A DNA stretch of 64,000 nt from NCBI GenBank assembly GCA_965261135.1, contig OZ253443.1, positions 2,416,841 to 2,480,840 of the forward strand. Reading direction: 5' to 3'. How positions within the stretch are numbered: the stretch's first letter is position 1; each line of letters starts with the position of its first letter. Of this stretch, positions 1 to 64,000 are shown piece by piece. The DNA is from Acidimicrobiia bacterium (lineage in GTDB: Bacteria; Actinomycetota; Acidimicrobiia; Spongiisociales; ZC4RG35). A program made the position numbers and the translations under genes. The notes beneath the pieces were generated by a model. That model had not been told where the DNA came from. It made no database searches and worked only from the letters and a program-made list of their open reading frames with translations.

Positions 1-2
1 CG

Positions 3-1217
3 GTGGATACCCACTTCCACTGCCGGGCGCCCAGCAACCCCGAGCGGGCCACTTTCGCCTCCGAGTCGCGGGCGGCCGCCGCGGCGGGCGTCACCACGCT
101 CCTGGAGATGCCGATCTCCAACCCGCCATGCAGCACCCCCGAGGTCTTCGAACTCCGACGACAGCTGGGAGAGGCCGAATGCCTGGTCGACTTCGCGCTG
201 TACTCGGGAGCGGGAATAACCGACCCGGCCCGGGCAGAAGCAATGGTCGAGTGCGGGGCGATCGGATTCAAGCTATTCACCCACACTCCACCACCCGAGC
301 GGCTAGTGGATTTCGACGGTCTGTGGGCTTCGGCGCCCGAGGAGATCTACGACTGCCTGCGGACGGTGGGCGCCACGGGCCTGCGTTGCGCAGTCCACGC
401 CGAGAGCCAACAGTTCATCGAACGCTTCCGCGTCGACCCGGACCGCTTCGGGCATCCCTCCCGTCCTCCTCTGGTGGAAGCGGCGGCGGTGGGGCTGGTG
501 GCCACCATCGCCCGGGAACTCGGTATCCCCGCCCACATCGTCCACATCACATCCCGCATGGCTACCGAAGAGGTGAAGGCCGCCCAAGCCCTGGGCGTCG
601 ACCTCTCCGCCGAGTCCTGTCCCCACTATCTGCTGTTCGACGAGTCCCAGATTCCCCGGCTCGGCAATTTCGTGAAAGTGGCGCCGCCGCTTCGCCCGGC
701 CGAGGACGTCGAATTTCTGTGGGGAGCGCTGATCGACGGGTCGCTGTCGGTCGTGGCCTCCGATCACGCCCCATTCACGCCCGAAGAGAAGGCCGCCGCC
801 GACTTCGCCACCTCCGGACAGGGGATTCCCTCCCTGGAGATGCTGGTTCCGACGATGCTGGACGCCGGCCTCACCGGACGGCTTCCGTTGGCCCGGGCCG
901 TGGAGGTGATGACCGCCAATCCGGCCAAGCTGTTTGGCATCTACCCGCGCAAAGGCGCCGTCTCCCCCGGATCGGACGCCGACCTGGTGCTGGTGGACCC
1001 CAAAGCCAGCCTGATTGCTGACTCGGCCCGGTTCCTGAGCCGATCGGGTGGAAGCGGCAAGGTCTATGACGGATTGGACCTTGCGGGCCGCATCCTCACC
1101 ACACTGTCTCGAGGCCGCATCGTGTACGACCAGGGACATGTCACAGAAGGGCCGGGGGGTAAATTTGTCTCTCCGGACGGTCCACCCCTCCCCTTTTCGG
1201 AAACCCTCCCCAGCTAG
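3..1217 (+). CDS. cyclic amidohydrolase (allantoinase/dihydroorotase/hydantoinase superfamily), 5' end outside window
   Basis: Protein opens with metal-ligand motif DTHFH and an AAAGVTTLLEMP segment typical of TIM-barrel cyclic amidohydrolases. ORF begins at nt 3 with no start codon inside the window. Confidence 0.65.
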   Translation: MDTHFHCRAPSNPERATFASESRAAAAAGVTTLLEMPISNPPCSTPEVFELRRQLGEAECLVDFALYSGAGITDPARAEAMVECGAIGFKLFTHTPPPERLVDFDGLWASAPEEIYDCLRTVGATGLRCAVHAESQQFIERFRVDPDRFGHPSRPPLVEAAAVGLVATIARELGIPAHIVHITSRMATEEVKAAQALGVDLSAESCPHYLLFDESQIPRLGNFVKVAPPLRPAEDVEFLWGALIDGSLSVVASDHAPFTPEEKAAADFATSGQGIPSLEMLVPTMLDAGLTGRLPLARAVEVMTANPAKLFGIYPRKGAVSPGSDADLVLVDPKASLIADSARFLSRSGGSGKVYDGLDLAGRILTTLSRGRIVYDQGHVTEGPGGKFVSPDGPPLPFSETLPS

Positions 1218-1381
1218 CTGCAGGTCGGGGATCGCCTCACCGGCGGTTATGCGCTGAGCACGGCCACCAAAGGTAACCCTGACTCTCTTTTCAACGCCGC
1301 CGCGCCGGCCCACCCTCGACCGACAAGCATGTGCTCCTCGCCGAGCCCGACTCAGGTCCTCCCCAACCGGGGAATCGTGGC

Positions 1382-2407
1382 CTACAGTTGGAGGGCGCCT
1401 CTGCGCCAGGCTCTCAGGTAGTTCATGCAGAACTCGTCCCCGCCCAGCAAGGCGTCTTCGGCAATTCGATAGGGCGTCGATTTCCGGTCGGCGGCGAACA
1501 CGGCGGAGAGTGGGTTCATGACCGGGTCGATGATGCCGCTGTCCGCGCCGGCATCGACAGCCAGGTTGATGAACACGGTGTTCATCAACTTCCGGGCCGG
1601 GATGCCGAAAGAGACGTTGCTCATCCCTCCGGTGATATGGATCTCGGCACCGAAACGACTGCGGAGCGTGCGGATCGCGTCGAGGATGTGCATCCCGAAA
1701 GCTCCATCCACGGAGATGGGAAACACCAGGGGGTCCACAAAAATGTCGCATAGTTCGATCCCCGCTCCGAGGGCCGCCTCCACCATCCGCGAAGCGTTCT
1801 CGATCCGCTCGGCGGCGTCCGACGGCATACCGGCGCCGCCAGCGGCCGTGACTATCACCCGTGCTCCGTACTCGACAGCCAGGTCGACTGCTTCCGTCCG
1901 TTCCAGAGACGCGGAGTTGAGCATCGGTCTCCCATCTCCGGTACCGGTGGCTGCCGCCAGACCGGTTTCGATGACGGTGATGTCGGAGGAATCAACCGAG
2001 ATCGGAAGCGTTGTCAACAACTGCACGTAGCCCACCAGCCACGCCATCGCCTGGCGCTGCTCGGCGGTCTTGAGGGATATCTCGTCGACGTTCACGTCGA
2101 GGTAGTGGGCACCGGCCCGTTCCTGGTCAACCACCACCCGCCGGAGGTACTCATAGCCCACCTCCGCCCCCTGGCCGCCAGCCATCGCCGTCTCGACCGC
2201 CAACGCGATGTGCTTGATGCGTCCCTCTTCATAAGCCTGGCTTCCGCGCATGGTCCCCGATATGTCCAAGAGACCCGGAGCGCCGTCCACCGAGACGAAC
2301 TTGACCCCCTCGACTCCCCCGTTAGTGGCGAACCGCCGGCCCTTTTTGAGAACGATCCGACTGGTGTGGACATTCTCGCCGATGACCGTGAACCGCCGGG
2401 GGGTCAT
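1382..2407 (-). CDS. methyl-corrinoid:tetrahydrofolate methyltransferase (pterin-binding domain, MT2 type)
   Basis: 341 aa with FTVIGENVHTSR opening and dihydropteroate-synthase-like TIM-barrel signature. Last gene of the co-directional methyltransferase operon. ATGA overlap with upstream gene at 2404-2407. Confidence 0.65.
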   Translation of the reverse strand: MTPRRFTVIGENVHTSRIVLKKGRRFATNGGVEGVKFVSVDGAPGLLDISGTMRGSQAYEEGRIKHIALAVETAMAGGQGAEVGYEYLRRVVVDQERAGAHYLDVNVDEISLKTAEQRQAMAWLVGYVQLLTTLPISVDSSDITVIETGLAAATGTGDGRPMLNSASLERTEAVDLAVEYGARVIVTAAGGAGMPSDAAERIENASRMVEAALGAGIELCDIFVDPLVFPISVDGAFGMHILDAIRTLRSRFGAEIHITGGMSNVSFGIPARKLMNTVFINLAVDAGADSGIIDPVMNPLSAVFAADRKSTPYRIAEDALLGGDEFCMNYLRAWRRGALQL

Positions 2408-4083
2408 GATCCAACCAGTTGCACCACCGGCCCCGGGCCCGGAAGGGTGGCGGGCATCGGTTTGAACTGGCAGCCTTCGACGAAGATATCAAAGAAATCC
2501 GGAGTGGTCTCCAGTTCGATGTGGGTGACCCACTTGGTCACTTCCTCCGCCCGGCGTCGTTTCTCCTCTGACAGCAAGAGCGCGCGTGCGCCCTCGACCG
2601 CCGCGTTGCCCACCTTGACCACCCGCTCGGCCGCCACCGGCGCCATGAGCCCGATCTCGATGGCGGCGCCCATGTCGAGATAAGTGGCAAACCCTCCCGC
2701 CAGGTACAGCCGCTCGATCTCCGCCGGCTGCACCCCCGCGGTGCGCATCACGATCAACTGTCCGCAGTGGTTGGCGGCCTTGGCTTGGGCCAGGTTGCTG
2801 ATATCCTCACGCGAGAACGTGATCCCCCGATCAGGCACCACGTCCATGGAGAAACGCTTGCGATCATTGGCGAACGCGCCCCGCTCGGTCATGAGCCCAT
2901 GTCGGCGGAGGTCAGCCAGCAGGTCAACCAGCCCCGAGCCGCATATCCCCACCGCAGGCGCCCCACCGATCGTCTCATAGGAGGTGGCGGCGCCGTTCGC
3001 TGACAGCCGGATCGACTCGATGGCGCCGTCGTAGGCTCGCATGCCGTAGCTGACCAGACCACCCTCGAAAGCCGGGCCCGCCGGGCAGGAAGCCGCCCAC
3101 ATGCGGCCCTGATGGCTGAGAATCACCTCGGTGTTGGTACCCATGTCCACCAGCATCTCGGTCCGTCCCCCCTCCCCGAGCCGTACTGTCTCGAGGCACG
3201 CCACCGCGTCGGCGCCCACATGGCTGGCCACCAGCGGTATTCCGTACACCTTGGCATTGCGATTTGCCCGCAGGCCCAGCGTTCGACTGTCGGTCAGGAG
3301 AGCCATGTGGGGACGGCGCCCGGCCAGGTAGTCGTGTTCGGTCAACGACTTGTATGGTTTCTGGCCGATGCTCTGCACGCTCAACCCGAACAGGATGTCC
3401 CGCATGGTGGAGTTGGCGGCGACCACGATCTCGTAGACGTGAGGAGGGCGTCGGCCGGCACGGCGAGCCAGATCCCGTACGCCCTGGTTGATAGCTGCCA
3501 CTGCCGCATTCTGGAGTTCACCACCAACTCCGGGGCGGGCTTCATAGGAGATGCGGTTCATCACGTCGCTGCCGCCGAACCCCTGGGGGTTCTCGAAACC
3601 GGCCACCCCCAGGCTGATTCCCGTCTCGAGGTCCACCAACTCCACAACCACCGTGGTGGTGCCGAGATCCACGGCCAAGCCGCATATCGCGCCCCGGTAG
3701 CGGTCGAGGACCGCATCCCCGTATCTGACCTCGTCGCCGACCCGGGTAACTGCCGGATGGAAATCGCCGGACGTCCGCGCTCGGAGGAGACTACTTTCGA
3801 GAATCCTCGGGCGTCTCCGCAACGGCGCGAATCTGATCGGGAGGTCATCGCGCACCACCCGGGCCTGACACGCCAGGCGGAAATCACCTCGGAGGAAGCG
3901 CTCGGTTTCGGTTCGCTCCGTCAGCCCTCCCATTCCCTCGGTTATCTCCACCACGCATTCATGACACTCCCCCTTGCGCAAGCACGATGTGGGAACCTCG
4001 ACCTCCAGCTTGTCAGCGTGGTCGAAGATGGTTTCACCGACTACGACGGGGCGCGTCTCGGCGCCATGGGAGACGGTGCTCAC
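2404..4083 (-). CDS. RACE-type reductive activator of corrinoid enzymes (2Fe-2S ferredoxin + ASKHA ATPase)
   Basis: N-terminal plant-type ferredoxin Cys motif CLRKGECHEC followed by a long ASKHA/DUF4445-like body. Start re-assigned to GTG at 4081-4083 (VSTVSHG...). The track ORF extends to 4272 only because no stop intervenes. Confidence 0.65.
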   Translation of the reverse strand: MSTVSHGAETRPVVVGETIFDHADKLEVEVPTSCLRKGECHECVVEITEGMGGLTERTETERFLRGDFRLACQARVVRDDLPIRFAPLRRRPRILESSLLRARTSGDFHPAVTRVGDEVRYGDAVLDRYRGAICGLAVDLGTTTVVVELVDLETGISLGVAGFENPQGFGGSDVMNRISYEARPGVGGELQNAAVAAINQGVRDLARRAGRRPPHVYEIVVAANSTMRDILFGLSVQSIGQKPYKSLTEHDYLAGRRPHMALLTDSRTLGLRANRNAKVYGIPLVASHVGADAVACLETVRLGEGGRTEMLVDMGTNTEVILSHQGRMWAASCPAGPAFEGGLVSYGMRAYDGAIESIRLSANGAATSYETIGGAPAVGICGSGLVDLLADLRRHGLMTERGAFANDRKRFSMDVVPDRGITFSREDISNLAQAKAANHCGQLIVMRTAGVQPAEIERLYLAGGFATYLDMGAAIEIGLMAPVAAERVVKVGNAAVEGARALLLSEEKRRRAEEVTKWVTHIELETTPDFFDIFVEGCQFKPMPATLPGPGPVVQLVGS

Positions 4084-4418
4084 CGGTTCCGGTCCTCCCC
4101 GGAACGGCGTCTCCGCCGCTCTGCGGCGTCTCGTTTGATCCTGACGATCTTTTTCCGGGTCCGCTCGTAGGCTCGGGGGTTGGATTCCCAGGCGCTGCGG
4201 TAGTCGAAGGTTCCGTCGTGGCCACAAGAAAGCTCGTTCGAATCGCCGGCCACGGGAAGCTGATTGCGGCATCGGAACAGAGCGGTGCAGAGATCGTGGC
4301 GGTCGCGATACGGACAGCGGGTGAGGGAGGACTCCTCGGCATGGGAAACGATGTCCGAGAAGATCGCAGCCATGCGGTCCAGCCGCTCCTGGTAGGCCTG
4401 CTTTTCGGAGTCGGACAT
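4080..4418 (-). CDS. hypothetical small Cys-containing protein (112 aa) inside the methyltransferase operon
   Basis: ATG at 4416-4418 lies 11 nt after the corrinoid-protein stop. Its TGA (4080-4082) overlaps the GTG of the activator gene (GTGA). Four Cys in CPYRDRHDLCTALFRCRN...SCGHDG. Arg-rich C-terminal tail. Confidence 0.45.
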   Translation of the reverse strand: MSDSEKQAYQERLDRMAAIFSDIVSHAEESSLTRCPYRDRHDLCTALFRCRNQLPVAGDSNELSCGHDGTFDYRSAWESNPRAYERTRKKIVRIKRDAAERRRRRSGEDRNR

Positions 4419-4429
4419 ATCTGTCCTGT

Positions 4430-5179
4430 TCAGTTGACCTCGACGGCTAGCTTCTTGGCCAGTTCCACGCAGGCGAGCGCGTCCTTGCCGTAGCCGTCGG
4501 CGCCCACGTCCTTGCCGAACTCGGGGGTTACCGGAGCGCCTCCAACCATGAACCGCACCGAGCCCCGCAAGCCGGCGTCCTTGAAAGCCTCCACCGTTTT
4601 GGCCATGTTCGGCATGGTCGTGGTCAGCAAAGCGGACATGCCGATCAGATGAGCGCCGTGGGTTTCCACCGCGGCGATGAACTCGCCCGGGGAGGTGTTA
4701 ACGCCGAGGTCAATCACCGCGAACCCACCACCGCGCAGCAGCATGATGCACAGGTTCTTGCCGATGTCGTGCAGGTCGCCTTGTACGGTGCCCATGATCA
4801 CTGTGGCGATGGGTTCAACTCCCGACGCGGCCAGGATCGGCTCGATGTGGGCCATCCCGGCTTTCATCGCCCGCGCAGACACGAGAACTTCCGGAACGAA
4901 CACGTACCCCTCACGGAACTTGATGCCGACTATCCCCATCCCGGCGATGAGCCCATCGTCCATGATCTCACCGGCGCCCACCCCCCTGTCGAGGGCTTCT
5001 CTGGTAAGTTGATCGACGGTGATGTTGTCCCCATCGATCAGAGCAGCGGCGATGTCCTGCATAGCAGGCGACACCCGGCAGAAGAGGACTATGTTCCTCT
5101 CGATCTCTTCGGGCCGCTCGAGGAACTCCTCGATCTCGGAGCGGATGAACTCGTTGGCTATGTCAGATAACTCAGCCAT
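4430..5179 (-). CDS. corrinoid (cobalamin-binding) protein, MtaC/MtvC-like
   Basis: 249 aa. B12-binding Rossmann domain with DxHxxG motif (GDLHDIGKN) and an N-terminal helical cap. Confidence 0.75.
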   Translation of the reverse strand: MAELSDIANEFIRSEIEEFLERPEEIERNIVLFCRVSPAMQDIAAALIDGDNITVDQLTREALDRGVGAGEIMDDGLIAGMGIVGIKFREGYVFVPEVLVSARAMKAGMAHIEPILAASGVEPIATVIMGTVQGDLHDIGKNLCIMLLRGGGFAVIDLGVNTSPGEFIAAVETHGAHLIGMSALLTTTMPNMAKTVEAFKDAGLRGSVRFMVGGAPVTPEFGKDVGADGYGKDALACVELAKKLAVEVN

Positions 5180-5224
5180 GGAATGGGTGGATGGTCGATG
5201 TGTGTGGTTGCAATGGGCGCATCA

Positions 5225-6292
5225 TCACTCCGTTTCAGCCGCCGGTGTCTGCGGAGGAGGATCGTGAACGACTAGCCGACCGTCGGGTCGGTGCGTGTTG
5301 GAGTAGTCGCGGGCCGAGTTTGTCAGCGCCCGGAGCACCTCCATCTTGGTTCCTAGCGGCACCGAGCCCTCCGGGGCGATCCCGTTGACCCCAGATTCGA
5401 GCACTTTCATGCACGCCTCGTAGGTGTCCTCATAAGTGCCGCTGAACAGGGTCGTAGGGTTGTTGATGTTGCCCATCAGCGACATGCGGTCCCCGGCGAT
5501 CTCTTTGGCGACGTAGGGATCGACCTGGGACTCGAAATGGAAACAGTCCCAACCCGCCTCGGCGAAGTAGTCGATCCGGTCGGTCGTCTCCCCACAGCAG
5601 TGAAAGATGCTCGGCCCACCCATTTCGACAGTCACCCCTTTGTGCATCTCGAGGAGAAAATCACGATACGTTTCAGGACTGACCAGCTCCCGGTTGGCGT
5701 GGTCGGCCCACATCACCGCGTCGGCGCCCGCTTCCAGTTGAGCGTGGGCCGACATCATGCATGCGGGAAGCAGCACTTCAAGATAGCGGCGGATCTTGTC
5801 CGGGTCGAGAATCGTATCCATGAGGAAATTCTCGATCCCGACGAGGTGGTACCCCACCGACCAGGGACCGTACACCTTCCCGACGATGCCGACATCGGGG
5901 TAACGCTTCCGGAGCAGTCTGATGGCGCCCAGCGCCGCTTCGAACGACGGCCGTTTCAGGTAGTCGGAAGGGATTTTGAAGTCTTCGGGGTCGGATAGCA
6001 CATGGTCGCTGGTAGCCGGCCAGTTGTCCACGGCTCCCCACCAAGTTGCCGCGTCGAGAGCGTCGGCTTCGAGTTGGGAATGGAATACCGGCATGATCGT
6101 GTCGAGACCGAGTTCTTCGTGGGCGGTGGCCGCCAGGCGGGCCATCTTCTCTGCGTCGAGATGCGCCTCGGGGAACCACGCGTCGGCGATTTCCATTGCA
6201 TCAAGGGTTACCACCGAGCTGAGTGTCATGGCAGGCACCTTGTCGACCCGCCCGCCGTACAGCGCGGACAGGAAACGGCGGCGTGGGGTCAT
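5225..6292 (-). CDS. substrate:corrinoid methyltransferase, uroporphyrinogen-decarboxylase (URO-D/MtaA/CmuA) family, MT1 type
   Basis: URO-D-fold sequence (FHCCGETTD, GIAPEGSVPLGT). Start trimmed to the ATG at 6290-6292 (MTPRRRFLSALYGG). The track ORF runs to 6514 with no intervening stop. Confidence 0.65.
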   Translation of the reverse strand: MTPRRRFLSALYGGRVDKVPAMTLSSVVTLDAMEIADAWFPEAHLDAEKMARLAATAHEELGLDTIMPVFHSQLEADALDAATWWGAVDNWPATSDHVLSDPEDFKIPSDYLKRPSFEAALGAIRLLRKRYPDVGIVGKVYGPWSVGYHLVGIENFLMDTILDPDKIRRYLEVLLPACMMSAHAQLEAGADAVMWADHANRELVSPETYRDFLLEMHKGVTVEMGGPSIFHCCGETTDRIDYFAEAGWDCFHFESQVDPYVAKEIAGDRMSLMGNINNPTTLFSGTYEDTYEACMKVLESGVNGIAPEGSVPLGTKMEVLRALTNSARDYSNTHRPDGRLVVHDPPPQTPAAETE

Positions 6293-6566
6293 CCACTCAC
6301 CGGTGAGCCGGGTGAAGTTCTCACCCCTTCTCTTTATCTTTGCAGGAGAGATAGCCGATCCTTTCCACGCGCTGGCCTCACCCGGACGACAGGATAGGGG
6401 GGTTTTCGAAAAGCGCTTACAGTTGGAGGATAACAACCGGGTGTGCTGCCCAATGACCCCTTGGGGGGAGAATCCCAGAGCTTCAACCTCGGTCTGGGGC
6501 ATCGCGGCGCTCACCCCAACTAATATCCACTAAGAAGCGCTTGCTCAGAGACAAGGAGTAATAACC

Positions 6567-7733
6567 ATGACACATGTCCCCGTATCCCATCTCACTTCGG
6601 ATGCCGAGCGTGCCCGACGCTACGCCGCCCTCCGGGAAGTCATGGCCGGCGCCGGCCACGATGCCTGGGTTATCTGCAGCCGCGGCGACGAGTTCGTGCG
6701 TGGACGGGTCCAGTACGTAAGCGACATCTTCCAGTGGGCGGGCCGTGGCTTCGTGGTGTTCCCCTCCTCGGGCGAGGCCATTTTCGTGGTCGACCCGCTC
6801 TGGGGTACCGGCTACGCCATGCAGGGCAGATGGCTCAACGACTACCGCCAGCCCGACAACGCCGGAGCGGAAATCGGAGCGATCCTTTCCGACCTTGGGG
6901 TGTCCAACGGAACCGTGGGAGTAGTGGGACTGGCCGACATCACCGCCGTTGCGGACTACAACGACATGCGCAATGCCCTCCCCAACGCCACCTGGCAGGA
7001 CGCCACCGACCTGTTCGATGACGTCCGGATGATCAAGAGCCAAGAGGAGATCGACGCCACCTACGAGACCGGCAAGATCGTGCGCCAGGTGTTCAGAGGG
7101 ATAGAGGCGGAAATACGCCCCGGTGTCCAGGAGCTCGATGTCCTCTCCGAGGCGCACCGACTGGCGCGTCAACTGGGCTGCATGGAGGGTATCGCCCTGA
7201 TGGGCCGCGCCCCCTTCGAGTGCTTCGGACCGGGAACCCGCGGAGTGATCGAGGAAGACGACATCATGGTGTTCGACCTGGAGTGGGGAGGCCCTTCAGG
7301 CTACTGGGTGGAGGTTCGCAGGGTGTACAGCTTCAAGCCTCCAACCGCTGAACAGCAGGCGTTCTGGGAGATGCGGGTGGAGAGCTTCGATGCCGTCGTG
7401 CAGGCAATGAAAGCTGGAGAGTCATCCAACACCGTCCTCGACGCTCGCGATCGGGTCTACGAAGCCTGGGGATATCCTTCGGCGAAGGGCATCAACTCCT
7501 ATACCGCCCACGGCATCGGCGTCGACTCCCTGGAACCGCCGTGGATACCGGGGAAGGAGCGGATCATGCAGGAGAACATGATCATCAACACCCATCCGGC
7601 GGTCCGAATCGACGACCCCGTGAAGGGCTCCATGCTGGGCGGGATCAGCATCGCCGACAACGTCCTGGTCACCGCGGACGGTCCGGTCCGGATGGTCGAT
7701 CAGGTCGACGAATGGATCGTGCTCGACTGCTGA
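6567..7733 (+). CDS. M24-family metallohydrolase (Xaa-Pro aminopeptidase/creatinase fold)
   Basis: N-terminal creatinase/prolidase-like domain plus C-terminal pita-bread domain with HGIGVD motif. AAGGAG Shine-Dalgarno precedes the ATG at 6567. Divergent from the methyltransferase operon. Confidence 0.6.
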   Translation: MTHVPVSHLTSDAERARRYAALREVMAGAGHDAWVICSRGDEFVRGRVQYVSDIFQWAGRGFVVFPSSGEAIFVVDPLWGTGYAMQGRWLNDYRQPDNAGAEIGAILSDLGVSNGTVGVVGLADITAVADYNDMRNALPNATWQDATDLFDDVRMIKSQEEIDATYETGKIVRQVFRGIEAEIRPGVQELDVLSEAHRLARQLGCMEGIALMGRAPFECFGPGTRGVIEEDDIMVFDLEWGGPSGYWVEVRRVYSFKPPTAEQQAFWEMRVESFDAVVQAMKAGESSNTVLDARDRVYEAWGYPSAKGINSYTAHGIGVDSLEPPWIPGKERIMQENMIINTHPAVRIDDPVKGSMLGGISIADNVLVTADGPVRMVDQVDEWIVLDC

Positions 7734-7927
7734 GCGCTTTCCCCCTTAAGTAAGAACCCCTCGACCGGCCGAGGCCGGGGCTCAGCGCTCCGGCCTCGCG
7801 TCGCGTTCGGGCGAAGTCTCCACTCCGACCTAGGCCCGCGGCGCATCTGCGCTGCGACATAGCCGTAGTCCGGCAGGTGGTTTTCCGAGGATGGACTTCC
7901 TGCGCCTAAAGGGCGTGAACGCCCCGT

Positions 7928-8677
7928 TCAGTCCGGATAGTTGTAATAGCTCCCTCGGAAATACCCCAGCGCGGGCCGGTCGGTTTCAGCCATCTCCATT
8001 TTCTCCACTTCACCCAGGTAGATAACATGGTCGCCGCCGTCATAGCCGGCGATCACCCGGCACTCGAACCGCGCTATGTAGTCAGAGAGGAGAGGAACCC
8101 CTCCCAAACCCGGCGACCAGGAAACTCCATCGAGTTTTTCTGCCCCGGAGAGATCGCTCCGAGTGAATCGTCGCGACACCGACTCCTGATCCGCCGAGAG
8201 AACATGCACCGCGTAGCGGGTGGCAGTGGACATGATGCGGTAGCTGTTGGTCTCCCGATCGATGCACACCAGAACCAAGGGCGGATCGAGAGAAACCGAT
8301 GTGAAAGAGTTGACCACCAGCGCGGTCGGGACAGAATCCTGATCGATGGAGGTGACCGCGTTAACTCCGGTCATGAACTGTCCGCAGGCCTTTCGGAACT
8401 CGTTGGTGTCTACAACGTCTCGAGCCGAGATTGGCTCATCGCTCTCCACGCTGTCGCCCAACCAACGGATCAGACTACCGACCCGACGAGCCGGAAAAGG
8501 AAGCCTCTCATCACCCTCCACACTGTGACCCAGCCTGCGAACCAGGTGCCCCACCCGACGAGCTGGAACCAAGACCCGCTCTTCCACCCCTATGCCGTCG
8601 CCAAGCTTGCGAACCAGACGCCTAACGTGCTGCGGCGAAGACGGAGATTCCTTGTTCGATTCCATACCGTTCTCCAT
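7928..8677 (-). CDS. flavin reductase (HpaC-like FMN-binding split barrel) with repeat-containing N-terminal extension
   Basis: C-terminal ~170 aa carry FRKACGQFMTGVNAVTS and VLVCIDRETNSY segments typical of NAD(P)H-flavin reductases. N-terminal ~75 aa are three degenerate 22-23 aa repeats. Confidence 0.6.
   Translation of the reverse strand: MENGMESNKESPSSPQHVRRLVRKLGDGIGVEERVLVPARRVGHLVRRLGHSVEGDERLPFPARRVGSLIRWLGDSVESDEPISARDVVDTNEFRKACGQFMTGVNAVTSIDQDSVPTALVVNSFTSVSLDPPLVLVCIDRETNSYRIMSTATRYAVHVLSADQESVSRRFTRSDLSGAEKLDGVSWSPGLGGVPLLSDYIARFECRVIAGYDGGDHVIYLGEVEKMEMAETDRPALGYFRGSYYNYPD
8431..8640 (-). repeat. three imperfect ~66-69 bp tandem repeats encoding the PARRVGxLVRRLGxSVEGDE units
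   Basis: Repeats visible at DNA level (ccgacgagccgg...gcgaaccag... reiterated) and in the protein as VRRLVRKLGDGIGVEE / ARRVGHLVRRLGHSVEGDE / ARRVGSLIRWLGDSVESDE. Confidence 0.55.
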
Positions 8678-8739
8678 CTATTCCTCTCTATTCAGAGTAA
8701 CAGTAGACAAATTGCCATGACAGTTGAAGAGCCCGGAGG

Positions 8740-9345
8740 CTATTTAGCCTCGATCCCTTCCCAAACCATGGCAGTGAAGGTGTCCGCCACCTCCTCAGCC
8801 GACAGCTTCCCTCGAGACGAATACCACTGATACGCCCAGGCGCACATGCCAATGATCCCCAACCCCACCACCCCTGCCTCCAGATCGGCTCTGATCCGGC
8901 CGGTTTGCTGACCCCTTTTCACCACGTTGAAGAAGATGTCCTCCATCTGGTCGCGCTTTGTTTTGACCTCGACGAATCCCTCCTCGGTCAGAAACCTTCG
9001 CTCGCCGAGGAAAACCGCCACATGAGATCGGTAATGCTCCACCGCCTCCACCGCGGTCCCTATGAGGCCCCGGAGTTGTTCCCCGGGATCGTCTGTGGAG
9101 GCCAGCACCGCCTGCACCGCAGCCAACTGATGATCGATGTACTCGTCATGAATGACCCGAAGCAACTCTTCCTTGCTGACGAAGTGGTAATAGAAAGCCC
9201 CTTTGGTCAGACCGGCGTCATCAACAATCGACTGCACCGAGGTGGCCGCGAACCCGTTGCGTTCGAACAGCTTGCGAGCGCTGGACACCAACGCCTGACG
9301 GGTGGCGGTGGTCGAATACTTCCTCTTGCTCCCGGACACTGACAC
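8740..9345 (-). CDS. TetR/AcrR-family transcriptional regulator
   Basis: HTH segment TRQALVSSARKLFERNGFAATSVQSIVDDAGLTKGAFYYHF. Start placed at GTG 9343-9345 because the upstream acyl-CoA synthetase ends at 9356. GTG at 9339 or 9354 are alternatives. Confidence 0.6.
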   Translation of the reverse strand: MSVSGSKRKYSTTATRQALVSSARKLFERNGFAATSVQSIVDDAGLTKGAFYYHFVSKEELLRVIHDEYIDHQLAAVQAVLASTDDPGEQLRGLIGTAVEAVEHYRSHVAVFLGERRFLTEEGFVEVKTKRDQMEDIFFNVVKRGQQTGRIRADLEAGVVGLGIIGMCAWAYQWYSSRGKLSAEEVADTFTAMVWEGIEAK

Positions 9346-9355
9346 TTGCCGCACT

Positions 9356-10921
9356 CTACCCGGTCGAGACCGGGGCTTCCCCGGCCTGGGCCAACCTGCT
9401 CTTCTCTTCCCGTTCCTTGAGGACGGTTTTGAGCACCTTGCCGGTGGGGTTGCGGGGAAGCCCTTCCATAAACTCCACATAGCGCGGCATCTTGAAGCCT
9501 GCCAGATGCCCTCGACAGTGGGAGATCAACTGATCAGCGGTGAGTTCCATTCCCCTGTGCAACACTACAAACGCCTTGGGAGTCTCGACCCACTTGGGGT
9601 GCGGGACACCTACCACCGCCGCTTCATATACGGCCGGGTGCTGGTAGATGGCTTCTTCAATCTCAGAGCTGGCGATATTCTCGCCGCCACTTCGGATCAT
9701 GTCTTTCAAACGGTCGATCACATACAGATAGCCATCCTCGTCAAAGCGGCCTATATCACCGGAATGAAACCACCCATTGCGATGGGCGGCAGCCGTCGCC
9801 ACCGGATCCCGCCAGTAGCCGGGCCCCACGGTGGGACCGCGCATCACGATCTCTCCCAGCTCACCCACCGGCGCCGGGGCCCCGGACTCGTCCACCACTC
9901 GGATGTCCACCCGCGGCATGGGTCGTCCCACCGAACCGGTCTTGGAAAGCATGTGAGCCTCATCCAGATAGGACACCCCGTTGCAAGTCTCGGTCATCCC
10001 GTAGCCTTCGATCAGACGGGCTTTGGGAAATACCTCGCGGGTCTCGTGGTAAAGAGACTCCGGCACTTGGCTGAAGATCAGCCACTTGACAGAGTCGGTG
10101 TCGTAATCCTTGCGATCCTCCAGTTTCCTGATCAGATGCACCATGGTGGCCACCATCACCATCCCGGTGATCCGCTCCCTGGTGACCACCTCCAAGATCC
10201 GCCGCGCGTCGAACCGCCGCAGAAGGATCATGGTGGCCCCCACATACCAGGTCCCAAAGCCGGGGATGTCCAGCCCGCCCACGTGATAGAGAGGCGCGAA
10301 GTTGAGGATCCGGTCATCACGGGTGAGCCCCAACTCCACCACTTGGGCGTCCATGTTGGCGTTGGAGTTACCGTGGGTGATCATGGCCCCCTTGGGACGG
10401 CTGGTGGTGCCCGAGGTGTACAGGATCCGCTGGAGATCGTCGTCGCTTCTGTGCACGGTTTTCACCCGCTCCCCGGCATGGGCCTCCAGAAGCTGGTGAT
10501 AACCTACCCAGCCTTCGGGGACCGTGGGAGAGAGTGAAAGCAGGTGTTGAACTTCCGACAGACCTGCGCAGATAGAGGAAACCACCTCGAAAAACTCATC
10601 TTCGGTTGCTACAACCACCGCTCCCGAGTGCCCGAGCAGATAGTCGAGTTCCCTTTGGTGAAGACCGGTGTTGAGAGGAAGGAACACCCCTCCGATCTTG
10701 GCCACCGCCAGGGTGGTGTTCAGATAAGAGGGAGAGTTGCGGGCCACCAACGCCAGCATGTCACCCTCCCCCAAGCCAATCGAGAGCAACCCGGCGGCTA
10801 CCGCGTTCACTTCATCGTCGAGCTCCGCATAGGTCCACTCCTGGTCTTCATAGATCAGAGCGGTCCTGGTCTCGTGGCGATACCGATTCCAGTCCAGAAT
10901 CTGGGCCAGGTTGGCAGTCAT
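9356..10921 (-). CDS. AMP-dependent acyl-CoA synthetase/ligase
   Basis: AMP-binding signature YTSGTTSRPKGAMITHGN and C-terminal GK...L motif region. 521 aa. Confidence 0.8.
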   Translation of the reverse strand: MTANLAQILDWNRYRHETRTALIYEDQEWTYAELDDEVNAVAAGLLSIGLGEGDMLALVARNSPSYLNTTLAVAKIGGVFLPLNTGLHQRELDYLLGHSGAVVVATEDEFFEVVSSICAGLSEVQHLLSLSPTVPEGWVGYHQLLEAHAGERVKTVHRSDDDLQRILYTSGTTSRPKGAMITHGNSNANMDAQVVELGLTRDDRILNFAPLYHVGGLDIPGFGTWYVGATMILLRRFDARRILEVVTRERITGMVMVATMVHLIRKLEDRKDYDTDSVKWLIFSQVPESLYHETREVFPKARLIEGYGMTETCNGVSYLDEAHMLSKTGSVGRPMPRVDIRVVDESGAPAPVGELGEIVMRGPTVGPGYWRDPVATAAAHRNGWFHSGDIGRFDEDGYLYVIDRLKDMIRSGGENIASSEIEEAIYQHPAVYEAAVVGVPHPKWVETPKAFVVLHRGMELTADQLISHCRGHLAGFKMPRYVEFMEGLPRNPTGKVLKTVLKEREEKSRLAQAGEAPVSTG

Positions 10922-10934
10922 GCTTCCGCCACCA

Positions 10935-12110
10935 TCAGTATGCAGCCTCCAATAAAGCGGTGACTTCGGAGAGCGAGTTTACCGGTCTGGGGTTGTTGTT
11001 CACCACCATGTCCTCCATGGCGGATCTGGCCACCAACCTCAAATCCGAGCGGTCGACACCCAGTTCTCGGATCCTGGTTGGCAACCCCAAGCCGGCTATG
11101 AATTCTTCCAGCAACGAAGCGGCGAATTCAGCTCTGGCGTTTTCATCGCCCTGGGCGCCCAGTATCTCCCCTATCCGGGCTTGGGGCGCCACCGCGTGGT
11201 CCAGATTGAATCGCATCACTTGCGGAAGCAGCACGCAGGAGGTCATGCCATGCGGAACGTTGCACCAGGCGCCGAGTTGGTGACCGAGGCCGTGGCTCAA
11301 CCCCGACATCACGTTGACAATTCCGAAGAAGGACTCCCAAGCTCCCACCTGACACTGGGCGCGGGCTTCGGTGTTTCCGGGGTCAGTCACGGAGATCGGC
11401 AGGTTGTGGACCAGCCGTCGCAATCCGTCCAGACACAGGGCATCGGTGACCGGCTGCGCCGAAATGGAATAGAGAGACTCCACACAGTGGTCGACCGCCC
11501 GAATCCCGGTGGAAGCCCACAGCCACTGGGGGGTGCTCACCGTCAACTCCGGATCAAGCACGATCACCTTGGGAGTTACCGGCCGCTGCAGATAGATACG
11601 TTTGATGCGTTCGTGGGTGATACCGAACCCGTGGGTGAACTCTCCTGCGGACAACGTGGTCGGCAGGGTGACTATGGGCGGCGGCGTACCGCTCATTTCC
11701 GGCAGACGGACAGTCTTGGGATACCGGAACTCAATCCTCATCCCCTCCAACCCCTGGGAATCCGTGATGTCTTCGGCCAGGCACATGGCCACAGCTTTGG
11801 CCAAATCGGCAATGCTGCTGCCGCCCAGAGCCAGGAGCCCGTCGACCTCCAGTCGGCGAGCCATCCGGGTGGCCTCCAGAACATTGCGCAGGGGAACATG
11901 CTGGCTGCTGCGGCTGTAGGTTCCCACCCACCGGGGACCCGCCAACTCCATGACCTGCTCGGCCAGGGGAGTCTTCTCGGACACGCTGGGGGTGGTCAAC
12001 AGCAACCATCGGCTACCGAGTCGATCCAACTCGTCGCTCAGCGACCGGACGCTCCCGGCTCCGAAAATCACCCGGTCTATGGGGAGAATGTCGTAGGTGC
12101 GGGGATCCAT
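10935..12110 (-). CDS. iron-containing alcohol dehydrogenase family (maleylacetate-reductase-like)
   Basis: 391 aa. Fe-ADH fold markers (GGSSIADLAKAVA, histidine cluster region). In an operon with an LLM and an acyl-CoA ligase. Confidence 0.6.
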   Translation of the reverse strand: MDPRTYDILPIDRVIFGAGSVRSLSDELDRLGSRWLLLTTPSVSEKTPLAEQVMELAGPRWVGTYSRSSQHVPLRNVLEATRMARRLEVDGLLALGGSSIADLAKAVAMCLAEDITDSQGLEGMRIEFRYPKTVRLPEMSGTPPPIVTLPTTLSAGEFTHGFGITHERIKRIYLQRPVTPKVIVLDPELTVSTPQWLWASTGIRAVDHCVESLYSISAQPVTDALCLDGLRRLVHNLPISVTDPGNTEARAQCQVGAWESFFGIVNVMSGLSHGLGHQLGAWCNVPHGMTSCVLLPQVMRFNLDHAVAPQARIGEILGAQGDENARAEFAASLLEEFIAGLGLPTRIRELGVDRSDLRLVARSAMEDMVVNNNPRPVNSLSEVTALLEAAY

Positions 12111-12126
12111 GGCGGGTTGGCCCGTC

Positions 12127-13110
12127 CTAAACCCCGGCCAAGGCGGGCACCACTTCTGCGCCCAACAGCCGAATGCTCCGCTCCGCTATCGACGGATCCA
12201 TTCCCATCCAATCCACGCGGCACATGATCTCGGTCACCCCTGCCTCCTCCCCATAGGCGTGGCAACGGGCGATCACCTGATCCGGGTCGCCAATCGCCGC
12301 GTGCTCCGCCAGAGCGTTCTTGGCCGTTAACTGCTCGGCTGAATCCCAGGATCGATAACCCCTGTATTGACGGGCCAGATGAGGCCAGACTGCCTCGATA
12401 GCCGCCTCGCTGCTCTCGGCCACCGCCACTTCCCTGGCCAACGGGTAGGCGCGGTGCTCGGAACGGCCCCACCGACGGAGCGCCGCCCGAAAGATCTCGA
12501 AACGCTCCGCCACCACAGAAACGCTTCCATCGGGAGTGCCGAACCAGGATGCGTCCAGCCGGGCCGCTCGCTCGATACCTTTGGGCCCGAAGGCGCCCAT
12601 CCAGACTTGCGGTCCGCCGACTTGGACGGGTCTCAGATGCACTTTTGCCCGGTCGGTCTTTCCCCAATCCTCGTCGTATGCGACGGTCTCTCCCTTCCAC
12701 AGCGCCCGCATCAGTTCCAGATATTTCTCAATGCGCTGATTTCGGTGAGCCCAGGGAATTCCCAACGCCTCGTACTCCACTCGCCGGTACCCCACTCCGA
12801 ATCCAGCCGTCAACCGGCCTCCGCACAGCACATCCAGGGTGGCCAACTCCTCGGCCAGCGCCAGTGGATGGTGCAGCGTCGCCAGATAAATGCCCAACCC
12901 GATCCGGATGCGGTCGGTGACCGCCGCTAGGTAGGAGGCGGTGGACAGCGGCTGCAAAAACTGGGAGGAGGAGAGATAATGGTGTCCCAAAAAGACCGTC
13001 TCAAATCCCAAAGACTCGGCGAGTTGGGCTTGATGGGTGATGACCCGTAAGCGTTCGGCTGGTGATTCACCGAGGTCAGCCTGGGCGGAGAGGAAAAGGC
13101 TGAGACGCAC
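12127..13110 (-). CDS. LLM-class (luciferase-like) flavin/F420-dependent oxidoreductase
   Basis: TIM-barrel LLM signature. Paralogous to six other ORFs in the window. Confidence 0.7.
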   Translation of the reverse strand: MRLSLFLSAQADLGESPAERLRVITHQAQLAESLGFETVFLGHHYLSSSQFLQPLSTASYLAAVTDRIRIGLGIYLATLHHPLALAEELATLDVLCGGRLTAGFGVGYRRVEYEALGIPWAHRNQRIEKYLELMRALWKGETVAYDEDWGKTDRAKVHLRPVQVGGPQVWMGAFGPKGIERAARLDASWFGTPDGSVSVVAERFEIFRAALRRWGRSEHRAYPLAREVAVAESSEAAIEAVWPHLARQYRGYRSWDSAEQLTAKNALAEHAAIGDPDQVIARCHAYGEEAGVTEIMCRVDWMGMDPSIAERSIRLLGAEVVPALAGV

Positions 13111-13264
13111 CGGATCAGCCGGAAGGGAGGAGATTACCGGCCATTGGTTTTACAGTGGTCTCCCGAAACTTCAATAATGTCGAAATCCACCGGGGCCGGG
13201 CGCTGGGTGCTCGTTTTCATACCAAACGGTTTAAACTCTATACCCGCTCGGAGCACTCCCGAAT

Positions 13265-14002
13265 TCAGCCGGCGCCCAGAAGTTTTGTGGCCTCATCAGA
13301 GCGGACCGTCGCCAGTCCCGCCTTGGCCACCAGATCCTCGACTTCTCCAGGCGAAGATGTGGACGCCTCGGAGGCCAATCGCTTGGTGGACCTCACAACA
13401 GAAGGTGAAAGCCTCTCCAACCTCCCCACGAATCGTTCCCTGTCCTCGGCATCGGCCACCATAGCCACCATCCCCATAGCCAGTGCCTGCTCGGCGCGGA
13501 AGGGGGTCGCGGTCAGCACCGACAAGAGGGTGGCCCGCACTCCCAACGACTCAACCAGTGCTGGTAGGACCACCGCCGGAACCAAACCGAGTTCCGCTTC
13601 GGGAAAGTAAAACCGGGCGTTCGGGTCGGCCACCGCCAAGTCGACCGCCACGGCCAAAGCCGCCCCGAACCCGACCGCGCTTCCCTGCACCAGCGCCACG
13701 GTGAACTGAGGTATTTCCCCCAGTCGGCGCAGCAGGCGACAGTTTTGCACCATGTAGGAAGCCACTTCGTCGTCATCGGAGGCGGTTAGTCGGTCGAATT
13801 CGGATAAATCCCAGCCGGCGCAAAAATGGTCCCCCGCTCCTTCCAGAACGACAACCGCCAGATCATCCCGGTCGGCTATTTCTTCCAAAGCGGAGAAGAG
13901 GGCCCGGCCGGTTTCCTCATCCAGGGCGTTGCGGCGATGAGGGCGATTGAGAAGAATGCGGACCAGCGATCCCAAGTAGGTTATTTTCAGTGGAGCGGTC
14001 AT
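13265..14002 (-). CDS. enoyl-CoA hydratase/isomerase (crotonase fold)
   Basis: RNALDEETGRALFSALEE and oxyanion-hole segment GAGDHFCAGWDLSEF. Confidence 0.7.
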   Translation of the reverse strand: MTAPLKITYLGSLVRILLNRPHRRNALDEETGRALFSALEEIADRDDLAVVVLEGAGDHFCAGWDLSEFDRLTASDDDEVASYMVQNCRLLRRLGEIPQFTVALVQGSAVGFGAALAVAVDLAVADPNARFYFPEAELGLVPAVVLPALVESLGVRATLLSVLTATPFRAEQALAMGMVAMVADAEDRERFVGRLERLSPSVVRSTKRLASEASTSSPGEVEDLVAKAGLATVRSDEATKLLGAG

Positions 14003-14047
14003 GTGGTTCCAGCCCGTTTGGTGACAGGTAGCCTCCTTCGAGAGTTG

Positions 14048-14881
14048 ATGCCAAACGAATATACGGACTTCTCCCCGACCGGAGAAACGGTGAACTCCCC
14101 TTTGCAGATCGAGCAGCGCTCGGCTTCGCGCTGGCTGCGGATGAATCGGCCGGGATCCGCCAATGCCCTATCTCCCGACCTGGTTTCGGCCATCGACCTG
14201 GCCCTCACCCAAGCCCAGTCCAGCCCCGACACCAGAGCCGTGGTAGTCACCGGCGTCGGCCCTGTCTTCTGCGGAGGAGCGGACGTGACAGTTGCCGGGG
14301 CCATGCTGGACAGCAAGCAACCCGAACACCTGGCCGCCTACATGGAAGAGGCCAACAACCTCTTGGACCGGATCGAGGACTTTCCCCTGCCGGTGATCGC
14401 GGCGGTGAACGGTGCGGCCTTCGCAGGAGGTCTCGAGTTGGTGCTGGCCTGCGACCTGGCAGTGGCCGCCTCCACTGCGCCCATTGGAGATGCCCACGTT
14501 CGCCACGGCTTCGTTCCAGCCTGGGGAGCGAGCTGGAGACTTCCGGCAGCCCTGGGCCCCGCCCGTGCCGGGCGGTTGATGTTGACCGGAACCGCCCTCA
14601 CCGCCGCCGACCTTCCGGAGATGTTCGCCGCAGTGGTTCCCCCTCACGATCTGGAGAGAGAAGTGATGGCGCTGATCGGAGAAATCGTTTTGTCCAGCCC
14701 GACGGCTATCACCGAAATCAAAAGGCTCTTGGTCTCCGACCGCTCCGCACGGGCCGCCTCTCGGCGCAGGGAATGGAATGCTCTGGAGCGCCAACTGGGA
14801 ACTTCGGATCTGGCCGAGGGATTCGCCGCCTTCCGAACCGGCCGCCGACCCGTTTTCAGCCGCGCTTCCGACCTTCTCTAA
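14048..14881 (+). CDS. enoyl-CoA hydratase/isomerase (crotonase fold)
   Basis: LRMNRPGSANALSPDLVSAIDLAL and VTGVGPVFCGGADV. Start trimmed to the ATG at 14048 (MPNEYTD) to avoid overlap with the convergent gene. Confidence 0.65.
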   Translation: MPNEYTDFSPTGETVNSPLQIEQRSASRWLRMNRPGSANALSPDLVSAIDLALTQAQSSPDTRAVVVTGVGPVFCGGADVTVAGAMLDSKQPEHLAAYMEEANNLLDRIEDFPLPVIAAVNGAAFAGGLELVLACDLAVAASTAPIGDAHVRHGFVPAWGASWRLPAALGPARAGRLMLTGTALTAADLPEMFAAVVPPHDLEREVMALIGEIVLSSPTAITEIKRLLVSDRSARAASRRREWNALERQLGTSDLAEGFAAFRTGRRPVFSRASDLL

Positions 14882-14892
14882 CCTCCGCGCCC

Positions 14893-15873
14893 ATGAAATT
14901 CGGGATCCTGCTTAATCATCAGTTTTCGCGAGAGGATTTGCTGGCAACCCGGCTGGAGGAGGCCGTGGAACAGGTTACCGCCGCCGCTGAACTGGGACTC
15001 GACTCGATATTCGGGATACATCACTACCTTGCTCGTTTGCAGACCCCCCAGCCCCTGACGCTCTTGGCGCGCCTCATCCCGGTCTCCGGAGACATGGAGT
15101 TGGGAACGGGGGTTTACATCAGCACCATGGCCCATCCCGTTCACATCGCCGAGGAGGTGGCCACTCTCGACCAACTGTCAGGTGGCCGGGTGATACTGGG
15201 AGTGGGCGCCGGATATCGACGCGACGAATTCCACAGCTTTGGTGTGAACTCCAAGACCAAGGGTAAGCGGTTCGTGGAGTCTCTGGAGGTGCTCAGGGCA
15301 CTCTGGTCGGGCAAGCCCGTGACCTACGAGGGAGAGTTCTATCGGCTGGAAGACCAGACCATCAGCATTCCTCCCGCCCAACCCGGCGGTCCTCCCCTGT
15401 GGATAGGCGCCAACGCTCCTGGCACCATCCTGCGCGCAGCTCGGATCGGCGACGCCTGGCTTCCCTCCCCCAATGTGAAACCGCGCTGGGCGATCGGCAA
15501 TCTGGAATCCTTCCGCCAGGAGGCAGAGGCTCATGGTCGGCTCGATCAGATCAGGCGATACCCGATTCTGAGGGAGATGTACGTCTCCACCGACCGCGCC
15601 CAAGCCGAGAAGGAGGCAGGGCGCTACATCAGGGATGAATACCTCCATTATTCCGGCTACCGCCTCGAATTCTTCGACACCATGTTCGACGACCTGCGGC
15701 AAAAGGCCTTTCTGTGGGGTTCGCCCGATGACATTGCAGCCGGGATAGACAACCTGGCCCAAGCCGGGTTCGATCACTTCATGTTCCGGATGTCCTGGCT
15801 GGGAATGCCGTTCTCGCTCACCATGAGAAGCCTCGAACTCTTGGCCCGAGAGGTCATCCCCCGCTTTCGGTAG
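14893..15873 (+). CDS. LLM-class oxidoreductase (copy 1 of tandem duplicate)
   Basis: Begins MKFGILLNHQF. ~80% identical to the ORF at 16069-17046. Start at the ATG 14893. Confidence 0.7.
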   Translation: MKFGILLNHQFSREDLLATRLEEAVEQVTAAAELGLDSIFGIHHYLARLQTPQPLTLLARLIPVSGDMELGTGVYISTMAHPVHIAEEVATLDQLSGGRVILGVGAGYRRDEFHSFGVNSKTKGKRFVESLEVLRALWSGKPVTYEGEFYRLEDQTISIPPAQPGGPPLWIGANAPGTILRAARIGDAWLPSPNVKPRWAIGNLESFRQEAEAHGRLDQIRRYPILREMYVSTDRAQAEKEAGRYIRDEYLHYSGYRLEFFDTMFDDLRQKAFLWGSPDDIAAGIDNLAQAGFDHFMFRMSWLGMPFSLTMRSLELLAREVIPRFR

Positions 15874-15879
15874 GGTCGC

Positions 15880-16057
15880 CATGCCTTTGGGACCGGTCCA
15901 TCCGGTCTCGATTCCAGTAACCGATCTGGACCGATCCAAAGCCTTCTTAAGGAATGACCTGGGGTCAAATGGGACCTTGACGATCTGGCCGAGGGGATAG
16001 CCACCTTTGGATCTGGCCGGCCGACCCGGTTTCAGCCGCGCTTGCGACCTTCTCTAA
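15880..16057 (+). pseudogene. junction stubs of the duplication: truncated VOC 5' fragment and crotonase 3'-tail copy
   Basis: 15887 onward reads MPLGPVHPVSIPVTDLDRSKAF..., a degenerate, prematurely terminated copy of the VOC N-terminus at 17054. 15960-16057 is a degraded copy of the crotonase C-terminal coding tail. Confidence 0.5.
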
Positions 16058-16068
16058 TGTCGGTGCCC

Positions 16069-17046
16069 ATGAAGTTCGGGATCCTTCTCAGCAATCAATA
16101 TCCGCGGACCGATTCGCTGGCCACTCGTTTGCAAGAGACCGTGGAATTCGTTACCGCCGCTGCGGAACTGGGTTTCGACTCGGTGTTCGGCGTACATCAC
16201 TACCTGGGCCGCTTGCAGATCCCCCAGCCTTTGACGTTGCTGGCGCGCCTCATCCCGGCTTCGGGAGACATGAAGTTGGGAACCGGAATCTTCATCAGCA
16301 CCTTGGCCCATCCCGTTCACATCGCCGAAGAGGTGGCTACCCTCGACCAACTCTCGGGAGGCCGGGTCATTCTGGGAGTTGGCGCCGGATATCGCAACCA
16401 TGAGTTCCAAAGCTTCGGAGTGGACTCCAAGACTGTCGGCAGGCGGTTCGTCGAATCCCTGGAGGTGCTGCGGGCGTTGTGGTCGGGAAACCCCGTGTCC
16501 CACCAGGGAGAGTTCTTTCAACTCGTGGACCAGACCATCAGCGTTCCCCCTGCACAACCCGGCGGGCCTCCCCTCTGGGTAGGCGCCGGCGTTCCGGCAA
16601 CCATTCTTCGCGCGGCGCGGATCGGTGACGCCTGGCTTCCCTCACCCCACGCAAAGCCGCGCTGGGTCATCGGAAATCTGGAGAACTTCCGCCAAGAAGC
16701 GGCGGCTCATGGACGTCTGGAGCGGATCCAAAGCTATCCGATTATCAGGGAAACCTACGTCTCGACCAACCGCGCCCAGGCCGAAAGAGAGGCGGGGCGC
16801 TTTATCAGGGACGAGTACGTCGACTACTCCCGTTATCTCGAATTCTTCGGCGCCATGTTCGAGGACCTGCGTCAGAAGGCATTTCTGTGGGGATCGCCCG
16901 ACGACATAGCAGCAGGGATAGACAATCTTGCCGCGGCCGGTTTCGATCACTTCATCTTCCGCATGTCTTGGCTGGGGATGCCCTTCTCTCTAACCATGAG
17001 CAGCCTCGAGATGATGGCCAGAGAAGTCATTCCCAGATACCGGTAG
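16069..17046 (+). CDS. LLM-class oxidoreductase (copy 2 of tandem duplicate)
   Basis: MKFGILLSNQYPRTD... Paralog of 14893-15873. Confidence 0.7.
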   Translation: MKFGILLSNQYPRTDSLATRLQETVEFVTAAAELGFDSVFGVHHYLGRLQIPQPLTLLARLIPASGDMKLGTGIFISTLAHPVHIAEEVATLDQLSGGRVILGVGAGYRNHEFQSFGVDSKTVGRRFVESLEVLRALWSGNPVSHQGEFFQLVDQTISVPPAQPGGPPLWVGAGVPATILRAARIGDAWLPSPHAKPRWVIGNLENFRQEAAAHGRLERIQSYPIIRETYVSTNRAQAEREAGRFIRDEYVDYSRYLEFFGAMFEDLRQKAFLWGSPDDIAAGIDNLAAAGFDHFIFRMSWLGMPFSLTMSSLEMMAREVIPRYR

Positions 17047-17053
17047 GGTTGCC

Positions 17054-17581
17054 ATGCCTTTGGGACCGGTTCATCATGTCTCTCTTTCCGTTACAGACAT
17101 GGACCGTTCCATCGCCTTCTACCGGGATATCCTCGGGTTCCGGCTCACCCTGGTAGCGACGGTTAGCGATCCCGAACATGATCTCTATATTCGTCTTCCC
17201 CAGGGGACTTCCGCACAGGTGGCGATCCTGCAGGCGGGGTCGGTGACCATCGGTGAGGTGGAACTCATTCAGTGGTCTTTTCCCTCCTCATCGCCCCCTC
17301 CGGCCAACCCTCCCAAGCGGCCCGGTGACCCCGGACCGTTTCTTATGGCTTTCGAGGTGACCGGCGAAGAACTGGAGGAAATCTGCAAGCGGTTGACCAG
17401 AAAAGGGGTGGAGTTCTGGTCGGAGCCGATCACCTCGCACATCGACGGCTACGGAGACATCAGGGCGGTGGTGTGCGAAGACCCCGACGGCACCATGATC
17501 GAACTGCTGACGCTTCCCACCCGTCAGGAAATACTGAATACCCGCGCCGCTTACATGGAGCGACGGAAACAACAGCCTTAA
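17054..17581 (+). CDS. VOC-family (glyoxalase/bleomycin-resistance/extradiol-dioxygenase fold) protein
   Basis: MPLGPVHHVSLSVTDMDRSIAFYRDILGF and a second beta-alpha-beta-beta-beta module. 175 aa. Confidence 0.65.
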   Translation: MPLGPVHHVSLSVTDMDRSIAFYRDILGFRLTLVATVSDPEHDLYIRLPQGTSAQVAILQAGSVTIGEVELIQWSFPSSSPPPANPPKRPGDPGPFLMAFEVTGEELEEICKRLTRKGVEFWSEPITSHIDGYGDIRAVVCEDPDGTMIELLTLPTRQEILNTRAAYMERRKQQP

Positions 17582-17584
17582 GAG

Positions 17585-17632
17585 GAAGCGAGTCCCCTCG
17601 GAAAGGGGACTCGCTTCTCGTTTTTCTCTTTC
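17585..17632 (+). terminator. intrinsic terminator hairpin (13-bp perfect stem) between convergent genes
   Basis: gaagcgagtcccc-tcggaaa-ggggactcgcttc followed by tcgtttttctctttc. A-rich tract on the other side may allow bidirectional function. Confidence 0.6.
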
Positions 17633-17647
17633 GAGTTGGCTGGGGGT

Positions 17648-19345
17648 TTAGCCCATCGAGATCAAGAAGTAGTCGTGGAGGTCATCCCGGGCGGGTACGA
17701 ACCCGTGTACCTGATCGCTGTATCCATAGGAGAGCACCTGCTCATAGAGGGGAATCCAGCACACCAGATCTACGATTCCGATCCGGCCCAGTTCGTCATA
17801 GGTGGCGTTCCGCTCGCCTGCCTCGGTAGCAGCCAAGCCCTGGTCGGCCAAGGGATCGATCCGGTCGTCGGGACAGGTCTTGGTGATGGCGTTGCTGGTC
17901 ATGAACGCCCGCACCAGCACATCCTCGTGGGGGTAGACGGGCACTGTGGCGAACATGAACATTCCGTCCAACTCACCGCCGATCACCTGTCCGAAGAACG
18001 TACCCACATCCAGAGGATTGCGGGTGACGCTGAATCCGACCGCCTCCAGCATGCCGGAGATAGCCTCGCCAACGTCGGCGTCACTGGGATAGCGACCGGT
18101 GGTGTAGGTGTTGGTGATTGACACCTCTCCGCCCACTTCGGCCAGTAGCGCACTTGCTCCGTCGGGATCATAGTTGATGGCTTCTTCGTCACCGTCCACG
18201 CTTTGGAAAAAGGTATGGAAGAAGTTGGTATTCGGCGAAGCCCCGGTGCCGTCGAAAATGGCGTCCACCAAGAGCTGACGGTCGATGGCCTTGGCAGCCG
18301 CGGTCCTGACCCTGACATCATCGAAGGGTGGAGCAGTGGCCACCATGAAGATGGTCATGTTGGACAGAGCCGCCACCGGATGGATAGTCAGACCATCCTG
18401 GCCGGCTACATCATCCTGGAGTTGGGTTGGCACGTTCACCACCAGATCGGCCTGCCCGGTCTGGAGCAGAGCCACCCGGGCGGCGTCATCGCCGGCCCAG
18501 GACCACTCGATCTCATCCAACGACGCCTGGCCTCGCCAATGGTCGGGATTGCGGGTCGCCACGATCGACGAGCCTGCGTTCCACTCGGAAAGCACAAAAG
18601 GACCGGTGCCGATCGGGGCCAGTCCGTAGCCATCATGTCCCACATTTGAGTAATACAGAGTCGGGAATACGTAGAGGTTGGCCAACAGTTCCGGCACCGC
18701 ATTGGTGGGAATAGTGGTTGTGACTTCGAAAGTGGTTTCATCCACTACCAGCACATCCGCAAACACTTGGAAAAAGCCCTTCAACACGGATCCATCGGTG
18801 TCCCGGTGGGTAGTCAGGGAGAAAGCCGCCGCTTCTGCGTTGGCAGCCTCGCCGTTGGAGAAGGTTACGCCTTCCCTCATCGTGAAACGCCAGGTGAGAT
18901 CATCAACCCGTTCCCAGCCATTGACCAAGCCGTCGGTTGAGGGAACCGCGTTGGCGTCAGTGGTGACCAGCCTCTCGATAATGGAGATGGCCACGACCTG
19001 GTCGGACCGCGTACCGGTCATGGGGTTGAGCGTGGAAGGCTCAGCGCCGATAACCATCCGCAAGGTGCCGCCCATAGGCATTTCCTCTACCACGATTTCC
19101 TGGGCAGCAGTGGTCGTGGGGGCTGCCTCGGTGGTATCGGTAGTCATTTCCTCTTCGGGCTCTTCGGCGGCTGCAGTGGTCTCGGTTGTCTCCTCAACCG
19201 CTGGTTCATCTGGAGCCGCGGTGGTAGTTGGAGCCGGTGCGGCGGTGGTGGGCGCCGGTGCGGCGTCGTCATCTCCTCCGCAGGCTGCGGCGATTAACCC
19301 AAATACCAGCAAGAGCGCAAGCAGGGATCGTGTGGTTCTTCTCAT
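17648..19345 (-). CDS. ABC transporter substrate-binding lipoprotein, family 5 (peptide/nickel, DppA/OppA-like)
   Basis: Signal peptide plus lipobox (LIAAACGG), long acidic/Pro-Thr-rich linker, then SBP family-5 body. Start trimmed to the ATG at 19343-19345 (MRRTTRSLL). Confidence 0.7.
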   Translation of the reverse strand: MRRTTRSLLALLLVFGLIAAACGGDDDAAPAPTTAAPAPTTTAAPDEPAVEETTETTAAAEEPEEEMTTDTTEAAPTTTAAQEIVVEEMPMGGTLRMVIGAEPSTLNPMTGTRSDQVVAISIIERLVTTDANAVPSTDGLVNGWERVDDLTWRFTMREGVTFSNGEAANAEAAAFSLTTHRDTDGSVLKGFFQVFADVLVVDETTFEVTTTIPTNAVPELLANLYVFPTLYYSNVGHDGYGLAPIGTGPFVLSEWNAGSSIVATRNPDHWRGQASLDEIEWSWAGDDAARVALLQTGQADLVVNVPTQLQDDVAGQDGLTIHPVAALSNMTIFMVATAPPFDDVRVRTAAAKAIDRQLLVDAIFDGTGASPNTNFFHTFFQSVDGDEEAINYDPDGASALLAEVGGEVSITNTYTTGRYPSDADVGEAISGMLEAVGFSVTRNPLDVGTFFGQVIGGELDGMFMFATVPVYPHEDVLVRAFMTSNAITKTCPDDRIDPLADQGLAATEAGERNATYDELGRIGIVDLVCWIPLYEQVLSYGYSDQVHGFVPARDDLHDYFLISMG

Positions 19346-19476
19346 TATCTGAACTCCGATCGTCGTTTTTTCGTACGGACGCAACTTTGGTCGTATTCCC
19401 TCTCCGAATATATCACTATCTGCGGCAAAACATACCGACCGGTAGGGATTTTCTTTGTGCCTCCGTCTGCAGGACT

Positions 19477-20328
19477 CTACCCCAGGGTGACGGTGTCAAA
19501 ATCGTTGGCCACTATCACCTCTCCGGTGTAACCACCGCAGCGGACATCGTCCACAAAACCCTGCCGATCCTCCTCGGTGACCGGCTCCGGGATGAGGTGG
19601 GTCAGCACCAGAGTTGGTATCTCAAGTTCTTGGGCTTGGGCTCCTATTAGCACTGTGTCGGCGTGATAGTCCAGCACAAAGTGCAAGTGCTCAGGACGAG
19701 CCCGGATCAGCTCGAAGCGCATCGCCTCGTAGACAAGAACATCGGCTCCGCCGGCCAGAGCAGCCATCTCGGGGCACACCAAGGTGTCACCACTGATAGC
19801 CACCACTCCGGCAGGCGTTTCCACCCGATACCCCACCGCCGGGAAGACCGGCTCATGCCGCACCGGCCCTGCTAACACCCGAACCTCGCCCTTCGACCAG
19901 ACTTCGATCAAAGAATTTCCGATCTCAAACGGCGTCACTTCGAGGCCAGGGCGGGTCCCCCTACAGGTATGGGCGCTCCGCACCTCCAAATCATGCTCCC
20001 AGGGGTCGAGCATCCTCTCTAAGAAGTCCGTCGCCGGCCCGGCAGGCGCCAAGATCGGAAGAGGCGGCGCCTCGTCGAGCCGGTCCATAATCCACCGCGA
20101 CATCACCAGATCCTCCAAACCACTGACATGATCACTGTGATGATGGGTGACAAACACCGCATCCAAGTCAACCGGCGAAACCCCGCAACTCGCCAGACGC
20201 ATAGAAGTCGCCCGTCCCGCATCGAACTGCAACGCCACTCCCTCCGACCGCACCAGCACCCCCGGCCCCGCCCGATCCGGCGAAGGAACCGGCATCCCAG
20301 TTCCGGTGATTGTCGCCGACGTGACCAT
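19477..20328 (-). CDS. MBL-fold metallo-hydrolase
   Basis: HxHxDH motif VFVTHHHSDHVSGL. Start trimmed to the ATG at 20326-20328. Confidence 0.65.
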   Translation of the reverse strand: MVTSATITGTGMPVPSPDRAGPGVLVRSEGVALQFDAGRATSMRLASCGVSPVDLDAVFVTHHHSDHVSGLEDLVMSRWIMDRLDEAPPLPILAPAGPATDFLERMLDPWEHDLEVRSAHTCRGTRPGLEVTPFEIGNSLIEVWSKGEVRVLAGPVRHEPVFPAVGYRVETPAGVVAISGDTLVCPEMAALAGGADVLVYEAMRFELIRARPEHLHFVLDYHADTVLIGAQAQELEIPTLVLTHLIPEPVTEEDRQGFVDDVRCGGYTGEVIVANDFDTVTLG

Positions 20329-20354
20329 GTCTTGCTGTCTACTCTGCAGTTTCG

Positions 20355-20876
20355 CTATCGGACATCGTGAAAGGACTTGAACATTTCGCTCACATCTCTG
20401 TTGTTCCCTTGGCACAGCTGATCGAAAGCTGATGGCCCCATATTTCCCGGTTCCAATAGGAGCATGGTTGTCTTGGCTGGATCTCCTAGGTCAAGGGCCC
20501 GCACGATCCCAACGATCTGCATGAGGCGCTCCACGTTAGAGGCACTAGGGCTTTTACCTTGTGCCCAAAAGTGCAAGGACCGACGCTGTACGCGCAATGC
20601 TTGCGCAAGTTGTGTCCAAGTCAGTTCGGTCTTGCTCCTGAGTTCCGCTAAGGCACGTTGGCTGGACAGTGGTTCGTGAAGATAGGTACGGCCGTATGTT
20701 GTTCCAATCCCTATTAGCAGGAAAGAACCTTTTTGGTTGTCCGTAAAGGCAGCCCCACTGTTTGTGCCAATAGCTGTCCAAGTGGAGAGAACACCGCTTG
20801 GTCCAGTATCTGTATGCAAAACCGGGTTCTGGCCAATCTGGGATCCTCCCAACAAGAACGGGATTCCTACGTTCAA
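20355..20876 (-). CDS. hypothetical protein with Gly/Thr-rich N-terminus and central XRE-like HTH
   Basis: 173 aa. The only in-frame start before the HTH (LRSKTELTWTQLAQALRVQRRSLHFWAQGKSP) is TTG at 20874-20876, which overlaps the TGA of the upstream gene (TTGA). GGTGG SD 6 nt upstream. GC ~50% vs ~65% background. Confidence 0.45.
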   Translation of the reverse strand: MNVGIPFLLGGSQIGQNPVLHTDTGPSGVLSTWTAIGTNSGAAFTDNQKGSFLLIGIGTTYGRTYLHEPLSSQRALAELRSKTELTWTQLAQALRVQRRSLHFWAQGKSPSASNVERLMQIVGIVRALDLGDPAKTTMLLLEPGNMGPSAFDQLCQGNNRDVSEMFKSFHDVR

Positions 20877-21700
20877 ACTGCACCACCATATTGGCGGAGC
20901 AGATCAGGGCGCACAGCCCACCGGAAGAACCGATAGATGTGTTCCGCGAAACTGGCCCCTATTGAAATCACCTGATCGACATCGAATCTGCTGACCTGGG
21001 TTGTGTACATGTCAAGATCCAGGATCCAGGAGGGAGAAGCGATGGTTTCTCCATGAAGGGGATCGAGTTGTGCATTAGAGGGGAGCCATCCCCAGCGTCC
21101 GTGAAACGTAGCGTTCCCGATTCGATAGGATGTGTCGGAGACGCTATGTACGAGTTCCGCGCCCTCACCCGGGTTGACTGTGACCACGCCTAGCATTTCG
21201 GGTTTGACAAGGGCACCAAGGTTCATCTCGATCTCATCGAGACGAACCCGATCCACGTAGCGGATACCGACCCGATCGTAAGTGGAGGGAGCAATGGTGG
21301 CCGCCAGCGCATCGATGACTGCGTGAAGCCGCCTGAGAAAGTCGATCCTACTTTCGTACTCAGACGTGTCGAGTGCAACAAATGACGGCGCCAAGGAGAC
21401 TTTCCAGGCTGGATTTGTCGGGCGGTCAAGAAACCGCCAGATCGGATTGGACTGACCTGCGGAACTGACACCCTCCTGAGTGAGAACGATGTTCGCCTCA
21501 CGCTCTTGGCGTAAAACGGGATAGTCCGCTCGGATCCTCTCTTGGAAAGGCCCGATGAACTCCTCCCGCGTGATCGACACAATGGGCGGAAACCTGACCT
21601 GTGCCACAACAGCGACCAGAGGTGCTGATGAGAGTGGGATCTCCTCAACAGGTTCCCCAAACGGAGTCTGCAAATCTAACGCGGCGGTCACACTCCCCAT
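20873..21700 (-). CDS. hypothetical protein (recalls the uncharacterised TIGR04255-type family; unverified)
   Basis: 276 aa from the ATG at 21698-21700 (MGSVTAALDLQTPFGEP..., APLVAVVAQVRFPPI segment). GC ~55%. Translationally coupled to the downstream HTH gene. Confidence 0.4.
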   Translation of the reverse strand: MGSVTAALDLQTPFGEPVEEIPLSSAPLVAVVAQVRFPPIVSITREEFIGPFQERIRADYPVLRQEREANIVLTQEGVSSAGQSNPIWRFLDRPTNPAWKVSLAPSFVALDTSEYESRIDFLRRLHAVIDALAATIAPSTYDRVGIRYVDRVRLDEIEMNLGALVKPEMLGVVTVNPGEGAELVHSVSDTSYRIGNATFHGRWGWLPSNAQLDPLHGETIASPSWILDLDMYTTQVSRFDVDQVISIGASFAEHIYRFFRWAVRPDLLRQYGGAV

Positions 21701-21769
21701 TTTAATCACTTCGCGATCCCTCCCGGAGTGTGTAGTATTGTGTGAAATAGAAGAAAGGAGGTGAAAACC

Positions 21770-21895
21770 ATGGCAACTCGGAAAGTCCACCGCTCCGCGG
21801 TGTCGGGCCGCTTCGTAAAGCCCTCGACAGCTAAGCGACACCCTCGCACCACCATCACCCAGACCATCAAAACGTCAAAGAAGAAGGGCAAGTAA
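21770..21895 (+). CDS. unannotated 41-aa highly basic small ORF with strong Shine-Dalgarno
   Basis: AAAGGAGGTGA then an 8-nt spacer then ATG. MATRKVHRSAVSGRFVKPSTAKRHPRTTITQTIKTSKKKGK. Divergent from the 20873-21700 gene. Below the ORF-track length cutoff. Confidence 0.3.
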   Translation: MATRKVHRSAVSGRFVKPSTAKRHPRTTITQTIKTSKKKGK

Positions 21896-22094
21896 AGAGA
21901 GTCAGGCAACCAAACCGCCATCACAGAATGAGGAGAGGCCCGCAACAACCGTAACAGGAGTGTCGCGAAGCCTTGCCGAGCGGCCCGGTTCCCTGATCCC
22001 TACGAGGCATCTCAACGAAGCCGAATCACTTGCCCAGCAAGAGGTGGGATGACTTTCATCCCAGCCGTCAGCCATACACCAGAAAGGAAGCGAT

Positions 22095-22382
22095 ATGACA
22101 CAATACGAATATAACGGCGAAACATTCTTCATCGATGACGCGGCAGACACCTGTGAAATCAAGGTTTCCGACAAGACCAATACCGTATCCATCACTCTGA
22201 ATCAAAACGGGGCTAGCACCTACAGAGTATCCACAATTGAGGGCAACTGGTGGTGGCACACCAGCACAGTTGAGGAATCTGTCAACAGAGCATGTCGGGT
22301 GTTGATTGACTATGAAAAGGCTACTCCTTCGGAAGAAGCTTGTGCGGATATGCACAAATTTGTAAAGAATCTCCCTGCCTAA
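22095..22382 (+). CDS. hypothetical 95-aa protein, low-GC orphan
   Basis: GC ~45% in a ~65% genome. SD-like gaaaggaag before the ATG. No recognisable motif. Confidence 0.4.
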   Translation: MTQYEYNGETFFIDDAADTCEIKVSDKTNTVSITLNQNGASTYRVSTIEGNWWWHTSTVEESVNRACRVLIDYEKATPSEEACADMHKFVKNLPA

Positions 22383-22601
22383 CAGCTCTCATCAGATAGA
22401 TCTGGGGTTTGATAGCTTGGAGGAAACGGAATATCTTTGACCCCCGTGAGGACGATTACCAATCACCGCCAGGTTTCAGCCCTAAACGCTGTGCGCACAA
22501 TACTTGGAATAAAATGGTGCCCGTGGATCGGAGCCTTTCTTGAAGGCTGGAGCCTATCAGGGCTCCCTACGCCCCATGGCTTCATCGGACGGAGCGGCGT
22601 C

Positions 22602-24152
22602 TTAGGTCTTCTCTAGACCCCTGAACTTGGCTCTTCCTGCGTCACGGAGCCATCTTTTCATTACTTTGCCGGAGTCGTTGCGGACTAGGGCATCCACTAT
22701 CTCGAAGTGCTTGGGAACTTTGAACTTGGCGAGGTTGGCGCGGCAGTGGGCGGCTAGTTCTTCTTCGGTTACAGTCATCCCGGGGAGCGCCACCACGAAG
22801 GCCTTGGGCACCTCGTCCCAACGCTCATCCGGTACTCCTACAACTGCAGTCTCCGCCACTGCGGGGTGCTTGGCGAGGATTCGCTCGATTTCGGCGCTGG
22901 CTACGTTCTCTCCACCGCTTTTGATCATGTCCTTCTTGCGGTCCACGAACCACATATAGCCCTCGGCGTCGATGCGGCAGATGTCACCGGAATGAAACCA
23001 CCCGTCGCGGAAGGCGGCGGCGGTCTCTTCGGGATCGTTCCAGTAGCCCGGCGACACTTTGGGTCCGCGGGCGATTAACTCTCCGGGCTCCCCGGGCGGC
23101 GCCGGTCGGCCTGCGTCGTCCACTATCCGAAGATCGATGTTGGCAAAGGGCCTCCCCACAGATCCTATTTTGTCGGGAGGAGGGTTGGCCTCTAGGTAGG
23201 CGGCGCCGTTGGTCAGTTCGGTCATGCCATAGGCCTCCGACAGCCGCACGTGAGGCAAGGTCTCCTGGAAACGGCGATAGACCGGTGCGGGCAGCCCTCC
23301 GAAGATGATCCACTTCAGCGACGAGAGGTCGTATTGATCTCGGTCTTCCATCCTCATGATCTCGTGGATGATCTGAGCGGCCAGCACCCCTCCCGCCACC
23401 TTCTCCTTCGCCACCAGCTTCACGATCTCCCGGCCCGCATAGCTATGAACGACCACCAGGGTCGCTCCGATGTACAGAGCGGTGAGTCCGGGGACATCCA
23501 ATCCGCTGACATGAAAGAGCGGCGCCGAGAGCATGACCCGGTCGGAAGGGACCATTTCCATTTCCAGGATCTGGCCCAGTTGGTTCCAGATCACGTTTCC
23601 GTGGGTGGTGATCACTCCCTTGGGATGGCTGGTGGTGCCCGAGGTGTAAAGGATGCGAGCCAGATCATCAAGGCCCATCTGCGCGTCGGGAACCACCGCT
23701 CCTGCGGCGGCAGCCATCATTTCCTCGTAGATGTGCCAGCCGGGCAGTCCTTGGTCGGCATGGGTAATGACATGACGGATAGCGGGCGAGGAAGCAAGAG
23801 TCTCGCTTGCCTTGTCGTGGAACCGTTGATCGACAACCAGTCCCACCGCTCCGGAATGGTTGAGGATGTAGATCAGCTCGCGGGGATGAAGACGCCAATT
23901 GAGAGGGATAAAGGCCGCTCCGATCCGGTTGATGGCCAGGATCTCGATCAGGTAGCGATAGGAGTTGTCGGCCAGGATGGCGATTATGTCTTCCCTCCCA
24001 TATCCAAGGTCGGACAGTCCCTGGGCCATCTCGCTAACCGCTGCGTCCAGTTGAAGGTAGGTGAGCCGCATCTCCCCGTCCACCACCGCTTCCTTGTCGC
24101 CGAAGCGATGTTTGTTGCGCTCCAACAGACGGCTGAGGTTGGCGGTGGGCAT
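22602..24152 (-). CDS. AMP-dependent acyl-CoA synthetase/ligase
   Basis: YTSGTTSHPKGVITTHGN AMP-binding motif. 516 aa. Confidence 0.8.
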   Translation of the reverse strand: MPTANLSRLLERNKHRFGDKEAVVDGEMRLTYLQLDAAVSEMAQGLSDLGYGREDIIAILADNSYRYLIEILAINRIGAAFIPLNWRLHPRELIYILNHSGAVGLVVDQRFHDKASETLASSPAIRHVITHADQGLPGWHIYEEMMAAAAGAVVPDAQMGLDDLARILYTSGTTSHPKGVITTHGNVIWNQLGQILEMEMVPSDRVMLSAPLFHVSGLDVPGLTALYIGATLVVVHSYAGREIVKLVAKEKVAGGVLAAQIIHEIMRMEDRDQYDLSSLKWIIFGGLPAPVYRRFQETLPHVRLSEAYGMTELTNGAAYLEANPPPDKIGSVGRPFANIDLRIVDDAGRPAPPGEPGELIARGPKVSPGYWNDPEETAAAFRDGWFHSGDICRIDAEGYMWFVDRKKDMIKSGGENVASAEIERILAKHPAVAETAVVGVPDERWDEVPKAFVVALPGMTVTEEELAAHCRANLAKFKVPKHFEIVDALVRNDSGKVMKRWLRDAGRAKFRGLEKT

Positions 24153-24177
24153 GGCTCGTCAGTCCTTTGGTGGGGTC

Positions 24178-24684
24178 CTAGGTATCCTGGGCCTGCTTAC
24201 TACGGTAGGCCAGAATCTCCGCCCGGGTGGGAAGAGCTACGAATTCCAACAGATACCCGTCGGGATCCTTGGCAATGAAGGACCGGATCACTCCGTAGTT
24301 CTCGAGTTCCACAGCCAGAGGCTCGCACAGAAACTCGGCGCCAGCCTCTTGCGCCCGACGGTACTGATCGTCAATCGTGTCTCCCTCTTTGACTTCAAAC
24401 GACATGAGAAACCCGCCCAAGTCCTTCATTCCTCCCGGCCTCGTTGCCGGCGTCAGCCCATCATCCCATTCGATTAGTTCGATCTGACCCAATTGCGACG
24501 GGCCTTGCAGGAACACCGAGCGACCGGTGGTGCCGGGCGGAAGCGCCAGGAACTTCTCCACATCTTCTCCCTCCTGTTTCATTCTCAGAGTCGGCCGGTA
24601 GCCCAGAACTTGCTGATAGAACGCAACCGATCGGTCCAAGTTGGTCACCGGCAGGGCGACATGGTGGATTTCGCTGACGCTCAC
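24178..24684 (-). CDS. VOC-family protein
   Basis: Only the C-terminal 168 codons of the 483-aa track ORF are credible (VSEIHHVALPVTNLDRSVAFYQQVLGY). GTG at 24682-24684 overlaps the TGA of the upstream LLM gene (GTGA). Confidence 0.6.
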   Translation of the reverse strand: MSVSEIHHVALPVTNLDRSVAFYQQVLGYRPTLRMKQEGEDVEKFLALPPGTTGRSVFLQGPSQLGQIELIEWDDGLTPATRPGGMKDLGGFLMSFEVKEGDTIDDQYRRAQEAGAEFLCEPLAVELENYGVIRSFIAKDPDGYLLEFVALPTRAEILAYRSKQAQDT

Positions 24685-25745
24685 ACCAGAGCCAACTGAT
24701 CGGCCGTCTGCAATTGGGGGATCACCTCGGCAGCGAACGTCTCCATGGCCGTCAGGGCAGCGGACCGACCCAGCGATGGTATACGAAACCAGCCGATGTA
24801 ATGAGTCACACCCAATTCTTCGCCCAGCAGGCTCAGGGTGTTGACCACCTGGTCGACCGAGCCGAAGTTTCCTCCGTGGGTGAGAGTCTGCTCCAAGGTG
24901 AGAAGCTCGATGTTCTCCCGCACCTTGGCGTAATAGGCCGCTTCCGAGGCAAGCGCATCGTCGGATCCGGGGATCACCTTGCCGACTGATTGGTAATAAC
25001 GTAGAGCGGCTTCGGCAGCCTCCCGCAGGTCGGCGGGATCGGCGCCTGCCCACACCTGCTGCATGAACGGCATTTCGTAGTCGGCAGGGTTGAAGCCCCC
25101 CTCCACCAGAGATTCCCGATACACCGCGAAGTTGTCTTTCATCTTGCCCAGCGGAGTGAAGTTGGGAGAGGTGATGATGTTGGAGCCGTCCAGGCCTCTT
25201 TGTCTGAAAGAACTGGGAGAAACTGCGCCGTGCACCAGGGGCGGACCGCCCGCCTGATAGGGCCGTGGGTAGGTGGTGAGGTCGTCGTACTGGAAGTGTT
25301 GTCCTCGATACGACCAGCCCTCCTGACTCCAGGCCAGGGTGACGATATCCATTGCTTCGGCATAGAGCTCCCGAGATTCCGCCGGATCCACCCCGAAACC
25401 CTTGAACTCTTTGGGCTGGTATCCCCGTCCCACTCCCATCTGAAACCGGCCCTTGCTGATCACATCCAACGCCGCTCCCTCTTCGGCCAGGCGAATCGGG
25501 TCGTGGAAGGGAACCACCATCACTGCGGTTCCGACCATGATCTTGCGGGTGCTTGCGGCGATCGCCGCTCCGAATTGCAGTGGGTTGCCCAGTATGCCAT
25601 AGCGGGAAAAGTGGTGCTCGGCCAGCCACACCGAATCGAAACCCAGTTGATCGGCGATTTGGATCTCCTCCAAGGTGTCGTGGAGCACCTGGTGGTCTTC
25701 CTGCTCACCCGCCGATGGAAACAGATTCATGATTCCGAATTTCAT
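24681..25745 (-). CDS. LLM-class flavin/F420-dependent oxidoreductase
   Basis: MKFGIMNLFP... LLM TIM-barrel pattern. 354 aa. Confidence 0.7.
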   Translation of the reverse strand: MKFGIMNLFPSAGEQEDHQVLHDTLEEIQIADQLGFDSVWLAEHHFSRYGILGNPLQFGAAIAASTRKIMVGTAVMVVPFHDPIRLAEEGAALDVISKGRFQMGVGRGYQPKEFKGFGVDPAESRELYAEAMDIVTLAWSQEGWSYRGQHFQYDDLTTYPRPYQAGGPPLVHGAVSPSSFRQRGLDGSNIITSPNFTPLGKMKDNFAVYRESLVEGGFNPADYEMPFMQQVWAGADPADLREAAEAALRYYQSVGKVIPGSDDALASEAAYYAKVRENIELLTLEQTLTHGGNFGSVDQVVNTLSLLGEELGVTHYIGWFRIPSLGRSAALTAMETFAAEVIPQLQTADQLALV

Positions 25746-25823
25746 TATTTGGACTGCCCTTTTCCTTCCATTCCGACCGGTCAGTATGTTAGGGGTTTTC
25801 TCCCAAGTGTGTCGAGCGAGGCG

Positions 25824-26816
25824 CTAACCGCCTCGGAAATGCGGAATGACCTCCTCGGCGAACCGCCTCACCGAATCGGTGGAGATCGAAGCGGGCATCC
25901 CGGTCCAAAACGGGCGAAAGATCACGTGATTGATGCCTAACGCCCGAAGCGATTCGATCCTTGCGATCAGGGTGGCGGGTGAGCCCATGTGAAAAGTGCC
26001 GCGGACCAACTCCTCGATACGGGACTTCTGCCAGGAGATCGCTTCGTACTCGGAGTAGATCATGTACTCCTTCTCTATGTACGGCAGAGCTGATTGGACC
26101 GCGGTCTGGTCATCGGGACCACAGAAGAGTTCAACGATCAGGGGATATTCCCTTCCCTCCCGGGTCTTCCCGGCCTCGGCCAACGCCTGGTCGTGCAATG
26201 CCAAGGCATTCTCCAGATATCGGGGACTCGGAGCGTTACCCGGCGCGAACCAGGCGTCTCCCATGCGAGCGGCTCGTTTCACCGCCGGTTTGCCTCCCGC
26301 TCCGATCCAGATGGGAGGACCTCCGGGCTGGTGAGGAGGAACGCTGATTGTGTGGCCCGACACCTGGTAGTGGCGCCCCTGATAGTCGACGGGCTGACGG
26401 CTCCAGAGAGCCCTGATGATCTCGATCGATTCGGTTAGCCGGCCCGCCCGCTCCGCCCGGGGGATGCCGAAGGCATCGAACTCGTTGTCGCGATATCCGG
26501 CGCCCAACCCCAGCACCACTCGGCCGTCGGAGATCTGATCCAAGGTGGCAAACTCCTCGGCCACATGGACCGGATGCAGGAACGGCGCCAGCAGTATGGC
26601 GGTGCCGATGGTCATGGTGTCGGTGAGCCCGGCTAGTCGGGCGGTCATCGAGATGGGCTGGAACGTGGCCAGGTTGGCCAGATAATGGTGGATGGTCCAC
26701 ATTGAGTCGTATCCGAGTTCTTGGGCGGTCTCAGCCAGATCCCATAACTCGGCGAGCCTCTGTTGCAGGTCGTCGGAATGCAGGTATTGATGGGAGGCCA
26801 GAAGCCCGAACTTCAT
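25824..26816 (-). CDS. LLM-class flavin/F420-dependent oxidoreductase
   Basis: MKFGLLASHQ... 330 aa. Paralog of the 14893 and 16069 genes. Confidence 0.7.
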   Translation of the reverse strand: MKFGLLASHQYLHSDDLQQRLAELWDLAETAQELGYDSMWTIHHYLANLATFQPISMTARLAGLTDTMTIGTAILLAPFLHPVHVAEEFATLDQISDGRVVLGLGAGYRDNEFDAFGIPRAERAGRLTESIEIIRALWSRQPVDYQGRHYQVSGHTISVPPHQPGGPPIWIGAGGKPAVKRAARMGDAWFAPGNAPSPRYLENALALHDQALAEAGKTREGREYPLIVELFCGPDDQTAVQSALPYIEKEYMIYSEYEAISWQKSRIEELVRGTFHMGSPATLIARIESLRALGINHVIFRPFWTGMPASISTDSVRRFAEEVIPHFRGG

Positions 26817-27802
26817 GTCGAGGATCCATCGGAATCAGTGGGCTTCATCCTCCCTCCCAGCCGGAAAAAGGGCGCCACCGCCTCGTCGCGCTCTCTGAGG
26901 GCCCGGGCCAGGCCCTTGTCCCTTCGTTCCCGGAGGAAATTGAACTCTCCCTCCTCCAGCACCAGATTGGTGGCCCAGCCGTGGCCCACCCATCCGGTCA
27001 TCTCACCCACTCCCTTGCCGCGAGCCTCCATCACCATCTGCATCATGGCCTTGCCCATCATGATTCCATCCAGAGGCATCATGGTGATGGCGGTGGCGTA
27101 GTCATCCACCCAGCGATCCAACTCTTCGCGTGGGACCACCTTGTTTACGAACCCGATTTGCTCGGCCTCCGACGCCTCCAAGGGCCGCATGGTGAGCATG
27201 ATCTCTTTCATCTTCTTCAGCCCCAGGTTTTCTATCCACGCGTACATGTCCTGGGGAGCGGCGCCCAGGTAGCGAAAGGCGGGATGGGTGAACAGGGCGT
27301 CGGGGGAGGCTATGACCAGATCGGTGGCCAGGGCGATCTGCATGTGCCCCCCGTAGCAGTAGCCGTGCACCTGGGAAATGGTGGCCTTCAGGCAGTTGGT
27401 GATGGGATTGGTGAACGCCCCGAAGATCAGGTTGCGGTCGGGAAGCATTCGTTGGCGCTGGGCGGGGCGTCGCCGGGAGGTCCGGTCCTTTCCCTTTCCG
27501 TAGCCGATGTAATGGCCCAACTCCGAGGCGTCGGCGCCGGTGCCGAAGCAGGGCCCCACGCCCCGGAATACGATCACCTTCACGTCGTCATCCACCTCCG
27601 CCTCCTTCACCAGATCCCCGATTCGTTCCAGGGAGGCAATGGGAAGGGCGTTCAGGCGCTCGGGGACGTTGAAAGTCACATAGGCGATGGGCTTTTCGGG
27701 ATTCTTTTCATAGAGGACGCTTTTTTCCAGGACCGCCGGCTCGATTTCCATCGCCTCGGCGTCCCACTGTTCTCCCAAAAGGTCGTGTTCACTCTTTTTC
27801 AT
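26813..27802 (-). CDS. crotonase-fold enzyme (enoyl-CoA hydratase/isomerase family, long form)
   Basis: YVTFNVPERLNALP... VIVFRGVGPCFGTGAD. ATGA overlaps with both neighbours. Confidence 0.65.
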   Translation of the reverse strand: MKKSEHDLLGEQWDAEAMEIEPAVLEKSVLYEKNPEKPIAYVTFNVPERLNALPIASLERIGDLVKEAEVDDDVKVIVFRGVGPCFGTGADASELGHYIGYGKGKDRTSRRRPAQRQRMLPDRNLIFGAFTNPITNCLKATISQVHGYCYGGHMQIALATDLVIASPDALFTHPAFRYLGAAPQDMYAWIENLGLKKMKEIMLTMRPLEASEAEQIGFVNKVVPREELDRWVDDYATAITMMPLDGIMMGKAMMQMVMEARGKGVGEMTGWVGHGWATNLVLEEGEFNFLRERRDKGLARALRERDEAVAPFFRLGGRMKPTDSDGSST

Positions 27803-29322
27803 TGGGTGGTCCTCTCCAGGTTTGGCTTCTCCAACAGGGCCCGGTTGATCTTGCCGGTTTCGGTGCGGGGCAGGGCGAAGACGAACTCCACCTGTCTGAT
27901 GGCTTTGAAGTGCGCAAGGCGGTCTCTCACGTACTCCATCAACTCGGCGTCCATTCCGTCGGAAACAATATCAGACGCCACCACAAAAGCCTTGGGAATC
28001 TCGCCCATCCGCTGGTCGGGAACCCCGATCACTGCGACATCCGCCACTGCCGGGTGGGAACGCAAGACCTCTTCCAACTCGGCAGGCCACACCTGAAACC
28101 CTCCGGTCTTGATCATGTCCCGCTTTCTCCCCACCAGGAATAACACTCTGTCGTCGTCGACGTAACCAACATCACCAGAGTGAACCCATCCATTTCGGAC
28201 CAGCTTCCCACTGGCCTCCCGGTCGCCCAGATAACCCTTGGCAAGGTCACTTCGCACGCAGATTTCGCCCACTTCTCCCAATCCCAGAGCCTTGCCCTCT
28301 TCGTCGCGGATCTCCAGGTGAACCCCGTCATAGACCCGACCGGCAGACCCTGGTTTCCAGCGGCCCGCGGCTAGGTCTGCCCGAGTCCATCCCGCCACAT
28401 GTCCCGTTTCGGTCGAGCCATAGTTGGTGGCAATGGGGATGCCAAAGCGCTCCTCGAATCGTCGCCGAACTTGGGAGTCGAGTGCCTGTCCGGCCACCAA
28501 TACCGCTCTTACCGAGGCCAGGTCCACCGACTCCTCCAACGCGCACAGGTCATAAAGCATGGTGGGCATCAGGAACAGATTGTCGATCCGGTACTGAGCG
28601 ACCAACTCCGCGACCCGCCGGGCGTCGAAGCGCTTCATCAACAACAACGGTCTACCCACATAGAAAGCGAAAAGCAGGGTCTGCTGACCTCCGCTGTGAA
28701 AGAGCGGCAGCGCCAGCAGGTTGGGAGGGACAGCAGGATGGGCCAGTTGGAAGGGCCCGGGCCTCCCCTTGGAGACTTCGGCCAACTGCCTGACGGCCCC
28801 CAGTGTGCCCCCGTGGGTGGTGACCACCGGCTTGGGAAGGCCGGTGGTTCCTCCGGTGAACAGCACCACCGCCTCGGCGTCTTCCTCCATCTCCACCGGC
28901 GATTCCAGAGCTTCCAGCATATTGAAGGCCCTATCCCAGCTTCCCATACTGGGCCCGGCCACGCAAAGGGTTTCCCACCCATCCAGCGGCGGCGTTTGCA
29001 GGGTGGTCATCACCAGCCGCGGGCGGGTTTGATCCAGCGTCTTGGCCAGTTCATCCCGGTTATAGAGCGAGGAGACGGTCACCGGGACCGCCCCCATTCT
29101 CCACAACGCGAAGAGCAGCGCCACCACCTCCGGGCAGTTGGGAATCACCAAGGCCACTCGATCGCCCTGCCTCACTCCCCGCTCCTTCAGTTCCTGAGCC
29201 GCGGAGGCCGATATTCGGTCCAGCGCTCCCCAACTCCAAGTCTGGCCCTCCTCGAAAACCAAAGCTGTCCGATCCGAAGCCTCCCGGGCTCGATCAGAGA
29301 GCACCGCGGCGATATTCACCAC
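27799..29322 (-). CDS. AMP-dependent acyl-CoA synthetase/ligase
   Basis: FTGGTTGLPKPVVTTHGG motif. 507 aa. Confidence 0.8.
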   Translation of the reverse strand: MVNIAAVLSDRAREASDRTALVFEEGQTWSWGALDRISASAAQELKERGVRQGDRVALVIPNCPEVVALLFALWRMGAVPVTVSSLYNRDELAKTLDQTRPRLVMTTLQTPPLDGWETLCVAGPSMGSWDRAFNMLEALESPVEMEEDAEAVVLFTGGTTGLPKPVVTTHGGTLGAVRQLAEVSKGRPGPFQLAHPAVPPNLLALPLFHSGGQQTLLFAFYVGRPLLLMKRFDARRVAELVAQYRIDNLFLMPTMLYDLCALEESVDLASVRAVLVAGQALDSQVRRRFEERFGIPIATNYGSTETGHVAGWTRADLAAGRWKPGSAGRVYDGVHLEIRDEEGKALGLGEVGEICVRSDLAKGYLGDREASGKLVRNGWVHSGDVGYVDDDRVLFLVGRKRDMIKTGGFQVWPAELEEVLRSHPAVADVAVIGVPDQRMGEIPKAFVVASDIVSDGMDAELMEYVRDRLAHFKAIRQVEFVFALPRTETGKINRALLEKPNLERTTQ

Positions 29323-29325
29323 CTG

Positions 29326-30315
29326 TTACCCACCGCCGGAATGAAGCGGCGCCCCCTCGGGCTGAATGCAACGAGACCCGTGGTCGTGATGGGTCTGTGT
29401 CCAATCCACATCGACATCCGAGCAGGCTTGCACAGCGTGGGCGCATCGGGAAGCGAACCGACATCCCACGAACCCGGGCGTCACCCGCGGTGGGGTCCCG
29501 TCGATTCCCACCAGCGGCGCCTTCTTAGCCCACACCGGTACCGACCTCAAAAGACCCAGCGTGTAGGGGTGCTGGGGTGAGTTGACGACTACCGAAGTCG
29601 GGCCCAACTCGACGATCTCTCCTCCGTACATCACCGCCATCCGGGTGCACACTTCGGCGGCCAAGAGCAGGTCGTGGGTGACATAGATCAAAGAATGCCC
29701 CATATCGGTGGCCAATTCCCTCACCAATTCCATCACCTCGGCCTGGGTGGTGACATCCAAAGCCGACGTGGATTCATCGGCGATGACGATCTCGGGCTCG
29801 GAAACGATGGCAATGGCGATGGCAGCCCGCTGTCGCATTCCTCCCGACAGTTGGTGGGGATAGGACCTCAATACTCGCTTGGGATCGTGGAACCCCATCC
29901 GGGAGATAACTTCCTCAATTCTCTTCGCCCGGCCGGCGGCGCTCTGACCGGAGCGGTTGGCCTTGAGCACCTGTCTCATCTGGGTATTGATCCTCAACAG
30001 GGGGTTGAGCGAACTGGAAGCGTTCTGGAAAACCATTCCCACATGACGTCCGCGGAGGCGGCCCAGATGATTCTTGCCGTCTCCCAGCACCTGTTGTCCA
30101 TGGAAAAAGACCGAACCCCGGGTGATGCGGACGTTTCGCTCGGTGAGGCCCAGAATGCTTCTGACCGCGGTGGTCTTTCCGCTGCCCGACTCTCCGATCA
30201 GCCCGATCACGTCCCCCGGGTAAACATCCAGATCGAACTTGTCCACAGCCACGATCGTCCCCACCGAACTGGTGGCCTCCACCCGCAAAGACCGAATGCT
30301 GAGTAGGGGATCCAT
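29326..30315 (-). CDS. oligopeptide/dipeptide ABC transporter ATP-binding protein (DppD/OppD-like)
   Basis: Walker A GESGSGKTT, signature LSGGMRQR, C-terminal oligopeptide-ABC extension. Start trimmed to the ATG at 30313-30315. The track ORF over-extends into the permease frame. Confidence 0.75.
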   Translation of the reverse strand: MDPLLSIRSLRVEATSSVGTIVAVDKFDLDVYPGDVIGLIGESGSGKTTAVRSILGLTERNVRITRGSVFFHGQQVLGDGKNHLGRLRGRHVGMVFQNASSSLNPLLRINTQMRQVLKANRSGQSAAGRAKRIEEVISRMGFHDPKRVLRSYPHQLSGGMRQRAAIAIAIVSEPEIVIADESTSALDVTTQAEVMELVRELATDMGHSLIYVTHDLLLAAEVCTRMAVMYGGEIVELGPTSVVVNSPQHPYTLGLLRSVPVWAKKAPLVGIDGTPPRVTPGFVGCRFASRCAHAVQACSDVDVDWTQTHHDHGSRCIQPEGAPLHSGGG

Positions 30316-30317
30316 GA

Positions 30318-31208
30318 CTACAGGTAGGTCCGCTTGCGGGGGTCGTATCGAGCGCGGAGGGCGTCGCCCAACAGGTTGATAGAGAGCACCACGAAGGTGA
30401 TAGCGATTCCGGGAAAGGCCACCACCCACCAGGCGTCCTGGATGAACTCCCGGCCGCCGGCCAACATCCCGCCCCAGCTGATATCGGGGGAGACCACCCC
30501 CAGTCCCAGGAAGCTGAGAGCGCTCTCGGCAAGAATCATGGTCCCCACCTCCAAGGTGGCCAGCACCAACACCGTGCCCCCCACATTGGGAAGGACGTGA
30601 CGGAGGATGATGCGGGTGGGCGAGGCGCCCGCAGCCCGCAACCCAAGAATGAAAGGCCTCTCTCGAAGGGAGAGCGCTTCGGCCCGAATCACCCGGGCGT
30701 ACTGAGCCCAACTGATGATCGCCAACACCGCCACCAGCACTACCAAGGATCGGCCCCGGCTGACGATGATGGCAATGGCCAGCAGAATGAAAGGCAGCGC
30801 CAGTTGGGCGTCCACCACCCGGGCGATGATGGTGTCGACCCAGCCTCGGCGATAACCGGCGATCATTCCCAGCAAAGTCCCGAAGACCGAGCCCACCAGC
30901 ACCGCCGCTATGGCGATCACAAAGGTCAACCGGCCGCCGTAGATGATGCGGGCCAAAAGATCCCGGCCCAACTGGTCGGTGCCGAGCGGCTGTGTCCATG
31001 AGCCCCCCTCCAGAAAAATGGGGGGAATAAGCCGGGCTCGCAAATCCTGGATCCCCGGATCGGCCAGCGGGAGAAGCGGCGCCGCCAGCACCACCAAGCC
31101 CAACAGTGCCAACGGCAATCCCATCAGCCATAACGACCGGTTCCGCGTCCAACGGTTCCCTCGGTTTACTTTTTCGGACACCGGGGTGTTCGGTTCTCTT
31201 TCACTCAT
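30318..31208 (-). CDS. ABC transporter permease (DppC/OppC-like)
   Basis: Six-TM BPD-transporter pattern with the EAA-like loop. Confidence 0.7.
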   Translation of the reverse strand: MSEREPNTPVSEKVNRGNRWTRNRSLWLMGLPLALLGLVVLAAPLLPLADPGIQDLRARLIPPIFLEGGSWTQPLGTDQLGRDLLARIIYGGRLTFVIAIAAVLVGSVFGTLLGMIAGYRRGWVDTIIARVVDAQLALPFILLAIAIIVSRGRSLVVLVAVLAIISWAQYARVIRAEALSLRERPFILGLRAAGASPTRIILRHVLPNVGGTVLVLATLEVGTMILAESALSFLGLGVVSPDISWGGMLAGGREFIQDAWWVVAFPGIAITFVVLSINLLGDALRARYDPRKRTYL

Positions 31209-32134
31209 GATCCCTGCTCCCGGATCCGGGGATCGATGATCCCATATAGGACGTCCACCGACAGGTTGATGAGCACGAAGGTGACGGCCCCCACTATGAC
31301 TATCGCCTGGACCAGGGAAAAGTCCCGGAATTGGACGGCCTGGGTGGCCAGGGTGCCCAGCCCCGGCCAGGCGAACACGAACTCAACGGTGACCGCGCCG
31401 GAGAGGAGCGTCCCGGCCTGGAGTCCCATGATGGTCACCACTGGCAGGGCGGCGTTACGAATCGCATGGGTGATGACCACCGTGCGCTCTTTCAACCCTC
31501 TGGCCCGGGCGGAGGTGATATAGGTCTCCTCCAGCACTTCGCTCAGGCTGGAGCGGGCCAAGCGGGCGATGCGGGCCATGGGGAGCACCGACAGAGTAAC
31601 CGCCGGCAGCACCAGATGCTGCCAAGTCCCCGACTGCCCGGCTGGGAGCCACCCCCAAGCCACCGCGAATAAGAGGATGAACATCAGACCCAGCCAGAAA
31701 AGGGGAATGGACTGGCCGAGCAGAGCAACAAATACCGAGATACGATCCCAGATTCTCCCTTCCTTGAGCGCCGCCACCACCCCCAGAGGGAGCCCGATCA
31801 GGGTGGCGATCAGCATCGCCGCCACTGTCAGTTGGATCGAAGCGGGAAAGCGGCCCAGGATCAACTCCCAGTTGGGGCGGCTGTAGCGGAGGGATTTGCC
31901 CAGATCGAACGATGCCAACTGGCCGAGATAGTTCACGAACTGAACAGCCAACGGCTTGTCCAATCCCAACTCCACCTGCTTGGCCAGCACCTGCTCCTCG
32001 GTGGCGAACTCCCCGAGGATGTTTCGGGCCGGATCGCCGGCGGTGCGAGCCAGGAAAAAGGCCAGACTGAGCGCGATCAGCAGAGTGACCAGCGCCCCCA
32101 GCAACTTGGGCGCCAAGAACCGGGCGAAGCTCAC
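31205..32134 (-). CDS. ABC transporter permease (DppB/OppB-like)
   Basis: BPD permease. ATGA overlap with the downstream permease gene. Confidence 0.7.
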   Translation of the reverse strand: MSFARFLAPKLLGALVTLLIALSLAFFLARTAGDPARNILGEFATEEQVLAKQVELGLDKPLAVQFVNYLGQLASFDLGKSLRYSRPNWELILGRFPASIQLTVAAMLIATLIGLPLGVVAALKEGRIWDRISVFVALLGQSIPLFWLGLMFILLFAVAWGWLPAGQSGTWQHLVLPAVTLSVLPMARIARLARSSLSEVLEETYITSARARGLKERTVVITHAIRNAALPVVTIMGLQAGTLLSGAVTVEFVFAWPGLGTLATQAVQFRDFSLVQAIVIVGAVTFVLINLSVDVLYGIIDPRIREQGS

Positions 32135-32967
32135 CGGGAGACCTCCCCGATACTCCCGCCGTCTACGTCTCCGAGAGCCGATCGATCCCAGTCCTTGCCG
32201 GGAATGGCTTCTATCAGTTGACGGGTGTAGGGATGGGAGGGCGACTCCAGCAAATCCTCGGTCTCCCCCTCTTCGACCACCACACCGTCCTTCATCACAT
32301 ACACGCGGTCGCAGAGATTGCGAACCACGCTCAGGTCATGGCTGATCAAGAGAACCGAAATTCTCTCCGAGGCACGCAACTGCAGCAAGAGGTTGAGAAT
32401 CTGAGCCTGCACCGAGACATCCAGAGCCGAAGTCGGCTCGTCGGCCACCAGCAGTGAAGGGCGCAGCAGGAGAGCGCGGGCTATCGAGACGCGCTGAGCC
32501 TGGCCCCCGCTCAACTCATGAGGGAGATGGTCCAAGAGGTCTTCGGTCAACCCCACCTTGGCCACCAGTTCGGAGTCGGTGACCCAACCGGTTCGATCGG
32601 GGTGGAGGGACCGAAGTTCGGAAAGTCCCTGGCGTACGGTTTGACGAGGATCGAGCGAACCATGCGGATCTTGGAAGACCACCTGGATTTGGGAACGCAG
32701 CCGCCGCATACCCGAGCGGGAGATGCCGATGATGGAATGCCCCTCGATACGGATTCGGCCCTCGGTGATGCTTCCCAATAGCGCCGTGGCGAGCGCCAGG
32801 GTGGTCTTGCCCGATCCGGACTCGCCCACCAATCCCACTATCTCGCCCTGCTCGACATGAACGGAAACTCCATCAACCGCCACCACGTCGGGTCTCCTCC
32901 CCAAACCCCGTTCAGAGAACACCACCCGGAGATCTTCGATTTCAAGAACCGCTGTGGGTTTGTTCAC
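32131..32967 (-). CDS. ABC transporter ATP-binding protein (DppF/OppF-like)
   Basis: Walker A GESGSGKTT, LSGGQAQR signature, Walker B LLVADEPTSALD. Confidence 0.75.
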   Translation of the reverse strand: MNKPTAVLEIEDLRVVFSERGLGRRPDVVAVDGVSVHVEQGEIVGLVGESGSGKTTLALATALLGSITEGRIRIEGHSIIGISRSGMRRLRSQIQVVFQDPHGSLDPRQTVRQGLSELRSLHPDRTGWVTDSELVAKVGLTEDLLDHLPHELSGGQAQRVSIARALLLRPSLLVADEPTSALDVSVQAQILNLLLQLRASERISVLLISHDLSVVRNLCDRVYVMKDGVVVEEGETEDLLESPSHPYTRQLIEAIPGKDWDRSALGDVDGGSIGEVSR

Positions 32968-33045
32968 GTTCGGTCCCTATGGGCCGGCCGAACGGCGGTC
33001 TCCGGCAGATGCCACGAAAAGTATGCCATTTGCCAGGTCTCTCAT

Positions 33046-34098
33046 TCAGAGACGGGACGGGTCGGCGTATCCCGAAAAGCGGGGAACAATTTCCGTGCCT
33101 ATCCCCTCGATCGTTTCCAGAGTCTCTTCCAGGCCAGGACCTTGAAAATGGCGGAGCCTCAGGATGATCTCTTCGGGTCCAACCAGCTCTATCCACTCCG
33201 GAAGAGTCTCCAGCCAGTGCTCCAGCGATCCGCACAACACCCGATCCGCCAGCACATGTTCCACCGTCAGATCAGCCGGACCGGAGAGGTCGGCGAACCA
33301 CGGCTCGTATTTGGGGTGATAGCTGTTGCCTCTCTCCATGTAGACCCGGTGGTACCCGAGCACGAACTCGCCGTAGGTGTCACGAGCGGCTTGGTCGGTA
33401 TCGCCCAGCCAGGCTTCTCGCAGCATGGCGATTCTCGGCTTCCTTCCCACCTTCTCACATTCCTCCCGATACACCTTGGCAAGGTCGGCCAGCCAGTGGA
33501 TATTACGAATCGGGCCGGTGATCCAACCGTCCGCATAGCGGGCCGCCCTCTTAACTCCACCCGCCGACCAAGCACCGGCGAACACCTCCAACTCCACGTC
33601 GGCCACGGCTTCGTCCCTGACGGGAGTCATGCCGAGATAGGGACCGTCCAGCACGATCTCGCGGTCATTGCGATAGGCGTCGATGGCTTGCAGGCCCTGC
33701 TCCATCCGCGCCGCCCGCTGGCCATGATCCACCCCCAATAGCTGGAAGTCACCTTGCATGTACCCGGCGCCCACGCACAGCCGGAAACGTCCCGGGTGGA
33801 GAGCCGCCAACATGGTGGCGTCCTGGATCACTTCCACCGGGTGGTGAAGAGGCAGCACAATCAGCCCGGCGGAGAACATGATCCTATCCACTGCCCCCAA
33901 GCCATAGGCGGAGAGCAATATCGGGTTGTGCGAATAGGACGTGGCGCCGGAACTGCGCCGCTCCCCGGTGTACACGCAGTGGAACCCTGCCGCCTCCGCC
34001 GCCGCAGACTCCGCCACGAACCCGTTAAGGTCATAACGACGCCGACCATCCTCAATTATCTGGTTGGGGGTTGCGATGCTAAAAAGAATGGTTGGAAC
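33046..34098 (-). CDS. LLM-class oxidoreductase, start codon unresolved
   Basis: C-terminal ~350 aa align with the paralog at 38920-39966. At the homologous N-terminus (…VPTILFSIATPNQ…) the in-frame codons are GTT/ATT/CTT with no ATG/GTG/TTG. The track ORF runs on to 34818 without a stop. Confidence 0.5.
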   Translation of the reverse strand, partial: VPTILFSIATPNQIIEDGRRRYDLNGFVAESAAAEAAGFHCVYTGERRSSGATSYSHNPILLSAYGLGAVDRIMFSAGLIVLPLHHPVEVIQDATMLAALHPGRFRLCVGAGYMQGDFQLLGVDHGQRAARMEQGLQAIDAYRNDREIVLDGPYLGMTPVRDEAVADVELEVFAGAWSAGGVKRAARYADGWITGPIRNIHWLADLAKVYREECEKVGRKPRIAMLREAWLGDTDQAARDTYGEFVLGYHRVYMERGNSYHPKYEPWFADLSGPADLTVEHVLADRVLCGSLEHWLETLPEWIELVGPEEIILRLRHFQGPGLEETLETIEGIGTEIVPRFSGYADPSRL

Positions 34099-34161
34099 CC
34101 GGTGACGACTAGAGACATAGAGTAACCCTTTGGCGGCAAAATCCCGATAGTCCCTCCTATT

Positions 34162-35607
34162 TTGGGACTGACAATCGAAAGGAGCCCGAGGTTGGAGTAC
34201 CAGGATTACGATGCGATAGGACTGGCCGAGTTGGTACAGAGCAAAGAGGCGACTCCCACCGAGTTGCTGGAGACGGCGATCGAGCGGATCGAACAACTGA
34301 ACCCGGTGCTGAACGCGGTTAACCGCAAGATGTACGACAAGGCCCGGGCTTCCATTGAAAGCGGCCTGCCCGATGGTCCCTTCACCGGGGTTCCTTTCCT
34401 GCTCAAGGACCTGCGGGCGGCCTATGCAGGGGTGCCCACCGTGGCCGGCAGTGCCTTCTTCGTGGACAAGGTGGCTCCCCACGACAGCGAACTGGTCCGT
34501 CGCTATCGGGCGGCGGGACTGGTGATTGCCGGTAAGACCAACACTCCCGAATTCGGAGGGGCGCCCACCACCGAGCCTCGCCTGTTTGGTCCCACCCGTA
34601 ACCCCTGGAACATCGATCACAGCAGCGGCGGATCGAGTGGCGGATCGGCGGCGGCGGTAGCCGCAGGGATGGTGCCCGCCGCTCACGGCAGCGACGGAGG
34701 GGGATCTATCAGAATCCCGGCGGGGTGTTGCGGGGTGTTCGGCATCAAACCCACCCGGGGACGCACCCCGGCCGGACCCGACTACGGCGAAGCCTGGAAT
34801 GGGTTGAGCGCCGAGCATGTTCTCAGCCGGACCGTGCGCGACAGCGCGGCTCTGTTGGATGTCACCACCGGTCCGGCGCCGGGCGATCCCTATTCGGTGC
34901 CGCCCGCCAAAGATTCATTCCTGTCGTCTGTGTCACGGCCGACCGGTCGCCTGTCGGTGGCCATGACCACCTCGACCGCGGCGGGCCCGGCGCATCCCGA
35001 TTGTGTGGAGGCGGTGGAGAAGACCGCTGAACTGCTGTCGGAACTGGGCCATCAGGTCTCAGAGGACAGCCCGGAGTGGGACCGCCCGACCGCCGGGGCC
35101 GCCTTCCGACTATTGATTGCGGCCAATGTGCAGGCCTCGCTGGACGAATACGCCGAGCAACTGGGGCGACGCCCCAAAGATGATGAACTGGAGAACGTGA
35201 TCAGTGTGTTGGGCGGGGAAAGCTACGACTTCACCGCCGTGGATCTGGTGAGAGCCACCTGGGCCATGCACCGAGCAGGCCGAGCGGTGGCGCCCTTCTT
35301 TCAAAAATACGATGTATGGCTGACGCCCACCGTCGCCACTCCTCCTCCGCCGCTGGGCTACATCGACATGATGACGGCCGACATCGACACCTATCTGGTC
35401 ACCGTTTTCGGATATATACCATTCACCGCCCTGGCAAACTTCGCCGGTCTCCCGGCTATGTCGGTGCCGCTTCACTGGAACGCCGATGGTCTGCCTATCG
35501 GAGTCCACTTCGTGGCCGGCTACGCCCGCGACGATCTGCTGTTCAGCCTGGCCGGACAACTGGAGCAAGCCCAGCCCTGGGCCAACCGACGACCCCCGGT
35601 CAACTAG
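34162..35607 (+). CDS. amidase-signature (AS) family amidase
   Basis: [32 protein letters not shown] Ser-cisSer-Lys signature block. 481 aa. Confidence 0.8.
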
Positions 35608-35642
35608 GCGCCGAGCTTAAAGAAGAGACGAGCTAAAGAAAA

Positions 35643-35691
35643 CGAGGGGGTCGACTGATGTCGACCCCCTCGTCAGTTGTCTTGTGTTGTT
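35643..35691 (+). terminator. hairpin terminator between convergent amidase and SBP genes
   Basis: cgagggggtcgac-tgat-gtcgaccccctcg (13-bp stem) flanked by an A-tract upstream and a T-rich tract downstream. Confidence 0.55.
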
Positions 35692-35700
35692 AGTTGGCTT

Positions 35701-37446
35701 CTACTCCTGGAAGTAGAGACCTTCGTAGTCAATCTGCAGATCGAGGCGGTGGTTGAAGCCACCCACACCTGTGGTGTAGGCGAAGTTGTCCACTTGGTCG
35801 AACAAGGAAACCCAGCAGACCAAGTCGACCAGCACGATCCTCTCAACCTCGCTGTACGCCGCGTTGCGCTCTTCTGCGGTCTGCGCAGTGGCGCCGATGA
35901 CCGCTAGTTCATCCAAGCGCTCATCGGTGCAGGCCTTCACCAAACCGGCGGAGGTGAAGGTGGTGCGCATGAAGACGTCCTCATGCGGATACCGAACGTC
36001 GAACGGCAACTGGTGGGTACCACCCAACTGGTTGGTGAACAGCGCCACGATGAACTCGCCGGGCTCGAGCCCACGGGCCTCCAGCGGCAGTCCGACCGCC
36101 TGCAGCATTCCGACCACGGCTTCGCCGATGTCCTTGTCGCTGATGTAGCGGCCGATCGTGTAGTTGATCGGGATCGGCGGGATCTCGCCTTCGGCTTGCA
36201 CTTCGGCGATCAATTCCCTGGCCCGGTCCGGGTCGTAGGCGTAGTAATCGTCGACATGCGAGCCGGTGCTGGCAAAGAAATTATGGAAAGCGTTGGCGTT
36301 CTCAATTCCGCCACGGCCCTCCAGGACACCTTGCACCAGACCTTCGCGGTCGATGGCGTGAGCTATCGCCTGGCGGAGACGGATGTCATCCAGGGGAGGA
36401 CTGTTGATGTTCATGCCCATGAAGAACTTGAAACCACCCGGCGCGGCAGAGAGCACCAAATTGCCGTCCGCCTCAACATCGTCGAAGAGCTGTGGCGACA
36501 GGGTGACGATCATATCGGCGTCGCCGGTTTGTAGCAGCGCCAAACGAGTGTTGGCGTCAGCCGCAAATGTCCACTCGACTCCGTCAAGGTTCGGGGCGCC
36601 GTTCCAGTAGTCCTGATTGGCCGAGGCCCGAATCATCTGTCCGGGTACCCATTCTTCGAACACCAACGGACCGGTGCCGACCGGCGCCAGACCGAACTCT
36701 TCGGCGCCCACTTCCGCCAGATAGGCGGGCGGGAACACAAAGGTCTCGGTCAGCAGAGCGGGGATCAAGCCGATTCCCGATGCAGCGGTAGTCGTGATCT
36801 CGAAGGTGGTGTCGTCAATGGCCTGAGCGTCTGCGATCAATGTGAAGTAAACGCGCAAGCCGCCGGTGTCGCGGTTGGCGCGCACCGAGGCCGCCGCCGC
36901 TTCAGCGTTGAAAGGCTCACCGTTGTGGAAAGACACGCCCTCTCGGACCGTAAGACGCCAAGTGAGATCATCCACCTGCTCATAGGCGGTGATCAGGCCA
37001 CTCGGCTCCGGATGATTATCGGCACTCTTCTCCATGAGAACATCGATGATTCCCCGCGAGATGTGCTGGGCAAACCTGGAAGTGGCTATGGAGGGATTCA
37101 GAGAACGAGGCTCGGTTCCGATCACCATCCGCAGAGTGCCGCCATCCACCTTGGTGGGTCCGGCCTGGGTGGTCTCGGTCATCTCCTCCTCTTCTTCCAT
37201 CTCCTCCTCTTCCACTTCTTCCATCTCCGCCGCCGTGGTGGTGGTCGTAGCGCGGGTGGTGGCAGTGGTGGTCTCCGGAGTGGGTTCCTCCTCAGCCGCT
37301 GTGGTGGCGGTGGTCGTGTCTGGCTGGGCAGCCGCAGTGGTGGCGGCGGGTTCGTCCTCGTCGCCTCCACACGCAGTTACCAACAAGGCCAGCGTGGCCA
37401 GCACGGCGATCAGCTTCAATCGCGAATAGCGGCGGTTTCTTCGCAT
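35701..37446 (-). CDS. ABC transporter substrate-binding lipoprotein, family 5 (paralog of 17648-19345)
   Basis: Lipobox LVTACGG, acidic/Thr-rich linker (EEEEMEEEEEM), SBP_5 body. Start trimmed to the ATG at 37444-37446 with an AAAGGAGAA SD. Confidence 0.7.
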   Translation of the reverse strand: MRRNRRYSRLKLIAVLATLALLVTACGGDEDEPAATTAAAQPDTTTATTAAEEEPTPETTTATTRATTTTTAAEMEEVEEEEMEEEEEMTETTQAGPTKVDGGTLRMVIGTEPRSLNPSIATSRFAQHISRGIIDVLMEKSADNHPEPSGLITAYEQVDDLTWRLTVREGVSFHNGEPFNAEAAAASVRANRDTGGLRVYFTLIADAQAIDDTTFEITTTAASGIGLIPALLTETFVFPPAYLAEVGAEEFGLAPVGTGPLVFEEWVPGQMIRASANQDYWNGAPNLDGVEWTFAADANTRLALLQTGDADMIVTLSPQLFDDVEADGNLVLSAAPGGFKFFMGMNINSPPLDDIRLRQAIAHAIDREGLVQGVLEGRGGIENANAFHNFFASTGSHVDDYYAYDPDRARELIAEVQAEGEIPPIPINYTIGRYISDKDIGEAVVGMLQAVGLPLEARGLEPGEFIVALFTNQLGGTHQLPFDVRYPHEDVFMRTTFTSAGLVKACTDERLDELAVIGATAQTAEERNAAYSEVERIVLVDLVCWVSLFDQVDNFAYTTGVGGFNHRLDLQIDYEGLYFQE

Positions 37447-37558
37447 CGTGGTTCTCCTTTTTAGGTTGTTGAGTCGGTATGACAAATTCTTTACATACCA
37501 ATCGGTTTGATTCACTATCTAGCTTATATACACCATTTCGGCATTGAGGCGGGAAAGG

Positions 37559-38566
37559 CTAGTGCCTTCGGGGTGTGGGGATCATTTTGCCGGGCCATCC
37601 CACCGCGTAGGTGAATTCGCCAGGCTGGACGATGGCGGGTCGGGCCGGGGCCAACATCAAATAGGGCTTTTCGGTGACGGTGAACTCCCGCATAGGTCCG
37701 GGTCCCCATAATTCGAAACCCGGTCCCATTCCCGCTTGGCTGCCGACCTCATCCACTACGAATTCCTCGATTCGCTCCCCTGTCACCAAATCCGTCACCC
37801 ATCCCACCGGGCCAGCCTTGGCGCGGATACCCACCTGGGAGGGCCCGTAGCGCCCATCGAGAGCCCCCGCATGGGAAGCCAGGAATACTTTGATCTGGTT
37901 GAGAATGGGGACGTGATCGGGACCGGTCGGATCGGTGTCGAGATGACCCCGATACCGCAGTGTGTTGAGGCACCCCTCCACCCCCAGAGTGGGGTCGTTG
38001 GATTCTCCACCACCAAACTCGGCCAGGAAAGAGGAAGCCCCAGCCGCGGTCGCCGCATGGCTCAACTGGCCGGGAACATGACGGTTGATCACCACCGGCA
38101 GGTAACCGAAGGAAGCGCTCAACTCCAGATCACCGTAGTCGTAGGTGTAGTGCAATCCCCGGGCGGGGGTTCCCGAGTGAAGGTCAACAATGCAGTCGGC
38201 CTCTTCCAGTAAGGCGCTCAATAGGGCATGCGCCACCTGATCGGACAGAAATCCCATGGGGCGACCTGGGAACCGACGGTTCAATTCCAAGAGGTCGGGG
38301 TTATGCCGGGTTCCGGCGGTTAGACCGAACAGGTTGGCGGCGGGAACCAGAGTCACCGTTCCGGCCAAATCGGATCCCAGCAGTATCTTGCGCAGCTCAT
38401 GGACCGCCAACACCGCCAGGGGTTTATCTCCTATCACCCCCGCCACGATGGCGGTGGCCGGCCCGGGCCGAGCGCCGACCAGCCGATGAAACCGCGTCTT
38501 CCAGGTCCCACCGTCCACCCGGCGAGCACCGGTCTCCACCTCGAAGGTCGCCTCTTTAACGCTCAT
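37559..38566 (-). CDS. succinylglutamate desuccinylase/aspartoacylase (AstE/AspA) family deacylase
   Basis: M14-like zinc-deacylase pattern (…HELRKILLGSDLAGTVTLVPAANLFG…HSGT…). Start trimmed to the ATG at 38564-38566 with an AGGAG SD. Confidence 0.55.
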   Translation of the reverse strand: MSVKEATFEVETGARRVDGGTWKTRFHRLVGARPGPATAIVAGVIGDKPLAVLAVHELRKILLGSDLAGTVTLVPAANLFGLTAGTRHNPDLLELNRRFPGRPMGFLSDQVAHALLSALLEEADCIVDLHSGTPARGLHYTYDYGDLELSASFGYLPVVINRHVPGQLSHAATAAGASSFLAEFGGGESNDPTLGVEGCLNTLRYRGHLDTDPTGPDHVPILNQIKVFLASHAGALDGRYGPSQVGIRAKAGPVGWVTDLVTGERIEEFVVDEVGSQAGMGPGFELWGPGPMREFTVTEKPYLMLAPARPAIVQPGEFTYAVGWPGKMIPTPRRH

Positions 38567-38919
38567 GCTCTGCTCCTTGGTCGACTCGGGTTCCTGCCCG
38601 AATGCGCGAAAAATACATCGTACTTCTCCAGAAACCCCATCCGCCCAACTTGAAACTGTCACCGCCCCGATCCATATTGATATAAGCCACAAAAACCTCC
38701 CGGGCCACCTCGACGTCACCGGCCCGCTGGCAGGTCATACTCCGAACCGGGCTTCCGCCAAGACCCTGGCGGCCCGCGCTCGAACCTCCGCGGCGGTGGC
38801 GGGGGAGGGCCCATTGGGTGGAAAGGGGGGAGGCGAATTTCGCGAGATGGGGAGAGGTTCCCCTAGGAGACGCACCCAAGGAGGGGGACTGGACAGATGG
38901 ATAGTCGAACCGCCAACCT

Positions 38920-39966
38920 TTAGCTGAACCGGGGAATGATCTCGCGGCCGATTCGCTCGATCACCCTTAAGGTGTCGTGGGGTGGGGGGCCGCTTTGGAA
39001 ACGCAAGCGCAACACTATTTCCTCAGGTTGGATGGTCTCTATCCACCCCTCCAGAAGCTCCATCCAGGTGTCCACCGATCCCACCACGAACCGATCCTCG
39101 AGCAGGTGATGAAGGGCTAACTCCTCTTTGCGCTCGATTTCTCTCAGCCACGGGTCCACCCTCACGTCATAGGGCTTTCCCTCTCCCGTCTCTTCACTCT
39201 TCCAGCCTCCCTTCATGCGCGGAAAATATTCCGCATGGGCGTGGACGACGTGCGGACCGTATTGGGAACGGGCCTCTTGGTCGGTGTCGGCCAGCCAGGC
39301 CTCCCGCAAGAGGGCGATGCGAGGTTTCTTCCCATGCTCCCGGCATTCGGCCCGATAGACCTCGGCCAGATCGGCCACCACCTTCCCGGTGCGCATCGGG
39401 TCGGGCAACCACCCGTCCGCCAGCCGAGCGGTTCTCCGCACCCCCGCTTCGGCCCATGAGCCCACCCACACTTCCGGCATGTGCGGACCCATGGCGGGAT
39501 CCAGAGCAGGAACCGGTCCTCTGCCCACATCAATACTGATCTCGCCACGGCGAAAAGCGTTGATGAGCCGTAGTCCCTCCTCCATGTCCCGACCCCGTCG
39601 GGAGAGCTTCTTTCCCAACATCTCGAAGGCGTGTTCGTTGTATCCCGCCCCCACTCCCAGCCGGAACCTACCCGGATACAGCGAATTGAGGACGGCGGCG
39701 TCCTGAATCACCTGATAGGGGTCGCGCAGTGGGAGTTGCACCACCGTTATGGCGAAATTCAGACGGGTGGTAGCTTGCAGAGCCGAGGCTGCCAGGACAT
39801 GAGGGCTGGTGGTGTAGGCAGTCACCCCGATCCGGCGTTCCCCCACAACCACCGAATAGAACCCGGCCCGCTCAGCGGCCTGGCATTCGGCTATGAAGGC
39901 GTCAAAATCGAACTCATAACGCCCGTTGACTGTCCGTTGCAGTGGTACGGCCAGACTGAAACGCAT
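38920..39966 (-). CDS. LLM-class flavin/F420-dependent oxidoreductase
   Basis: MRFSLAVPLQ... Paralog of 33046-34098. Confidence 0.65.
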   Translation of the reverse strand: MRFSLAVPLQRTVNGRYEFDFDAFIAECQAAERAGFYSVVVGERRIGVTAYTTSPHVLAASALQATTRLNFAITVVQLPLRDPYQVIQDAAVLNSLYPGRFRLGVGAGYNEHAFEMLGKKLSRRGRDMEEGLRLINAFRRGEISIDVGRGPVPALDPAMGPHMPEVWVGSWAEAGVRRTARLADGWLPDPMRTGKVVADLAEVYRAECREHGKKPRIALLREAWLADTDQEARSQYGPHVVHAHAEYFPRMKGGWKSEETGEGKPYDVRVDPWLREIERKEELALHHLLEDRFVVGSVDTWMELLEGWIETIQPEEIVLRLRFQSGPPPHDTLRVIERIGREIIPRFS

Positions 39967-39978
39967 GTCCCTGCTCCC

Positions 39979-40682
39979 TCAGACCACCCAGGATTCGGGA
40001 TGCCGCAGCGAGTATTCGTGTCTGACCACGTGATAGCTGGGACGGGTTAGAAGGGGTCCCATCGCCTCCTGATGGCGACCGATGACACTCTCTGCATCCC
40101 CCTCTGCCATGGCATAGGAGACTCTTCCCCACTCGAGCATCACCATGATCTCCGGTTCGCTTCCCGGATACACCGTGTGCTTCCCGTCCTCGAAACAAAC
40201 CCTGCCGCGGAAAAAGCCGGGCAAGAGCCGAAGCCGGGAGAATTCCTCGGCGCGGTACCACTCCAACAACCGAGATCGCTTGGCGGCGGGCAGATCGAAG
40301 CGGATGGTGGTGACCGTCGGGCCAACCAAGGCTCCGGCCAGGCTGGGCCGGTGCGGGTCGTCATGAACAGAGTCAGGGATGCCTTCGGTGAGCACCTGGT
40401 CGTAGATCATCAGGGAGTGGTTGAATATCTTTTCAGCAATGACCACGTCCAACTGCGGGTCGGACGCTCTCATGCGGTCATAGACCTCGCGAAGATCTCG
40501 ATGCCCGGGATTTCATAGAAGTTGCAAATCCACGGTGACCCGACCACCGCCTGATAGCCATGAGCGCTGTACTGACCCACCGATACCGCGTCGGGACCGT
40601 GCCGTCGCTTGTACCAGTCCGTGAACTCTGGGATGTAGTCCGGATCCACATCCATACGAGAGTTGTACATCCTGGGCAGCAA
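39979..40682 (-). pseudogene. frameshifted paralog of the 40861-41565 gene
   Basis: Track ORFs 40470-40682 (70 aa) and 39979-40473 (164 aa) together align to the intact 234-aa neighbour. The break near 40478-40485 involves a ~6-nt deletion plus a 1-nt shift. Confidence 0.5.
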
Positions 40683-40860
40683 TCCCTGCTCCTCTCTTGG
40701 CGCCGAACGGGTCGGGAAGGGCGCTCACCAGCCTAGCGCTCGCTAATCACAACCTCCCGGGTGACTTCTAAAGAGCCAACCTGCATGTGACAGGAATTGT
40801 TTCCAAACGAACCACACCTAGAACAGAGAGAACGGCTGAACTTGGGGACGGCGACCCAGT

Positions 40861-41565
40861 CTACGCGACCCAGGAATCCGGGTGCCGAAGGGAGTATTCA
40901 TGTCTGACCACGTGATAGCTGGCACGGGTCAATCCCGGTCCCATCGCCTCCTGATGACGACCGATGACATCGTCTGCATCTCCTTCTGCCATGGCATGAG
41001 CAACGCTTCCCCATTCGAGCATCACCATGATCTCCGGTTCGCTTCCCGGATACACCGTGTGCTTACCCTCCTCGAAGCCCACTCTGCCTCGAAAGAACCC
41101 GGCCACCCCCCGCAGGCGGGGGAATTCCTCGGCGCGGTACCACTCCAGGAGCCGGTGACGCTCGGTGACGGGCAGATCGAAGCGGATGGTGGTGACCGCC
41201 GGGCCGATCACAGTACCGGCCAGGCTGGGCCGGTGCGGATCGTCATGAACAGAGTCGGGGATGCCTTCGGTGAGCACCTGGTCGTAGATCATCAGAGAGT
41301 GGTTGAATATCTTTTGGGCAACGATCACATCCAACTGCTGGTCGGCCATCCTGGTCCGGTCATAGGTCTCATTGAAGATCTCCGCTCCCGGGATTTCATA
41401 GAAGTTGCATATCCACGGCGACCCCACAACGGCTTGGTAGCCATGAGCGCTGTACATGCCTACCGATACCACATCCGGACCATGCCGACGCTTGTACCAG
41501 TCGGTGAACTCCGGTACATAGTCCGGATCCACATCCATTCGGGAGTTGTACATCTTCGGCAGCAT
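40861..41565 (-). CDS. conserved hypothetical protein (234 aa), family not recognised
   Basis: MLPKMYNSRMDVDPDYVPEFTDWYKRRHGPD... Intact copy of a tandem pair. Possibly an alpha+beta barrel type, but unassigned. Confidence 0.5.
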   Translation of the reverse strand: MLPKMYNSRMDVDPDYVPEFTDWYKRRHGPDVVSVGMYSAHGYQAVVGSPWICNFYEIPGAEIFNETYDRTRMADQQLDVIVAQKIFNHSLMIYDQVLTEGIPDSVHDDPHRPSLAGTVIGPAVTTIRFDLPVTERHRLLEWYRAEEFPRLRGVAGFFRGRVGFEEGKHTVYPGSEPEIMVMLEWGSVAHAMAEGDADDVIGRHQEAMGPGLTRASYHVVRHEYSLRHPDSWVA

Positions 41566-41643
41566 CTGCGCTCCTCTCTTCCGGTGAAAGGGCCGGAAAG
41601 GACGCCTCCCAGACTAGTGCCCGGAGGACGATTTCTTCCCGGG

Positions 41644-42897
41644 TCACCTCCCCTTTTCCACGACCCCGAAAGTGACGGGAAGCTTCTCCAACAGCCGGAA
41701 TTGAAAGTGGGGCCGGCGATGAAACTCGCTGGCCGCCAACCGGATGGGGTGAAAGCGTCGAAGCAACTCTCTGATCGCCACCTGTGCCTCCATGCGAGCC
41801 AAGGGCGCCCCCAGGCAGAGATGCCGACCACCACCGAAAGAGAGGTGCTTGATGTCTGGCCGGTCGACATCTATCTGGTCAGGATGATCGTAGAGATCGG
41901 GGTCGCGGTTAGCGGCGGCGATCAGCGCCAGGACCCTCTCTCCCGGGGACATCCGCTCCCCGTCCACTTCCCAATCGGTGGTCAAATAGCGGTAGTGGGC
42001 ATGAAGCGGCGCCTCCCAGCGCAGGAATTCCTCCACCGCGTTGGGCACCAAGTCCGGAGAGGCCCGCAGCATCGCCATCTGGTCGGGATTCTGGAGGAGG
42101 CCCAGCACCATCGAGCCGATCAAACCCATGGTGGTCTCGAACCCGGCGGTGAGCAGGCCGCGAAGGGTGGCGATCAGTTCGTCGCGGGACAGTCGGTCTC
42201 CGACCTCTTCCAGAGCCACCAGACGGGAAGTGAGATTGTCGGTAGGCGACTCCCGATGGCGATCCACCAAGCAGCCCAGATATTCAATGAAATTGGCGCA
42301 GGAACGATGGCACAACTCGATCCCCTCTTCGTCGTTGGCGTCGGGAACGAACATGCGAAGCAGATCGGGAGTCCAATCCATCAGAATCTGCCAATCCTCA
42401 TCGGGTATGCCCAACAGCCCACAGATCACCCGCATGGGCACCACCATGGCAAACTCCGACATCACTTCCATCTCTCCCCGCGGCTGCACCGCATCCAATG
42501 CCTCGGTGACAACTCGCTCAACCATCGGACGGTAGCCCTCGGTAGCCCGGGGTGTAAAAGCGGGTGTCAGCAAACGGCGCAGGCGGGTGTGGTCGGGTGG
42601 GTCTGACATGGAGATGCTGTGCGCCCACATACGGGCCGCCGGGCCTCCCCGCAGGACCTCTGGAATCTCTCCTCCGGGCGCGCGCATCCGGGAGGCCGGG
42701 CTTCCCAACACCGCTGCTGCGTCTCGGAACCGGCTCACCACCCGGACACCACCGTCACCCAAGGCCGCATGGCCGACCGGACACTGTTGTCGAAGCCGCT
42801 CATACACCGAGTAGGGATCATCCAAGAAAACGGGGTCGGTCGGATCGTAGACGATCCCCGTCTCGCTCGTCTCTTGCCCAGAAGCTCCTCGGTTCAT
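41644..42897 (-). CDS. cytochrome P450
   Basis: Heme-thiolate loop FGGGRHLCLGAPLARME, plus EXXR and the I-helix AGFETT. Confidence 0.85.
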   Translation of the reverse strand: MNRGASGQETSETGIVYDPTDPVFLDDPYSVYERLRQQCPVGHAALGDGGVRVVSRFRDAAAVLGSPASRMRAPGGEIPEVLRGGPAARMWAHSISMSDPPDHTRLRRLLTPAFTPRATEGYRPMVERVVTEALDAVQPRGEMEVMSEFAMVVPMRVICGLLGIPDEDWQILMDWTPDLLRMFVPDANDEEGIELCHRSCANFIEYLGCLVDRHRESPTDNLTSRLVALEEVGDRLSRDELIATLRGLLTAGFETTMGLIGSMVLGLLQNPDQMAMLRASPDLVPNAVEEFLRWEAPLHAHYRYLTTDWEVDGERMSPGERVLALIAAANRDPDLYDHPDQIDVDRPDIKHLSFGGGRHLCLGAPLARMEAQVAIRELLRRFHPIRLAASEFHRRPHFQFRLLEKLPVTFGVVEKGR

Positions 42898-42915
42898 GCG
42901 ATCGTTTCTGGTGGT

Positions 42916-44514
42916 TTACGCCCCACTCATTCCCCGCAGTTCACGTTTGAGGATCTTTCCTTGGGTGTCAATGGGAAGGTTCTCTACCACATGGACCGCC
43001 TTGGGGACCTTGTAACCCGCCAAGTGCTGTTTGCAGTGGGTGATCACCGCATCCGAATCCACCGCGACGCCGGGGCGGGCCACCGCGAAGGCGGTGACTG
43101 CCTCCGACCAGTAGTCGTCGGCGACTCCCACCACCGCCACCTGCATGATCCCGGGATAGCCGTAGAGCACCCGCTCCACCTCCTGGCTGGAGACGTTCAT
43201 GCCGCCGCTCTTGATCATGTCTTTCTTGCGGTCGAAGAAGAACAGGTTGCCGTCGTCATCGATTCTCACCAAGTCGCCGGTGCGCAACCACCCGTCCCGG
43301 AACGCCTCCGCGGTCTTCTCCGGATCGCGGTAGTAACCGACCATGGCCGAGGGAGACCGGCAGGCCAACTCGCCGATCTCGGCATTTTGATCCTCGTCAT
43401 CGAACACCGCTATCTCCAACTGCGGAACCGCTTTGCCTATCCAAGTGGGGTCCCCGCCGGGTATTTCATCCAGGCTGCGAAACCAACCCACCGAGCCCAA
43501 CTGGGTGAGTTCGGACTGCCCCCAATAGGTAGCCCAAAGCACGTCGGGGTTGGCCTTGGCCCATCCTTCCAGCATGGCCTGAGGAACCGTGCCCCCGTAG
43601 GTGATGCAGCGGCGCAGGCTCGAGAAGTCGTAGTCCTCGAAGCCCTCCACCTGGGTCATCGCCAGATAGAAAGTCGGCGTCTGGGCCATGATTGTCACCT
43701 TCTCGTCGGCCATCATCTCGGCCGCCTGCGGAGGATCGACCGCGTGGACTAACACCAAGGTGGCGCCCAACAGGGTGAGGGTGGTCATGCTGCCCAGGCC
43801 GGCGATGGTGAAGAAGGGCATCAGGAACAGCCAGATTTCGTCGGGGGCGATTCCCAGCGCCGACTGCCAGGCGGGAGTGGTGGAGATCAGATAGTTGCGA
43901 TGGGGGATCATCACCCCCTTGGGGTAGGCCTCGGTTCCGCTGGTGTACTGGATGATGGCCAGGTCGTTTTCGTGAACGATTGCCTCCGGCTCCGAAGCAT
44001 CCTGATCTTCTCCGACCAGAGTGGAAGTCCGGGTCCAGCCCGGCGGACCGGCGTCGGAGACCACATCCGAGACCAGGAAATGCTCCACGCCCGCCAACTG
44101 GTCGGCGATAGGCTCGAAGCGATCCACGAACGCCGACTCCACCACTAACACCTTTGGCCGGCAGTGATCCACCTGATAGGTGATCTCGCGGGCGGTGAAA
44201 GTGAAATTGATGCCCGTCAGGGCGGCGCCCAGTTTGAGGGTGGCGTAGTAGATCGCCACGTAGTCGGGACTGTTGCGGGACATGATCGCCACCACATCGC
44301 CGCGCTCCACCCCTCGCGCGGAAAGGGCATGGGCCAGACGGTTGACCATCCGGTTCAGCGACCCGTAGGTGTGCACCTCTCGGTCACCCTCGGTGGTGTA
44401 AAAAATCAAAGCCGGCTTGTGGGGCTGGAGTCCGGCGTTGCGCCGCAACTGGTCCCCGATGGTCGCCCGGCCAATGACCGTGTCCCGCTGGTGCATTCCT
44501 GTGTCGACGATCAT
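42916..44514 (-). CDS. AMP-dependent acyl-CoA synthetase/ligase
   Basis: YTSGTEAYPKGVMIPHRN motif. 532 aa. Confidence 0.8.
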   Translation of the reverse strand: MIVDTGMHQRDTVIGRATIGDQLRRNAGLQPHKPALIFYTTEGDREVHTYGSLNRMVNRLAHALSARGVERGDVVAIMSRNSPDYVAIYYATLKLGAALTGINFTFTAREITYQVDHCRPKVLVVESAFVDRFEPIADQLAGVEHFLVSDVVSDAGPPGWTRTSTLVGEDQDASEPEAIVHENDLAIIQYTSGTEAYPKGVMIPHRNYLISTTPAWQSALGIAPDEIWLFLMPFFTIAGLGSMTTLTLLGATLVLVHAVDPPQAAEMMADEKVTIMAQTPTFYLAMTQVEGFEDYDFSSLRRCITYGGTVPQAMLEGWAKANPDVLWATYWGQSELTQLGSVGWFRSLDEIPGGDPTWIGKAVPQLEIAVFDDEDQNAEIGELACRSPSAMVGYYRDPEKTAEAFRDGWLRTGDLVRIDDDGNLFFFDRKKDMIKSGGMNVSSQEVERVLYGYPGIMQVAVVGVADDYWSEAVTAFAVARPGVAVDSDAVITHCKQHLAGYKVPKAVHVVENLPIDTQGKILKRELRGMSGA

Positions 44515-44538
44515 CTCGGCGTCCTCCTTACATATTTC

Positions 44539-44958
44539 TCATGCCGATGTCATATCTTCTCTGCTCCGGCGTCTGAAATCGACCAGCCGCCGCGCCTCTT
44601 CAACAATGTCCGAAAACATGGATCCGGGCGGAAAAGTAGAGGCTCCTCGGTCCTGCAGGGCCGATCGGTGCTGAGGCTGGATGGTTCCACCCACCATCAC
44701 TCCGGCGTCGGGAGCGCGACTCTCCAGTTCATCGAGGATCCGCATCACCACCGCCAGACTACCCCCCACGTTCAGACCCACCACGTCCGCGTCTTCTTGA
44801 ACCGCCGCCGCCGCTATCTCGTCGGCGGTGGCCATCCCCAGATAGATCACCTCGAATCCGGCGTCCCGCAACACGTGTACCACCACCGCCGGACCTCGCC
44901 AATGGCCGTCGAGAGCCGTCTTGGCAAACAACACCTTGCCGGGCCGGTCAACGCTCAA
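44539..44958 (-). CDS. B12-binding small subunit of a split acyl-CoA mutase (MCM C-terminal-domain homolog)
   Basis: 139 aa. GPAVVVHVLRDAGFEVIYLG pattern and DxHxxG-equivalent region. ATGA overlap with the large-subunit gene. Confidence 0.7.
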   Translation of the reverse strand: MSVDRPGKVLFAKTALDGHWRGPAVVVHVLRDAGFEVIYLGMATADEIAAAAVQEDADVVGLNVGGSLAVVMRILDELESRAPDAGVMVGGTIQPQHRSALQDRGASTFPPGSMFSDIVEEARRLVDFRRRSREDMTSA

Positions 44959-46589
44959 AATGAGATCGGCACCTTCCAGTCGCCGAAAACCTCGCTGAAC
45001 ACATCACCGAATTCCCCCAAGGTGGCTTGTGCGGCCACCGCTTCCATCACAGCCGGCATGACGTTGGCGTCTCCCCGACACGCCGCCTCCAGATCGCGCA
45101 GGGCGACCACCGCGGTTCGCCCGTCCCGTTCGCGCCGGACCAGGCTCAATCTCTCCATAGAGCTCTCCCAGACTCCCTCCACCGGTTCGAACCCGGTCAT
45201 CTCCCAAGGCGTCACATCCTCGGTGAAGGCATTGACACCCACTACCGTCCGGGCGCCAACGCTGACCGCGCCCGCCATCTCCAGTTGGTTGGCGGCGGCC
45301 AGGGAATGAAGCCACCCCTCGTCCAGCACCGCCCCGAAGCCGCCCCTGTTCTCGATTTCTTCAAACATCTCCCAAGCGCGGGTTTCCAATTCCGCGGTCA
45401 GCGCCTCCACGTAGTGCGATCCTCCCAAGGGGTCCGCCACTGCGGGGATGTTGGTCTCGTGATGGATGATCTGTTGAATCCGAAGCGACATCTGGTGGGC
45501 ATGTTCGGAGGGAACCGACATGGCCTCGTCGTAGGTCGACACTCCCAGGGACTGTGTGCCGCCCAGCACCGAGGCCAGGGCCATGATCGTTCCCCGGGCA
45601 ATGTTGTTGAGAGGCTGCTGATAGGTCAGGGACGATCCGGCGGTGACGATATGGATTCGCATTCGGGTGGCGCGCCCGTCGGTGATCCCATAGCGGCGTC
45701 CCAGCAGATCGGCCCACATCTTGCGGGCCGCCCGCATCTTGCAGATATCCTCGAAAAAGTCCATTGACACCCGCAGGTTGATTCCGCCCACCATGTAAGC
45801 CAGGCGCGCCAGGTTCTCCGGCGCCCGGCGTTGGATCTCATCGAGATACACCACCGCGTTGGCGAAGAGCGCGGCCAACTCCTGATAGGCGTTCAAACCG
45901 GTGTCCGCGGCGTTGTATGCGGCGATCGAGACCGGAACCCACCGGGGGAGATGCTGGCCGCAGAATTCGATGATGTCGGTGTTGAGCCGGATCCCCGCCG
46001 CGGTGGGGATCTGGCGTTTGGGAATGCACCCCAGGTAGGTGAGGAAAAAGTCACTCTGGCCGGTGCCCGCCAGCCGGGACAGATCCATGCCGCGCCGCTG
46101 GGCGACGGTCCAATAGCACCCCAGCGCGAAGGGAGCGTGCTGAACCACCGCTCCACCGGGATGGGCGTAGTTGCGGCTCATGTCGATTCCGTCGAGCACC
46201 GTTTCGTAGTCCCGCACGCTCTGGATAACCGCCCCGGTCTGTCCGACATCCTCACGCCGGGCCACCACCTCGGGGTGATCAACGTTGTAGAGATGGTCTG
46301 CGGTGTTGCGGTCATGCTCCATGATGAAACCCGTCTCGCCCTGATTCAGCAGGAACTTGATCCGCTCCCGCTCATCCTCGGGATTGCCGTGTCCGCTGAG
46401 CTGGAACACCCGCCAGGGTTTGGTCCGGTACATGCCGGGATAGGCGCCGCGCAAATAGGGAGGTACCCCCGGCGGACCGGCCGCTGCCTCCCGTGACTCC
46501 GGGGGGACATCACCGGGGCCGTACCAACCGGCCAGGGGTATCCCCGAGGCGGTGAAGAACCGGTCAGATTCGCCCTGTCTGGAACTCAT
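44955..46589 (-). CDS. acyl-CoA mutase large (substrate-binding TIM-barrel) subunit, methylmalonyl-CoA mutase family
   Basis: 544 aa with MCM N-terminal-domain features (PYLRGAYPGMYRTKPW..., FFTAS...). The B12 domain is encoded separately downstream. Confidence 0.75.
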   Translation of the reverse strand: MSSRQGESDRFFTASGIPLAGWYGPGDVPPESREAAAGPPGVPPYLRGAYPGMYRTKPWRVFQLSGHGNPEDERERIKFLLNQGETGFIMEHDRNTADHLYNVDHPEVVARREDVGQTGAVIQSVRDYETVLDGIDMSRNYAHPGGAVVQHAPFALGCYWTVAQRRGMDLSRLAGTGQSDFFLTYLGCIPKRQIPTAAGIRLNTDIIEFCGQHLPRWVPVSIAAYNAADTGLNAYQELAALFANAVVYLDEIQRRAPENLARLAYMVGGINLRVSMDFFEDICKMRAARKMWADLLGRRYGITDGRATRMRIHIVTAGSSLTYQQPLNNIARGTIMALASVLGGTQSLGVSTYDEAMSVPSEHAHQMSLRIQQIIHHETNIPAVADPLGGSHYVEALTAELETRAWEMFEEIENRGGFGAVLDEGWLHSLAAANQLEMAGAVSVGARTVVGVNAFTEDVTPWEMTGFEPVEGVWESSMERLSLVRRERDGRTAVVALRDLEAACRGDANVMPAVMEAVAAQATLGEFGDVFSEVFGDWKVPISF

Positions 46590-46692
46590 GGGTTAGTGGC
46601 GATTCGCAGCATTCTTGCAACCTCATCATAGAGAACGCCTCTACTCTTCTCAGCGAAAGGGCTCATCTGCCAACAGGTGTCGAGGGGAGTTG

Positions 46693-47079
46693 TTACCAAA
46701 GGACGCCGGTGCCGAAATGCCTGAAGGCGGCGTCTCTGGTTACCAGGGTCAGCAATTCCATGTCAGCCTGGGCGGCCAGCATCCGATCGAAGGGATCACG
46801 GTGATCCACTGAATAGGTCCCAGCTCTCAGACAATGCAGGTAGTTGACTGCGAGATGTTGAAACCCATCCGCTTGTACCAAGTCGTGGAAGCGGCGCACG
46901 GCGTCGGGAGCATGGTCAAGGCGCCCCAGGCGCCGCAGCGTTGCGATCTCCCAGGCACTGGCCGCGCTCACGTACACCTCGGATGCCGAATCGGCGATAG
47001 CGCTCCTGGCTCGTATCGAAAGACTGGAATTGTCGGTCCACCACCACAACAGCACATGGGTATCGAGCAGCAGCCGCAT
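46693..47079 (-). CDS. vapC: PIN-domain ribonuclease toxin, VapC family
   Basis: MRLLLDTHVLLWW... with the conserved acidic residues of the PIN fold. 128 aa. Directly downstream of the antitoxin remnant. Confidence 0.75.
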   Translation of the reverse strand: MRLLLDTHVLLWWWTDNSSLSIRARSAIADSASEVYVSAASAWEIATLRRLGRLDHAPDAVRRFHDLVQADGFQHLAVNYLHCLRAGTYSVDHRDPFDRMLAAQADMELLTLVTRDAAFRHFGTGVLW

Positions 47080-47267
47080 TATCTCCGTTCCCAGGCGTCG
47101 AGCTCGGTCTGTGGCAGAGGATCGAGTATCTCGGGACCGACGAACTGGTCCGAGAGCCGTCCGGGGCGGCGGGCGGCCTCGGGTGGGGGAAGGGGCCCCA
47201 GCACCGCGTAGGGCTTGCCTGCTTTGGCGAGGATGATCTCCTCCCCGGCATGAGCGCGATCCAACAA
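47079..47267 (-). pseudogene. 3' portion (62 codons) of a Phd/YefM-type antitoxin gene, severed from its 5' end by an IS insertion
   Basis: Reads (L)DRAHAGEEIILAKAGKPYAVLGP..., the conserved core of Phd/YefM antitoxins. It lacks the N-terminal beta-strand. The only in-frame start is the TTG at 47265-47267, inside the target-site duplication. Confidence 0.55.
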
Positions 47268-47271
47268 TTTG

Positions 47272-48618
47272 AGGCTTCGCGATATGTTGGGATTCGGGTA
47301 GGGAGGGGGTCCTTGTTTAGGGGTTGAGGCCTCGCTGGAATAGGTGGTGTAAATCTGCCTATCCAGGAGGCCTCAATGAGTTTCGATGTTATGAGGGTGC
47401 GGTTGCACCTGCGTGGTGTTGGTGTGACCGGTGTGGTGGTGGACACCCCCGCAGAGTTGGTGGTGGAGGTGATGTCCACCAGGAAGTTGTCATCGTGTCC
47501 GTTTTGTGGGCGTTCTTGCCGGCGGGTTCATGACCGTCGCCGGAGGGAGATCCGTGATCTGGAGCACGGCGGCCGCCCGACGGTGCTGTTATGGACCCAG
47601 CGGCGGTTCGTGTGCAACCATTGTGGAAAGCGTCATATGGAAACCCATCCCCAGTTCGAGGGTGGTCTCACTCGCCGGTTGGCGCGCAGGCTGGTCCAAG
47701 ACGCTCAGGTGATGCCGATCAGTGCGGTGTCCCGCCGCCACCGTGTGGGGTGGCATCTGGTCATGGGACTGCTCTGTGACTGGTCGGGACTGGTCCAAGA
47801 TCATCGTCGCAAACAGTCCTGTCGGGTGTTGTTGATTGATGAGACCTCGATCCGCAAACGGCATCGTTATGTGACCGTGATCCTCAACGGTGACACCGGA
47901 GAGCTGTTGGACATGATCCAAGGACGCTCCAAAGCTGCTCTGAGCAGGTTTTTCATCGCGCAAGGACCCCGATGGTGCCAGAACGTGAATACCGTGGTCA
48001 CCGACGGTTCCCACTCCTACCGCGCAGCTATTCATCGTTATCTTCCCCGAGCCCGTCACGTCCTGGACCGCTTCCACGCCGCCCGATGGTTCACCCAAGG
48101 ACTGACCCTGGTACGCCGGGAACTGCAACGCCGCCAACCCCCAGGAGTGAAACCGGCCTACGAACCGGACCTGTTCAGAGCCCGGTTTTGTCTGCTGAAA
48201 CGAAACGACCATCTCACCCCTGCAGACCAACGACGTCTCCAGCGTTTGTTCGCTGCTCATCCCCGTCTCAAAGTGGCCTGGGACGCCTTACAGGAGCTCT
48301 ACGGCCTGTACGAGGCCAACGATCTCCAAGGCGCCCTGGAAGCCCTCGACCGTTTCGGGGACCTCTACAACAGCGGACAGATTCCCGAGTACCACGACAC
48401 CGTGGACACCATCCTCAACTGGGCCGACGAAATCCTGAACTGGCACCACAGCCGCCGTTCCAATGGACCCCTCGAAGGCATCAACAACCTAATCCAAACC
48501 CTCCGCAGAACCGCCCACGGCTTCACAAACCCCCAAAACTACGCCGCCCGAGGACTCCTCCTAACATGAACCCCACCACCAACCAGCCAGACCACAATCC
48601 CACGAATTCGCGAAGGGC
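47272..48618 (+). mobile_element. ISL3-family insertion sequence (~1.35 kb) with a 10-bp target-site duplication
   Basis: Direct repeat CAACAATTTG at 47262-47271 and 48619-48628. Imperfect terminal inverted repeats: gaggcttcgcgatatgttggg at the left end, and cccacgaattcgcgaagggcc at the right end in the inverted sense. Single transposase ORF inside. Confidence 0.75.
47376..48569 (+). CDS. ISL3-family transposase
   Basis: N-terminal zinc-finger CPFCG...CNHCG. DDE domain with the characteristic ISL3 C-terminal region (…HHSRRSNGPLEGINNLIQTLRRTAHGF). Confidence 0.8.
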   Translation: MSFDVMRVRLHLRGVGVTGVVVDTPAELVVEVMSTRKLSSCPFCGRSCRRVHDRRRREIRDLEHGGRPTVLLWTQRRFVCNHCGKRHMETHPQFEGGLTRRLARRLVQDAQVMPISAVSRRHRVGWHLVMGLLCDWSGLVQDHRRKQSCRVLLIDETSIRKRHRYVTVILNGDTGELLDMIQGRSKAALSRFFIAQGPRWCQNVNTVVTDGSHSYRAAIHRYLPRARHVLDRFHAARWFTQGLTLVRRELQRRQPPGVKPAYEPDLFRARFCLLKRNDHLTPADQRRLQRLFAAHPRLKVAWDALQELYGLYEANDLQGALEALDRFGDLYNSGQIPEYHDTVDTILNWADEILNWHHSRRSNGPLEGINNLIQTLRRTAHGFTNPQNYAARGLLLT

Positions 48619-48672
48619 CAACAATTTGGACAGATGCGTCTTCGCTTGGTGGACGTTCACGATCGAAGTCAT
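48619..48672 (-). pseudogene. stranded 5' end (18 codons) of the antitoxin gene with its SD
   Basis: Minus strand reads AAGGAGGAGAAAGCC-ATG ACT TCG ATC GTG AAC GTC CAC CAA GCG AAG ACG CAT CTG TCC AAA TTG TTG (MTSIVNVHQAKTHLSKLL). This joins in frame to DRAHAGEE... at 47267 once the IS is removed. Confidence 0.6.
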
Positions 48673-48810
48673 GGCTTTCTCCTCCTCTTAGTCTGCCTGT
48701 GGACTTATCTATAGGTAATATTAGCTAAGTCTATAAACTAAGGTATCTATTCGGGTCCTGCCAAGGGAAGCCCCGCTTCTTCTTGCCTTGGAGGCAGCCG
48801 GGCATATCAC

Positions 48811-48893
48811 AAGCCGGGGGTCTTCGGATGCTCCGGTGCACAAACGGCAATTCCCATAGCCGTCAAGCCCGCTCCGATCACTTCAACTGGCAA
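48811..48893 (-). pseudogene. degenerate duplicate of the eamA 3' end
   Basis: ~85% identical over ~80 nt to 50346-50425 (C-terminal codons and stop of the EamA gene), but with in-frame stops and an indel. Confidence 0.45.
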
Positions 48894-48904
48894 AAGCGAT
48901 TTGC

Positions 48905-49912
48905 TCAAAAGCCGTGGTTCGTATCTTGGTCTTGCAGGTCTCCCATGATCTTCTCGATCCGTGGGTCGAATTCTTCTTTGAACTTGGGCAAGAGATCAAG
49001 CATCCACGCTCTAATGTCCTTCTGTTTCGCTGGTGAGTCGGTTATCGAGCCGTCTCTCTTTAATGAGTTGATTTCGGAGAACAGAAAGGGGTTATGTCTC
49101 CGCCAGTCCCACTCCAATGATGGCTCCGCGGTGATGGTTCTTTCAATCTCCTGGCGATCCGCCTCCAAGGCATCGAATATGCATTTGGTCAGATCCTTTT
49201 CGTGGGTCGCAATATGAAGGGTCACCCAGGCAGCCTCTTCAACCCCAAGAGTGACCGTGTACCAAATGCCTTTGTTAACGGGAGAAGGAAAGCCACGATC
49301 CTTATAGCTAAAAATCTGGATAGGTTGCTTTTTGAAAGCGCCTTTCTGGATCAGTTTGTCAACCAAAGGCTTGAAAAACTCTTGGTGGATCAACTTCTCG
49401 ACGGGCAGGTCGGTTGGACGCAGGGTGAGTTCCTTGTTCCAGCCGCCGGGGTAGACCACTTTGCGGAATCTGGGCTCGGGTTGTGAGCCTACCGGGGCCT
49501 TCACAGCTTCGATCTTGACACCGTAGAGCCGGGTCCCATCCGCAGTCCTCTCATTGAGCCAATGCAGAGCTTTAGCATGCTCACGGAGGAATTCGGGCGC
49601 AACCCATATCATCACTTGCGCCCCACGACCCGCCGCGTAGGTGAGCAACTTGCCCAGATGGTCGTGGTCGGTCCACTTCAATTGGTTCTCGATTGCAACC
49701 AAGGTTTCCTGGTCCGAATCGGCTTCTTTCGCCAGGATGTCCAAAGAGAACCGGCCTACTTGTGTTTCCTGGCCGACTAACTCCAACCGGAGCCCGATTT
49801 CCTCCCCCAATAGGTGCAGATTCTTAGCTAGCCATGGGGTGAATTCACGCGCCTCATGCTTCCATATTGTATGGACATCTACCTGCTCGGCGCCCGGTTG
49901 GCTCTCACGCAT
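48905..49912 (-). CDS. hypothetical protein with PD-(D/E)xK nuclease-like N-terminal motifs
   Basis: GRFSLDILAKEADSDQETLVAIENQLKWTDHDHLGKLLTY resembles the D...E-x-K/Q ... (Q/K)xxxY core of restriction-endonuclease-like folds. GC ~50%. Start is the ATG at 49910-49912 (MRESQ...) or the ATG at 49943-49945. Confidence 0.45.
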   Translation of the reverse strand: MRESQPGAEQVDVHTIWKHEAREFTPWLAKNLHLLGEEIGLRLELVGQETQVGRFSLDILAKEADSDQETLVAIENQLKWTDHDHLGKLLTYAAGRGAQVMIWVAPEFLREHAKALHWLNERTADGTRLYGVKIEAVKAPVGSQPEPRFRKVVYPGGWNKELTLRPTDLPVEKLIHQEFFKPLVDKLIQKGAFKKQPIQIFSYKDRGFPSPVNKGIWYTVTLGVEEAAWVTLHIATHEKDLTKCIFDALEADRQEIERTITAEPSLEWDWRRHNPFLFSEINSLKRDGSITDSPAKQKDIRAWMLDLLPKFKEEFDPRIEKIMGDLQDQDTNHGF

Positions 49913-49919
49913 GAGTTCC

Positions 49920-50276
49920 CTATTCCTTCCTGACACCGCTGTCACCGGGTCTGATCACGAAGTCGCGACGGTCCCGATAGAGCAGCGCCCGGTTCAGCAC
50001 ATAGTCGTCAGACTCCAAGTCGATGTCCGGGCACTCCGTCATCGTCCAGTACTTGTAATCACCCAGGAACAGATAGTTTCGCTTCTGGTGGAAGAACCAG
50101 CATTCCACGCCCTCATCTGCGGCGATCCGGGCACAAAACGCAGCTAACAAAGCCTGCTGTCCGTCCCTTTTGATCACCACGTATTCGTGAGGCCAGGAAT
50201 TCCGGTATGTAACCGCCTCCCGCCACGGAGCACTGGATATCAACCCCATAATTTCCACAATTCGCTCTTTCGACAC
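49920..50276 (-). CDS. hypothetical 118-aa protein, partner of the nuclease-like gene
   Basis: GTG at 50274-50276 preceded by AGGAGGA at 5-nt spacing. Only the 3' third of the 362-aa track ORF is plausible. Ends 7 nt before the next start. Confidence 0.4.
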   Translation of the reverse strand: MSKERIVEIMGLISSAPWREAVTYRNSWPHEYVVIKRDGQQALLAAFCARIAADEGVECWFFHQKRNYLFLGDYKYWTMTECPDIDLESDDYVLNRALLYRDRRDFVIRPGDSGVRKE

Positions 50277-50341
50277 AGACTCCTCCTTCAACTGGCAATC
50301 CACGCTATCAGGGCCCTGTGACAGGCCGCCGGGGTTTGAAC

Positions 50342-51235
50342 CTAGAAGCCGGGGTTCTTGCGGATGCTCCAATGCACTACGGCAATGCCCAGAGCCGTCA
50401 AGGCCACTCCGATCGTCTCCACTGCTGAGAGGGCCTGGCTCAATGCCACCCAGGCGGTCAGCGTACCCACTATGGGCTCGGAGGTGGCCGCCACCCCCAT
50501 TGGACCAGGACTGATGTGACGAAGTGCACTCATCAGCAGCAGATACCCTATCGCCATTCCCAGGATCGACACCCAGGCCACTCCTACCCAGCCTGCCAAT
50601 GAGAGTTCGGGAACCTCCACCGGAAGCGCTGCCAGCCAAATCACCGCCGCAAGGGTCAGGCTGTAGGAACTGTAGGTAAGAGGATGGAGGGTCTTGCCCA
50701 GCTTCTCCGCCGTGATCGTCAGGGCGGCGTAGGAGACAGCCGCTCCCAAGCCGGCCAACACGCCTATCACATCGGCGTAGTCGGCGGTGAAAGCACCCGT
50801 GATCAAACCGATTCCGACGACTGCTCCCAGCGCTCCCAGCCAGCCGACGACGGGAACCTCCAATTGTTGAACGAAGCGTCGCCACATCAGCATCAGGATC
50901 GGTCCCAGATACTGGATGGTGATTCCCGGGCCCACCCCCAAACGCTCCACCGCCACATAGAAGACATAGGTGATCACAGCGGTTATCACTCCCAGCAGCA
51001 CCAACCACCCCAACTGTCCCTGGTGGTGCATCAGGCCCTTTCGGGCCGCTATAAAGGAGATGACCACCGCGGCCACCACCAACCGGTACTGATTGAGTTC
51101 GGCCGGACCGATCGATGAAAACAGGCCGGCGGCCACCGTGTCCGATATGGCGAAGAGAATTCCGCCGGACAACGCCATTGCAAATCCCAATCCCGGTCGC
51201 CGGGACAAGGGGGCGGGATTCGGAGGTGACTTCAT
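50342..51235 (-). CDS. EamA/DMT-superfamily transporter
   Basis: Ten predicted TM helices and a duplicated EamA domain pattern. 297 aa. Confidence 0.7.
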   Translation of the reverse strand: MKSPPNPAPLSRRPGLGFAMALSGGILFAISDTVAAGLFSSIGPAELNQYRLVVAAVVISFIAARKGLMHHQGQLGWLVLLGVITAVITYVFYVAVERLGVGPGITIQYLGPILMLMWRRFVQQLEVPVVGWLGALGAVVGIGLITGAFTADYADVIGVLAGLGAAVSYAALTITAEKLGKTLHPLTYSSYSLTLAAVIWLAALPVEVPELSLAGWVGVAWVSILGMAIGYLLLMSALRHISPGPMGVAATSEPIVGTLTAWVALSQALSAVETIGVALTALGIAVVHWSIRKNPGF

Positions 51236-51365
51236 TCCGATCCCAGACTATGCCCGACAGTTCCGCCCTGATCCGGATTTTGCAAAAGGGCGTCTGCCGA
51301 ATCCCCAGATCATGAGTAATCTGGACTTAGTTCCCACTACACAACCGGATCGGCTACAGCTTCCT

Positions 51366-53486
51366 ATGAAAACTTCCGGCCCTCCAGCGGCCGCGTATCG
51401 CATCGGGGTCGATATCGGGGGCACTTTCACCGATCTGTTGCTGATAGATGACCGGTCCGGGGAGACGGTGGTGGGCAAGGTGCTGACCACCCCCGACGAT
51501 CCTTCCCGAGGGGTTGAAGACGTGCTTGTCCAAGCCCTTGATCGCAGCGGCCTCGACCCGTCGCAAATCAGACATCTGGTGCACGGAACCACACTGGTTA
51601 CCAACACCATCATCCAGCGCAAGGGCGCCCGCACCGCCCTCCTGGCCACCAAGGGTTTTCGCGATTCGGTCGAGATAGGACGAGAACATCGCTACGAGCT
51701 CTACGACTTGTTCCTGGAACTGCCCGTCCCCCTAACTCCCCGCCATCTTCGCTTCGATGTACCCGAAAGGTTGGCGGCGGGGGGCGAGGTCCTCAGGGAA
51801 GTGGATGAGGGGATGGTGGAAGCCTTGGCAACCGAGTTGGCCGAGCGGGAAATTGAAGCGGTGGCGATCAGTTTCCTTCACAGCTTCGCCAATCCCGCCA
51901 ATGAACAGGCCGCCCGGCGAGCGGTGAACCGTGCGGCGCCGGGGATCCGGGTCTCCATCTCCTCGGAGGTGGCCCCCGAAATCCGAGAATACGAACGCGC
52001 CTCCACCACCATCGCCAACGTCTACGTCCAGCCCATGGCCGAGCAATACTTGCAAGGCTTGGAGGGTCGCCTAGCCGATCTGGGATTCGGAGGATCCTTT
52101 TTCGTGATGCTGTCCTCGGGGGGTATCGCCACGGTGGAAACCGCCACCCGCTTTCCCATCCGGCTTCTCGAATCCGGCCCGGCGGCCGGGGCTCTGGCGG
52201 CGGCGACCCTCGGTGCGGACGCCGGGGTGGATAACCTGCTGTCCTTCGACATGGGAGGCACCACCGCCAAGCTGTGCGTCATTGCAGAGCAGCGTCCGTC
52301 GGTCACATACGACTTCGAGGTCGACCGGCGGTACCGGTTCCGGAAAGGCTCCGGCCTTCCGGTGAAGGTGCCGGTGATCGAGATGATCGAGATCGGGGCG
52401 GGAGGAGGCTCGATCGCCCGGATCAACCAACTCGGACTGCTCAAGATCGGACCGGAGTCGGCCGGATCGGATCCCGGCCCGGTCTGCTATGCCCTGGGCG
52501 GTACCCAGCCCACCGTCACCGATGCCGACCTGACCCTCGGCTATCTCGATCCCGACTACTTCCTGGGCGGCCGAATGACGCTCGACACCGAATCCGCCCG
52601 CCGGGCCATCGAAACCCGGATCGCCGGACCGCTGGGGCTGTCGGTGACCGAGGCGGCCTGGGGCATCCACCAGATGGTGAACGAGAACATGGCCAACGCC
52701 GCCCGCGTCCACGTGGTGGAGCGGGGCAAGAACCCCCGGTCGCTGCCGCTGGCCGCCTTCGGAGGAGCCGGGCCGGTGCACGGGTACCGGGTTGCCGAGC
52801 TGACCGGCAGTCCCGGCCTGATTCTTCCGCCTTCGGCCGGGGTCACCTCGGCCCTGGGGTTCCTGTTCGCACCCCTGGCATTCGACTTCGTCCAATCCCA
52901 TTATGCCCAACTGGACGACCTCGACTGGGATTACCTCAATGGGATGTTCTCGGATTTGGAGAGGCAGGGGACCGAGCTACTGGCCGACTCGGGAGTTGCG
53001 CCGAAGGACATCAACCACACCCGGAGCGTCGACATCCGCTACATCGGACAAGGTCACGAGGTTAGGGTCCCGGTCCCCGGAGGGGTCCTGGGAGAGGAGG
53101 ACTACCAGTCCCTTCAAGAGGGTTTCGACCGGGTCTATCGGGAACTATACGGCCGCTCCGGCCCCGGGGTGGGGCTGGAGGCGCTGACCTGGAGGGTGGT
53201 CAGCTCCGGGCCGGCGCCGACGATGCGACGACAGAACGGCCACCGACCTGGCGCCAACCGAGCGGCCCTCAAGGGAAAGAGACCGGCCTATTTCCCCGAG
53301 TACGGGGCCTTTCGGGAGACTCCCGTCTACGACCGATACCTGCTGAGAACAGGCGACGAGATCAACGGCCCGGCCATCATCGAGGAACGGGAGTCGACGG
53401 CGGTGATCGGCCCGGGCGGCGCCATCCGGGTGGATTCCCGACTCAACCTGGTTGTGACCTTGGAAGAAAGGGACGGCGGGACATGA
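51366..53486 (+). CDS. hyuA: hydantoinase/oxoprolinase family A subunit (N-methylhydantoinase A / acetone-carboxylase-beta-like)
   Basis: Start trimmed to the ATG at 51366 (MKTSGPPAAAYRIGVDIGGTFTDLLL). ASKHA-type ATPase fold of the HyuA family. ATGA overlap with hyuB. Confidence 0.75.
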   Translation: MKTSGPPAAAYRIGVDIGGTFTDLLLIDDRSGETVVGKVLTTPDDPSRGVEDVLVQALDRSGLDPSQIRHLVHGTTLVTNTIIQRKGARTALLATKGFRDSVEIGREHRYELYDLFLELPVPLTPRHLRFDVPERLAAGGEVLREVDEGMVEALATELAEREIEAVAISFLHSFANPANEQAARRAVNRAAPGIRVSISSEVAPEIREYERASTTIANVYVQPMAEQYLQGLEGRLADLGFGGSFFVMLSSGGIATVETATRFPIRLLESGPAAGALAAATLGADAGVDNLLSFDMGGTTAKLCVIAEQRPSVTYDFEVDRRYRFRKGSGLPVKVPVIEMIEIGAGGGSIARINQLGLLKIGPESAGSDPGPVCYALGGTQPTVTDADLTLGYLDPDYFLGGRMTLDTESARRAIETRIAGPLGLSVTEAAWGIHQMVNENMANAARVHVVERGKNPRSLPLAAFGGAGPVHGYRVAELTGSPGLILPPSAGVTSALGFLFAPLAFDFVQSHYAQLDDLDWDYLNGMFSDLERQGTELLADSGVAPKDINHTRSVDIRYIGQGHEVRVPVPGGVLGEEDYQSLQEGFDRVYRELYGRSGPGVGLEALTWRVVSSGPAPTMRRQNGHRPGANRAALKGKRPAYFPEYGAFRETPVYDRYLLRTGDEINGPAIIEERESTAVIGPGGAIRVDSRLNLVVTLEERDGGT

Positions 53487-55219
53487 GCGGGATGGACCCG
53501 ATCTTCCTGGAGGTGCTCTGGAACCGCCTCCTGTCGGTGGTGAACGAACAGCAGGTGGCCCTTATGCGCACCGCGTTCAGCACCATCGTTAGAGAAACCC
53601 AGGATCTGGCCTGCGGGGTGTTCAACACCGAGGGCGCCATGGTCGCCCAGTCACTCACCGGCACTCCCGGCCACATAAACGCGATGGCCACCGGGATGCG
53701 CCACCTGCTGGCCGAGTACCCGCCCGAGCGGCTGTCGGAAGGCGACGTGCTGCTCACCAACGACCCGTGGATGACCGCCGGGCAGATCAACGACATCACC
53801 GTGGCGACCCCGGTGTTCCGGCAGGGACGGATCGTGGGTTACTTCGCCAACACCTGCCACGCGGCCGACATCGGAGGCAGGCTCCTCTCCGCCGAAGCCC
53901 GAGAGGTTTACGAGGAGGGTCTGCGGTTGCCCATCATGAAGCTCTTCAGGCGTGGGAAGATCAACCGGGACCTCATCAAGCTGATCCGGGCCAACGTGCG
54001 TACCCCCGATGAGACCGTGGGCGATCTGTACGCCCAAACCACCAGCAACGAGGTGGGGGCTCGAGCGCTCCTCAAGTTCATGGACGAATTCGAACTCAAC
54101 TCCATCAATCCGGTTGCCCAGGAGATCATGGACCGCTCCGAGGAGGCCATGCGCCAGTCGATCCAGACGATTCCCAACGGTCGGTACGAGCACGAAACCT
54201 GGAGCGACGGGTTCGACGAGCCCATCAAGATCAAGGTGGCGGTGACCGTGGAGGACCGGGACATCCACATCGACTTCGCCGGCTCCTCGCCCCAGAGCCA
54301 GAGAGGAATCAACGTGGTGTTCAACTACACCCACGCCTACGCCTCTTTCGCCATGAAAGCGGCGGTGAGCCCCGATGTTCCCCACAACGAAGGGGCCTTC
54401 CGGCCCGTGCACGTCTCCGCTCCTCCCGGTTCCATCTTCAACTGCCGACCGCCCGCCGCAGTCGCTTCGCGGCACATCCTGGGACATTTCCTGCCAGGGG
54501 TGATCTTCGGGGCGCTGGCGGAGGCGCTACCTCTAATGACGGCCGGATCCGACCCGATCTGGATCAGCGTGTGGCGGGGACGGCCCGCCGGAAAAGAACG
54601 TCTTTTTACTTTCACTCTCTTCCAGTGCGGAGGAGGAGGCGCCCGCGCCGGAAAGGACGGCCTCAGCGCCACCGGCTTTCCGAGCGGGGTGGCGGGGGTG
54701 CCGGCCGAAGCCGTTGAGACCCTGTCCTCCCTCATCCAGCGCCGCCGGGAACTCCGGCCTGACTCCGGCGGGCCGGGCCGTTACCGGGGAGGCTTGGGGC
54801 AATACACCGAGATGGGATGTCGCACCGAGGAGACCTGGACGGTCTCGGCCATGGTGGACCGGATCAACCATCCACCCGAGGGGATGCTGGGAGGAGGCCC
54901 CGGCGCTCAGGGGGAGTTTCTCCTGGACGGCCAGGAGAGAGGCCAGCCCAAGGCCCTGCTTGCCCTCGGGCCCGATCAGCGAGTGCAACTCAACCTTCCC
55001 GGCGGTGGGGGATTCGGTGATCCACTGGAACGGGATCCGGCGAGGGTGCTGGCCGACGTGGTGGAGGGCTATGTCTCGATAGCCGGGGCGGGGCGGGACT
55101 ACGGAGTGATTATCCGCTATACCGGCTCGCCGGACCGGATGGTTCGCCTGCCCGAGGACTATCAGCTCGACGAGAAAGCCACCGAGGCGCTGCGTGCGGA
55201 GCGTCGGGGTTCCTTATAG
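53483..55219 (+). CDS. hyuB: hydantoinase B/oxoprolinase family subunit
   Basis: MSGMDPIFLEVLWNRLLSVVNEQ... Typical HyuB N-terminus. 578 aa. Confidence 0.75.
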   Translation: MSGMDPIFLEVLWNRLLSVVNEQQVALMRTAFSTIVRETQDLACGVFNTEGAMVAQSLTGTPGHINAMATGMRHLLAEYPPERLSEGDVLLTNDPWMTAGQINDITVATPVFRQGRIVGYFANTCHAADIGGRLLSAEAREVYEEGLRLPIMKLFRRGKINRDLIKLIRANVRTPDETVGDLYAQTTSNEVGARALLKFMDEFELNSINPVAQEIMDRSEEAMRQSIQTIPNGRYEHETWSDGFDEPIKIKVAVTVEDRDIHIDFAGSSPQSQRGINVVFNYTHAYASFAMKAAVSPDVPHNEGAFRPVHVSAPPGSIFNCRPPAAVASRHILGHFLPGVIFGALAEALPLMTAGSDPIWISVWRGRPAGKERLFTFTLFQCGGGGARAGKDGLSATGFPSGVAGVPAEAVETLSSLIQRRRELRPDSGGPGRYRGGLGQYTEMGCRTEETWTVSAMVDRINHPPEGMLGGGPGAQGEFLLDGQERGQPKALLALGPDQRVQLNLPGGGGFGDPLERDPARVLADVVEGYVSIAGAGRDYGVIIRYTGSPDRMVRLPEDYQLDEKATEALRAERRGSL

Positions 55220-55271
55220 TCGGGACTGCCGTCTCCGGTCGGCTAGGCGGAAAACGCGGAAAGGGGCGATT

Positions 55272-56390
55272 ATGAGCAACAACGATCGAGTACGAGTGGG
55301 AGTGGTGGGCGCCAGCCCGCCCGGCTTCGGTGATCGTGCCCATCTGCCGGCGATCCAATCGGCTCCCGGACTGACGTTGGAGGCGGTTTGCACCACCCGC
55401 CCGGAGACAGCCAAGGCTGCGGCCCAAAAGTGGGGAGCTCGCAAGTGGTACGCCGGTGTAGAAGACCTGTGCAACGACCCCGAAGTGGACCTGGTGACGG
55501 TGGCGGTCCGGCCCCGCTTTCACCATCCGCTGTCCATGGCGGCTCTCCGAGCCGGCAAACCGGTATTCTGCGAATGGCCGCTGGCCCTCGACACCACGGA
55601 GGCTCTGGAGATGGTGTCCACGGCGGCACAGGGGGGTATCCCCACCGCGGTTGGTTTGCAAGGCCGCTTCGCCCCTGCGGTCGGCTGGGCGCGAAAACTG
55701 CTGGCCGACGGCGCCATCGGCCGGCCTCTTTCCTTCCTGGCCTCCCAGATGCTCTCGAAGTTCGAAGTGGACTCCGACCGGTCCTGGCTGGTGCGTCACT
55801 CCGAAGCCAGCGGCGCGCTGTTCGTGGCCTTCGGCCATGTGATGGACTCGGTTCGTTTCATCCTGGGAGACGTGAAAAACATCTCCGGCCGCCAAATGAC
55901 CCTGTCGCCGGCAGGGGTGTTCAGCGAAGGGGGGACCTTCGAGTGGAAGACCGCCGACACGGTGATGGCCATCGCCGAGTTGACCGGAGGTGCGGTCGGG
56001 ACGGCCTACGCCTCCAACGCCACCTCACCTCCCCTGGGATACTCTCTGCGAATCCTCGGAGAGGAGGGACAGATCCTCCTGGGCGCGCCATCCTATTACC
56101 AATTCAGCCCTGTCAGGCTGTCGGTAGGCCCTCTGAAGGTTTCGGTAGGCGGAAGGGAAACAGACAATCTGGAGCAGGTTGAAATCCCCGGCGAATATTT
56201 TTCGGAGACGCCGCTGACCGAGAGTCACTCCGGCTACAACGTGGCGAGAGCCCTGACAGATTTCGCCGATTCCATCCGGGAAGGACGACGTTTCCGACCC
56301 GACTTCGATGACGGAGTGGAGCTCCATCGGATTCTCGATGCCGTCATGACCTCCAGCCGGGAAGGCCGGCGGGAGACCATCGGGTCGTGA
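55272..56390 (+). CDS. Gfo/Idh/MocA-family NAD(P)-dependent oxidoreductase
   Basis: Rossmann VRVGVVGASPPGFGDRAHLPAI and the EWPLA catalytic region. Start trimmed to the ATG at 55272. Confidence 0.7.
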   Translation: MSNNDRVRVGVVGASPPGFGDRAHLPAIQSAPGLTLEAVCTTRPETAKAAAQKWGARKWYAGVEDLCNDPEVDLVTVAVRPRFHHPLSMAALRAGKPVFCEWPLALDTTEALEMVSTAAQGGIPTAVGLQGRFAPAVGWARKLLADGAIGRPLSFLASQMLSKFEVDSDRSWLVRHSEASGALFVAFGHVMDSVRFILGDVKNISGRQMTLSPAGVFSEGGTFEWKTADTVMAIAELTGGAVGTAYASNATSPPLGYSLRILGEEGQILLGAPSYYQFSPVRLSVGPLKVSVGGRETDNLEQVEIPGEYFSETPLTESHSGYNVARALTDFADSIREGRRFRPDFDDGVELHRILDAVMTSSREGRRETIGS

Positions 56391-56516
56391 TGCTTCCATC
56401 TATCTAAACACTGTGACCTTCTGCTGACCCTGCGACGCCGATAGTGTAGTGTTTGTTTTGCCAAGTTAGTGTTGTGCGGTAGTGTTTTGTCACACGCCTA
56501 CGGCATACTGGTAGAG

Positions 56517-57725
56517 ATGAACAAGACAGCTATCAACGGGCGAACCGCCAATGAGGCGAGACTGTTGGCGCCCACCCTGCCGGTAGACGAAGCTACCTTG
56601 GAACAGCTTCAGGATCGGTTGCAGTCCGCCATCCGGGTCGAGAACCAAGCAGCCGCAATCCAGGCGGAGACCCTGGCGGAGATGACCCGCCGGGAAGGAA
56701 TCGAACTAACCGAGAACACCCTCCGAGAAACCGGTCTGCGGTCCCGCCGCAAGGCCCGCTCAGAAGCAGAAACCGCCAAGGAACTCAAAGACCTACCGGA
56801 AACGTCGAAGGGTTTGCGTGATGGGGAGATTTCCTATGACAACGCCCGGATCCTGGCCAAGGCCTCCCAGCGGGGAGAGATAGACGAAACCGAACTGGGT
56901 GACGCGGCAAGGTCGCAGTCACCTGACAAGTTCGCCGGAACCGTCAGAAAATATGAGCAACAGCGTTCCCAAGACGACGGAATGTCCCGGTTGGAGTATC
57001 AACGTTCCCAACGGTTCGCCAGGATCAAAACCGATCCCGCCGATGGTATGAAAGTGCTCTACGGACGGTTCGATCCGATCACCGGAGCATTGTTGGAAAC
57101 AGCCCTGTCACAGAAGATGAACGAGTTGTGGCGGGAAGAAGACCCCCAGGATCGGCGCACCCCCGGCCAGAGAATGGCAGACGCCCTCACCATGTTGGTA
57201 ACCAGAGAAGACACAGACGAAGATGAGAACTCTCGGGGACCCAGGTTGTTGCTGATCGCCGACTACGACGTCATCAACCGGGAGCTCCGTAACGGGCGTC
57301 TGTCCGATGGGACACCCGTTCCTGTGGAGAAGATCCGCGACCTGGCCTGTCAGGCCGACTTACTTCCCGCAGTATTCCGGGGCGTGTCACAACCCCTGGA
57401 TCTGGGACGGGCCCGGCGGATCGCCAGCCCGGCTCAACGGGTGGCTCTGGTCGCTCGGGACCGGGCATGTGTGGGATGTGGAGCCTCTACCACTTGGTGT
57501 CAGGCGCATCACATAATCCCATGGGCGGTGGGAGGGAACACCGACCTGGACGACATGTGTCTCCTATGCTCCCGCTGCCACCACAAAGTCCACGACAACA
57601 ACTGGGTAGTACGCCGAACCCCCACCGGCAAATACACCCTCAAACCACCACGCAAACACCACCATCACACAGGCAACCCACGCAACCATCCTCGCAGGCG
57701 GACCACCATCAAGCAGCGGAAATGA
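56517..57725 (+). CDS. DUF222 + HNH endonuclease domain protein (REP13E12-type)
   Basis: C-terminal HNH: CVGCGASTTWCQAHHIIPWAVGGNTDLDDMCLLCSRCHHKVH. N-terminal region typical of the actinobacterial DUF222 family. Start at the ATG 56517. Confidence 0.7.
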   Translation: MNKTAINGRTANEARLLAPTLPVDEATLEQLQDRLQSAIRVENQAAAIQAETLAEMTRREGIELTENTLRETGLRSRRKARSEAETAKELKDLPETSKGLRDGEISYDNARILAKASQRGEIDETELGDAARSQSPDKFAGTVRKYEQQRSQDDGMSRLEYQRSQRFARIKTDPADGMKVLYGRFDPITGALLETALSQKMNELWREEDPQDRRTPGQRMADALTMLVTREDTDEDENSRGPRLLLIADYDVINRELRNGRLSDGTPVPVEKIRDLACQADLLPAVFRGVSQPLDLGRARRIASPAQRVALVARDRACVGCGASTTWCQAHHIIPWAVGGNTDLDDMCLLCSRCHHKVHDNNWVVRRTPTGKYTLKPPRKHHHHTGNPRNHPRRRTTIKQRK

Positions 57726-57886
57726 ACCACCGCGCCTACCCGGTACACAGACTGGTCCCTGGTACCTCCCCGACGAAGAATGCCGCCACGGCTCCCGTGT
57801 AGTTCGATTGACCACAGGGGTGACTTGGTGATTCGGGCCCCTTCAGGCGATCCGCCCCGACCGCCAGAGGTAGACTTACACGCCAA

Positions 57887-58735
57887 ATGGACACAAAATG
57901 GTTTACCAATTCAGCTGGCGAACGGATTGCTTATCACGACATCGGTTCGGGTGATCCGGCGCTGATCTTTATCCATGGCGTTTACGGAAGCCGGGGAGGC
58001 TTTGGCCTCCAGGAGGAGTACTTCTCTCCCAATCACCGGTGCCTGGCCGTCGACCTGGTGGGCAATACCGGCGAAAGCGACAAGCCCGATCGGATCATCA
58101 CCATGGCTGAGCATGCCGACCATGTCGCCGAATTGATTCGTCATCTTGGTTTGCACAAACCAGTTCTGATCGGCCAGAGCATGGGAGGACAGGTGGTTAT
58201 CAGCGTCGCTGCCCGGCATCCCGACTTGGTGGGAGCGATAGCCAGTCTCGATTCACCCAGCAACGCTCCGGGGTGGACCAAGAACCACATCGACCCCTTC
58301 AATCATTTGATGGTTCATGGAGGCCCTATTCGGGAATCGCTGCAGATGTTCATCGGCGCCGCCTATCTCTCCACCGACCCCGATCATGCGGGAAGCTTCA
58401 TTGAAAGAATGACCCCGGTCCCCGATTATGTGCTGGTCAATGGCTGGCAGACCATGACCCTATTCGACCCCGTCCCGGTGCTGCCCGAGGTGAAAGCGCC
58501 TTATCTGTACATCGACTGCGGCCAGCCCGGTGTGGACTTTGTCTGGCTCAGAGAGCTTTGTCCCCAGGTTGTGATCGGAAAGACAGTGGGCTCCGGACAT
58601 AAGGCTCTTCAGGATGTTCCCGACCAGGTCAATGCCATGCTCAGACGGTTCATCGAAAACGCCGACGCCCTGGCCGCCGAAATGATCCGCACCGGCGGAG
58701 TATTCCAGTACAGCTTCCCACCGACTGAATCCTGA
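57887..58735 (+). CDS. alpha/beta-fold hydrolase
   Basis: Nucleophile elbow GQSMGG. HGVYGS oxyanion region. 282 aa. Confidence 0.7.
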   Translation: MDTKWFTNSAGERIAYHDIGSGDPALIFIHGVYGSRGGFGLQEEYFSPNHRCLAVDLVGNTGESDKPDRIITMAEHADHVAELIRHLGLHKPVLIGQSMGGQVVISVAARHPDLVGAIASLDSPSNAPGWTKNHIDPFNHLMVHGGPIRESLQMFIGAAYLSTDPDHAGSFIERMTPVPDYVLVNGWQTMTLFDPVPVLPEVKAPYLYIDCGQPGVDFVWLRELCPQVVIGKTVGSGHKALQDVPDQVNAMLRRFIENADALAAEMIRTGGVFQYSFPPTES

Positions 58736-58787
58736 GGCTCTCCTCGTGATGGCCGTGGGCACCCCTTTAGACTAAGAATCCCCAGCC

Positions 58788-58858
58788 GGCGGGTGTAGTT
58801 CAATGGCAGAACACGAGCTTCCCAAGCTCGGAGTGGGGGTTCGATTCCCCTCACCCGC
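58788..58858 (+). tRNA. tRNA-Gly (anticodon CCC), CCA not encoded
   Basis: GCGGGTG/CACCCGC acceptor stem, anticodon loop TTCCCAA, T-arm GGGGGTTCGATTCCCCT. Near-identical in architecture to bacterial glyU. Confidence 0.8.
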
Positions 58859-58938
58859 TCTCCATCGGAGCCGCCTACGGCATGCTCCGTGGCGGTGACT
58901 ACGCTATGTATCGTCAATCCTGACCCCTTCCCTGGAGG

Positions 58939-61900
58939 ATGACTGTGGCTGTTAGATCGTCCCGGTTTGTAACCCTGTTCGTGGCTCTAGCGATGCTTGC
59001 AACGCTCCTCGCCACCCCCGTAGCTGGTGCCGACGATAGGGCCTACGAGGATGTTTCCTCTCAGAATGTCCACGCTCCGGCAATTGAGGCCCTGCACGCT
59101 ATAGGACTCTTTACCGAGACGGATTGCGCCGAAGGCAGCTTCTGTCCCGACGAGCCTGCGCAACGCTGGGTTATGGCGGTATGGCTCGCCCGGGCGATCT
59201 TCGGGTTCAACCCTGGGCAGGAGGCGCCGTCGACACGATTCGCCGACCTGGACAATGAAATAATGTGGGCAGCTCCCCACATTGAACAACTGGTGGATCA
59301 CGGCATCATGGAGGGATGCGGTGACGATCCGCTCAGGTTCTGCCCCGAGGACAGCCTGACTCGTGCGGAGATCGCCACTGTCCTGACCCGTGCCTTCAAG
59401 CTCCCGCCGGCGGGCTACATCGGGTTCGGAGATCTGGCAGGCGTCGAAAACGCCGGTGACATCAATGCGCTAGCCGCCGCTCGCCTGACCGTTGGTTGTT
59501 CCGCCGACGCTTTCCTGTACTGCCCCTCCGCCGTTGTAACACGCGGTCAGATGGCAACCTTCCTGGCGCGTGCAGTGGGACTGGCGCCGCTACCCGGCTA
59601 CCAGCCGGCCGTGGACTCGACTCCCCTGCCCACCGACCCGGTGCTGCGCATCGGAACCCTCGACAATGGATTCACCTATTACCTTCGACACAACGAAAGG
59701 CCCGGAAAGAGCGTAACTCTTCGCCTGGTCGTGAAGGCGGGGTCGATCAACGAACCCGGACCGGGCCGGGGCATCGCTCACTTCCTGGAGCACATTGTGT
59801 TGGAGGGAACCGAGGCATATCCAGAGGAAGCTTTCACCGCCACGGTTCGTTCTCTGGGCGCCGAACTCGGCCCGGACATCAATGCCGGTGTCTGGTACGA
59901 CCAGACCATCTTCGAGTTGACTGTGGCCGCTGATCCGGTTGAGAATGTGAGCACGGCGCTGCATTTGCTGTCGCAGATGGCTCATGCCGCCCTCATTGAC
60001 CCGGAGGGGGTAATCGCAGAGCGAGGGGTGGTTCTGGACGAGTTGCGTTTCCGGACCGAGACCAGTGGAGGTCAGATCGGCGCCGAGTTCGATCGCATTT
60101 ATACCCATGGCACCCCTTACGAGGGGTATTACCCGGGCGGTACGGCGCCGTCTCTGGAGTCGATGACCGCCGAGGACCTGAGGGAGTTCTACGAGACCTG
60201 GTACGTCCCCTCCAACATGGCCATCGTGGCGGTGGGTGACGTACCCGAAGATGACCTCTATGCCCTGGTGGAGGAGCACTTCGGATCGATAGAACCAGGT
60301 ATCCCTCCAGCATTCTCGCTCACCGAAGTGACACCCGACCCGGCGCCGTCCTACCACGTGGTCACTGATGAAGCACAGGGCTACACATTCATTTCCTTCG
60401 ACATCCCCATTCCGTCGTTCAATACCGGCACGTTAGGTGGAGAGCGCCTCCTGCTGTTGGACAGCCTGGTGGAATTGATGATCGGCAATCGGCTCGAAGA
60501 CGCCTATTACCGCGGTGAACTGGCACAGGTGGATCGCCCTCACTTCGACACCTTCAACCACAACCGGGGATTGCGCTACTACGGCACCAACTGGCAGGGC
60601 GAGAATCTCGACACGGCTTCCAGCAACTACTTGTCGGTGTTGCAGACCGCCCAGAGGTACGGCTTCACCGATGCCGACCTGGTCCGCGCCAGAGAAGAAG
60701 TCGCCACCGTATTGGAGCACCGGCTTGAAACCGCCGCTACTACCACGGACCCGCAGTACACGGGAAACTACGTAGACCACTTCCTGCGTGGCGCTGACAT
60801 CAGTGCCCCCGAGGATCGGTACGACCGGGTCTCGGCCCTTCTCGAAGAGGTGACTGCCGAGGAGTTGACCGATCACTACCGGTGGCAGATGAGCCGGGCC
60901 GGGCCGATTCTGATCGCAGTCGGTCCCAATGCTGCCAGCCTCCCTTCCACCGCTGACCTGGAAGCTGCGGTGGCGGCCGCATCGCCGCGCAGCGAGCCTC
61001 CTCCGATCGAGCCGGAAATCGATCAGTTGATGGCGGTTCCCGAGCCGGTGGAGCCGGTTTCCAGTGGCCCCTCGGACGTACTGGAAGGCACCCAGTGGGA
61101 GTTCGCAAACGGAGCCAGGGTGGTGTTCGTGTACTCCGACATCACCGAAGCGACTGTGCACCTGCGCACCCGGTCGCTGGGGGGATGGTCCCAACTGGAG
61201 CCGGGCGCGCGGGCGCTCGCTCCCCGAGCGGTCGAAGCGGTGGTGCGCAGTGGCTTCGGTGACCTGACACAATTGCAGATCAACCGTTTCCTCGGGGAGA
61301 GCACCGCCTCCTTGAGCGCGTCGATCGGTGAGACCACAGAAGGTTTCGATGGCGGCGCCAACAGTGAAGATCTCGAAACGCTGTTCCAACTCCTGCACCT
61401 GCTCGTCACCGCTCCCCGGGTGGACGACATCGCCTTCGAGCAGGCATTGAACAGTGCCACGATCCGCACGCAACTGGCCGAGGTGCATCCCGCCTGGCAG
61501 GCGTGGGTGGCCTATAACGAAGCCCGCTTCGATCCGGCCTGGTACCGACCGGTGGCAACCCCCGAACAGCTCGCCACGATGAGCCCCGAGTCGCTACTCG
61601 ATCTCTACCGGCGCCGACTGGGTGATGTGGACGACATGGTGGTGGCGGTGGTGGGTGACACCGATGCCGAGGTTGTCGAACGACTCGCCCGCCATTACAT
61701 CGGGACTCTCCCCGCCGGTGATTCCGACACGTACGTTGACCGCCATTCGGCGCCACCCGATGGCTTGGTGCGGCGGGAGATACCGATCGGCGGGAATATG
61801 AGCGCCGTTCTGCAGATGTACCACGAAGCCGAGGGTGCCGTTACCCCGTCGGCGAGAGTCAATGCTCACATACTTCGAGTGATTCTGGACGACCGTCTCA

Positions 61901-62325
61901 CCCAGTTGGTCCGCGAAGAGTTGGGCGCCTCTTACATTGCGGGGGTCTCGATCGAACCGGCCCTCACGCCACGGCCCACGATCTACTCGGATCTGTTTTT
62001 CACCGTCGATGCTGCCGGCTACCAAGACGCCTACAACAGGGTCCTTTCGATCCTGGCCGATCTGGTGGCCAACGGACCTACCGTCGAGGAAATCCAGCAG
62101 GCCAAAGCCGTTGCCCAGGCCGATTTCGACAAGGTCAACAACGCCGGGCTGCTCAATGTCATCACCAGCCGGTTGCACCTTGACGACGAAGGCCTTTTCA
62201 CGTCGGCGCGTTCTCTGGAGGAACTCCAGAAGGTCACGGCGGCAACCGTGCAGTCTCTTGCAGCCGAACTCTATGACAAAGAAACTCGTGTCGAGATCGT
62301 CCGGGTACCGACCCCGAGCCGGTAA
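58939..62325 (+). CDS. SLH-domain-anchored M16 (pitrilysin/insulinase) family zinc metallopeptidase
   Basis: Signal peptide, then three SLH-like repeats (YEDVSSQNVHAPAIEAL..., FADLDNEIMWAAPHIEQL..., FGDLAGVENAGDINALA...), then an M16 active half with the inverted zinc motif HFLEH and a second inactive M16 half. A GTG at 58945 is the alternative start, with GGAGG 6 nt upstream. Confidence 0.7.
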   Translation: MTVAVRSSRFVTLFVALAMLATLLATPVAGADDRAYEDVSSQNVHAPAIEALHAIGLFTETDCAEGSFCPDEPAQRWVMAVWLARAIFGFNPGQEAPSTRFADLDNEIMWAAPHIEQLVDHGIMEGCGDDPLRFCPEDSLTRAEIATVLTRAFKLPPAGYIGFGDLAGVENAGDINALAAARLTVGCSADAFLYCPSAVVTRGQMATFLARAVGLAPLPGYQPAVDSTPLPTDPVLRIGTLDNGFTYYLRHNERPGKSVTLRLVVKAGSINEPGPGRGIAHFLEHIVLEGTEAYPEEAFTATVRSLGAELGPDINAGVWYDQTIFELTVAADPVENVSTALHLLSQMAHAALIDPEGVIAERGVVLDELRFRTETSGGQIGAEFDRIYTHGTPYEGYYPGGTAPSLESMTAEDLREFYETWYVPSNMAIVAVGDVPEDDLYALVEEHFGSIEPGIPPAFSLTEVTPDPAPSYHVVTDEAQGYTFISFDIPIPSFNTGTLGGERLLLLDSLVELMIGNRLEDAYYRGELAQVDRPHFDTFNHNRGLRYYGTNWQGENLDTASSNYLSVLQTAQRYGFTDADLVRAREEVATVLEHRLETAATTTDPQYTGNYVDHFLRGADISAPEDRYDRVSALLEEVTAEELTDHYRWQMSRAGPILIAVGPNAASLPSTADLEAAVAAASPRSEPPPIEPEIDQLMAVPEPVEPVSSGPSDVLEGTQWEFANGARVVFVYSDITEATVHLRTRSLGGWSQLEPGARALAPRAVEAVVRSGFGDLTQLQINRFLGESTASLSASIGETTEGFDGGANSEDLETLFQLLHLLVTAPRVDDIAFEQALNSATIRTQLAEVHPAWQAWVAYNEARFDPAWYRPVATPEQLATMSPESLLDLYRRRLGDVDDMVVAVVGDTDAEVVERLARHYIGTLPAGDSDTYVDRHSAPPDGLVRREIPIGGNMSAVLQMYHEAEGAVTPSARVNAHILRVILDDRLTQLVREELGASYIAGVSIEPALTPRPTIYSDLFFTVDAAGYQDAYNRVLSILADLVANGPTVEEIQQAKAVAQADFDKVNNAGLLNVITSRLHLDDEGLFTSARSLEELQKVTAATVQSLAAELYDKETRVEIVRVPTPSR

Positions 62326-62407
62326 CGTTCGTGCGGCTACAGTGCCGGAGGAAGAGTTCTGTTCGCCCCAGAGGTGGACAGCGGCAATGGCTTGAGACGA
62401 GGACATA

Positions 62408-62983
62408 GTGATCTTTTCTGACCGATCCATAAAGGAAGCCTTGGAGGAGGGCCGGATCGACATCGACCCCTATAAGGAGTCACATGTCCAGCCCTCCAGC
62501 GTGGATCTGAGGGTGGCGTCGACCTTCCGGGTCTTCGCCAATCACCTCTATCCCTACATAGACCCCCGCCGACACCAGGAGAAACTCACTTCCCTCCACG
62601 AGGTGGAACCCGACAATCACTTCATTCTTCATCCCGGCGAATTCGCCTTGGGCGCCACCCTGGAGCGAGTCCGGCTGGGAGACGATGTGGTGGCCCGGCT
62701 GGAGGGCAAATCCAGTCTGGGGCGGCTGGGTCTGATGATCCACTCCACGGCCGGATTTGTCGACCCGGGCTTCAACGGCCGCCTCACCCTGGAACTCTCC
62801 AACGTCGCCCAGCTCCCCATCGCCATCTATCCCGGCATGCGGATCGGACAGATCAGCTTCTATCAGATGTCGACCCCGGCCGAAAACCCCTACGGAAGGG
62901 GGATCATCGGCTCCAAATACCAGGATCAGACCGGCCCAACCCCCAGCCGCAGCCACCGGGACTTTCAACAACGTCAGAAATAG
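62408..62983 (+). CDS. dcd: dCTP deaminase
   Basis: dUTPase-like fold with the characteristic [15 protein letters not shown] region. GTG start. Confidence 0.8.
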
Positions 62984-63013
62984 CGGCCCTTTTCGACCCC
63001 CCGGGACGCGGAA

Positions 63014-64000
63014 TCAGTATTCGTGGTCTGCGCGGCGCTGGCGGGAAGGTTGCACCCGGGGAGGCTCACCGGGCTGCTTTGGATAGTGGGGGGGCCAGGG
63101 CGCGTCGCCCAAGCCGTACTCCTCCTCGTCACGCACCACCCATTCCAACAGGGTATGAATCTCCCCCGCCGACTGATCTATGCCGTCCGTCAAATCACCC
63201 ACCGCCTGATAACGATCGGCGAATCGGTTCATCGGAAAGTCCTCGATCTCAACATCAGGCAACTCATCCCAGGTGAGGGGAGCCGAGACGTATCCGGTGG
63301 GCCGGACCCCGTAGGCGGAGGAGACGGTCTTGTCCCGGGCGTTCTGGTTGTAGTCCACAAAGATTCCCCGACGCTCCTCCTTCCACCACTTGGTGGTGAC
63401 CAGGTCCGGCAGTCGTCTCTCCAACTCTCTGGCGAAGGCCAGCACCGCTCGGCGGGTGTGGTTGAAGTCATATTCACGCGCTATCCGAACATATACATGG
63501 ATTCCGCGGCTGCCCGACGTCTTGGGCCACCCCCGAAGTCCCACCTCCTCCAACAACGTGCCGGACGCCAGCGCCGCCTCTTTCACTTGGGCGAACCCGA
63601 AACCGGGGGTGGGATCGAAGTCGAGCCGCAGTTCGTCGGGGTGGTCGATGTCGTCCGCCCGGACCGGCCAGGGGTGAAAGTCCAGAGAGCCCAACTGCGC
63701 CAGCCGGATGATGTCCGCACGAGAGATCGGAACATTCATAACCCCGGGACGCTGGGAGGGGAAGCGAATCGAGACGGTCTGGAAAGGACTGCCCCGCTTG
63801 GCCCGTTTCTGATAGATGGGAGGCTGCTCCACCCCTTTCATGTAGCGCTTGAGCATGGTGGGGCGGTTGGCCACCCCCCGGAGCGCTCCCTCCGCGCACA
63901 CCGCGAAATGGCTTACGACATCCAACTTGGTCCACCCCCGCTGCGGAAACACCACCCGGGAGGGACTGGAAATCCGCACCTCCTCTCCGGCGATCTCAAC
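63014..64000 (-). CDS. LigD polymerase/primase (PrimPol) domain protein, N-terminus beyond window
   Basis: RISSPSRVVFPQ... SGSRGIHVYVRI ... archaeo-eukaryotic-primase motifs of NHEJ LigD-Pol. Reading frame stays open to the window edge. Confidence 0.7.
   Translation of the reverse strand, partial: VEIAGEEVRISSPSRVVFPQRGWTKLDVVSHFAVCAEGALRGVANRPTMLKRYMKGVEQPPIYQKRAKRGSPFQTVSIRFPSQRPGVMNVPISRADIIRLAQLGSLDFHPWPVRADDIDHPDELRLDFDPTPGFGFAQVKEAALASGTLLEEVGLRGWPKTSGSRGIHVYVRIAREYDFNHTRRAVLAFARELERRLPDLVTTKWWKEERRGIFVDYNQNARDKTVSSAYGVRPTGYVSAPLTWDELPDVEIEDFPMNRFADRYQAVGDLTDGIDQSAGEIHTLLEWVVRDEEEYGLGDAPWPPHYPKQPGEPPRVQPSRQRRADHEY

Follow-up and report, generated by a model that had tools for sequence, protein, structure and literature searches.

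What is the function of a small ORF of 112 aa that is placed between the corrinoid protein gene and the reductive activase gene of a methyltransferase operon? This question is raised by one locus in the window, the whole stretch of 64,000 nucleotides analyzed here. The small ORF lies on the minus strand, which clarifies the coordinates 4080–4418 of the preliminary description. Its neighbours are those named before, a URO-D/MtaA-like methyltransferase, a corrinoid protein (CP), an activase and a pterin-binding methyltransferase:

5225..6292, minus strand: URO-D/MtaA-CmuA-family methyltransferase (PF01208, residues 76–404 of a 429-aa ORF; tblastn)
4430..5179, minus strand: CP, 249 aa (PF02607 B12-binding cap and PF02310 B12-binding domain)
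4080..4418, minus strand: Cys4 protein, 112 aa, ATG at 4418 and TGA at 4082–4080 (ORF list, GC3, homologues, dN/dS)
2404..4083, minus strand: RACo-type reductive activase, 559 aa (Fer2 [2Fe-2S] PF00111, Raco_middle PF17651, RACo_C_ter ASKHA ATPase PF14574)
1382..2407, minus strand: pterin-binding methyl-H4folate:corrinoid methyltransferase (PF00809; NF005719 below cut-off)

The start of the URO-D methyltransferase at ~6292 was placed by the onset of the Pfam match and of homologues, and this protein scored 222 bits against TIGR01463, below the cut-off of 235.4 bits. The translated CP carries the DxHxxG motif as GDLHDIGKN, and its MtgC-like NCBIfam matches stay below the cut-off (202 vs 370 bits). 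RACo matches the AcsV and RamA models of NCBIfam, also below their cut-offs, and its stop codon overlaps the ATG of the pterin-binding methyltransferase as ATGA (2404–2407). With an activase of Fer2, Raco_middle and RACo_C_ter domains encoded together with CP and methyltransferases, the operon belongs to the RACo/RACE systems.

In DNA of 61% GC, for which many overlapping ORFs are listed, ORF size alone is weak coding evidence. The GC3 of the small ORF is 0.78 and neighbour-like, compared with 0.54–0.61 for the alternative frames. The dN/dS across orthologues, proposed earlier as a check, was 0.10–0.41 against 12 of 13 of them (dS was saturated for the thirteenth), which corresponds to purifying selection. 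In addition, the small protein has 137 close homologues of 105–131 aa (E = 1e-67 to 1e-28). The earlier view that the arrangement is not due to chance is thus borne out by coding GC3, low dN/dS, 137 homologues of the same length and the conserved synteny described below. At the level of sequence comparison, these data show a real gene under purifying selection. Long spurious ORFs are common in GC-rich DNA and several overlap here, as would be expected if the small ORF were a chance ORF in intergenic DNA or an untranslated leader of RACo. However, this explanation has practically no probability in view of the coding-type GC3, a dN/dS well below 1, homologues of the same length by the hundred across five phyla, and RACo fusions that stay in frame; the comparative data refute it.

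The two junctions of the small ORF contain the following elements:

4424..4427, minus strand: AGGA, Shine-Dalgarno-like, 6 nt before the small-ORF ATG (direct sequence reading)
4080..4083, minus strand: GTGA, stop/start overlap of the small ORF and RACo (direct reading; NTGA likewise in 58 of 80 genome loci)

The distance of 11 nt from the CP stop (TGA 4432–4430) to the start of the small ORF was found on the sequence as first described, and this spacer (4419–4429, ACAGGACAGAT) includes the AGGA. At the other end, the TGA of the small ORF does overlap the GTG of RACo (GTGA, minus strand 4083–4080), and this overlap indicates that translation of the small ORF would be coupled to that of RACo. 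The GTG is the true RACo start, because RACo homologues align from residue ~1, directly after the small ORF, and because the in-frame extension up to the ATG at 4272 has a GC3 of only 0.54, vs 0.79 for the RACo gene.

A small Cys ORF between CP and activase recurs in homologous operons. Among 80 genome loci, drawn from Acidimicrobiia, Alphaproteobacteria, Gemmatimonadota and Latescibacterota, the small gene stands directly after the CP of a URO-D-type methyltransferase operon in 79, and its stop codon shares the 4-nt NTGA overlap with the RACo start in 58. CP is also directly upstream in cellular metagenome loci of sufficient length, and this adjacency holds with either final acceptor enzyme, pterin-binding or homocysteine S-methyltransferase. 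Adjacency to CP is more constant than adjacency to RACo. All four Cys are kept in every one of the 80 genome loci and are invariant in broad alignments too. Loss of the ORF or of its Cys residues from syntenic operons, which the preliminary description had named as evidence against its proposal, is therefore decisively contradicted by Cys conservation in 80 of 80 and the CP–small ORF order in 79 of 80 loci.

The small gene is also found fused in frame to the N-terminus of RACo, in 32 of 173 loci (6 genomic and 26 metagenomic). One of these fusions (L037) translates without a stop through the small domain (residues 1–105), Fer2 (119–186), Raco_middle (242–407) and RACo_C_ter (416–648), and the fused small domain stands directly before the [2Fe-2S] Fer2 domain, where electrons enter. 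In natural fusions, the RACo/AcsV/RamA models start at residue 108 or later and leave the first ~105 residues uncovered. Since RACo itself begins with this domain in these 32 loci, the window holds the split form of an extended RACo. The proposal of a fifth component therefore stands in part: a genuine extra piece is present between CP and activase and is coupled to the activase, but it is not really independent, being a domain of RACo elsewhere.

The conserved part of the small protein is located as follows:

4176..4328, minus strand: conserved core, residues 31–81 (invariant columns in alignments A1, A2, A3 and A6)
4314–4316, 4287–4289, 4269–4271 and 4224–4226, minus strand: C35, C44, C50 and C65, respectively, in the conserved core

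The translation agrees with the earlier description in its four Cys (C35, C44, C50 and C65) and in its Arg/Lys-rich tail. The core of the window protein contains RCPYR, CTA, CRNQ and DYRSAWE, and the family motif C-x8-C-x5-C-x12-16-C with RCPY[RK], CRNQ and DYRxAWE is essentially invariant. C-x8-C-x5-C was found in 369 of 393 fetched family proteins, with 12–16 residues in the last loop. Beyond the Cys, R34, P36, Y37, T45, A46, Q53, D72, Y73, R74 and W77 are near-invariant family-wide; the His of CGHDG is not, as C-x-H was found in 149 of 307 members. We define the new family by RCPY[RK]-x5-C-T-A-x-F-x-C-R-N-Q ... C-x6-DYRxAWE with an amphipathic helix in front. The window protein has all invariant columns of A1, A2, A3 and A6 that define the RACo-associated Cys4 domain, and also the context of the family, directly after CP and coupled to RACo. 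With a broad profile, the wider family comprises at least 1,789 clusters at 90% identity; 197 clusters were obtained at 50% identity. It ranges over five bacterial phyla and marine phages, and cluster look-up returned only the name 'hypothetical protein'.

In the window protein, the core is followed by a basic C-terminal helix (residues 81–111). A redox- or metal-sensing regulator, which binds nucleic acid through this helix and acts on expression or translation of the operon, would make use of the Arg/Lys-rich residues, and stand-alone copies in phages and as orphans are consistent with it. However, the helix is absent from members of 80–95 aa, which are the majority of the wider family, and fusions P0201 and P0208 have a short linker where the basic tail would be. 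Moreover, no match to a DNA- or RNA-binding family was found, and a transcription factor would not be expected to be joined covalently to an enzyme, as is seen in 32 loci. We thus regard a regulator as very improbable, and the nucleic-acid-binding alternative of the preliminary description, founded on the basic tail, is not retained.

Known families and structures gave no relative of the Cys4 domain. Pfam, NCBIfam and PHROGs models, run against the small protein, distant family members and fusions, returned no match for this domain, and there was no match in a PDB sequence search with two profiles at E ≤ 10 or in a PDB fold comparison. The Cys core modelled alone reached a pLDDT of only 65. 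Profiles of known Fe–S domains (Fer2, Fer4, PF04060 FeS, WhiB and HiPIP) did not match, and the CxxC (or CPxCG) knuckles of rubredoxins and zinc ribbons are absent from the window protein and from all family consensus sequences. The small protein did not match NF040756, TIGR04270, PF14574, PF17651 or PF00111 either, and is not itself a member of the RACo/AcsV/RamA family. No account of such a protein was found in the literature searched.

We hold with high confidence that the small protein is a module associated with RACo and CP. With a slight preference over other explanations taken together, we consider it the detached N-terminal metal-binding module of an extended RACo, which would take part in re-reduction of CP, most likely as an extra redox centre. 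According to this model, the four invariant Cys are presumed metal ligands, and the GTGA overlap of the two genes would keep synthesis of the small protein in step with that of RACo. The small protein most likely attaches to RACo beside the [2Fe-2S] ferredoxin domain, the position it has in natural fusions, and would take part when the CP of the URO-D-type methyltransferase system is re-reduced from Co(II) to Co(I) in an ATP-dependent step. The metal site is most likely an Fe–S cluster or Fe(Cys)4, through which electrons from a cellular donor may reach the [2Fe-2S] of RACo. A specific role as redox relay is proposed more tentatively, a little short of even chances. The metal- or FeS-binding accessory suggested at first is still the best reading of the protein, whose complex formation, metal binding, metal identity and electron relay we infer from sequence data. 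Counted against the relay model are the lack of a CxxC pair, of a match to Fe–S or zinc families and of a PDB match, as well as the pLDDT of 65; loci without adjacent RACo, the stand-alone phage subfamily and the orphan omega described below are counted in the same way. The carriers are presumably mostly aerobes, and an exposed Fe–S cluster would be at risk in aerobic cells.

The main rival to an electron relay is a structural Zn(Cys)4 adaptor, a module without redox function whose zinc-held knot docks RACo onto CP or fixes the mobile Fer2. Zinc is a very frequent metal in small Cys4 proteins and is insensitive to oxygen, which fits hosts taken as mostly aerobic. The unusually strong conservation outside the ligands suits a specific binding surface, for which the conserved polar and aromatic residues Y37, CRNQ and DYRxAWE are proposed. 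The gene also lies between those of CP and RACo, two proteins that must meet, and follows CP even where RACo is not adjacent (L090 and L174). However, the adaptor would have neither CxxC knuckles nor a match to zinc-finger or zinc-ribbon models, and the fused domain adjoins the electron-entry Fer2 rather than the CP-binding middle domain. A pure adaptor of a host complex also agrees less well with a phage subfamily that is conserved and stands alone. A zinc adaptor is considered unlikely.

Loci that depart from the common arrangement also bear on function. RACo is not adjacent at the Alphaproteobacteria loci L041, L044, L049 and L051, at L090 and at the Dehalococcoidia locus L174. Two genomes (L032 and L087) have lost all four enzyme genes and keep a leftover small ORF. 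Identity of this orphan ORF is 81%, vs 77% for intergenic DNA and 96.6% for the neighbouring M24 gene. Such divergence at a nearly intergenic rate is counted for our model, as it would point to dependence on the operon. The orphan copies have an omega of 0.36, not 1; as proof of independent function they were rejected as unproven, given the near-intergenic divergence.

A stand-alone subfamily is present in contigs of marine T4-like phages. No corrinoid genes were found in the sequenced flanks of these copies, up to ~6 kb, and a CobT-like 'peptidase' (phrog_459) and a CobS-like AAA_5 gene lie within a few kb. Relatives were found neither in IMG/VR (profile and phage-type protein) nor in INPHARED (tblastn), so the phage assignment rests on neighbour genes. 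A tblastn search of PLSDB gave no plasmid copy and hence no annotated cultured carrier.

The phage neighbours, together with the position of the small gene directly after CP even without adjacent RACo, would suit a helper that handles corrinoid or cobalt and acts in B12 loading into CP or on its ligand state (His-on/His-off) instead of on electrons. A comparable case is the second accessory, of DUF1638 type, which genetic evidence from Phaeobacter shows to be needed for B12 reactivation (PMC5764234). However, the small protein has no similarity to known B12-binding or cobalt chaperone families, its recurrent fusion partner is RACo and not CP, and the proximity of genes in phages is loose (~3 kb) and may be coincidental. 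Such a helper is therefore quite improbable.

Comparison with known systems places the module of the window next to, but not inside, described activases. The clusters of RACE activators are one [2Fe-2S] or two [4Fe-4S], and that of the activating enzyme (AE) lies at –330 mV (PMC6739815). RACo/AcsV of Carboxydothermus hydrogenoformans and the AE of acetogen O-demethylases have the same layout of Fer2, Raco_middle and RACo_C_ter as the window RACo. Acetogen RACE systems have the same four components (MT I, CP, MT II and AE), and their ATP-driven conversion of Co(II) to Co(I) is expected to apply here too (PMC6739815). Described RACo and AE proteins are monomers beginning with [2Fe-2S], in systems called four-component, whereas the window system has an extra Cys4 module of ~80–110 aa before Fer2, as a coupled gene or fused.

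Small Cys4 domains for electron entry in reductive activation are known from the large subunit of CoFeSP, in which an N-terminal [4Fe-4S] domain of PF04060 type has the spacing C-x2-C-x4-C-x16-C. The CoFeSP domain is part of the corrinoid protein, whereas the window-type module goes with the activase, and the PF04060 model does not match the small protein. RamA has its clusters at the C-terminus, in a domain of ferredoxin type with CxxCxxCxxxC motifs; the window-type module is N-terminal, has C-x8-C-x5-C-x14-C and is unrelated in sequence. RamA, the methylamine CP activase of Methanosarcina, is an ASKHA ATPase with two [4Fe-4S] for electron input and gives a precedent for extra cluster domains (PMC6739815). 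The first three Cys of the small protein are spaced identically to those of the CCCH (tristetraprolin-type) finger, C-x8-C-x5-C-x3-H. However, the His of that finger at +4 is missing, with Leu or a variable residue at position 54; the place of the fourth ligand is taken by a Cys 12–16 residues further on, and zf-CCCH of Pfam does not match. This resemblance is probably coincidental.

Proteins of DUF1638 (PF07796) have ~200 aa, and the small protein did not match PF07796 at E ≤ 0.1. A conserved upstream protein of 226 aa was considered as DUF1638 and rejected, having no Pfam match. In aerobic Alphaproteobacteria, B12 reactivation needs a RamA-like protein and DUF1638 as second accessory, whose role is unexplained (PMC5764234). 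In the split methionine synthase and MtgBCDE systems of Phaeobacter and Ruegeria, which are marine aerobes, DUF1638 likewise accompanies a RamA-like activase as an unexplained accessory (PMC5764234, PMC12478193). The methyltransferase of MtgBCDE is of the MttB family (PF06253), whereas that of the window is of the URO-D family. With a methyltransferase outside PF06253 and a CP below the MtgC cut-off, the window operon is not a member of MtgBCDE (PMC12478193) and represents a sibling system.

Descriptions of corrinoid methyltransferase systems count four components. How electrons reach the activase is poorly defined, least clearly in aerobes, for which the recognition of such systems is recent (split MetH, and MtgBCDE in roseobacters). 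What is new here is a large unnamed family that belongs to the activase, either as a separate subunit with coupled translation or as its N-terminal domain, and for which neither Pfam, NCBIfam nor the PDB has a relative. In many annotated RACo proteins this domain has gone unrecognised, and family members in metagenomes from the ocean and from sponge symbionts, called 'hypothetical proteins' so far, are flagged for annotation by the thousand. For the missing element of electron entry or docking, the small protein is a concrete candidate. In a wider and doubtful reading, the family may be a new class of small Cys4 metalloproteins that acts, in bacteria exposed to oxygen, as physiological electron gate for activases of RACo type and connects their [2Fe-2S] cluster with a reductant of the cell, and the copies of phages may keep B12-dependent enzymes of the host active during infection. 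The oxygen-exposed lineages named for this reading are marine Acidimicrobiia, Alphaproteobacteria, SAR202-type Chloroflexi, Gemmatimonadota and Latescibacterota. If true, an electron gate of this kind would account for the way in which cells exposed to oxygen keep their corrinoid methyltransferases reduced.

Family models found, around the small Cys protein, the same four enzyme genes that the preliminary description had named. The features are as follows, assigned by family models except for the small ORF, which comes from the ORF list.

1382-2407: pterin-binding methyltransferase
2404-4083: RACo-type activase (reductive activase of corrinoid protein) with Fer2, Raco_middle and RACo_C_ter domains
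4080-4418 (-): small ORF, 112 aa, from the ATG at 4418 to the TGA at 4082-4080
4430-5179 (-): corrinoid protein (CP) with B12 cap and B12-binding domain
5225 to ~6292: URO-D/MtaA-CmuA-family methyltransferase

The tight packing of the small ORF, as first described, can be read directly in the sequence. Upstream, the CP ORF ends at 4430 and leaves an 11-nt spacer, ACAGGACAGAT, with AGGA located 6 nt 5' of the small-ORF ATG. Downstream, the minus strand at 4083-4080 reads GTGA, so the stop codon overlaps the RACo GTG, and the ATG of the pterin-binding methyltransferase overlaps the RACo stop (ATGA). This GTG is the real RACo start, because RACo homologues align from the first residues after it, directly behind the small ORF (tblastn), and because GC3 of the in-frame extension up to 4272 is 0.54 compared with 0.79 for the RACo gene. 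The mechanical ORF list overextends RACo to 622 aa through this non-coding stretch (4084-4272 (-)), which overlaps the small ORF. It also overextends the URO-D gene to 429 aa (6293-6514 (-)), in which the Pfam match and the aligned homologues start only at about residue 75.

The window has 61% GC and is crowded with overlapping ORFs, and hence an ORF by itself proves nothing. Four lines of sequence evidence show that the small ORF is a coding gene. Its GC3 is 0.78, against 0.77-0.81 for the neighbours and 0.54-0.61 for alternative frames of the same DNA. It has 137 homologues (E=1e-67 to ~1e-28), nearly all of 105-131 aa and none annotated. Nei-Gojobori dN/dS, the orthologue comparison proposed in the preliminary description, was 0.10-0.41 against 12 of 13 orthologues, the thirteenth being left out for saturated dS. 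Moreover, C35, C44, C50 and C65 are kept in all 80 genomic loci, where R34, P36, Y37, R38, D42, T45, G69, D72, A76 and W77 are also invariant.

These loci come from a scan in which each GTDB species was represented by one genome; 120 loci were found and 80 fetched, and all 80 are MAGs or single-cell assemblies, with taxa assigned by record title. About 40 are Acidimicrobiia or unclassified MAGs associated with sponges or corals, including Candidatus Spongiisociaceae and the closest relatives of the window; about 30 are Alphaproteobacteria, five Gemmatimonadota and three Latescibacterota. Tblastn with the window proteins gave the order URO-D methyltransferase, CP, small gene, RACo (and pterin methyltransferase) on one strand in nearly all of them. 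The suggested recurrence of a small Cys ORF between CP and activator genes thus held in most loci. CP lies directly 5' of the small gene in 79/80, and RACo follows through a 4-nt NTGA stop/start overlap in 58, across a gap in nine and as an in-frame fusion in six; one locus is an orphan. A tblastn search of PLSDB found no copy on plasmids, and this, together with the restriction to MAGs and single-cell assemblies, is probably why the family has been overlooked.

CP precedes the small gene also where no RACo was found within 3.6-6 kb (L041, L044, L049, L051, L090 and the Dehalococcoidia locus L174). In the first four, all Alphaproteobacteria, the pterin methyltransferase directly follows the small gene; in the other two the module ends at it. 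Possibly these genomes encode RACo at another site; alternatively, the small protein may be able to act with CP alone as well. That CP adjacency is more constant than RACo adjacency would be accounted for by our main alternative, a structural zinc knot whose strongly conserved surface (Y37, CRNQ, DYRxAWE) docks RACo and CP.

In the six fusions (L037, L040, L046, L055, L063, L072) there is no stop between small ORF and RACo. The L037 product is one continuous 661-aa protein, with the Cys4 region at 1 to ~105, Fer2 at 119-186, Raco_middle at 242-407 and RACo_C_ter at 416-648; in the fusions, matches to AcsV, RamA and ferredoxin models leave the first ~105 residues uncovered. A profile built from distant members brought in 80 additional metagenome loci, 26 of them fusions, and the representative library contains one more, P0145 (647 aa). 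The window therefore carries an extended RACo in split form, and since 58 diverse genomes have the overlapping genes in common, the split is no sequencing frameshift but real. The "fifth component" of the preliminary description stands as an extra gene, but not as a separate component, since it is a domain inside the activase in many relatives.

Two Acidimicrobiia loci carry orphan copies (L032:6001-6342 and L087:6001-6336), in which three separate deletions took the methyltransferase, the CP body, and RACo with the pterin methyltransferase. The small ORF is intact between M24 and amidohydrolase genes, with ~90 nt of upstream sequence left. Identity between the two loci is 81% in the small ORF, 77% in the intergenic sequence and 96.6% in the adjoining M24 gene; near-invariant residues are altered (F71S/V, N52C), and omega is still 0.36. 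We read the orphan ORF as a decaying relic, with residual function possible, and such decay speaks for a function that is tied to the operon. In the closest Acidimicrobiia, M24 creatinase/prolidase-like and amidohydrolase genes flank the operon, with a flavin-reductase-like ORF nearby (operon-flanking features in the window: 6567-7733 (+), 3-1217 (+) and 7928-8677 (-)). These brackets may hint at a methylated substrate of the URO-D methyltransferase, of creatine or sarcosine type.

In about 30 loci (L088, L089, L094-L125), a family member of 80-90 aa that has all four Cys lies amid many short same-strand ORFs (e.g. L088:5556-5828). A DUF2452 gene lies directly upstream, and neighbours include a phage sigma factor (phrog_351), DNA methyltransferase, PAP2, an AAA_5/CobS-like gene and a 752-aa phrog_459 'peptidase'/CobT-like protein (E=1e-192), 36% identical to its cyanomyophage S-RSM4 homologue. 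This context looks like that of a T4-like marine myophage; the subfamily had no match in IMG/VR or INPHARED searches, and the corrinoid operon is absent from the sequenced flanks, up to ~6 kb. Such copies show that the domain is able to function on its own.

Searching 1.84 billion representatives with a profile gave 197 clusters, and at 90% identity a broader profile gave at least 1,789 clusters in a 5.8-billion-protein set. Of the latter, the best 120 are all 79-134 aa without a Pfam domain, named only 'hypothetical protein', and come from Dehalococcoidia/Chloroflexi, Latescibacterota and Gemmatimonadota MAGs. Across distant members only C35, P36, C44, C50 and C65 are invariant, and R34, Y37, T45, A46, Q53, D72, R74 and W77 nearly so. 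The first two Cys spacings are 8 and 5 in 369/393 fetched proteins, the last loop has 12-16 residues (most often 14), and the CGHDG His is not conserved (C-x-H in 149/307). Distant members are mostly 80-95 aa and have no basic C-terminal helix; a regulator, an idea built on this basic tail, is less likely, as most of the family can do without the tail.

Distant members are found in the context [unknown ~226 aa]-URO-D-CP-small, in most cases with RACo next, and with a homocysteine S-methyltransferase (PF02574), PF13769 mini-ORF and/or pterin methyltransferase near the module. In most non-Acidimicrobiia loci the gene directly 5' of URO-D encodes a conserved ~200-231-aa protein without a Pfam match (L084:5448-6143, L081:2592-3236, L174:4417-5097, L090:12-611), which is missing from the window operon. 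Two members are 32% identical and share a repeated FPCG..H / F.C...H motif; an assignment to DUF1638 was rejected by Pfam. PF02574 and the 89-aa PF13769 'Virulence_fact' mini-ORF occur in many relatives, often beside the pterin methyltransferase (L084:10009-11281; L131, L136, L164, L168). Together these three are parts of a split MetH-like methionine synthase with one CP in common, like the MtgCDE system of roseobacters.

The operon is one of the RACo/RACE systems. To reduce Co(II), RACE activators employ ATP together with either a [2Fe-2S] cluster or two [4Fe-4S] clusters; the [2Fe-2S] of A. dehalogenans AE is at -330 mV and the Co(II) potential at ~-530 mV, and O-demethylase systems are described as four-protein (PMC6739815). 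B12 reactivation of split methionine synthase in aerobic Alphaproteobacteria genetically requires both a Fer2+DUF4445 (RamA-like) protein and a second accessory, DUF1638, whose role is unexplained (PMC5764234), and both proteins are more abundant in Ruegeria along with the MtgBCDE system (PMC12478193). Neither PMC5764234 nor PMC12478193 mentions a small Cys protein. The window operon is a sibling and not a member of MtgBCDE, because its substrate methyltransferase is of the URO-D and not the MttB family.

The small protein matched none of rubredoxin/zinc-ribbon knuckles, Fe-S profiles, CCCH finger and DUF1638, and belongs to no described family. An additional metal centre that would pass electrons into RACo is the best fit to the Cys4 signature, the position directly before Fer2, the electron-entry domain, in fusions, the translational coupling and the ability to stand alone in phage; metal, complex and electron path are all inferred. 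Handling of cobalamin or cobalt is less likely. We regard the activase in the window as a RACo supplemented by a Cys4 module that is split off as a coupled gene.

Follow-up and report, generated by a model that had tools for sequence, protein, structure and literature searches.

A horizontally acquired islet in an Acidimicrobiia defence-gene hotspot probably carries the remnant of a mobile three-gene cassette

Defence islands, and hotspots of variable cargo between conserved core genes, are an established concept, and toxin-antitoxin operons of three components are known from omega-epsilon-zeta, paaR-paaA-parE and the TAC system. The described systems closest to the locus presented here are the RES-Xre pairs, such as MbcT-MbcA and ParT-ParS; a literature search on MbcA, Xre and DUF2384 returned known RES-Xre work only. 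Here, we describe an islet of ~2.3 kb between two metabolic genes of an Acidimicrobiia genome, within a 64-kb window (the whole stretch of DNA that was analysed). We read this islet, with a probability of roughly 0.7, as a mosaic of horizontally acquired DNA in a hotspot, with a truncated cassette as its main cargo, the intact cassette being of toxin-antitoxin or defence type. By itself, a short piece of foreign DNA in a hotspot of this kind would be routine. The cassette is not in PADLOC v2, Pfam has no model for two of its three genes, and the link of its middle gene to MbcA and Xre gives a concrete, testable hypothesis of a new toxin-antitoxin or defence system. The positions of all features are collected in Table 1.

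Table 1. Features of the islet and its two flanking genes, in window coordinates.
Feature	Positions	Strand	Remarks
Left flank, MBL-fold hydrolase gene	19477..20328	-	PF12706, 4e-15
Islet, foreign DNA	20329..22601		from the MBL start codon (20328) to the acyl-CoA synthetase stop codon (22602)
Junction, gene 2 end to MBL start codon	20329..20354		26 bp; putative deletion or recombination scar
Xre/MbcA-like helix-turn-helix gene (cassette gene 2)	20355..20876	-	173 aa; TTG start
TIGR04255-family gene (cassette gene 1)	20873..21700	-	275 aa from the ATG at 21700; full length
Divergent intergenic region, gene 1 / 41-aa gene	21701..21769		69 bp; read from sequence
41-aa basic protein gene	21770..21895	+	Shine-Dalgarno AGGAGGTGA upstream
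95-aa protein gene	22095..22382	+	~46% GC; family of small proteins, rare and conserved; three conserved cysteines
Right islet edge, non-coding	22383..22601		219 bp; without Rfam match, terminator or repeat
Right flank, AMP-binding acyl-CoA synthetase gene	22602..24152	-	PF00501, 1e-83

The two overlapping minus-strand ORFs that a preliminary description of this DNA had noted are joined by a 4-bp overlap (TTGA at 20873-20876), in which the TTG start of gene 2 overlaps the TGA stop of gene 1; that they form a truncated three-gene cassette had been missed. The product of gene 1 matches the NCBIfam family TIGR04255 with 138 bits (E 4.8e-40; model positions 2-249 of 252; curated cut-off 30 bits), spans positions 4-270 of the 270-position family profile that we built, and keeps every family-invariant residue. 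A public database entry for this gene (P0001) begins three codons upstream, at a GTG at 21709. No RES or ADP-ribosyltransferase (ART) domain was found in gene 1, and full-text literature searches on the names of the TIGR04255 family returned no paper naming it. Among 5.8 billion proteins searched, the best homologue outside the source genome is 67-68% identical and lies in an unrelated context in a 70%-GC genome, whereas the genes flanking the islet have orthologues that are 83-92% identical.

Gene 2 encodes a putative helix-turn-helix (HTH) protein. The window's copy matches HTH_31 at 3.3e-5 (24.5 bits, under Pfam's 27-bit cut-off); among 31 homologues, 25 match HTH_3 and 12 match PF20432, the antitoxin Xre-like HTH family, and one matches TIGR02293 at 4.8e-4, under that family's cut-off. 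Positions 86-172 of the gene 2 family profile align to residues 18-108 of MbcA (PDB 6fkg_C; E 7.8e-6), an alignment that covers the HTH as well as the toxin-binding region. None of the 31 members gave a Pfam match to the toxin-binding domain family at E <= 0.05.

We defined the canonical cassette from 57 loci with at least 1700 bp of sequence downstream of gene 1. Its order is the TIGR04255 gene, the Xre/MbcA-like HTH gene and a third gene of ~255-290 aa (typically ~285 aa) that bears the motifs WRQGD and TQTCD. In 67 of the loci examined, gene 2 immediately follows gene 1, and its start codon lies at the 4-bp overlap in 63 of these 67; gene 3 is present in 57/57 loci with enough downstream sequence, the two-gene variant not being seen; the RefSeq plasmids pCHRO.01 and Sinorhizobium plasmid B also carry gene 3. 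The whole unit measures ~2.4 kb and occurs in many phyla; chromosomes and conjugative plasmids carry it, and so does at least one viral contig. A scan matched at least 497 metagenome stretches, 11 plasmids and several phyla. Its GC content lies 6-10 points under that of its host, in hosts of 44-70% GC. Gene 3 has no match in Pfam, NCBIfam or PDB, its homologues gave no RES or ART match, and no cassette protein matches any defence model of PADLOC v2.

Elsewhere, the neighbours of the cassette include DrmA (3e-267), type I and type III restriction-modification genes, a GajB-like helicase, SIR2, a CBASS-type effector and RmrA, these defence-type neighbours being hand-picked from ~13 long loci of which roughly half have housekeeping or unknown neighbours only. 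The 41-aa and 95-aa genes of the islet were considered as further parts of the cassette and rejected, as they occur in none of 85 TIGR04255 loci (L001-L004, L047-L127).

In the window, gene 3 was not found in any of the six reading frames (best tblastn E 1.1; best profile HMM E 2.4). Gene 2 covers only positions 32-174 of its 227-position profile and lacks a conserved C-terminal tail of ~50 aa, which is carried by 58/58 complete homologues and brings full-length gene 2 to ~215-240 aa. Profile HMM searches of all frames led us to reject the idea that the gene 2 tail, or gene 3, is concealed in a different frame. Because the islet copy lacks all of gene 3 and ~50 codons from the end of gene 2, we regard it as a 3'-truncated remnant. 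With these parts lost, the remainder is probably disarmed, although gene 1, intact and with all invariant residues, could leave it some function.

Alternatively, the islet could hold an intact and functional two-gene toxin-antitoxin module, with TIGR04255 as the toxin, the Xre/MbcA-like protein as the antitoxin, a toxin-first order as in higBA, and gene 3 as an optional accessory. The preservation of gene 1 agrees with this, as does that of the HTH, the MbcA-like region and the 4-bp coupling in gene 2, and if gene 1 were the toxin, the logic of addiction would predict a cell that retains it alongside an antitoxin-like gene 2. We nevertheless consider such a module unlikely: gene 3 and the gene 2 tail accompany every locus and every complete homologue in which they could be scored, no recognisable toxin fold was found for TIGR04255, and gene 2 stops 26 bp from the MBL start codon, exactly at the break in homology described below.

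The promoters of gene 1 and of the divergent 41-aa gene presumably lie in the short region between them (21701-21769), in which no consensus sigma-70 site was found. An operator palindrome was also sought there and rejected, the lone feature being an 8-nt inverted repeat of which ~0.15 would be expected by chance.

Both small plus-strand genes belong to families. The 41-aa basic ORF, described earlier with its Shine-Dalgarno sequence and confirmed here, carries the motif HRSAVSGRFV..STAKRHPRTTIT. We derived this motif from weak plasmid matches (E 0.2-1), and it then retrieved a family of 33-55 aa proteins from 68 IMG/VR contigs, with further members on actinobacterial plasmids such as pMM23; as a regular expression it gave zero chance matches in the other loci compared. 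A word-index search and tblastn of the 41-aa protein against phage genomes gave nothing. For the 95-aa ORF, the low GC content reported at 45% is borne out, but the ORF is not an orphan, for ~36 clusters of homologues were found. These homologues are solitary small genes in varied neighbourhoods. Despite being missed by standard family libraries, both families are now better supported as genuine genes linked to mobile elements. The homologues of these two ORFs, and the hotspot at the islet site, had escaped the preliminary description.

Next to the islet, the MBL gene has orthologues that are 77-91% identical in 14 Acidimicrobiia genomes, all of them metagenome-assembled and related at species level only. 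The four genes of the islet are absent within +/-10 kb of the MBL orthologue in all 14, and blastn homology of these relatives to the window stops at 20313-20329, at the MBL start codon, in 14/14. At the same site, the relatives carry McrBC, a GmrSD/AlbA_2 protein (GmrSD/HEC-05), Fic, a Macro-domain protein, an HTH-M78 peptidase pair, a DEAD-box helicase and an IS3 transposase. Because McrBC, GmrSD, Fic, Macro-domain and IS genes lie there in relatives, we identify the position directly upstream of the MBL gene as a defence-island hotspot: it is specific to this lineage and collects defence and mobile genes, with a flank kept in 14 genomes and a varying cargo that includes recognised defence genes. 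The islet's own proteins gave no match to PADLOC v2 models at E<0.009, and its cargo is not a recognised defence system.

One relative (L008) has both flanks in common with the window, with an acyl-CoA synthetase 90% and an MBL protein 83% identical. Its acyl-CoA synthetase orthologue lies 7.6 kb upstream of the MBL gene, the cargo between them consists of Fic, McrBC and a Macro-domain gene, and its homology to the window is lost within ~40 bp of the stop codon of the acyl-CoA synthetase gene. Comparison of the right edge of the islet (22383-22601) with the sequence that follows the acyl-CoA synthetase gene in this relative gave no convincing homology. The hotspot is bounded by the MBL hydrolase gene on one side and by an EamA transporter or acyl-CoA synthetase gene on the other, and offers a clean site, in a poorly studied and uncultured Acidimicrobiia lineage, that can be mined for more defence cargo. 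The hotspot is also a synteny breakpoint and has absorbed a 24-kb set of native metabolic genes.

We considered whether the islet could instead be one end of a 30-kb mobile or rearranged unit (20329-50343), perhaps driven by an insertion sequence, with an ISL3 transposase gene (47376-48569), a PIN toxin gene and a DUF4268 gene at the other end. In relative L015, the EamA transporter gene (window 50342-51235) lies 30 bp from the MBL gene, homology breaks at ~50341-50344 in five relatives, and both ends of the interval are low in GC and represent the two most deviant tetranucleotide regions of the window, all of which, like the transposase itself, would suit such a unit. However, the intervening 24 kb has native GC (59-64%) and is kept at 74-90% identity in relatives at other positions, which argues for native rearrangement and not import; in L008, the acyl-CoA synthetase and LLM genes adjoin the hotspot as they do in the window, with different cargo; and no repeats bracket the interval. 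A 30-kb unit is therefore very unlikely in our estimation.

The composition of the islet was quantified against the 64-kb window. As the preliminary description had proposed, positions 20340-22600 are low in GC (0.535, against 0.613 for the window), and we find them to be the lowest patch of these 64 kb. The background of ~65% GC given there was too high: the actual value is ~61%, with local flanks of 58-62%, and the drop amounts to ~8 points rather than 10-20. Among 1235 sliding windows of the same length (mean GC 0.611, sd 0.023), the islet ranks second with z ~ -3.3, and the minimum (0.533, starting at 20301) belongs to the same patch; 300-bp windows within the islet range from 0.46 to 0.58. 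The tetranucleotide L1 distance of the islet to the window is 0.345, compared with 0.209 +/- 0.030 for 309 windows of the same size (z 4.5), none of which matches it. GC3 is low in the HTH gene (0.54), the TIGR04255 gene (0.60) and the 95-aa ORF (0.53) relative to reference long ORFs (0.72 +/- 0.07), but the 41-aa ORF, at 0.74, is not deviant. GC1 and GC2 of the TIGR04255 gene (0.63 and 0.45) are native-like.

Horizontal acquisition, which had been suggested from composition, is supported by three independent lines of evidence, namely deviant GC, GC3 and tetranucleotide usage, absence from 14/14 relatives, and the foreignness of the genes. The last is indicated by the distance of the nearest TIGR04255 homologue, by the presence of the cassette on conjugative plasmids and in many phyla, and by the occurrence of the 41-aa family on prophage contigs and plasmids. 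A native origin, in which ancestral small and weakly expressed genes with relaxed codon usage were lost in the sampled relatives, could accommodate the native-like GC1 and GC2 of gene 1, the moderate GC drop and the fact that the relatives are species-level only. It would, however, need loss in each of the 14 relatives with different replacement cargo at the site every time, and it sits poorly with the tetranucleotide deviation, with a nearest TIGR04255 homologue only 67% identical in an unrelated context, with the sporadic occurrence of the cassette across phyla and plasmids, and with a 41-aa gene of prophage and plasmid family; we regard it as highly improbable. A chimeric join in a metagenome-assembled genome is barely credible, for although the relatives are all metagenome-assembled, the source contig apparently too, and the compositional switch is abrupt, the source contig measures 2.79 Mb, both junctions fall at gene boundaries with the flanking ORFs intact, and 14 genomes from independent assemblies vary at this site.

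The earlier finding of no integrase, tRNA or flanking repeat in the islet also held in our searches. No recombinase or integrase domain was detected in the islet ORFs, direct and inverted repeats around the islet occur at chance level only, and the sole tRNA of the window lies at 58789, with none within 36 kb of the islet; the ISL3 transposase gene is 25 kb away. No Rfam family or terminator-like site was found in or around the islet, and a DNA-level search of the islet against plasmids found no similarity. The islet carries no mobility gene of its own, and its gain and loss presumably proceed by recombination and deletion within the hotspot and not by site-specific integration.

Returning to the mosaic of acquired DNA, the islet would consist of three foreign pieces: the truncated cassette, the 41-aa gene and the 95-aa gene. 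The largest of these appears to be the 5' two-thirds of a self-contained three-gene operon that moves between phyla. Judging from the resemblance of its middle gene to MbcA, from the close translational coupling and from its neighbourhoods in defence islands, the intact cassette is most likely a toxin-antitoxin-like or abortive-infection defence module. In such a module, the HTH protein might repress the operon and neutralise the effector, and gene 3, downstream of the antitoxin-like gene, would occupy the toxin position. A deletion or illegitimate recombination at the hotspot could then have removed gene 3 together with the last ~50 codons of gene 2.

It is possible, if somewhat doubtful, that the cassette is an undescribed and widespread three-component toxin-antitoxin or anti-phage system in which an MbcA-type antitoxin or regulator is paired with non-RES partners, a protein of TBP-like or guanidino-kinase-like fold and a cysteine-motif protein lacking detectable relatives. 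If so, the window would preserve a natural, disarmed deletion derivative of it, a hint that gene 3 encodes a dangerous effector that can be dispensed with.

The cassette resembles the RES-Xre, MbcT-MbcA and ParT-ParS systems in that gene 2 appears to encode an Xre-type HTH followed by a helical region aligning with the MbcA toxin-binding domain, in that the antitoxin-like gene of the intact cassette directly precedes another gene, as in xre-res, and in that the unit is small, sporadic and mobile. Unlike in those systems, searches of genes 1 and 3 detected no RES or ADP-ribosyltransferase domain, the unit comprises three genes with an extra TIGR04255 gene upstream, and in the window the downstream partner gene is wholly missing. 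Gene 2 is also twice as long as MbcA: it is extended by ~70 aa at the N-terminus and has a basic tail that is conserved.

Like classical genomic islands, the islet deviates in GC and in oligonucleotide usage and is missing from relatives, but it measures only 2.3 kb and has no integrase or recombinase, tRNA or attachment site, or flanking direct repeats. As in defence islands, which do not need a dedicated integrase, the site has conserved flanks, differing cargo, recognised defence genes and deviant composition, although the cargo in the window itself corresponds to no catalogued defence system. Finally, the cassette has no sequence or fold relation to the toxins and chaperones of the established three-component toxin-antitoxin operons, but like them it combines three tightly linked small genes, one of which encodes a DNA-binding, regulator- or antitoxin-like protein.

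The islet is in itself an ordinary kind of feature; the value added by the present analysis lies in recognising it as a truncated version of a widespread three-gene cassette, so far uncharacterised, whose middle gene is MbcA-type, and in placing it in a well-defined defence hotspot. The preliminary description had placed a patch of ~45-55% GC in a chromosome of ~65% GC. Low GC was borne out, at 53.5% for 20340-22600, but the background is nearer 61% (61.3% for the whole window). Among same-length sliding windows (mean 61.1%, sd 2.3%) this interval ranked 2 of 1235, and because the minimum starts at 20301 in the same patch, nowhere else in the 64 kb is GC as low as in the islet. Its interior varied between 46 and 58% GC in 300-bp windows. 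A tetranucleotide deviation test, which had been proposed at the outset, gave an L1 distance from the window's own spectrum of 0.345 against a background of 0.209 ± 0.030 (309 same-size windows; z 4.5), matched by no other window. GC3 was 0.54 in the HTH gene, 0.60 in the TIGR04255 gene and 0.53 in the 95-aa ORF, compared with 0.72 ± 0.07 in the window's long ORFs; the 41-aa ORF, at 0.74, was non-deviant.

Features of the islet, its flanks and the second deviant patch
Feature	Position	Strand	Remark
MBL-fold hydrolase gene	19477-20328	-	left flank
Gene 2, Xre/MbcA-like HTH	20355-20876	-	173 aa
Gene 1, TIGR04255	20873-21700	-	275 aa, full-length NCBIfam TIGR04255 member, 138 bits vs cut-off 30
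41-aa ORF	21770-21895	+	
95-aa ORF	22095-22382	+	GC ~46%
AMP-binding acyl-CoA synthetase gene	22602-24152	-	right flank
VapC-type PIN toxin gene	46693-47079	-	
62-aa ORF	47079-47267		upstream of PIN toxin gene
ISL3 transposase gene	47376-48569		
DUF4268 gene	48905-49945		
Conserved 116-aa ORF	49920-50270		also in relative L011

The gene layout read from the sequence was likewise upheld: the two minus-strand genes are joined by a TTGA overlap at 20873-20876, and AGGAGGTGA precedes the 41-aa ORF as its Shine-Dalgarno sequence. Scans of the islet for tRNA, meaningful repeats, Rfam families and terminator-like sites found none, and integrase and transposase genes were also absent, in agreement with the earlier report of no integrase, tRNA or flanking repeat. 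A perfect 8-nt inverted repeat at 21689-21732, CACACTCC-N28-GGAGTGTG, lies in the divergent promoter region and spans the start codon of TIGR04255; with a chance expectation of about 0.15 repeats of this kind, it is at most a weak operator candidate.

We then asked how this site is occupied in related genomes. An MBL protein search of species-representative genomes returned 42 loci, including 14 Acidimicrobiia metagenome-assembled genomes (77-91% identity). Not one of the four islet proteins was encoded within ±10 kb in any of these 14 relatives, and blastn homology to the window ended at 20313-20329 in 14 of 14, a break that alignment puts at the MBL start codon. One relative, L008, retains both flanks (acyl-CoA synthetase 90%, MBL protein 83% identity) with 7.6 kb of other genes between them, and its right-hand homology stops no more than ~40 bp from the acyl-CoA synthetase stop codon. 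The two breaks therefore define the islet as 20329-22601, the exact gap between two conserved genes. Together, deviant composition and absence from the 14 relatives support the horizontal acquisition suggested in the preliminary description. In another relative, L015, only 30 bp (9966-9996) separate the MBL gene from an EamA transporter gene that is found in the window at 50342-51235, 30 kb from the MBL gene. This spacing indicates that window 20329-50343 is a variable interval and synteny breakpoint; the metabolic genes between MBL and EamA, 24 kb with native GC, are placed elsewhere in relatives. Outside this interval, adjacent ORFs at 14773-15873 and 16042-17046 cross-match each other's orthologues in relatives (73-81% DNA identity) and look like a tandem duplication.

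The site upstream of the MBL gene is a defence-island hotspot, with cargo in relatives comprising McrBC (AAA_5 plus PF10117), a Macro-domain protein, a Fic protein, a GmrSD_N/AlbA_2 protein, an HTH-Peptidase_M78 pair, a 1450-aa DEAD-box helicase and an IS3 transposase. The Macro-domain protein (~356 aa; PF01661, 3e-41) is encoded divergently and adjoins the MBL gene in L042, L005, L016, L006, L008, L010 and L038 (~8800-9890), and in L012 it lies ~2 kb further upstream (6958-8034), behind the HTH-M78 peptidase pair. The window lacks this gene and has the islet in its position. IS activity was seen at two places in the hotspot, namely the ISL3 transposase of the window and an IS3 element interrupting an McrB-like gene in L005. 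In the latter, IS3-family orfA and orfB (rve domain) adjoin a 217-aa McrB-like AAA_5 remnant (5257-6458 and 7812-8465), which suggests that the insertion broke a restriction system. The ISL3 gene belongs to a second deviant patch (window 46693-50270; 52-55% GC), whose tetranucleotide composition is the second most deviant; here, the 62-aa ORF resembles a Phd/YefM-type antitoxin in its C-terminal part and may have lost its N terminus. The most economical, if unproven, explanation for the islet would be that recombination in the hotspot exchanged cargo and that a deletion followed.

Next, we traced the islet's minus-strand gene pair. The TIGR04255 protein had no match in Pfam or PADLOC, and its best homologue among 5.8 billion proteins reached 67-68% identity, excluding the source genome's own entry (P0001, 2.79-Mb contig). 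That homologue (L001-L004) comes from a genome of 70% GC, where it is flanked by short-chain dehydrogenase genes and the RNase J gene; its own GC is 59-64%, and the next gene, overlapping it by 4 bp, encodes a protein 56% identical to that of the window's gene 2. A metagenome-contig scan matched at least 497 stretches, from which 80 loci were fetched. Across these, one viral locus and L002, gene 2 was directly downstream of TIGR04255 in 67 loci, with its start codon at the 4-bp overlap in 63 of the 67. The window's gene 2 matched HTH_31 at 3.3e-5, with a score too low to reach the cut-off; a family profile built from 31 members matched M. tuberculosis MbcA (PDB 6fkg_C; E 7.8e-6) over the HTH as well as the toxin-binding region at the C terminus. 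PF20432 ('Antitoxin Xre-like HTH') was matched by 12 of the 31 members, and TIGR02293 weakly by one homologue.

Clustering of neighbouring ORFs revealed a third conserved gene (~255-290 aa) directly 3' of the HTH gene, present in 57 of the 57 loci whose sequence runs 1700 bp or more past TIGR04255 (49 with the window-type HTH gene and 8 with a more divergent one of the same architecture). Its product has invariant residues Q22, G23, D24, C70, D119, R155 and R159; searches of Pfam, NCBIfam, PADLOC and PDB sequences returned nothing similar. A search of all window frames found no gene 3 (best tblastn E 1.1; best profile HMM E 2.4). Of the 227 positions in the family profile, the window's HTH protein covers just 32-174, without the conserved basic tail of ~50 aa that is present in 58 of 58 other complete copies. 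Its gene ends at the homology break, leaving 26 bp to the start codon of MBL. On the simplest reading, the 3' third of the imported cassette would have been removed at the edge of the hotspot by one deletion or illegitimate recombination event.

The two small plus-strand genes belong to other families. A word-index search with the 41-aa protein gave no match, and weak tblastn matches, all on actinobacterial plasmids, yielded the motif HRSAx[ST]G[RK][FY]V..[ST]A.R[HN]P.TT[VI]T, present once or twice per protein (e.g. pMM23, a Pseudonocardia plasmid). As a regular expression it had no chance match in six frames of ~1.2 Mb of other loci. Scanning IMG/VR with an alignment of the motif brought up 68 loci (median ORF 47 aa), most with basic ORFs of 33-55 aa similar over their full length (e.g. 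MSKRAGKGKVTVNRSAISGRFVKASTAARHPKTTVTETRSKKSK). Genes for Xre-type repressors, M78 peptidases and integrases often lie nearby, and the family is missing from Pfam, NCBIfam and PHROGs. The 41-aa ORF is therefore a genuine gene, belonging to a family of small prophage and plasmid proteins. Across this large family (L136-L203; L128 2144-2584; L129 2381-2599) the core reads [YH]RSA[IV][TS]GR[FY]V...A..[HN]P.TT[VI]; it is sometimes tandemly duplicated in plasmid members, and the genes are common by lysogeny-control genes of prophage-like contigs.

The 95-aa ORF, low in GC as first described, is no orphan: at E<=1e-3 it had 36 representative homologues, almost all of them ~90-105 aa long, with three conserved cysteines. 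Its AF2 model, a confident one (pLDDT 94.3), is a beta-meander followed by two helices, for which a fold search gave no informative match. The closest long-context homologue (L131, 5000-6400) lies in its own islet of 42-50% GC beside genes of ~57-65% GC; this islet, located between metH and ABC permease genes in a sponge-type MAG, holds four small genes that match no Pfam family. Neither small gene was found beside the TIGR04255 cassette in any of the other loci, and the window's islet is therefore a mosaic.

Elsewhere, the cassette is carried by conjugative plasmids and one IMG/VR contig. On RefSeq plasmids the operon is annotated 'TIGR04255 family protein / transcriptional regulator / hypothetical protein'; the pCHRO.01 copy adjoins a tyrosine recombinase gene and that of Sinorhizobium plasmid B an IS110 element. 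Its GC is consistently 6-10 points under that of the host (hosts 44-70%). Its neighbours there are also defence genes and include DrmA (3e-267), type I and type III restriction-modification genes, a GajB-like helicase, a SIR2 protein (PDC-S65), a CBASS-type effector and RmrA, hand-picked from ~13 long loci of which about half had only housekeeping or unknown neighbours. The cassette often lies amid housekeeping genes with mobility genes absent nearby, as illustrated by L125 (3760-7328), where it has 36-39% GC in a genome of 44% GC whose composition and gene content look cyanobacterial. No mobility gene occurs there within 5 kb, and the flanking genes are presumably ribose-phosphate pyrophosphokinase-like and signal peptidase-like.

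The MbcA-like middle gene, translational coupling of the three genes, low GC relative to the host, and plasmid and IMG/VR carriage point to a toxin-antitoxin-like or abortive-infection module. In our preferred mechanism, the HTH protein would repress the operon and neutralise an effector. Gene 3, which follows the antitoxin-like gene, would stand where a toxin is expected, and its loss would be tolerated here, as expected of a toxin, unlike an antitoxin. The AF2 model of the TIGR04255 protein, again confident (pLDDT 91.9), showed only fold-level likeness to solved structures, namely to TFIID-like viral proteins in BFVD. The modelled fold is neither RES nor ADP-ribosyltransferase, which places the cassette outside the RES-Xre family.

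Follow-up and report, generated by a model that had tools for sequence, protein, structure and literature searches.

The window, by which we mean the whole 64-kb stretch of DNA that was analysed, contains two overlapping genes on the minus strand that will be referred to as genes A and B. Gene A (21703..20873) encodes a protein of 276 amino acids from an ATG; its database entry, P0027, begins at a GTG at position 21709, two codons further upstream, and has 278 amino acids. Gene B (20876..20355) encodes a protein of 173 amino acids from a TTG start to a TAG stop (20357-20355). A sequence-only reading of this DNA had described an overlapping pair, with no strand stated, and the pair is real. At the A/B junction (20873..20887, minus strand), as read from the sequence, GGTGG (20887-20883) is followed by the 6-nt spacer tgcagt and by TTGA (20876-20873), in which the TGA stop of gene A overlaps the TTG start of gene B, exactly as that reading had it. 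The 66-nt divergent intergenic region upstream of gene A holds two tandem operator-like boxes with a 12-nt period, TATTTCAC(A)-caa-TACTACAC(A) (21729..21749, minus strand). At the other end of the pair lies an apparent truncation scar (20329..20363, minus strand) that consists of the last, non-homologous codons of gene B, its TAG and a 26-nt spacer to the ATG (20328) of a gene encoding an MBL-fold hydrolase.

The pair and two orphan plus-strand ORFs make up a low-GC3 islet (20329..22601) between the MBL-fold hydrolase gene and an acyl-CoA synthetase gene, the flanks being assigned by Pfam. The GC3 is 0.60 in gene A, 0.54 in gene B and 0.53 in orf95, compared with 0.70-0.73 in five flanking genes, in agreement with the foreign-GC islet proposed earlier. 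A search for signatures of insertion at the islet found no tRNA, integrase, flanking repeats or terminators, and Rfam returned nothing.

The likeness of the gene A product to TIGR04255, which the sequence-only reading had pointed out, is correct. The protein matches this NCBIfam model at E 2.8e-40 over positions 2-249 of 252, with 138.7 bits against a curated cutoff of 30, and the orthologs from loci L001, L002 and L004 score 133.6-154.1 bits. Gene A is 62-67% identical to its cassette orthologs, and all 25 invariant columns of a 54-sequence alignment (alignment A2), among them clustered Arg, Asp and Glu positions, are retained in the window copy. The AF2 model of A has a pLDDT of 93.2 and a pTM of 0.90, and its best structural matches are the catalytic domains of phosphagen and protein-arginine kinases, glutamate-cysteine ligase and glutamine synthetase. 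The fold is that of the TBP/guanido-kinase-like class, a resemblance of fold class only. Searches of A against Pfam, PADLOC and PHROGs were uninformative apart from a weak full-length match to phrog_35157, for which no function is known. Pfam, PADLOC and the structural matches point to no toxin-like family or fold, so A bears no mark of the effector that it had been suggested to be. TIGR04255 is matched by 5,738 clusters at 50% identity (E up to 1e-3), which makes it a large family, and the A family comprises at least 3,530 such clusters across many phyla and plasmids. Judging by the closest matches, the source of the window is Acidimicrobiia-like.

Gene B has 26 homologs (E down to 3.9e-41), and the complete ones are all 226-237 amino acids long, compared with 173 here. 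In these relatives B is composed of three modules: a family-specific N-terminal domain, an XRE-type helix-turn-helix (HTH) with a helical middle segment, and a basic tail of ~55 amino acids. According to the homolog alignment (alignment A1), the window copy (20355..20876, minus strand) has the N-terminal domain, the HTH and the conserved segment after it and is without the tail, whose motif RRPPxLSxEERxRRxGLxPxER is present in all full-length relatives; the protein aligns to profile positions 13-172 only, of 228. The N-terminal domain (20667..20876, minus strand; residues 1 to ~70) is the Gly/Thr-rich region that had been singled out as unusual. It is translated and family-specific, and it aligns with the longer homologs around the motifs W..GTSG and PGTT.GW. 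The HTH (20502..20663, minus strand; residues 72-125, with invariant columns from L76 to R126) is also real, though weak in the window copy: HTH_31 is matched at residues 75-125 with E 3.3e-5 and 24.5 bits (gathering score 27) and HTH_3 with 18.1 bits (gathering score 23). Both models are matched at E up to 10 (best 2e-7) by every one of the 18 family members aligned. The toxin-binding domain of the Xre/MbcA/ParS type that had been faintly perceived at the C-terminus was detected neither in the window copy (E up to 1) nor in the 18 members (E up to 10). PF20432 (Antitoxin Xre-like HTH) is weakly matched by 6 of the 18, and one of the 18 faintly matches the Xre-MbcA-ParS middle domain. No RES or ART partner gene lies beside B, as its neighbours in the cassette are the TIGR04255 gene and a third gene, C (absent from the window), neither of which has a RES/ART family or fold. 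In PADLOC-DB v2.0.0, B gives only weak, HTH-level matches to RmrA and CapH.

The relatives of this pair have three genes in the order A, B, C, so that the two-gene functional unit of the sequence-only reading does not hold. Informative related loci number more than 130, drawn from plasmids and a wide range of phyla, and in ~93% of them gene C (~285 amino acids) comes after A and B. C begins 3-60 nt after B in 56 of the 60 C-anchored metagenome loci and in ~64 of the 75 A-anchored genome loci, counting both A-B-C and A-B'-C'; the latter is a subclade with the same architecture (B/B' HHalign probability 98.8%). The NTGA overlap between A and B is kept in 84 of 86 related loci (76 ATGA, 7 GTGA), and the window copy has the sole TTGA; a GGAGG-like motif is located within the conserved ...YGG C-terminal codons of A. 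Since the position is conserved to this extent, the overlap is not due to chance and the proposed translational coupling is borne out. The pairwise divergences of A, B and C are correlated (r = 0.78-0.83, 92 triads), and there is no conserved fourth gene, the 140 nearest neighbours belonging to 138 Pfam families. The junction, the correlated divergences, the lack of a fourth gene and the shared A-B'-C' architecture together argue that A, B and C are one unit. Additionally, in L008/L089 and L011 an in-frame, HTH-less "mini-B" with only the N-terminal domain and the tail is found beside intact A and C.

Gene C encodes a MazF/CcdB-like SH3-like barrel and, C-terminal to it, an MNT-like domain that is catalytically degenerate, and it is the only member of the cassette with a toxin-like fold. 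Pfam, NCBIfam and PADLOC gave nothing for C, and none of 55 members matched the PemK_toxin and CcdB Pfam models even at E up to 10. Collinear MazF motifs (RGD-like, RP and TxEK) were considered in C and dropped, as their order is unlike that in MazF and a residue-level structural alignment is absent. In the MNT-like region the catalytic hG[GS] and DxD motifs are not conserved, and only R198, P203, W205 and F216 are invariant or nearly so (alignment A3). States of decay comparable to that of the window are seen in other loci, with gene C deleted or truncated in L015, L019, L036, L041 and L049 and interrupted in L067; besides the window, L049 is the only A-anchored locus without any C. Loss of C (11/75) does not differ significantly from loss of A (4/60; Fisher p = 0.17), and some frameshifts may be assembly errors in metagenome-assembled genomes; more frequent loss was therefore rejected as proof that C is the toxic gene and is at most a weak hint. 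PDB sequence searches produced noise only for all three proteins, with single-sequence and profile queries alike. When compared with known anti-phage systems in PADLOC-DB v2.0.0, A and C had no match at E up to 1.

The cassette is carried by plasmids of Chroococcidiopsis, Sinorhizobium, Kocuria, Sphingomonas, Paenarthrobacter, Acinetobacter baumannii and Vibrio. Intact cassettes occur, for instance, in A. baumannii NZ_CP043459 (WP_227504056, WP_000425724, WP_001258235), in Vibrio sp. gvc NZ_CP113243 and on the Chroococcidiopsis plasmid pCHRO.01. Transposases, integrases and relaxases adjoin some copies, and one copy is on an IMG/VR contig. Together with the GC3 of the islet, these associations suggest that the islet was horizontally acquired and that the cassette is mobile. 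In L001 and L002 the cassette lies in a defence island (type I R-M, ThiF/JAB, PycTM, PIN and Fic genes); a general location in defence islands was rejected, as only a few percent of the nearest neighbours are defence genes.

Of 136 non-redundant loci, 123 have boxes of the type TACTTCAC/GTGAAGTA (up to one mismatch) in the 130 nt that precede A, compared with a background frequency of 0.075 per 150 nt, and in 8 loci the boxes form a full nested palindrome that ends at the A start codon. In the 64-kb window the tandem boxes upstream of gene A are the sole match to TTCACA-N6-TTCACA (up to one mismatch), where 0.19 is expected by chance. It was considered whether the window operator is degenerate, and this was rejected because 95 of the 136 loci, like the window, carry left-type tandem boxes only. 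The boxes are a candidate autoregulatory operator, with B as the putative binder.

Profile homology to B stops at window position 20364, and the missing tail and gene C would lie at the scar (20329..20363). A tblastn search of the 64-kb window with three C orthologs did not find C (best E 0.38), and no remnant of C or of the B tail was found elsewhere in the window. One tblastn alignment that extends past the B stop codon overlaps the conserved N-terminus of the MBL-fold hydrolase gene and was judged to be a chance match. Because the B homologs are longer and have a conserved tail, because C is not in the window and because most relatives are A-B-C, the pair is most likely the 5' two-thirds of an A-B-C cassette from which a deletion took the B tail and all of C. 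The deletion has left A intact, together with the upstream boxes and a B that has lost its tail and starts at a weakened TTG. A compact, co-oriented operon (4-nt overlap of A and B, B/C gaps of 3-60 nt) with a DNA-binding, antitoxin-like gene beside a toxin-fold gene is found in the intact cassette only, the toxin-fold gene being absent here.

We think it probable, with a good measure of doubt, that the window holds what decay has left of a tripartite toxin-antitoxin-like cassette, apparently undescribed, in which C is the effector, B the autoregulator and antitoxin, and A an accessory protein. The intact cassette would be a toxin-antitoxin-like or abortive-infection-like module in which C arrests growth. 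The HTH of B would bind the TTCACA boxes and repress the operon, a role suggested by the HTH itself, by the boxes in 123 of 136 loci and by their overlap with the start codon in the eight palindromic cases. The basic tail of B would neutralise C; it is the putative C-interacting part because tail and C were lost together here and because mini-B keeps the N-terminal domain and the tail beside A and C. A would be made in a fixed ratio with B and could act through the B N-terminal domain as a ligand-binding or enzymatic accessory, that is, as a sensor or modulator. In the window this arrangement would be disarmed and effector-free, at most still yielding A and an autorepressor. The sequence-only reading had proposed a toxin-antitoxin- or defence-like module of an undescribed type. 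This is supported for the cassette to which the locus belongs, and no description of the TIGR04255 family or of the triad was found in the literature covered (supplementary files and subscription journals lay outside it), but the window pair is probably a remnant and not a working effector with its antitoxin. A more specific proposal, which we put forward tentatively and would not yet bet on, is that the triad is a widespread three-component toxin-antitoxin/abortive-infection system in which a modular HTH protein restrains an effector that joins a MazF/CcdB fold to a dead MNT-like domain, the TBP-/guanido-kinase-like A is the sensor or enzymatic switch, and the window presents a naturally disarmed state.

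The assignment of roles within the cassette could be otherwise. A and C are conserved to the same degree (mean pairwise identity 0.515 vs 0.526), and A could therefore be the cassette's central enzyme instead of an accessory. It might even be the antitoxin proper, acting on C by enzymatic modification, in the manner of type VII as MntA acts on HepT, or by sequestration, with B mainly a regulator or adaptor as in omega-epsilon-zeta; the window would then hold an orphan antitoxin and its regulator after loss of the toxin. The invariant polar residues of A, the catalytic domains among its best structural matches, its integrity here after the loss of C, and the HTH-less mini-B, which shows that regulation is dispensable while A and C persist, all favour this reading, and we consider it unlikely without dismissing it. 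It is very improbable, in our view, that A and B are a self-sufficient pair of effector and HTH antitoxin that functions here as it is. Both ORFs are intact and translationally coupled, A keeps every invariant residue, and its Arg/Asp/Glu cluster would suit an enzyme, so some residual two-gene function may persist; against this, a third gene is present in nearly all informative loci and wholly absent from just one other A-anchored locus, the window B lacks the tail of every full-length relative, A has no toxin-like family or fold and the putative toxin-binding domain of B was not detected. The census of loci suggests that A with a tail-less B is a sporadic product of decay.

It is also conceivable that the triad is not a conflict system at all. 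It may be a regulatory or nucleic-acid-processing module of mobile elements in which the barrel and MNT-like domain of C are non-toxic, the window being a harmless fragment. On one metagenome contig (L134) an IS200-type transposase has displaced A and B while C is intact, an arrangement that is awkward for an acutely lethal toxin; C has no sequence-level link to any toxin family, and the neighbours are mostly unrelated housekeeping and mobile-element genes. The hallmarks of toxin-antitoxin and abortive-infection systems weigh on the other side, namely the sporadic cross-phylum spread, the association with plasmids and insertion sequences, the compact, putatively autoregulated operon, the toxin-fold member and the recurrent inactivation of C, and they make this reading decidedly unlikely. 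The decayed tripartite cassette remains the interpretation that we prefer, and the window pair is best annotated as a degraded mobile cassette rather than as a working two-gene system. TIGR04255, a large family named without a function, now has a genetic context that we call obligate: a three-gene cassette with a coupling junction, an operator-like repeat, a modular middle protein and a third protein whose toxin-like fold is missed by sequence models. Annotations as "hypothetical protein" in thousands of genomes are thereby turned into a testable hypothesis, and tractable or clinically relevant carriers exist in the plasmids of Acinetobacter baumannii and Vibrio and in a plasmid of the cultured cyanobacterium Chroococcidiopsis PCC 7203.

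The cassette can be compared with several known systems. A is a full-length member of TIGR04255 (NCBIfam "sporadTIGR04255", uncharacterised), and RefSeq calls the plasmid homologs "TIGR04255 family protein"; the name gives no function, and the descriptions found mention neither the fold of A nor the operator boxes nor the conserved association of A with B and C. The TBP-like pseudo-dimers and catalytic domains of phosphagen and protein-arginine kinases (McsB, arginine kinase) share 7-9% identity with A and no sequence-family match. Type II systems such as MazEF, Kis-Kid and CcdAB resemble the cassette in the fold of C, but C has no sequence membership in their families (0/55 for PemK and CcdB) and has an extra MNT-like domain. 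The cassette also differs from them in having three genes, a large conserved first gene and the antitoxin-like gene in the middle, with an XRE HTH in B instead of an AbrB or RHH fold, and the window copy is without the toxin-like gene. Like the antitoxins of Xre-RES, ParST and MbcTA, B carries a conserved helical segment behind its XRE-type HTH, with weak PF20432 matches in a third of the aligned members (6/18); the toxin-binding domain of those systems was detected in no B member, and no RES/ART toxin is adjacent. In contrast to the HEPN-MNT pairs of type VII (HepT-MntA), the hG[GS] and DxD motifs are not conserved in C and a HEPN partner is absent. The omega-epsilon-zeta, PaaR-PaaA-ParE and HigBA-SecB "TAC" systems are alike in having three co-transcribed genes with one dedicated DNA-binding component or accessory; they share no homologous component with A-B-C, and their gene order and domains are different.

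Gene A of the window (276 aa, minus strand) extends from an ATG at 21703 to a TGA at 20873, and gene B (173 aa, minus strand) extends from a TTG at 20876 to a TAG at 20355. The junction between them reads GGTGG-tgcagt-TTGA, as the sequence-only reading had described. The likeness of the 276-aa protein to TIGR04255, suggested in that reading, is unambiguous (138.7 bits, cutoff 30), and no Pfam domain was matched in gene A. The XRE-like HTH suggested for B falls at residues 75-125, where the HTH_31 match is sub-threshold but consistent (24.5 bits, E 3.3e-5). The NTGA stop/start overlap of A and B is kept in 84 of 86 loci (ATGA in 76, GTGA in 7, TTGA in the window only) and thus the TTG of window B is the homologous, yet weaker, start. 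A GGAGG-like motif is encoded within the conserved ...YGG end of A.

Twenty-six relatives were retrieved with B as query, and the complete ones are all 226-237 aa in length. They have in common an N-terminal region of ~70 aa and the HTH, as well as an additional basic tail of ~55 aa (RRPPxLSxEERxRRxGLxPxER...) that window B lacks; of the 228 positions in the B profile, window B covers just 13-172. Wherever a longer contig encodes a B relative, that gene stands between two closely packed neighbours: a 258-272-aa gene, TIGR04255 in every case, overlaps it by 4 nt, and a 285-287-aa gene follows 3 nt downstream of it. This third gene (gene C, a MazF/CcdB-like barrel with an MNT-like domain) left no trace in the 64-kb window when three orthologs were used in tblastn. 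The window is shown to carry a copy of this mobile cassette of three genes, truncated at its 3' end, within a horizontally acquired islet. As a remnant, the window copy is itself of modest interest.

The islet is compositionally foreign, as had been claimed, with GC3 values of 0.60 (A), 0.54 (B) and 0.53 (orf95) versus 0.70-0.73 in five flanking genes. It adjoins an MBL-fold hydrolase gene (19477-20328, minus strand), whose ATG at 20328 begins 26 nt past the B stop codon, and on its other side an AMP-binding acyl-CoA synthetase gene. The hydrolase has a weak, sub-threshold match to the Anti-Pycsar Apyc1 family (23.2 bits, cutoff 50) that is probably generic MBL similarity. The putative 95-aa gene orf95 (22095-22382, plus strand) lies inside the islet in the stretch of lowest GC in the window (0.48-0.49) and was not matched in Pfam, PADLOC, PHROGs or plasmids. 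Elsewhere in the window, GC dips a second time at 48001-50000 (0.54-0.57), where GC skew also swings strongly and locally between +0.15 and -0.20, falling; this may be a further foreign segment. A tRNA-Gly(CCC) is located at 58789-58860.

The cassette is widespread. At 50% identity, the A family has 5,738 clusters at E <=1e-3 and 3,530 at E <=1e-10. An A-anchored search limited to one genome per species found 269 loci, and the best 80 include Acidimicrobiia, sponge-associated MAGs, Cyanobacteria, Myxococcota, Gammaproteobacteria, Gemmatimonadota, Acidobacteriota, Chloroflexota, Planctomycetota and Deinococcota. Profile searches of these best 80 of 269 placed a B-type gene downstream of A in all but two loci. 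An intact third gene was found in ~64 of the 75 A-anchored loci with enough sequence (profile searches of translated loci), and among C-anchored metagenome contigs A, B and C occur together in 56 of 60 loci with enough upstream sequence. One subclade couples A to a 264-aa B' and a 254-258-aa C' with 4-nt overlaps throughout; the first impression of a two-gene arrangement there was overturned by the finding of the A-B'-C' trio. B' is a homolog of B (HHalign probability 98.8%), and the C/C' alignment is weak but spans the same N-terminal motifs.

The evidence points to the three genes working as one unit. Over 92 non-redundant intact triads, A, B and C show correlated pairwise identities (r = 0.78-0.83), with B the fastest evolving (mean identity 0.468) and A (0.515) and C (0.526) similar. 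Among the 140 genes nearest to the cassettes, 138 Pfam families are represented (RadC 6, HsdM/N6_Mtase 3, integrase 2), and only a few percent of these neighbours match defence models, so there is no fourth conserved gene and the cassette moves as a self-contained unit. An example is a single sample in which two contigs carry the cassette beside different transposases. Plasmids from cultured bacteria, namely Chroococcidiopsis thermalis PCC 7203, Sinorhizobium americanum, Kocuria rosea, Sphingomonas paeninsulae, Paenarthrobacter ureafaciens, Acinetobacter baumannii and Vibrio sp. gvc, carry the A-B-C arrangement too, and there it adjoins integrases, IS elements or relaxases. In RefSeq, the plasmid genes are named 'TIGR04255 family protein' (A), 'transcriptional regulator' or 'HTH domain-containing protein' (B) and 'hypothetical protein' (C). 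A complete A-B-C is also present in a 34-kb IMG/VR viral contig (IMGVR_UViG_3300010210_000044; locus L177, 5986-8277). A distant A homolog occurs in the 6.8-kb 'Bacteriophage sp.' record MT837485. Two numbered loci lie in dense defence islands, one with type I R-M (HsdM/S/R), a ThiF + JAB pair, a PycTM-like gene, PIN and Fic (L002, 1-12690) and one with a helicase with MZB, PLD, RAMA and AlpA (L001, 1-12714).

Upstream of A, TACTTCAC or GTGAAGTA boxes (<=1 mismatch) are present in 123 of 136 non-redundant loci, with a background of 0.075 per equivalent stretch, usually as two tandem boxes 12 nt apart. The full nested palindrome TTCACA-n3-TACTTCACA-n10-TGTGAAGTA-n2-GTGTGAA-n-ATG occurs in eight loci; it ends at the start codon, and a TAnnnT hexamer lies between its right-hand boxes. 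In the window, the boxes take the common tandem form on the minus strand (TATTTCAC at 21749-21742 and TACTACAC at 21737-21730), the sole such tandem in 64 kb (0.19 expected), and these boxes would be the natural candidate operator for the HTH of B. A small, very basic 41-aa ORF (MATRKVHRSAVSGRFVKPSTAKRHPRTTITQTIKTSKKKGK; 21770-21895, plus strand) with its own GGAGG is divergent from gene A, and the operator-like boxes lie in the 66-nt intergenic region between the two; this ORF is without a Pfam match, a plasmid homolog or a counterpart beside cassettes elsewhere.

With moderate confidence, we infer that the intact cassette is a tripartite toxin-antitoxin-like or abortive-infection-like module in which C would be the effector, B would be both autorepressor and neutraliser, and A would be an accessory coupled stoichiometrically, as sensor or enzyme. 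A ~126-aa mini-B that lacks the HTH, its N-domain running in frame into the basic tail, occurs as a single ORF beside intact A and C in L008 (5804-6181) and L089 (about 7614-7994) and, independently, in L011 (about 5804-6190), so that it has at least two independent origins. Window B is the converse, having retained the N-domain and HTH and lost the tail along with C. This pattern would be expected if the tail deals with C and the HTH is purely regulatory. The leading rival reading would make A the true antitoxin, or a modifying enzyme, and B the regulator. The A alignment has 25 invariant columns, including R90, R125, R144, R148, R203, D229 and D231, which suggests a predicted ligand-binding or catalytic face, and a viral-structure search with A listed TBP-like proteins. 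The two-gene model of effector and antitoxin raised by the sequence-only reading is unlikely for the family, and the MbcA/ParS-like toxin-binding domain it suggested for B was not detected.

Several A-anchored loci have a decayed C. Deletion or truncation affects it in L015, L019, L036, L041 and L049, a ~1.5-kb insertion at profile positions 181/181 interrupts it in a Desmonostoc MAG (L067, 6441-8869), and it carries stops or frameshifts in L057, L059, L040, L046 and possibly L071; assembly errors may account for some of the frameshifts. Among C-anchored loci, A is incomplete or missing in 4 of 60, and the excess of C loss (11/75) over A loss (4/60) is not significant (p = 0.17). An intact C (286 aa) stands directly behind an IS200/IS605-type transposase and a cas2-like gene in L134 (3440-4816) with neither A nor B upstream, which argues against C being acutely lethal. 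In L131 (692-2839), C is truncated at its N-terminus, where the RQGD region is missing, and lies behind two unrelated genes that encode an excisionase-type HTH protein and a PIN-domain protein; part of one TA-like module seems to have been displaced by another there.

The C alignment shows no conservation of the nucleotidyltransferase catalytic motifs, no C member matched PemK or CcdB sequence models, and C had no match among PDB sequences. Neither C nor the triad matched a model in Pfam (2025 copy), NCBIfam (June 2026), PADLOC (v2) or PHROGs, and full-text literature searches found no description of the cassette. The A family is named but uncharacterised and, within the searched models and full-text literature, the cassette to which it belongs appears to be undescribed.

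Follow-up and report, generated by a model that had tools for sequence, protein, structure and literature searches.

The window, by which we mean the whole 64-kb stretch of DNA that was analysed, carries a toxin–antitoxin operon on the minus strand whose antitoxin gene is split by an insertion sequence. The features of the locus are given below in order along the window (L numbers denote other sequences, described in the text).

46693..47079, minus strand: vapC, an intact gene for a 128-aa PIN-domain toxin (Pfam PIN)
47079..47270, minus strand: antitoxin 3' fragment, codons 16–78 and the stop codon, including the left duplication copy
47263..47270, plus strand: target-site duplication, left copy, AACAATTT
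47271..48619, plus strand: ISL3-family insertion sequence, 1,349 bp (ends from L002/L004, L007, and L088; absent in L001)
47271..47294, plus strand: left terminal inverted repeat, GAGGCTTCGCGATATGTTGGGATT (same terminus in L007 and L088)
47323..47377, plus strand: strong hairpin in the transposase leader, over the Shine–Dalgarno sequence and the first bases of the ATG
47376..48569, plus strand: ISL3 transposase gene, 397 aa, opposed to the toxin–antitoxin operon (profile matches)
48596..48619, plus strand: right terminal inverted repeat, reverse complement GGCCCTTCGCGAATTCGTGGGATT (from the sequence, L002/L004, and L088)
48620..48627: target-site duplication, right copy, AACAATTT
48620..48672, minus strand: antitoxin 5' fragment, codons 1–17 and two bases of codon 18
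48679..48687, minus strand: Shine–Dalgarno sequence of the antitoxin gene, GAGGAGGAG (read from the sequence)
48695..48762, minus strand: AT-rich tract, 40% GC, the presumed promoter/operator

By profile search, the vapC product is a VapC (PIN-domain) toxin (PF01850, 56.6 bits, cut-off 23.6), for which we predict ribonuclease activity and toxicity. A check of its acidic residues for inactivating substitutions came back clean: D6, E44, D95, D98, and D116 are all present, and among the homologues of VapC (n = 72) the first four are invariant while position 116 is D or E. Diverged strains differ at five nucleotides of vapC, every one of these changes being synonymous, which points to purifying selection on the toxin in the population. 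Searching the PDB with the VapC sequence gave no credible match, only a spurious designed-repeat hit, and a scan of GTDB species representatives gave no close relative, the best being 62% identical. In the window, as in every empty-site contig, the ATG of vapC and the stop codon of the antitoxin gene overlap (TAATG). Because vapC has its own Shine–Dalgarno sequence (GGAG, 6–9 nt 5' of the ATG), it could be translated from any read-through transcript.

Excising the element and one repeat copy in silico rejoins the flanks in frame and restores a 78-aa antitoxin ORF, as the original prediction had said it would. The rejoined sequence (1,490 nt, the same string that the recipe in that prediction yields) is an exact substring of L001, a metagenome contig from another sample; the flanks are 100% identical, L001 holds one copy of the 8-bp target, and the reconstituted protein is identical to the one called there. 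This protein matches PF02604 (PhdYeFM_antitox, 36.6 bits, cut-off 29.8) and TIGR01552 (27.1 bits, cut-off 20.8), and by these matches it is a Phd/YefM-type antitoxin that is predicted to neutralise the toxin and to repress the promoter. Its gene lies directly upstream of vapC and in the same orientation, a pairing that recurs in 73 of 80 homologous loci. We considered IS disruption as the cause of the seven homologous loci without a Phd-like antitoxin and rejected it (0/7); these loci have a different antitoxin N-domain instead.

The module resembles VapBC systems with a Phd/YefM-fold VapB in that the gene for the PIN toxin follows at once, its start codon overlapping the stop codon of the antitoxin gene, and in the N-terminal ~40 residues of the antitoxin, which align to Mycobacterium tuberculosis VapB46 (PDB 6jqy) and to P1 Phd, and also to chain A of VapBC5 (PDB 3dbo). 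It differs from the solved VapB/Phd structures in its low sequence similarity to them (E 7e-4 to 0.04).

A VapC protein identical to that of the window occurs on 13 contigs. All 10 of those listed carry the 78-aa antitoxin gene intact and uninterrupted, directly against vapC and in a shared gene order (DUF4268, antitoxin, vapC, methylmalonyl-CoA mutase), and the insertion allele was found in the 64-kb window only. Comparison with empty-site alleles therefore bears out the original prediction: because an empty-site allele exists with 100% identical flanks, we regard it as proven that an ISL3 element lies in the predicted Phd/YefM-type antitoxin gene of a VapC module. The insertion is confirmed as real and is not a chance match.

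The element is, by its profile matches, an insertion sequence of the ISL3 family. Its transposase, the single ORF of a compact element, scores above the cut-off for the NCBIfam equivalog transpos_ISL3 (NF033550, 296.7 bits, cut-off 180), for DDE_Tnp_ISL3 (PF01610, 207.5 bits, cut-off 23; 3e-61), and for Zn_ribbon_ISL3 (PF14690, 45.2 bits, cut-off 25.5; 1e-11), and just below it for HTH_Tnp_ISL3 (PF13542, 24.5 bits, cut-off 27.4). The two terminal inverted repeats have 17 of their 24 positions in common, the first G among them, and differ at the next three outermost positions (GAGG versus GGCC). A single ISL3-type transposase between imperfect inverted repeats is also what had been described from the sequence at the outset. 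In its single transposase with Zn ribbon, HTH, and DDE_Tnp_ISL3 domains, its length of ~1.35 kb, its imperfect ~24-bp terminal inverted repeats, its 8-bp duplication, and its AT-rich target, the element is like other members of the family (ISL3, IS31831, ISPst9, IS1411, and the E. faecium ISL3 of PMC13216065). It differs from known ISL3 elements in having a distinct sequence; searched with the transposase, the JGI metagenome set yielded no identical copy, and the nearest relative there shares 79% protein identity.

The literal direct repeat around the element is 11 nt long (CCAACAATTTG, at 47261–71 and 48618–28), and a 10-bp target-site duplication had been proposed. Independent copies fix the ends more closely. 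The right end, 48619, is set by L002/L004, which carry an identical 43-nt element end elsewhere in the same locus, and the left end, 47271, by L007, which contains both ends. L088, a 77.5%-identical relative from the JGI metagenome scan, has the same termini and a clean 8-bp duplication (ACCTTTGT). From these ends it follows that the duplication is the 8-bp AACAATTT, of the length canonical for ISL3 elements. Duplications of 9, 10, or 11 bp, as might be read from the literal repeat, are excluded by the independent copies together with L088, and the bases that match beyond 8 bp are a coincidence. The element body, earlier placed at 47272–48618, was correctly located but extends one base further on either side (47271–48619). 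Its 8-bp target is AT-rich and covers codons 16–18 of the antitoxin gene.

L007 contains, in another context, a copy that matches the element at every one of its 1,349 nt; the element is thus mobile, with more than one insertion site. Because the flanks are identical to the empty allele and the element is identical to this second copy, the comparison supports a recent insertion event, in keeping with the suggestion in the original prediction that it was very recent.

As a result of the insertion the antitoxin gene is in two pieces beside an intact PIN toxin ORF, whose product is identical to that of the uninterrupted loci; the disruption had been called correctly, as had the positions of both pieces. 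The antitoxin ATG (48672, minus strand) and the first 18 codons (MTSIVNVHQAKTHLSKLL, 48672–48619, minus strand) are stranded beyond the element, still joined to their Shine–Dalgarno sequence and the upstream AT-rich tract. That Shine–Dalgarno sequence is present as claimed, although the string given for it, AAGGAGGAG, is one base off and the sequence reads AAGAGGAGGAG. The 18 head codons run on into 31 element-encoded codons to form a 49-codon fusion ORF (48523–48672). The 3' remnant is a 62-codon ORF from the TTG at 47267 (TTG-TTG-GAT...). Looked up as exact products, neither the 62-aa remnant nor the 49-aa fusion ORF turned up.

The AT-rich tract, at 40% GC compared with 61% for the window, contains an inverted repeat (GACTTAGCTA-N10-TAGATAAGTC, 48731–48702) around the near-palindrome TAGCTAATATTACCTA, is invariant in five strains, and now lies 1.35 kb further from vapC. 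Its composition and inverted repeat agree with the earlier view that it is the original promoter, but a consensus scan of the tract found no sigma-70 match, and so we infer its promoter/operator role. Within the element, the hairpin in the transposase leader is strong on the plus strand (–39.4 kcal/mol, z –5.3), and its inverted repeat also folds in minus-strand RNA (–31.7 kcal/mol, z –5.6), there without a U-tract. A consensus scan of the minus strand inside the element found no canonical intrinsic terminator.

An active ISL3-family element transposed into an AT-rich 8-bp target in a chromosomal vapB and duplicated that target. With its transposase gene opposing the operon, the element sits in reverse orientation, and a transcript from the native promoter would have to traverse 1.35 kb of untranslated antisense element RNA, would meet the strong hairpin ~50 nt before leaving the element, and would be opposed by convergent transposase transcription. 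Owing to the antisense RNA, the hairpin, and the convergent transcription, the insertion is most likely polar; and because it would be polar and transposase transcription converges on the operon promoter, vapC is probably untranscribed. Both vapC and the antitoxin tail would no longer be expressed, or barely so, and the module would be disabled as a whole, antitoxin first, without cell death. On balance we favour this reading, in which a recent ISL3 insertion split the antitoxin gene and, being polar and reverse-oriented, probably cut vapC off from its promoter and so silenced it. Such polar silencing is absent from the three scenarios of the original prediction; it is the simplest outcome and most likely the correct one.

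Comparable cases have been described. Transposon sequencing in Serratia found insertions to be depleted in the antitoxins of functional systems, with some antitoxin insertions tolerated in reverse orientation only, where convergent transcription blocks toxin production (PMC7725324). In Photorhabdus, a defective antitoxin with an intact toxin is rare (8, versus 185 toxin-only and 186 both), and polar effects are among the explanations offered for such loci (PMC13617665). The present locus is like the antitoxin-only-defective loci of Photorhabdus (PMC13617665) and the reverse insertions of Serratia (PMC7725324) in that the antitoxin is broken and the toxin ORF intact, and in that transcription of the mobile element converges on the operon promoter. 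It differs from both in being a natural event with an exact empty-site allele in the same population, in a high-GC organism.

It is possible, though unlikely, that vapC is transcribed, by read-through or from a promoter near the left end of the element, and that an N-truncated antitoxin started at TTG 47267, TTG 47264, or the GTG of codon 38 neutralises the toxin, with DNA binding and autoregulation lost. The Phd-like DNA-binding fold is limited to residues 3–43 of the antitoxin (PDB matches), and the remnant keeps the whole C-terminal toxin-binding motif (RLSDQFVGPEILDPLPQTELDAWE); this motif, F-(E/D)PLP-EL-WE, is retained beside VapC homologues even at loci where the N-domain is of an unrelated type. 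ISL3 elements can supply outward promoter elements, but the documented outward –35 is at the 3' end (PMC13216065), whereas in the present element it is the 5' end that points towards the remnant, and a scan of the minus strand at the left end of the element found no outward sigma-70-like site. Moreover, no purine-rich Shine–Dalgarno stretch precedes TTG 47267 or the GTG of codon 38, and gene callers have recorded no 62-aa product anywhere. Re-expression of a truncated antitoxin, one of the three scenarios originally offered, thus retains the toxin-binding C-terminus in its favour and lacks both a Shine–Dalgarno sequence and a promoter-like site.

We give a similarly low probability to an unopposed toxin, with the insertion as a transient deleterious allele in a minority of arrested or purged cells whose haplotype was kept by the assembler. 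This would fit the restriction of the insertion allele to the window, the other 10 of 10 listed identical-VapC contigs being uninterrupted, as well as the absence of insertion-specific products from the record, the zero divergence from the empty site, and a vapC without compensatory mutation. However, assembly into a long contig needs appreciable coverage, and among chromosomal VapC toxins many are weakly expressed and act bacteriostatically.

Since the scan found no canonical terminator on the minus strand of the element and the hairpin has no U-tract there, read-through into vapC from the native promoter, no longer repressed, may occur. That the module has been rewired in this way, with read-through driving vapC and a truncated, toxin-binding antitoxin free of regulation, or alternatively with free VapC producing a slow-growing tolerant subpopulation, seems to us improbable; derepression of the native promoter would follow from the destruction of the DNA-binding N-domain. 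Were the free-VapC version true, the insertion would be a heritable switch. We attach equally little weight to cross-neutralisation, in which another Phd-type VapB elsewhere in the genome binds VapC and makes the cognate antitoxin dispensable: compensation has been proposed for antitoxin-only-defective loci (PMC13617665; PMC7725324), but neither an antitoxin nor a VapC paralogue is found within the 64-kb window.

A toxin already mutated to inactivity, whether before or after the insertion, is very improbable, and the corresponding scenario of the original prediction can be set aside, because VapC does not differ in a single residue from its counterparts beside intact antitoxins, keeps every conserved acidic residue, and shows only synonymous substitutions among strains. 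Misplacement of the element by repeat mis-joining during assembly is just as hard to credit: the source is probably a metagenome assembly and the related contig L007 has an odd tandem or circular repeat structure, but both junctions carry the exact 8-bp duplication of real ISL3 transposition, which a mis-join would not create, and the rejoined flanks reproduce a known allele base for base.

Disruption of genes by insertion sequences, toxin–antitoxin genes included, is routine, so the locus adds nothing conceptually new. As for a direct precedent, our literature searches found no specific case of a vapB gene carrying an insertion sequence. The value of the locus is modest and lies in having the filled and the base-perfect empty allele of one locus in one natural population, together with the rare state in which the antitoxin is broken and the toxin, kept by purifying selection, is intact; in Photorhabdus this state accounts for 8 of the 379 eroded copies (PMC13617665). 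With this pair of alleles the addictiveness of a chromosomal VapBC module can be tested cleanly in nature, and so can orientation-dependent polarity as the cause of survival, as suggested by the Serratia transposon sequencing (PMC7725324). In addition, the locus records an ISL3 element that is active at present, and a local hot spot for insertion.

The antitoxin gene upstream of vapC is split in the window by foreign DNA, and the two halves lie on the minus strand in the following order.

Features of the interrupted toxin-antitoxin locus (window positions)
Upstream of the antitoxin SD, minus strand: AT-rich tract
48687-48679, minus strand: antitoxin SD, GAGGAGGAG
48672, minus strand: antitoxin start ATG
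From ATG 48672, minus strand: antitoxin head of 18 codons, MTSIVNVHQAKTHLSKLL, then foreign DNA
Between the 18-codon head and TTG TTG GAT CGC...: foreign DNA, 1.35 kb
To the stop at 47079, minus strand: antitoxin remnant, TTG TTG GAT CGC..., encoding DRAHAGEEIILAKAGKPYAVLGP...
46693-47079, minus strand: vapC, a 128-codon ORF whose ATG overlaps the antitoxin stop

A family profile scan identifies the vapC product as a PIN domain (PF01850, 56.6 bits), and the flanks, once joined in silico, encode a 78-aa protein above the cut-offs of Pfam PhdYeFM_antitox and TIGR01552. We class the pair as VapBC with a VapB of the Phd fold, a widespread pairing. The putative promoter region has 40% GC and contains the inverted repeat GACTTAGCTA-N10-TAGATAAGTC (48731-48702).

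The insertion is proven by an empty-site allele. Querying public assemblies with the exact VapC protein matched 13 contigs, and in all 10 of those listed a 78-aa Phd/YefM gene adjoins vapC; these share with the window the order DUF4268 gene, antitoxin, vapC, and methylmalonyl-CoA mutase. The uninterrupted contig L001 (ENA ERZ25071132) matches the window with 100% identity on either side of the element. Removing 47271-48619 and one copy of the 8-bp repeat leaves 1,490 nt that are an exact substring of L001, and the reconstructed 78-aa antitoxin is identical to the L001 protein. The original prediction had proposed that excising the IS body and one repeat copy rejoins the flanks in frame into a 78-aa Phd/YefM antitoxin upstream of vapC, to be compared with an empty-site allele; its recipe yields this same string, and the match is base-exact.

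Because the literal direct repeat, CCAACAATTTG, is 11 nt long, the boundary cannot be placed from the repeat alone, and we placed it from other copies. In contigs L002 and L004, the element end is identical over 43 nt with different DNA beyond (...GAAGGGCC/TTGAAAG), which sets the right end at 48619. The copy in contig L007 matches at every one of the 1,349 nt, and its left junction, GTC/GAGGCTTCG, sets the left end at 47271. In L088, a relative with 77.5% identity ends in these termini too (GAGGCTTCGCG...CGCGAAGGTCC) and lies between clean 8-bp duplications, ACCTTTGT. Together, these copies define an element of 1,349 bp (47271-48619). The predicted target duplication is therefore present and intact, but is 8 bp rather than 10 bp long (AACAATTT, at 47263-70 and 48620-27), as is canonical for ISL3; the three additional matching bases are coincidence. 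The duplicated target corresponds to antitoxin codons 16-18 (AAA TTG TT) and is 87% AT, compared to 61% GC across the window; targets at the other insertion sites seen are likewise AT-rich.

Assignment to ISL3 held in profile scans. The single ORF in the foreign DNA (397 aa, 47376-48569, plus strand, opposite to the toxin-antitoxin genes) has an ISL3 Zn ribbon and a DDE_Tnp_ISL3 domain and scores 296.7 bits with NCBIfam transpos_ISL3 (cut-off 180), while its ISL3 HTH match, at 24.5 bits, is below the cut-off of 27.4. The terminal inverted repeats are imperfect, as predicted, with 17 matches in 24 positions. The element thus agreed with the family in every test run: domains, 8-bp duplication, inverted repeats, size, and mobility. 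Of its predicted folds, a leader hairpin of the transposase gene (47323-47377, –39.4 kcal/mol, z –5.3) has an upstream arm that pairs with the transposase SD (GGAGG) and start-codon region. Some insertion sequences are known to block translation of read-through transcripts, and this hairpin resembles such a block.

A very recent insertion by an active element, one of the scenarios offered originally, is indicated by three observations: Over 1.5 kb, the flanks show zero difference from the empty site; a second copy, in L007, has the same sequence as the element throughout; and the insertion allele is absent from all other retrieved contigs. Insertion of mobile elements into toxin-antitoxin genes is a known route of erosion, and the locus is a fresh instance of already known kinds (ISL3 element, VapBC module, and toxin-antitoxin erosion by insertion).

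A second scenario, that the toxin is inactivated, is contradicted at the sequence level. The VapC protein is identical in the window and in loci with an intact antitoxin. Across 72 aligned homologues, D6, E44, D95, and D98 never vary and position 116 holds only D or E; the window VapC retains every one of these acidic residues. Between strains ~4% diverged at the locus, all five nucleotide differences in vapC are synonymous; the antitoxin has 2-3 amino-acid changes. Taken together, identity, retained residues, and synonymous-only differences indicate that vapC has not decayed. The closest VapC among GTDB representatives is 62% identical.

The antitoxin is severed after residue 18, within a segment (residues 3-43) that aligns with the N-terminal domain of VapB46 (6jqy), with Phd, and with 3dbo chain A, and that we take, from the established Phd/YefM fold, to be the dimerization and DNA-binding domain. 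The 62-codon tail retains the C-terminal segment RLSDQFVGPEILDPLPQTELDAWE. A Phd-like antitoxin lies directly upstream of vapC in 73 of 80 homologous loci; in the remaining seven, the N-domain is unrelated and the C-terminal F-(E/D)PLP-EL-WE motif is the same, which marks the motif as a probable toxin-binding module. Because the tail keeps it, the tail could neutralize VapC if produced. Upstream of VapC homologues in L024, L032, L047, L061, L067, and L075, the antitoxins have a non-Phd N-terminal domain (e.g., MLIQKIVKELQDIPE...) and most keep the F-EPLP-EL-WE motif, an example of antitoxin domain swapping.

With moderate confidence, we favor silencing of the entire module by polarity. The transposase gene runs in the direction opposite to the operon. 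Translation of a transcript from the native promoter would be limited to a 49-codon fusion ORF; the transcript would have to cross ~1.25 kb of the element as untranslated antisense RNA, opposed by convergent transposase transcription, and to pass a strong minus-strand hairpin ~50 nt before the element exit (predicted fold, –31.7 kcal/mol, z –5.6). Two published observations support polarity as an explanation: Transposon sequencing in Serratia shows a depletion of insertions in the antitoxin genes of functional systems, where they are sometimes tolerated only in reverse orientation, convergent transcription preventing toxin production (PMC7725324), and among eroded Photorhabdus loci antitoxin-only defects are rare (8, versus 185 toxin-only and 186 both), with polar effects among the explanations offered (PMC13617665). 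A scan found no canonical minus-strand terminator within the element and vapC retains its own SD, so read-through may still express vapC. Alternatively, the allele could be deleterious and transient, or a paralogue antitoxin could cross-neutralize VapC. Rescue by the truncated antitoxin, originally proposed to be re-expressed from an outward promoter, gains no support, as we found neither an SD before TTG 47267/47264 or GTG codon 38 nor, in a promoter scan, an outward sigma-70-like site at the element's left end.

Between vapC and the mutase gene lies a promoter-like site (CTGAGA-17-TATGAT, 46625-46653, minus strand); the downstream metabolic operon is probably independent of transcription through the toxin-antitoxin locus. 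Among the contigs listed, strains with identical VapC diverge just past the mutase gene (window side below 44955). Gene calls give the mutase a length of 532, 544, or 579-584 aa, and a B12-binding domain is fused to it in some calls but not in others. This variable neighborhood holds a McrBC restriction system in some strains and a B12-binding protein, an AMP-binding enzyme, and a P450 in others, including the window.

At this locus in other strains, the DUF4268 gene (48905-49945, minus strand) is itself the site of a second ISL3 insertion, 530 bp upstream at window 49146/49147. There, the end seen in L002:1-43 and L004:1-43 does not differ from that of the window's element. L001:2615-3290 holds a relative with just 86% identity, at the same nucleotide position and in the same orientation; this relative is interrupted by ~2.3 kb in which one gene matches Transposase_20 weakly. 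The shared position points either to a strong hot spot for targeting (TTGAAAGA) or to recombination that exchanged one element for another. L007 (ENA ERZ25068833 ctg52214_0x_c; 13.7 kb, labeled circular) has an exact 3,498-bp period, comprising the element and 2,149 bp of unannotated DNA; its element copy is without a matching 8-bp duplication (left flank ACAAAGTC, right flank palindrome AACATGTT). Such a structure could reflect amplification in tandem, a circle combining the element with cargo, or an artifact of assembly.
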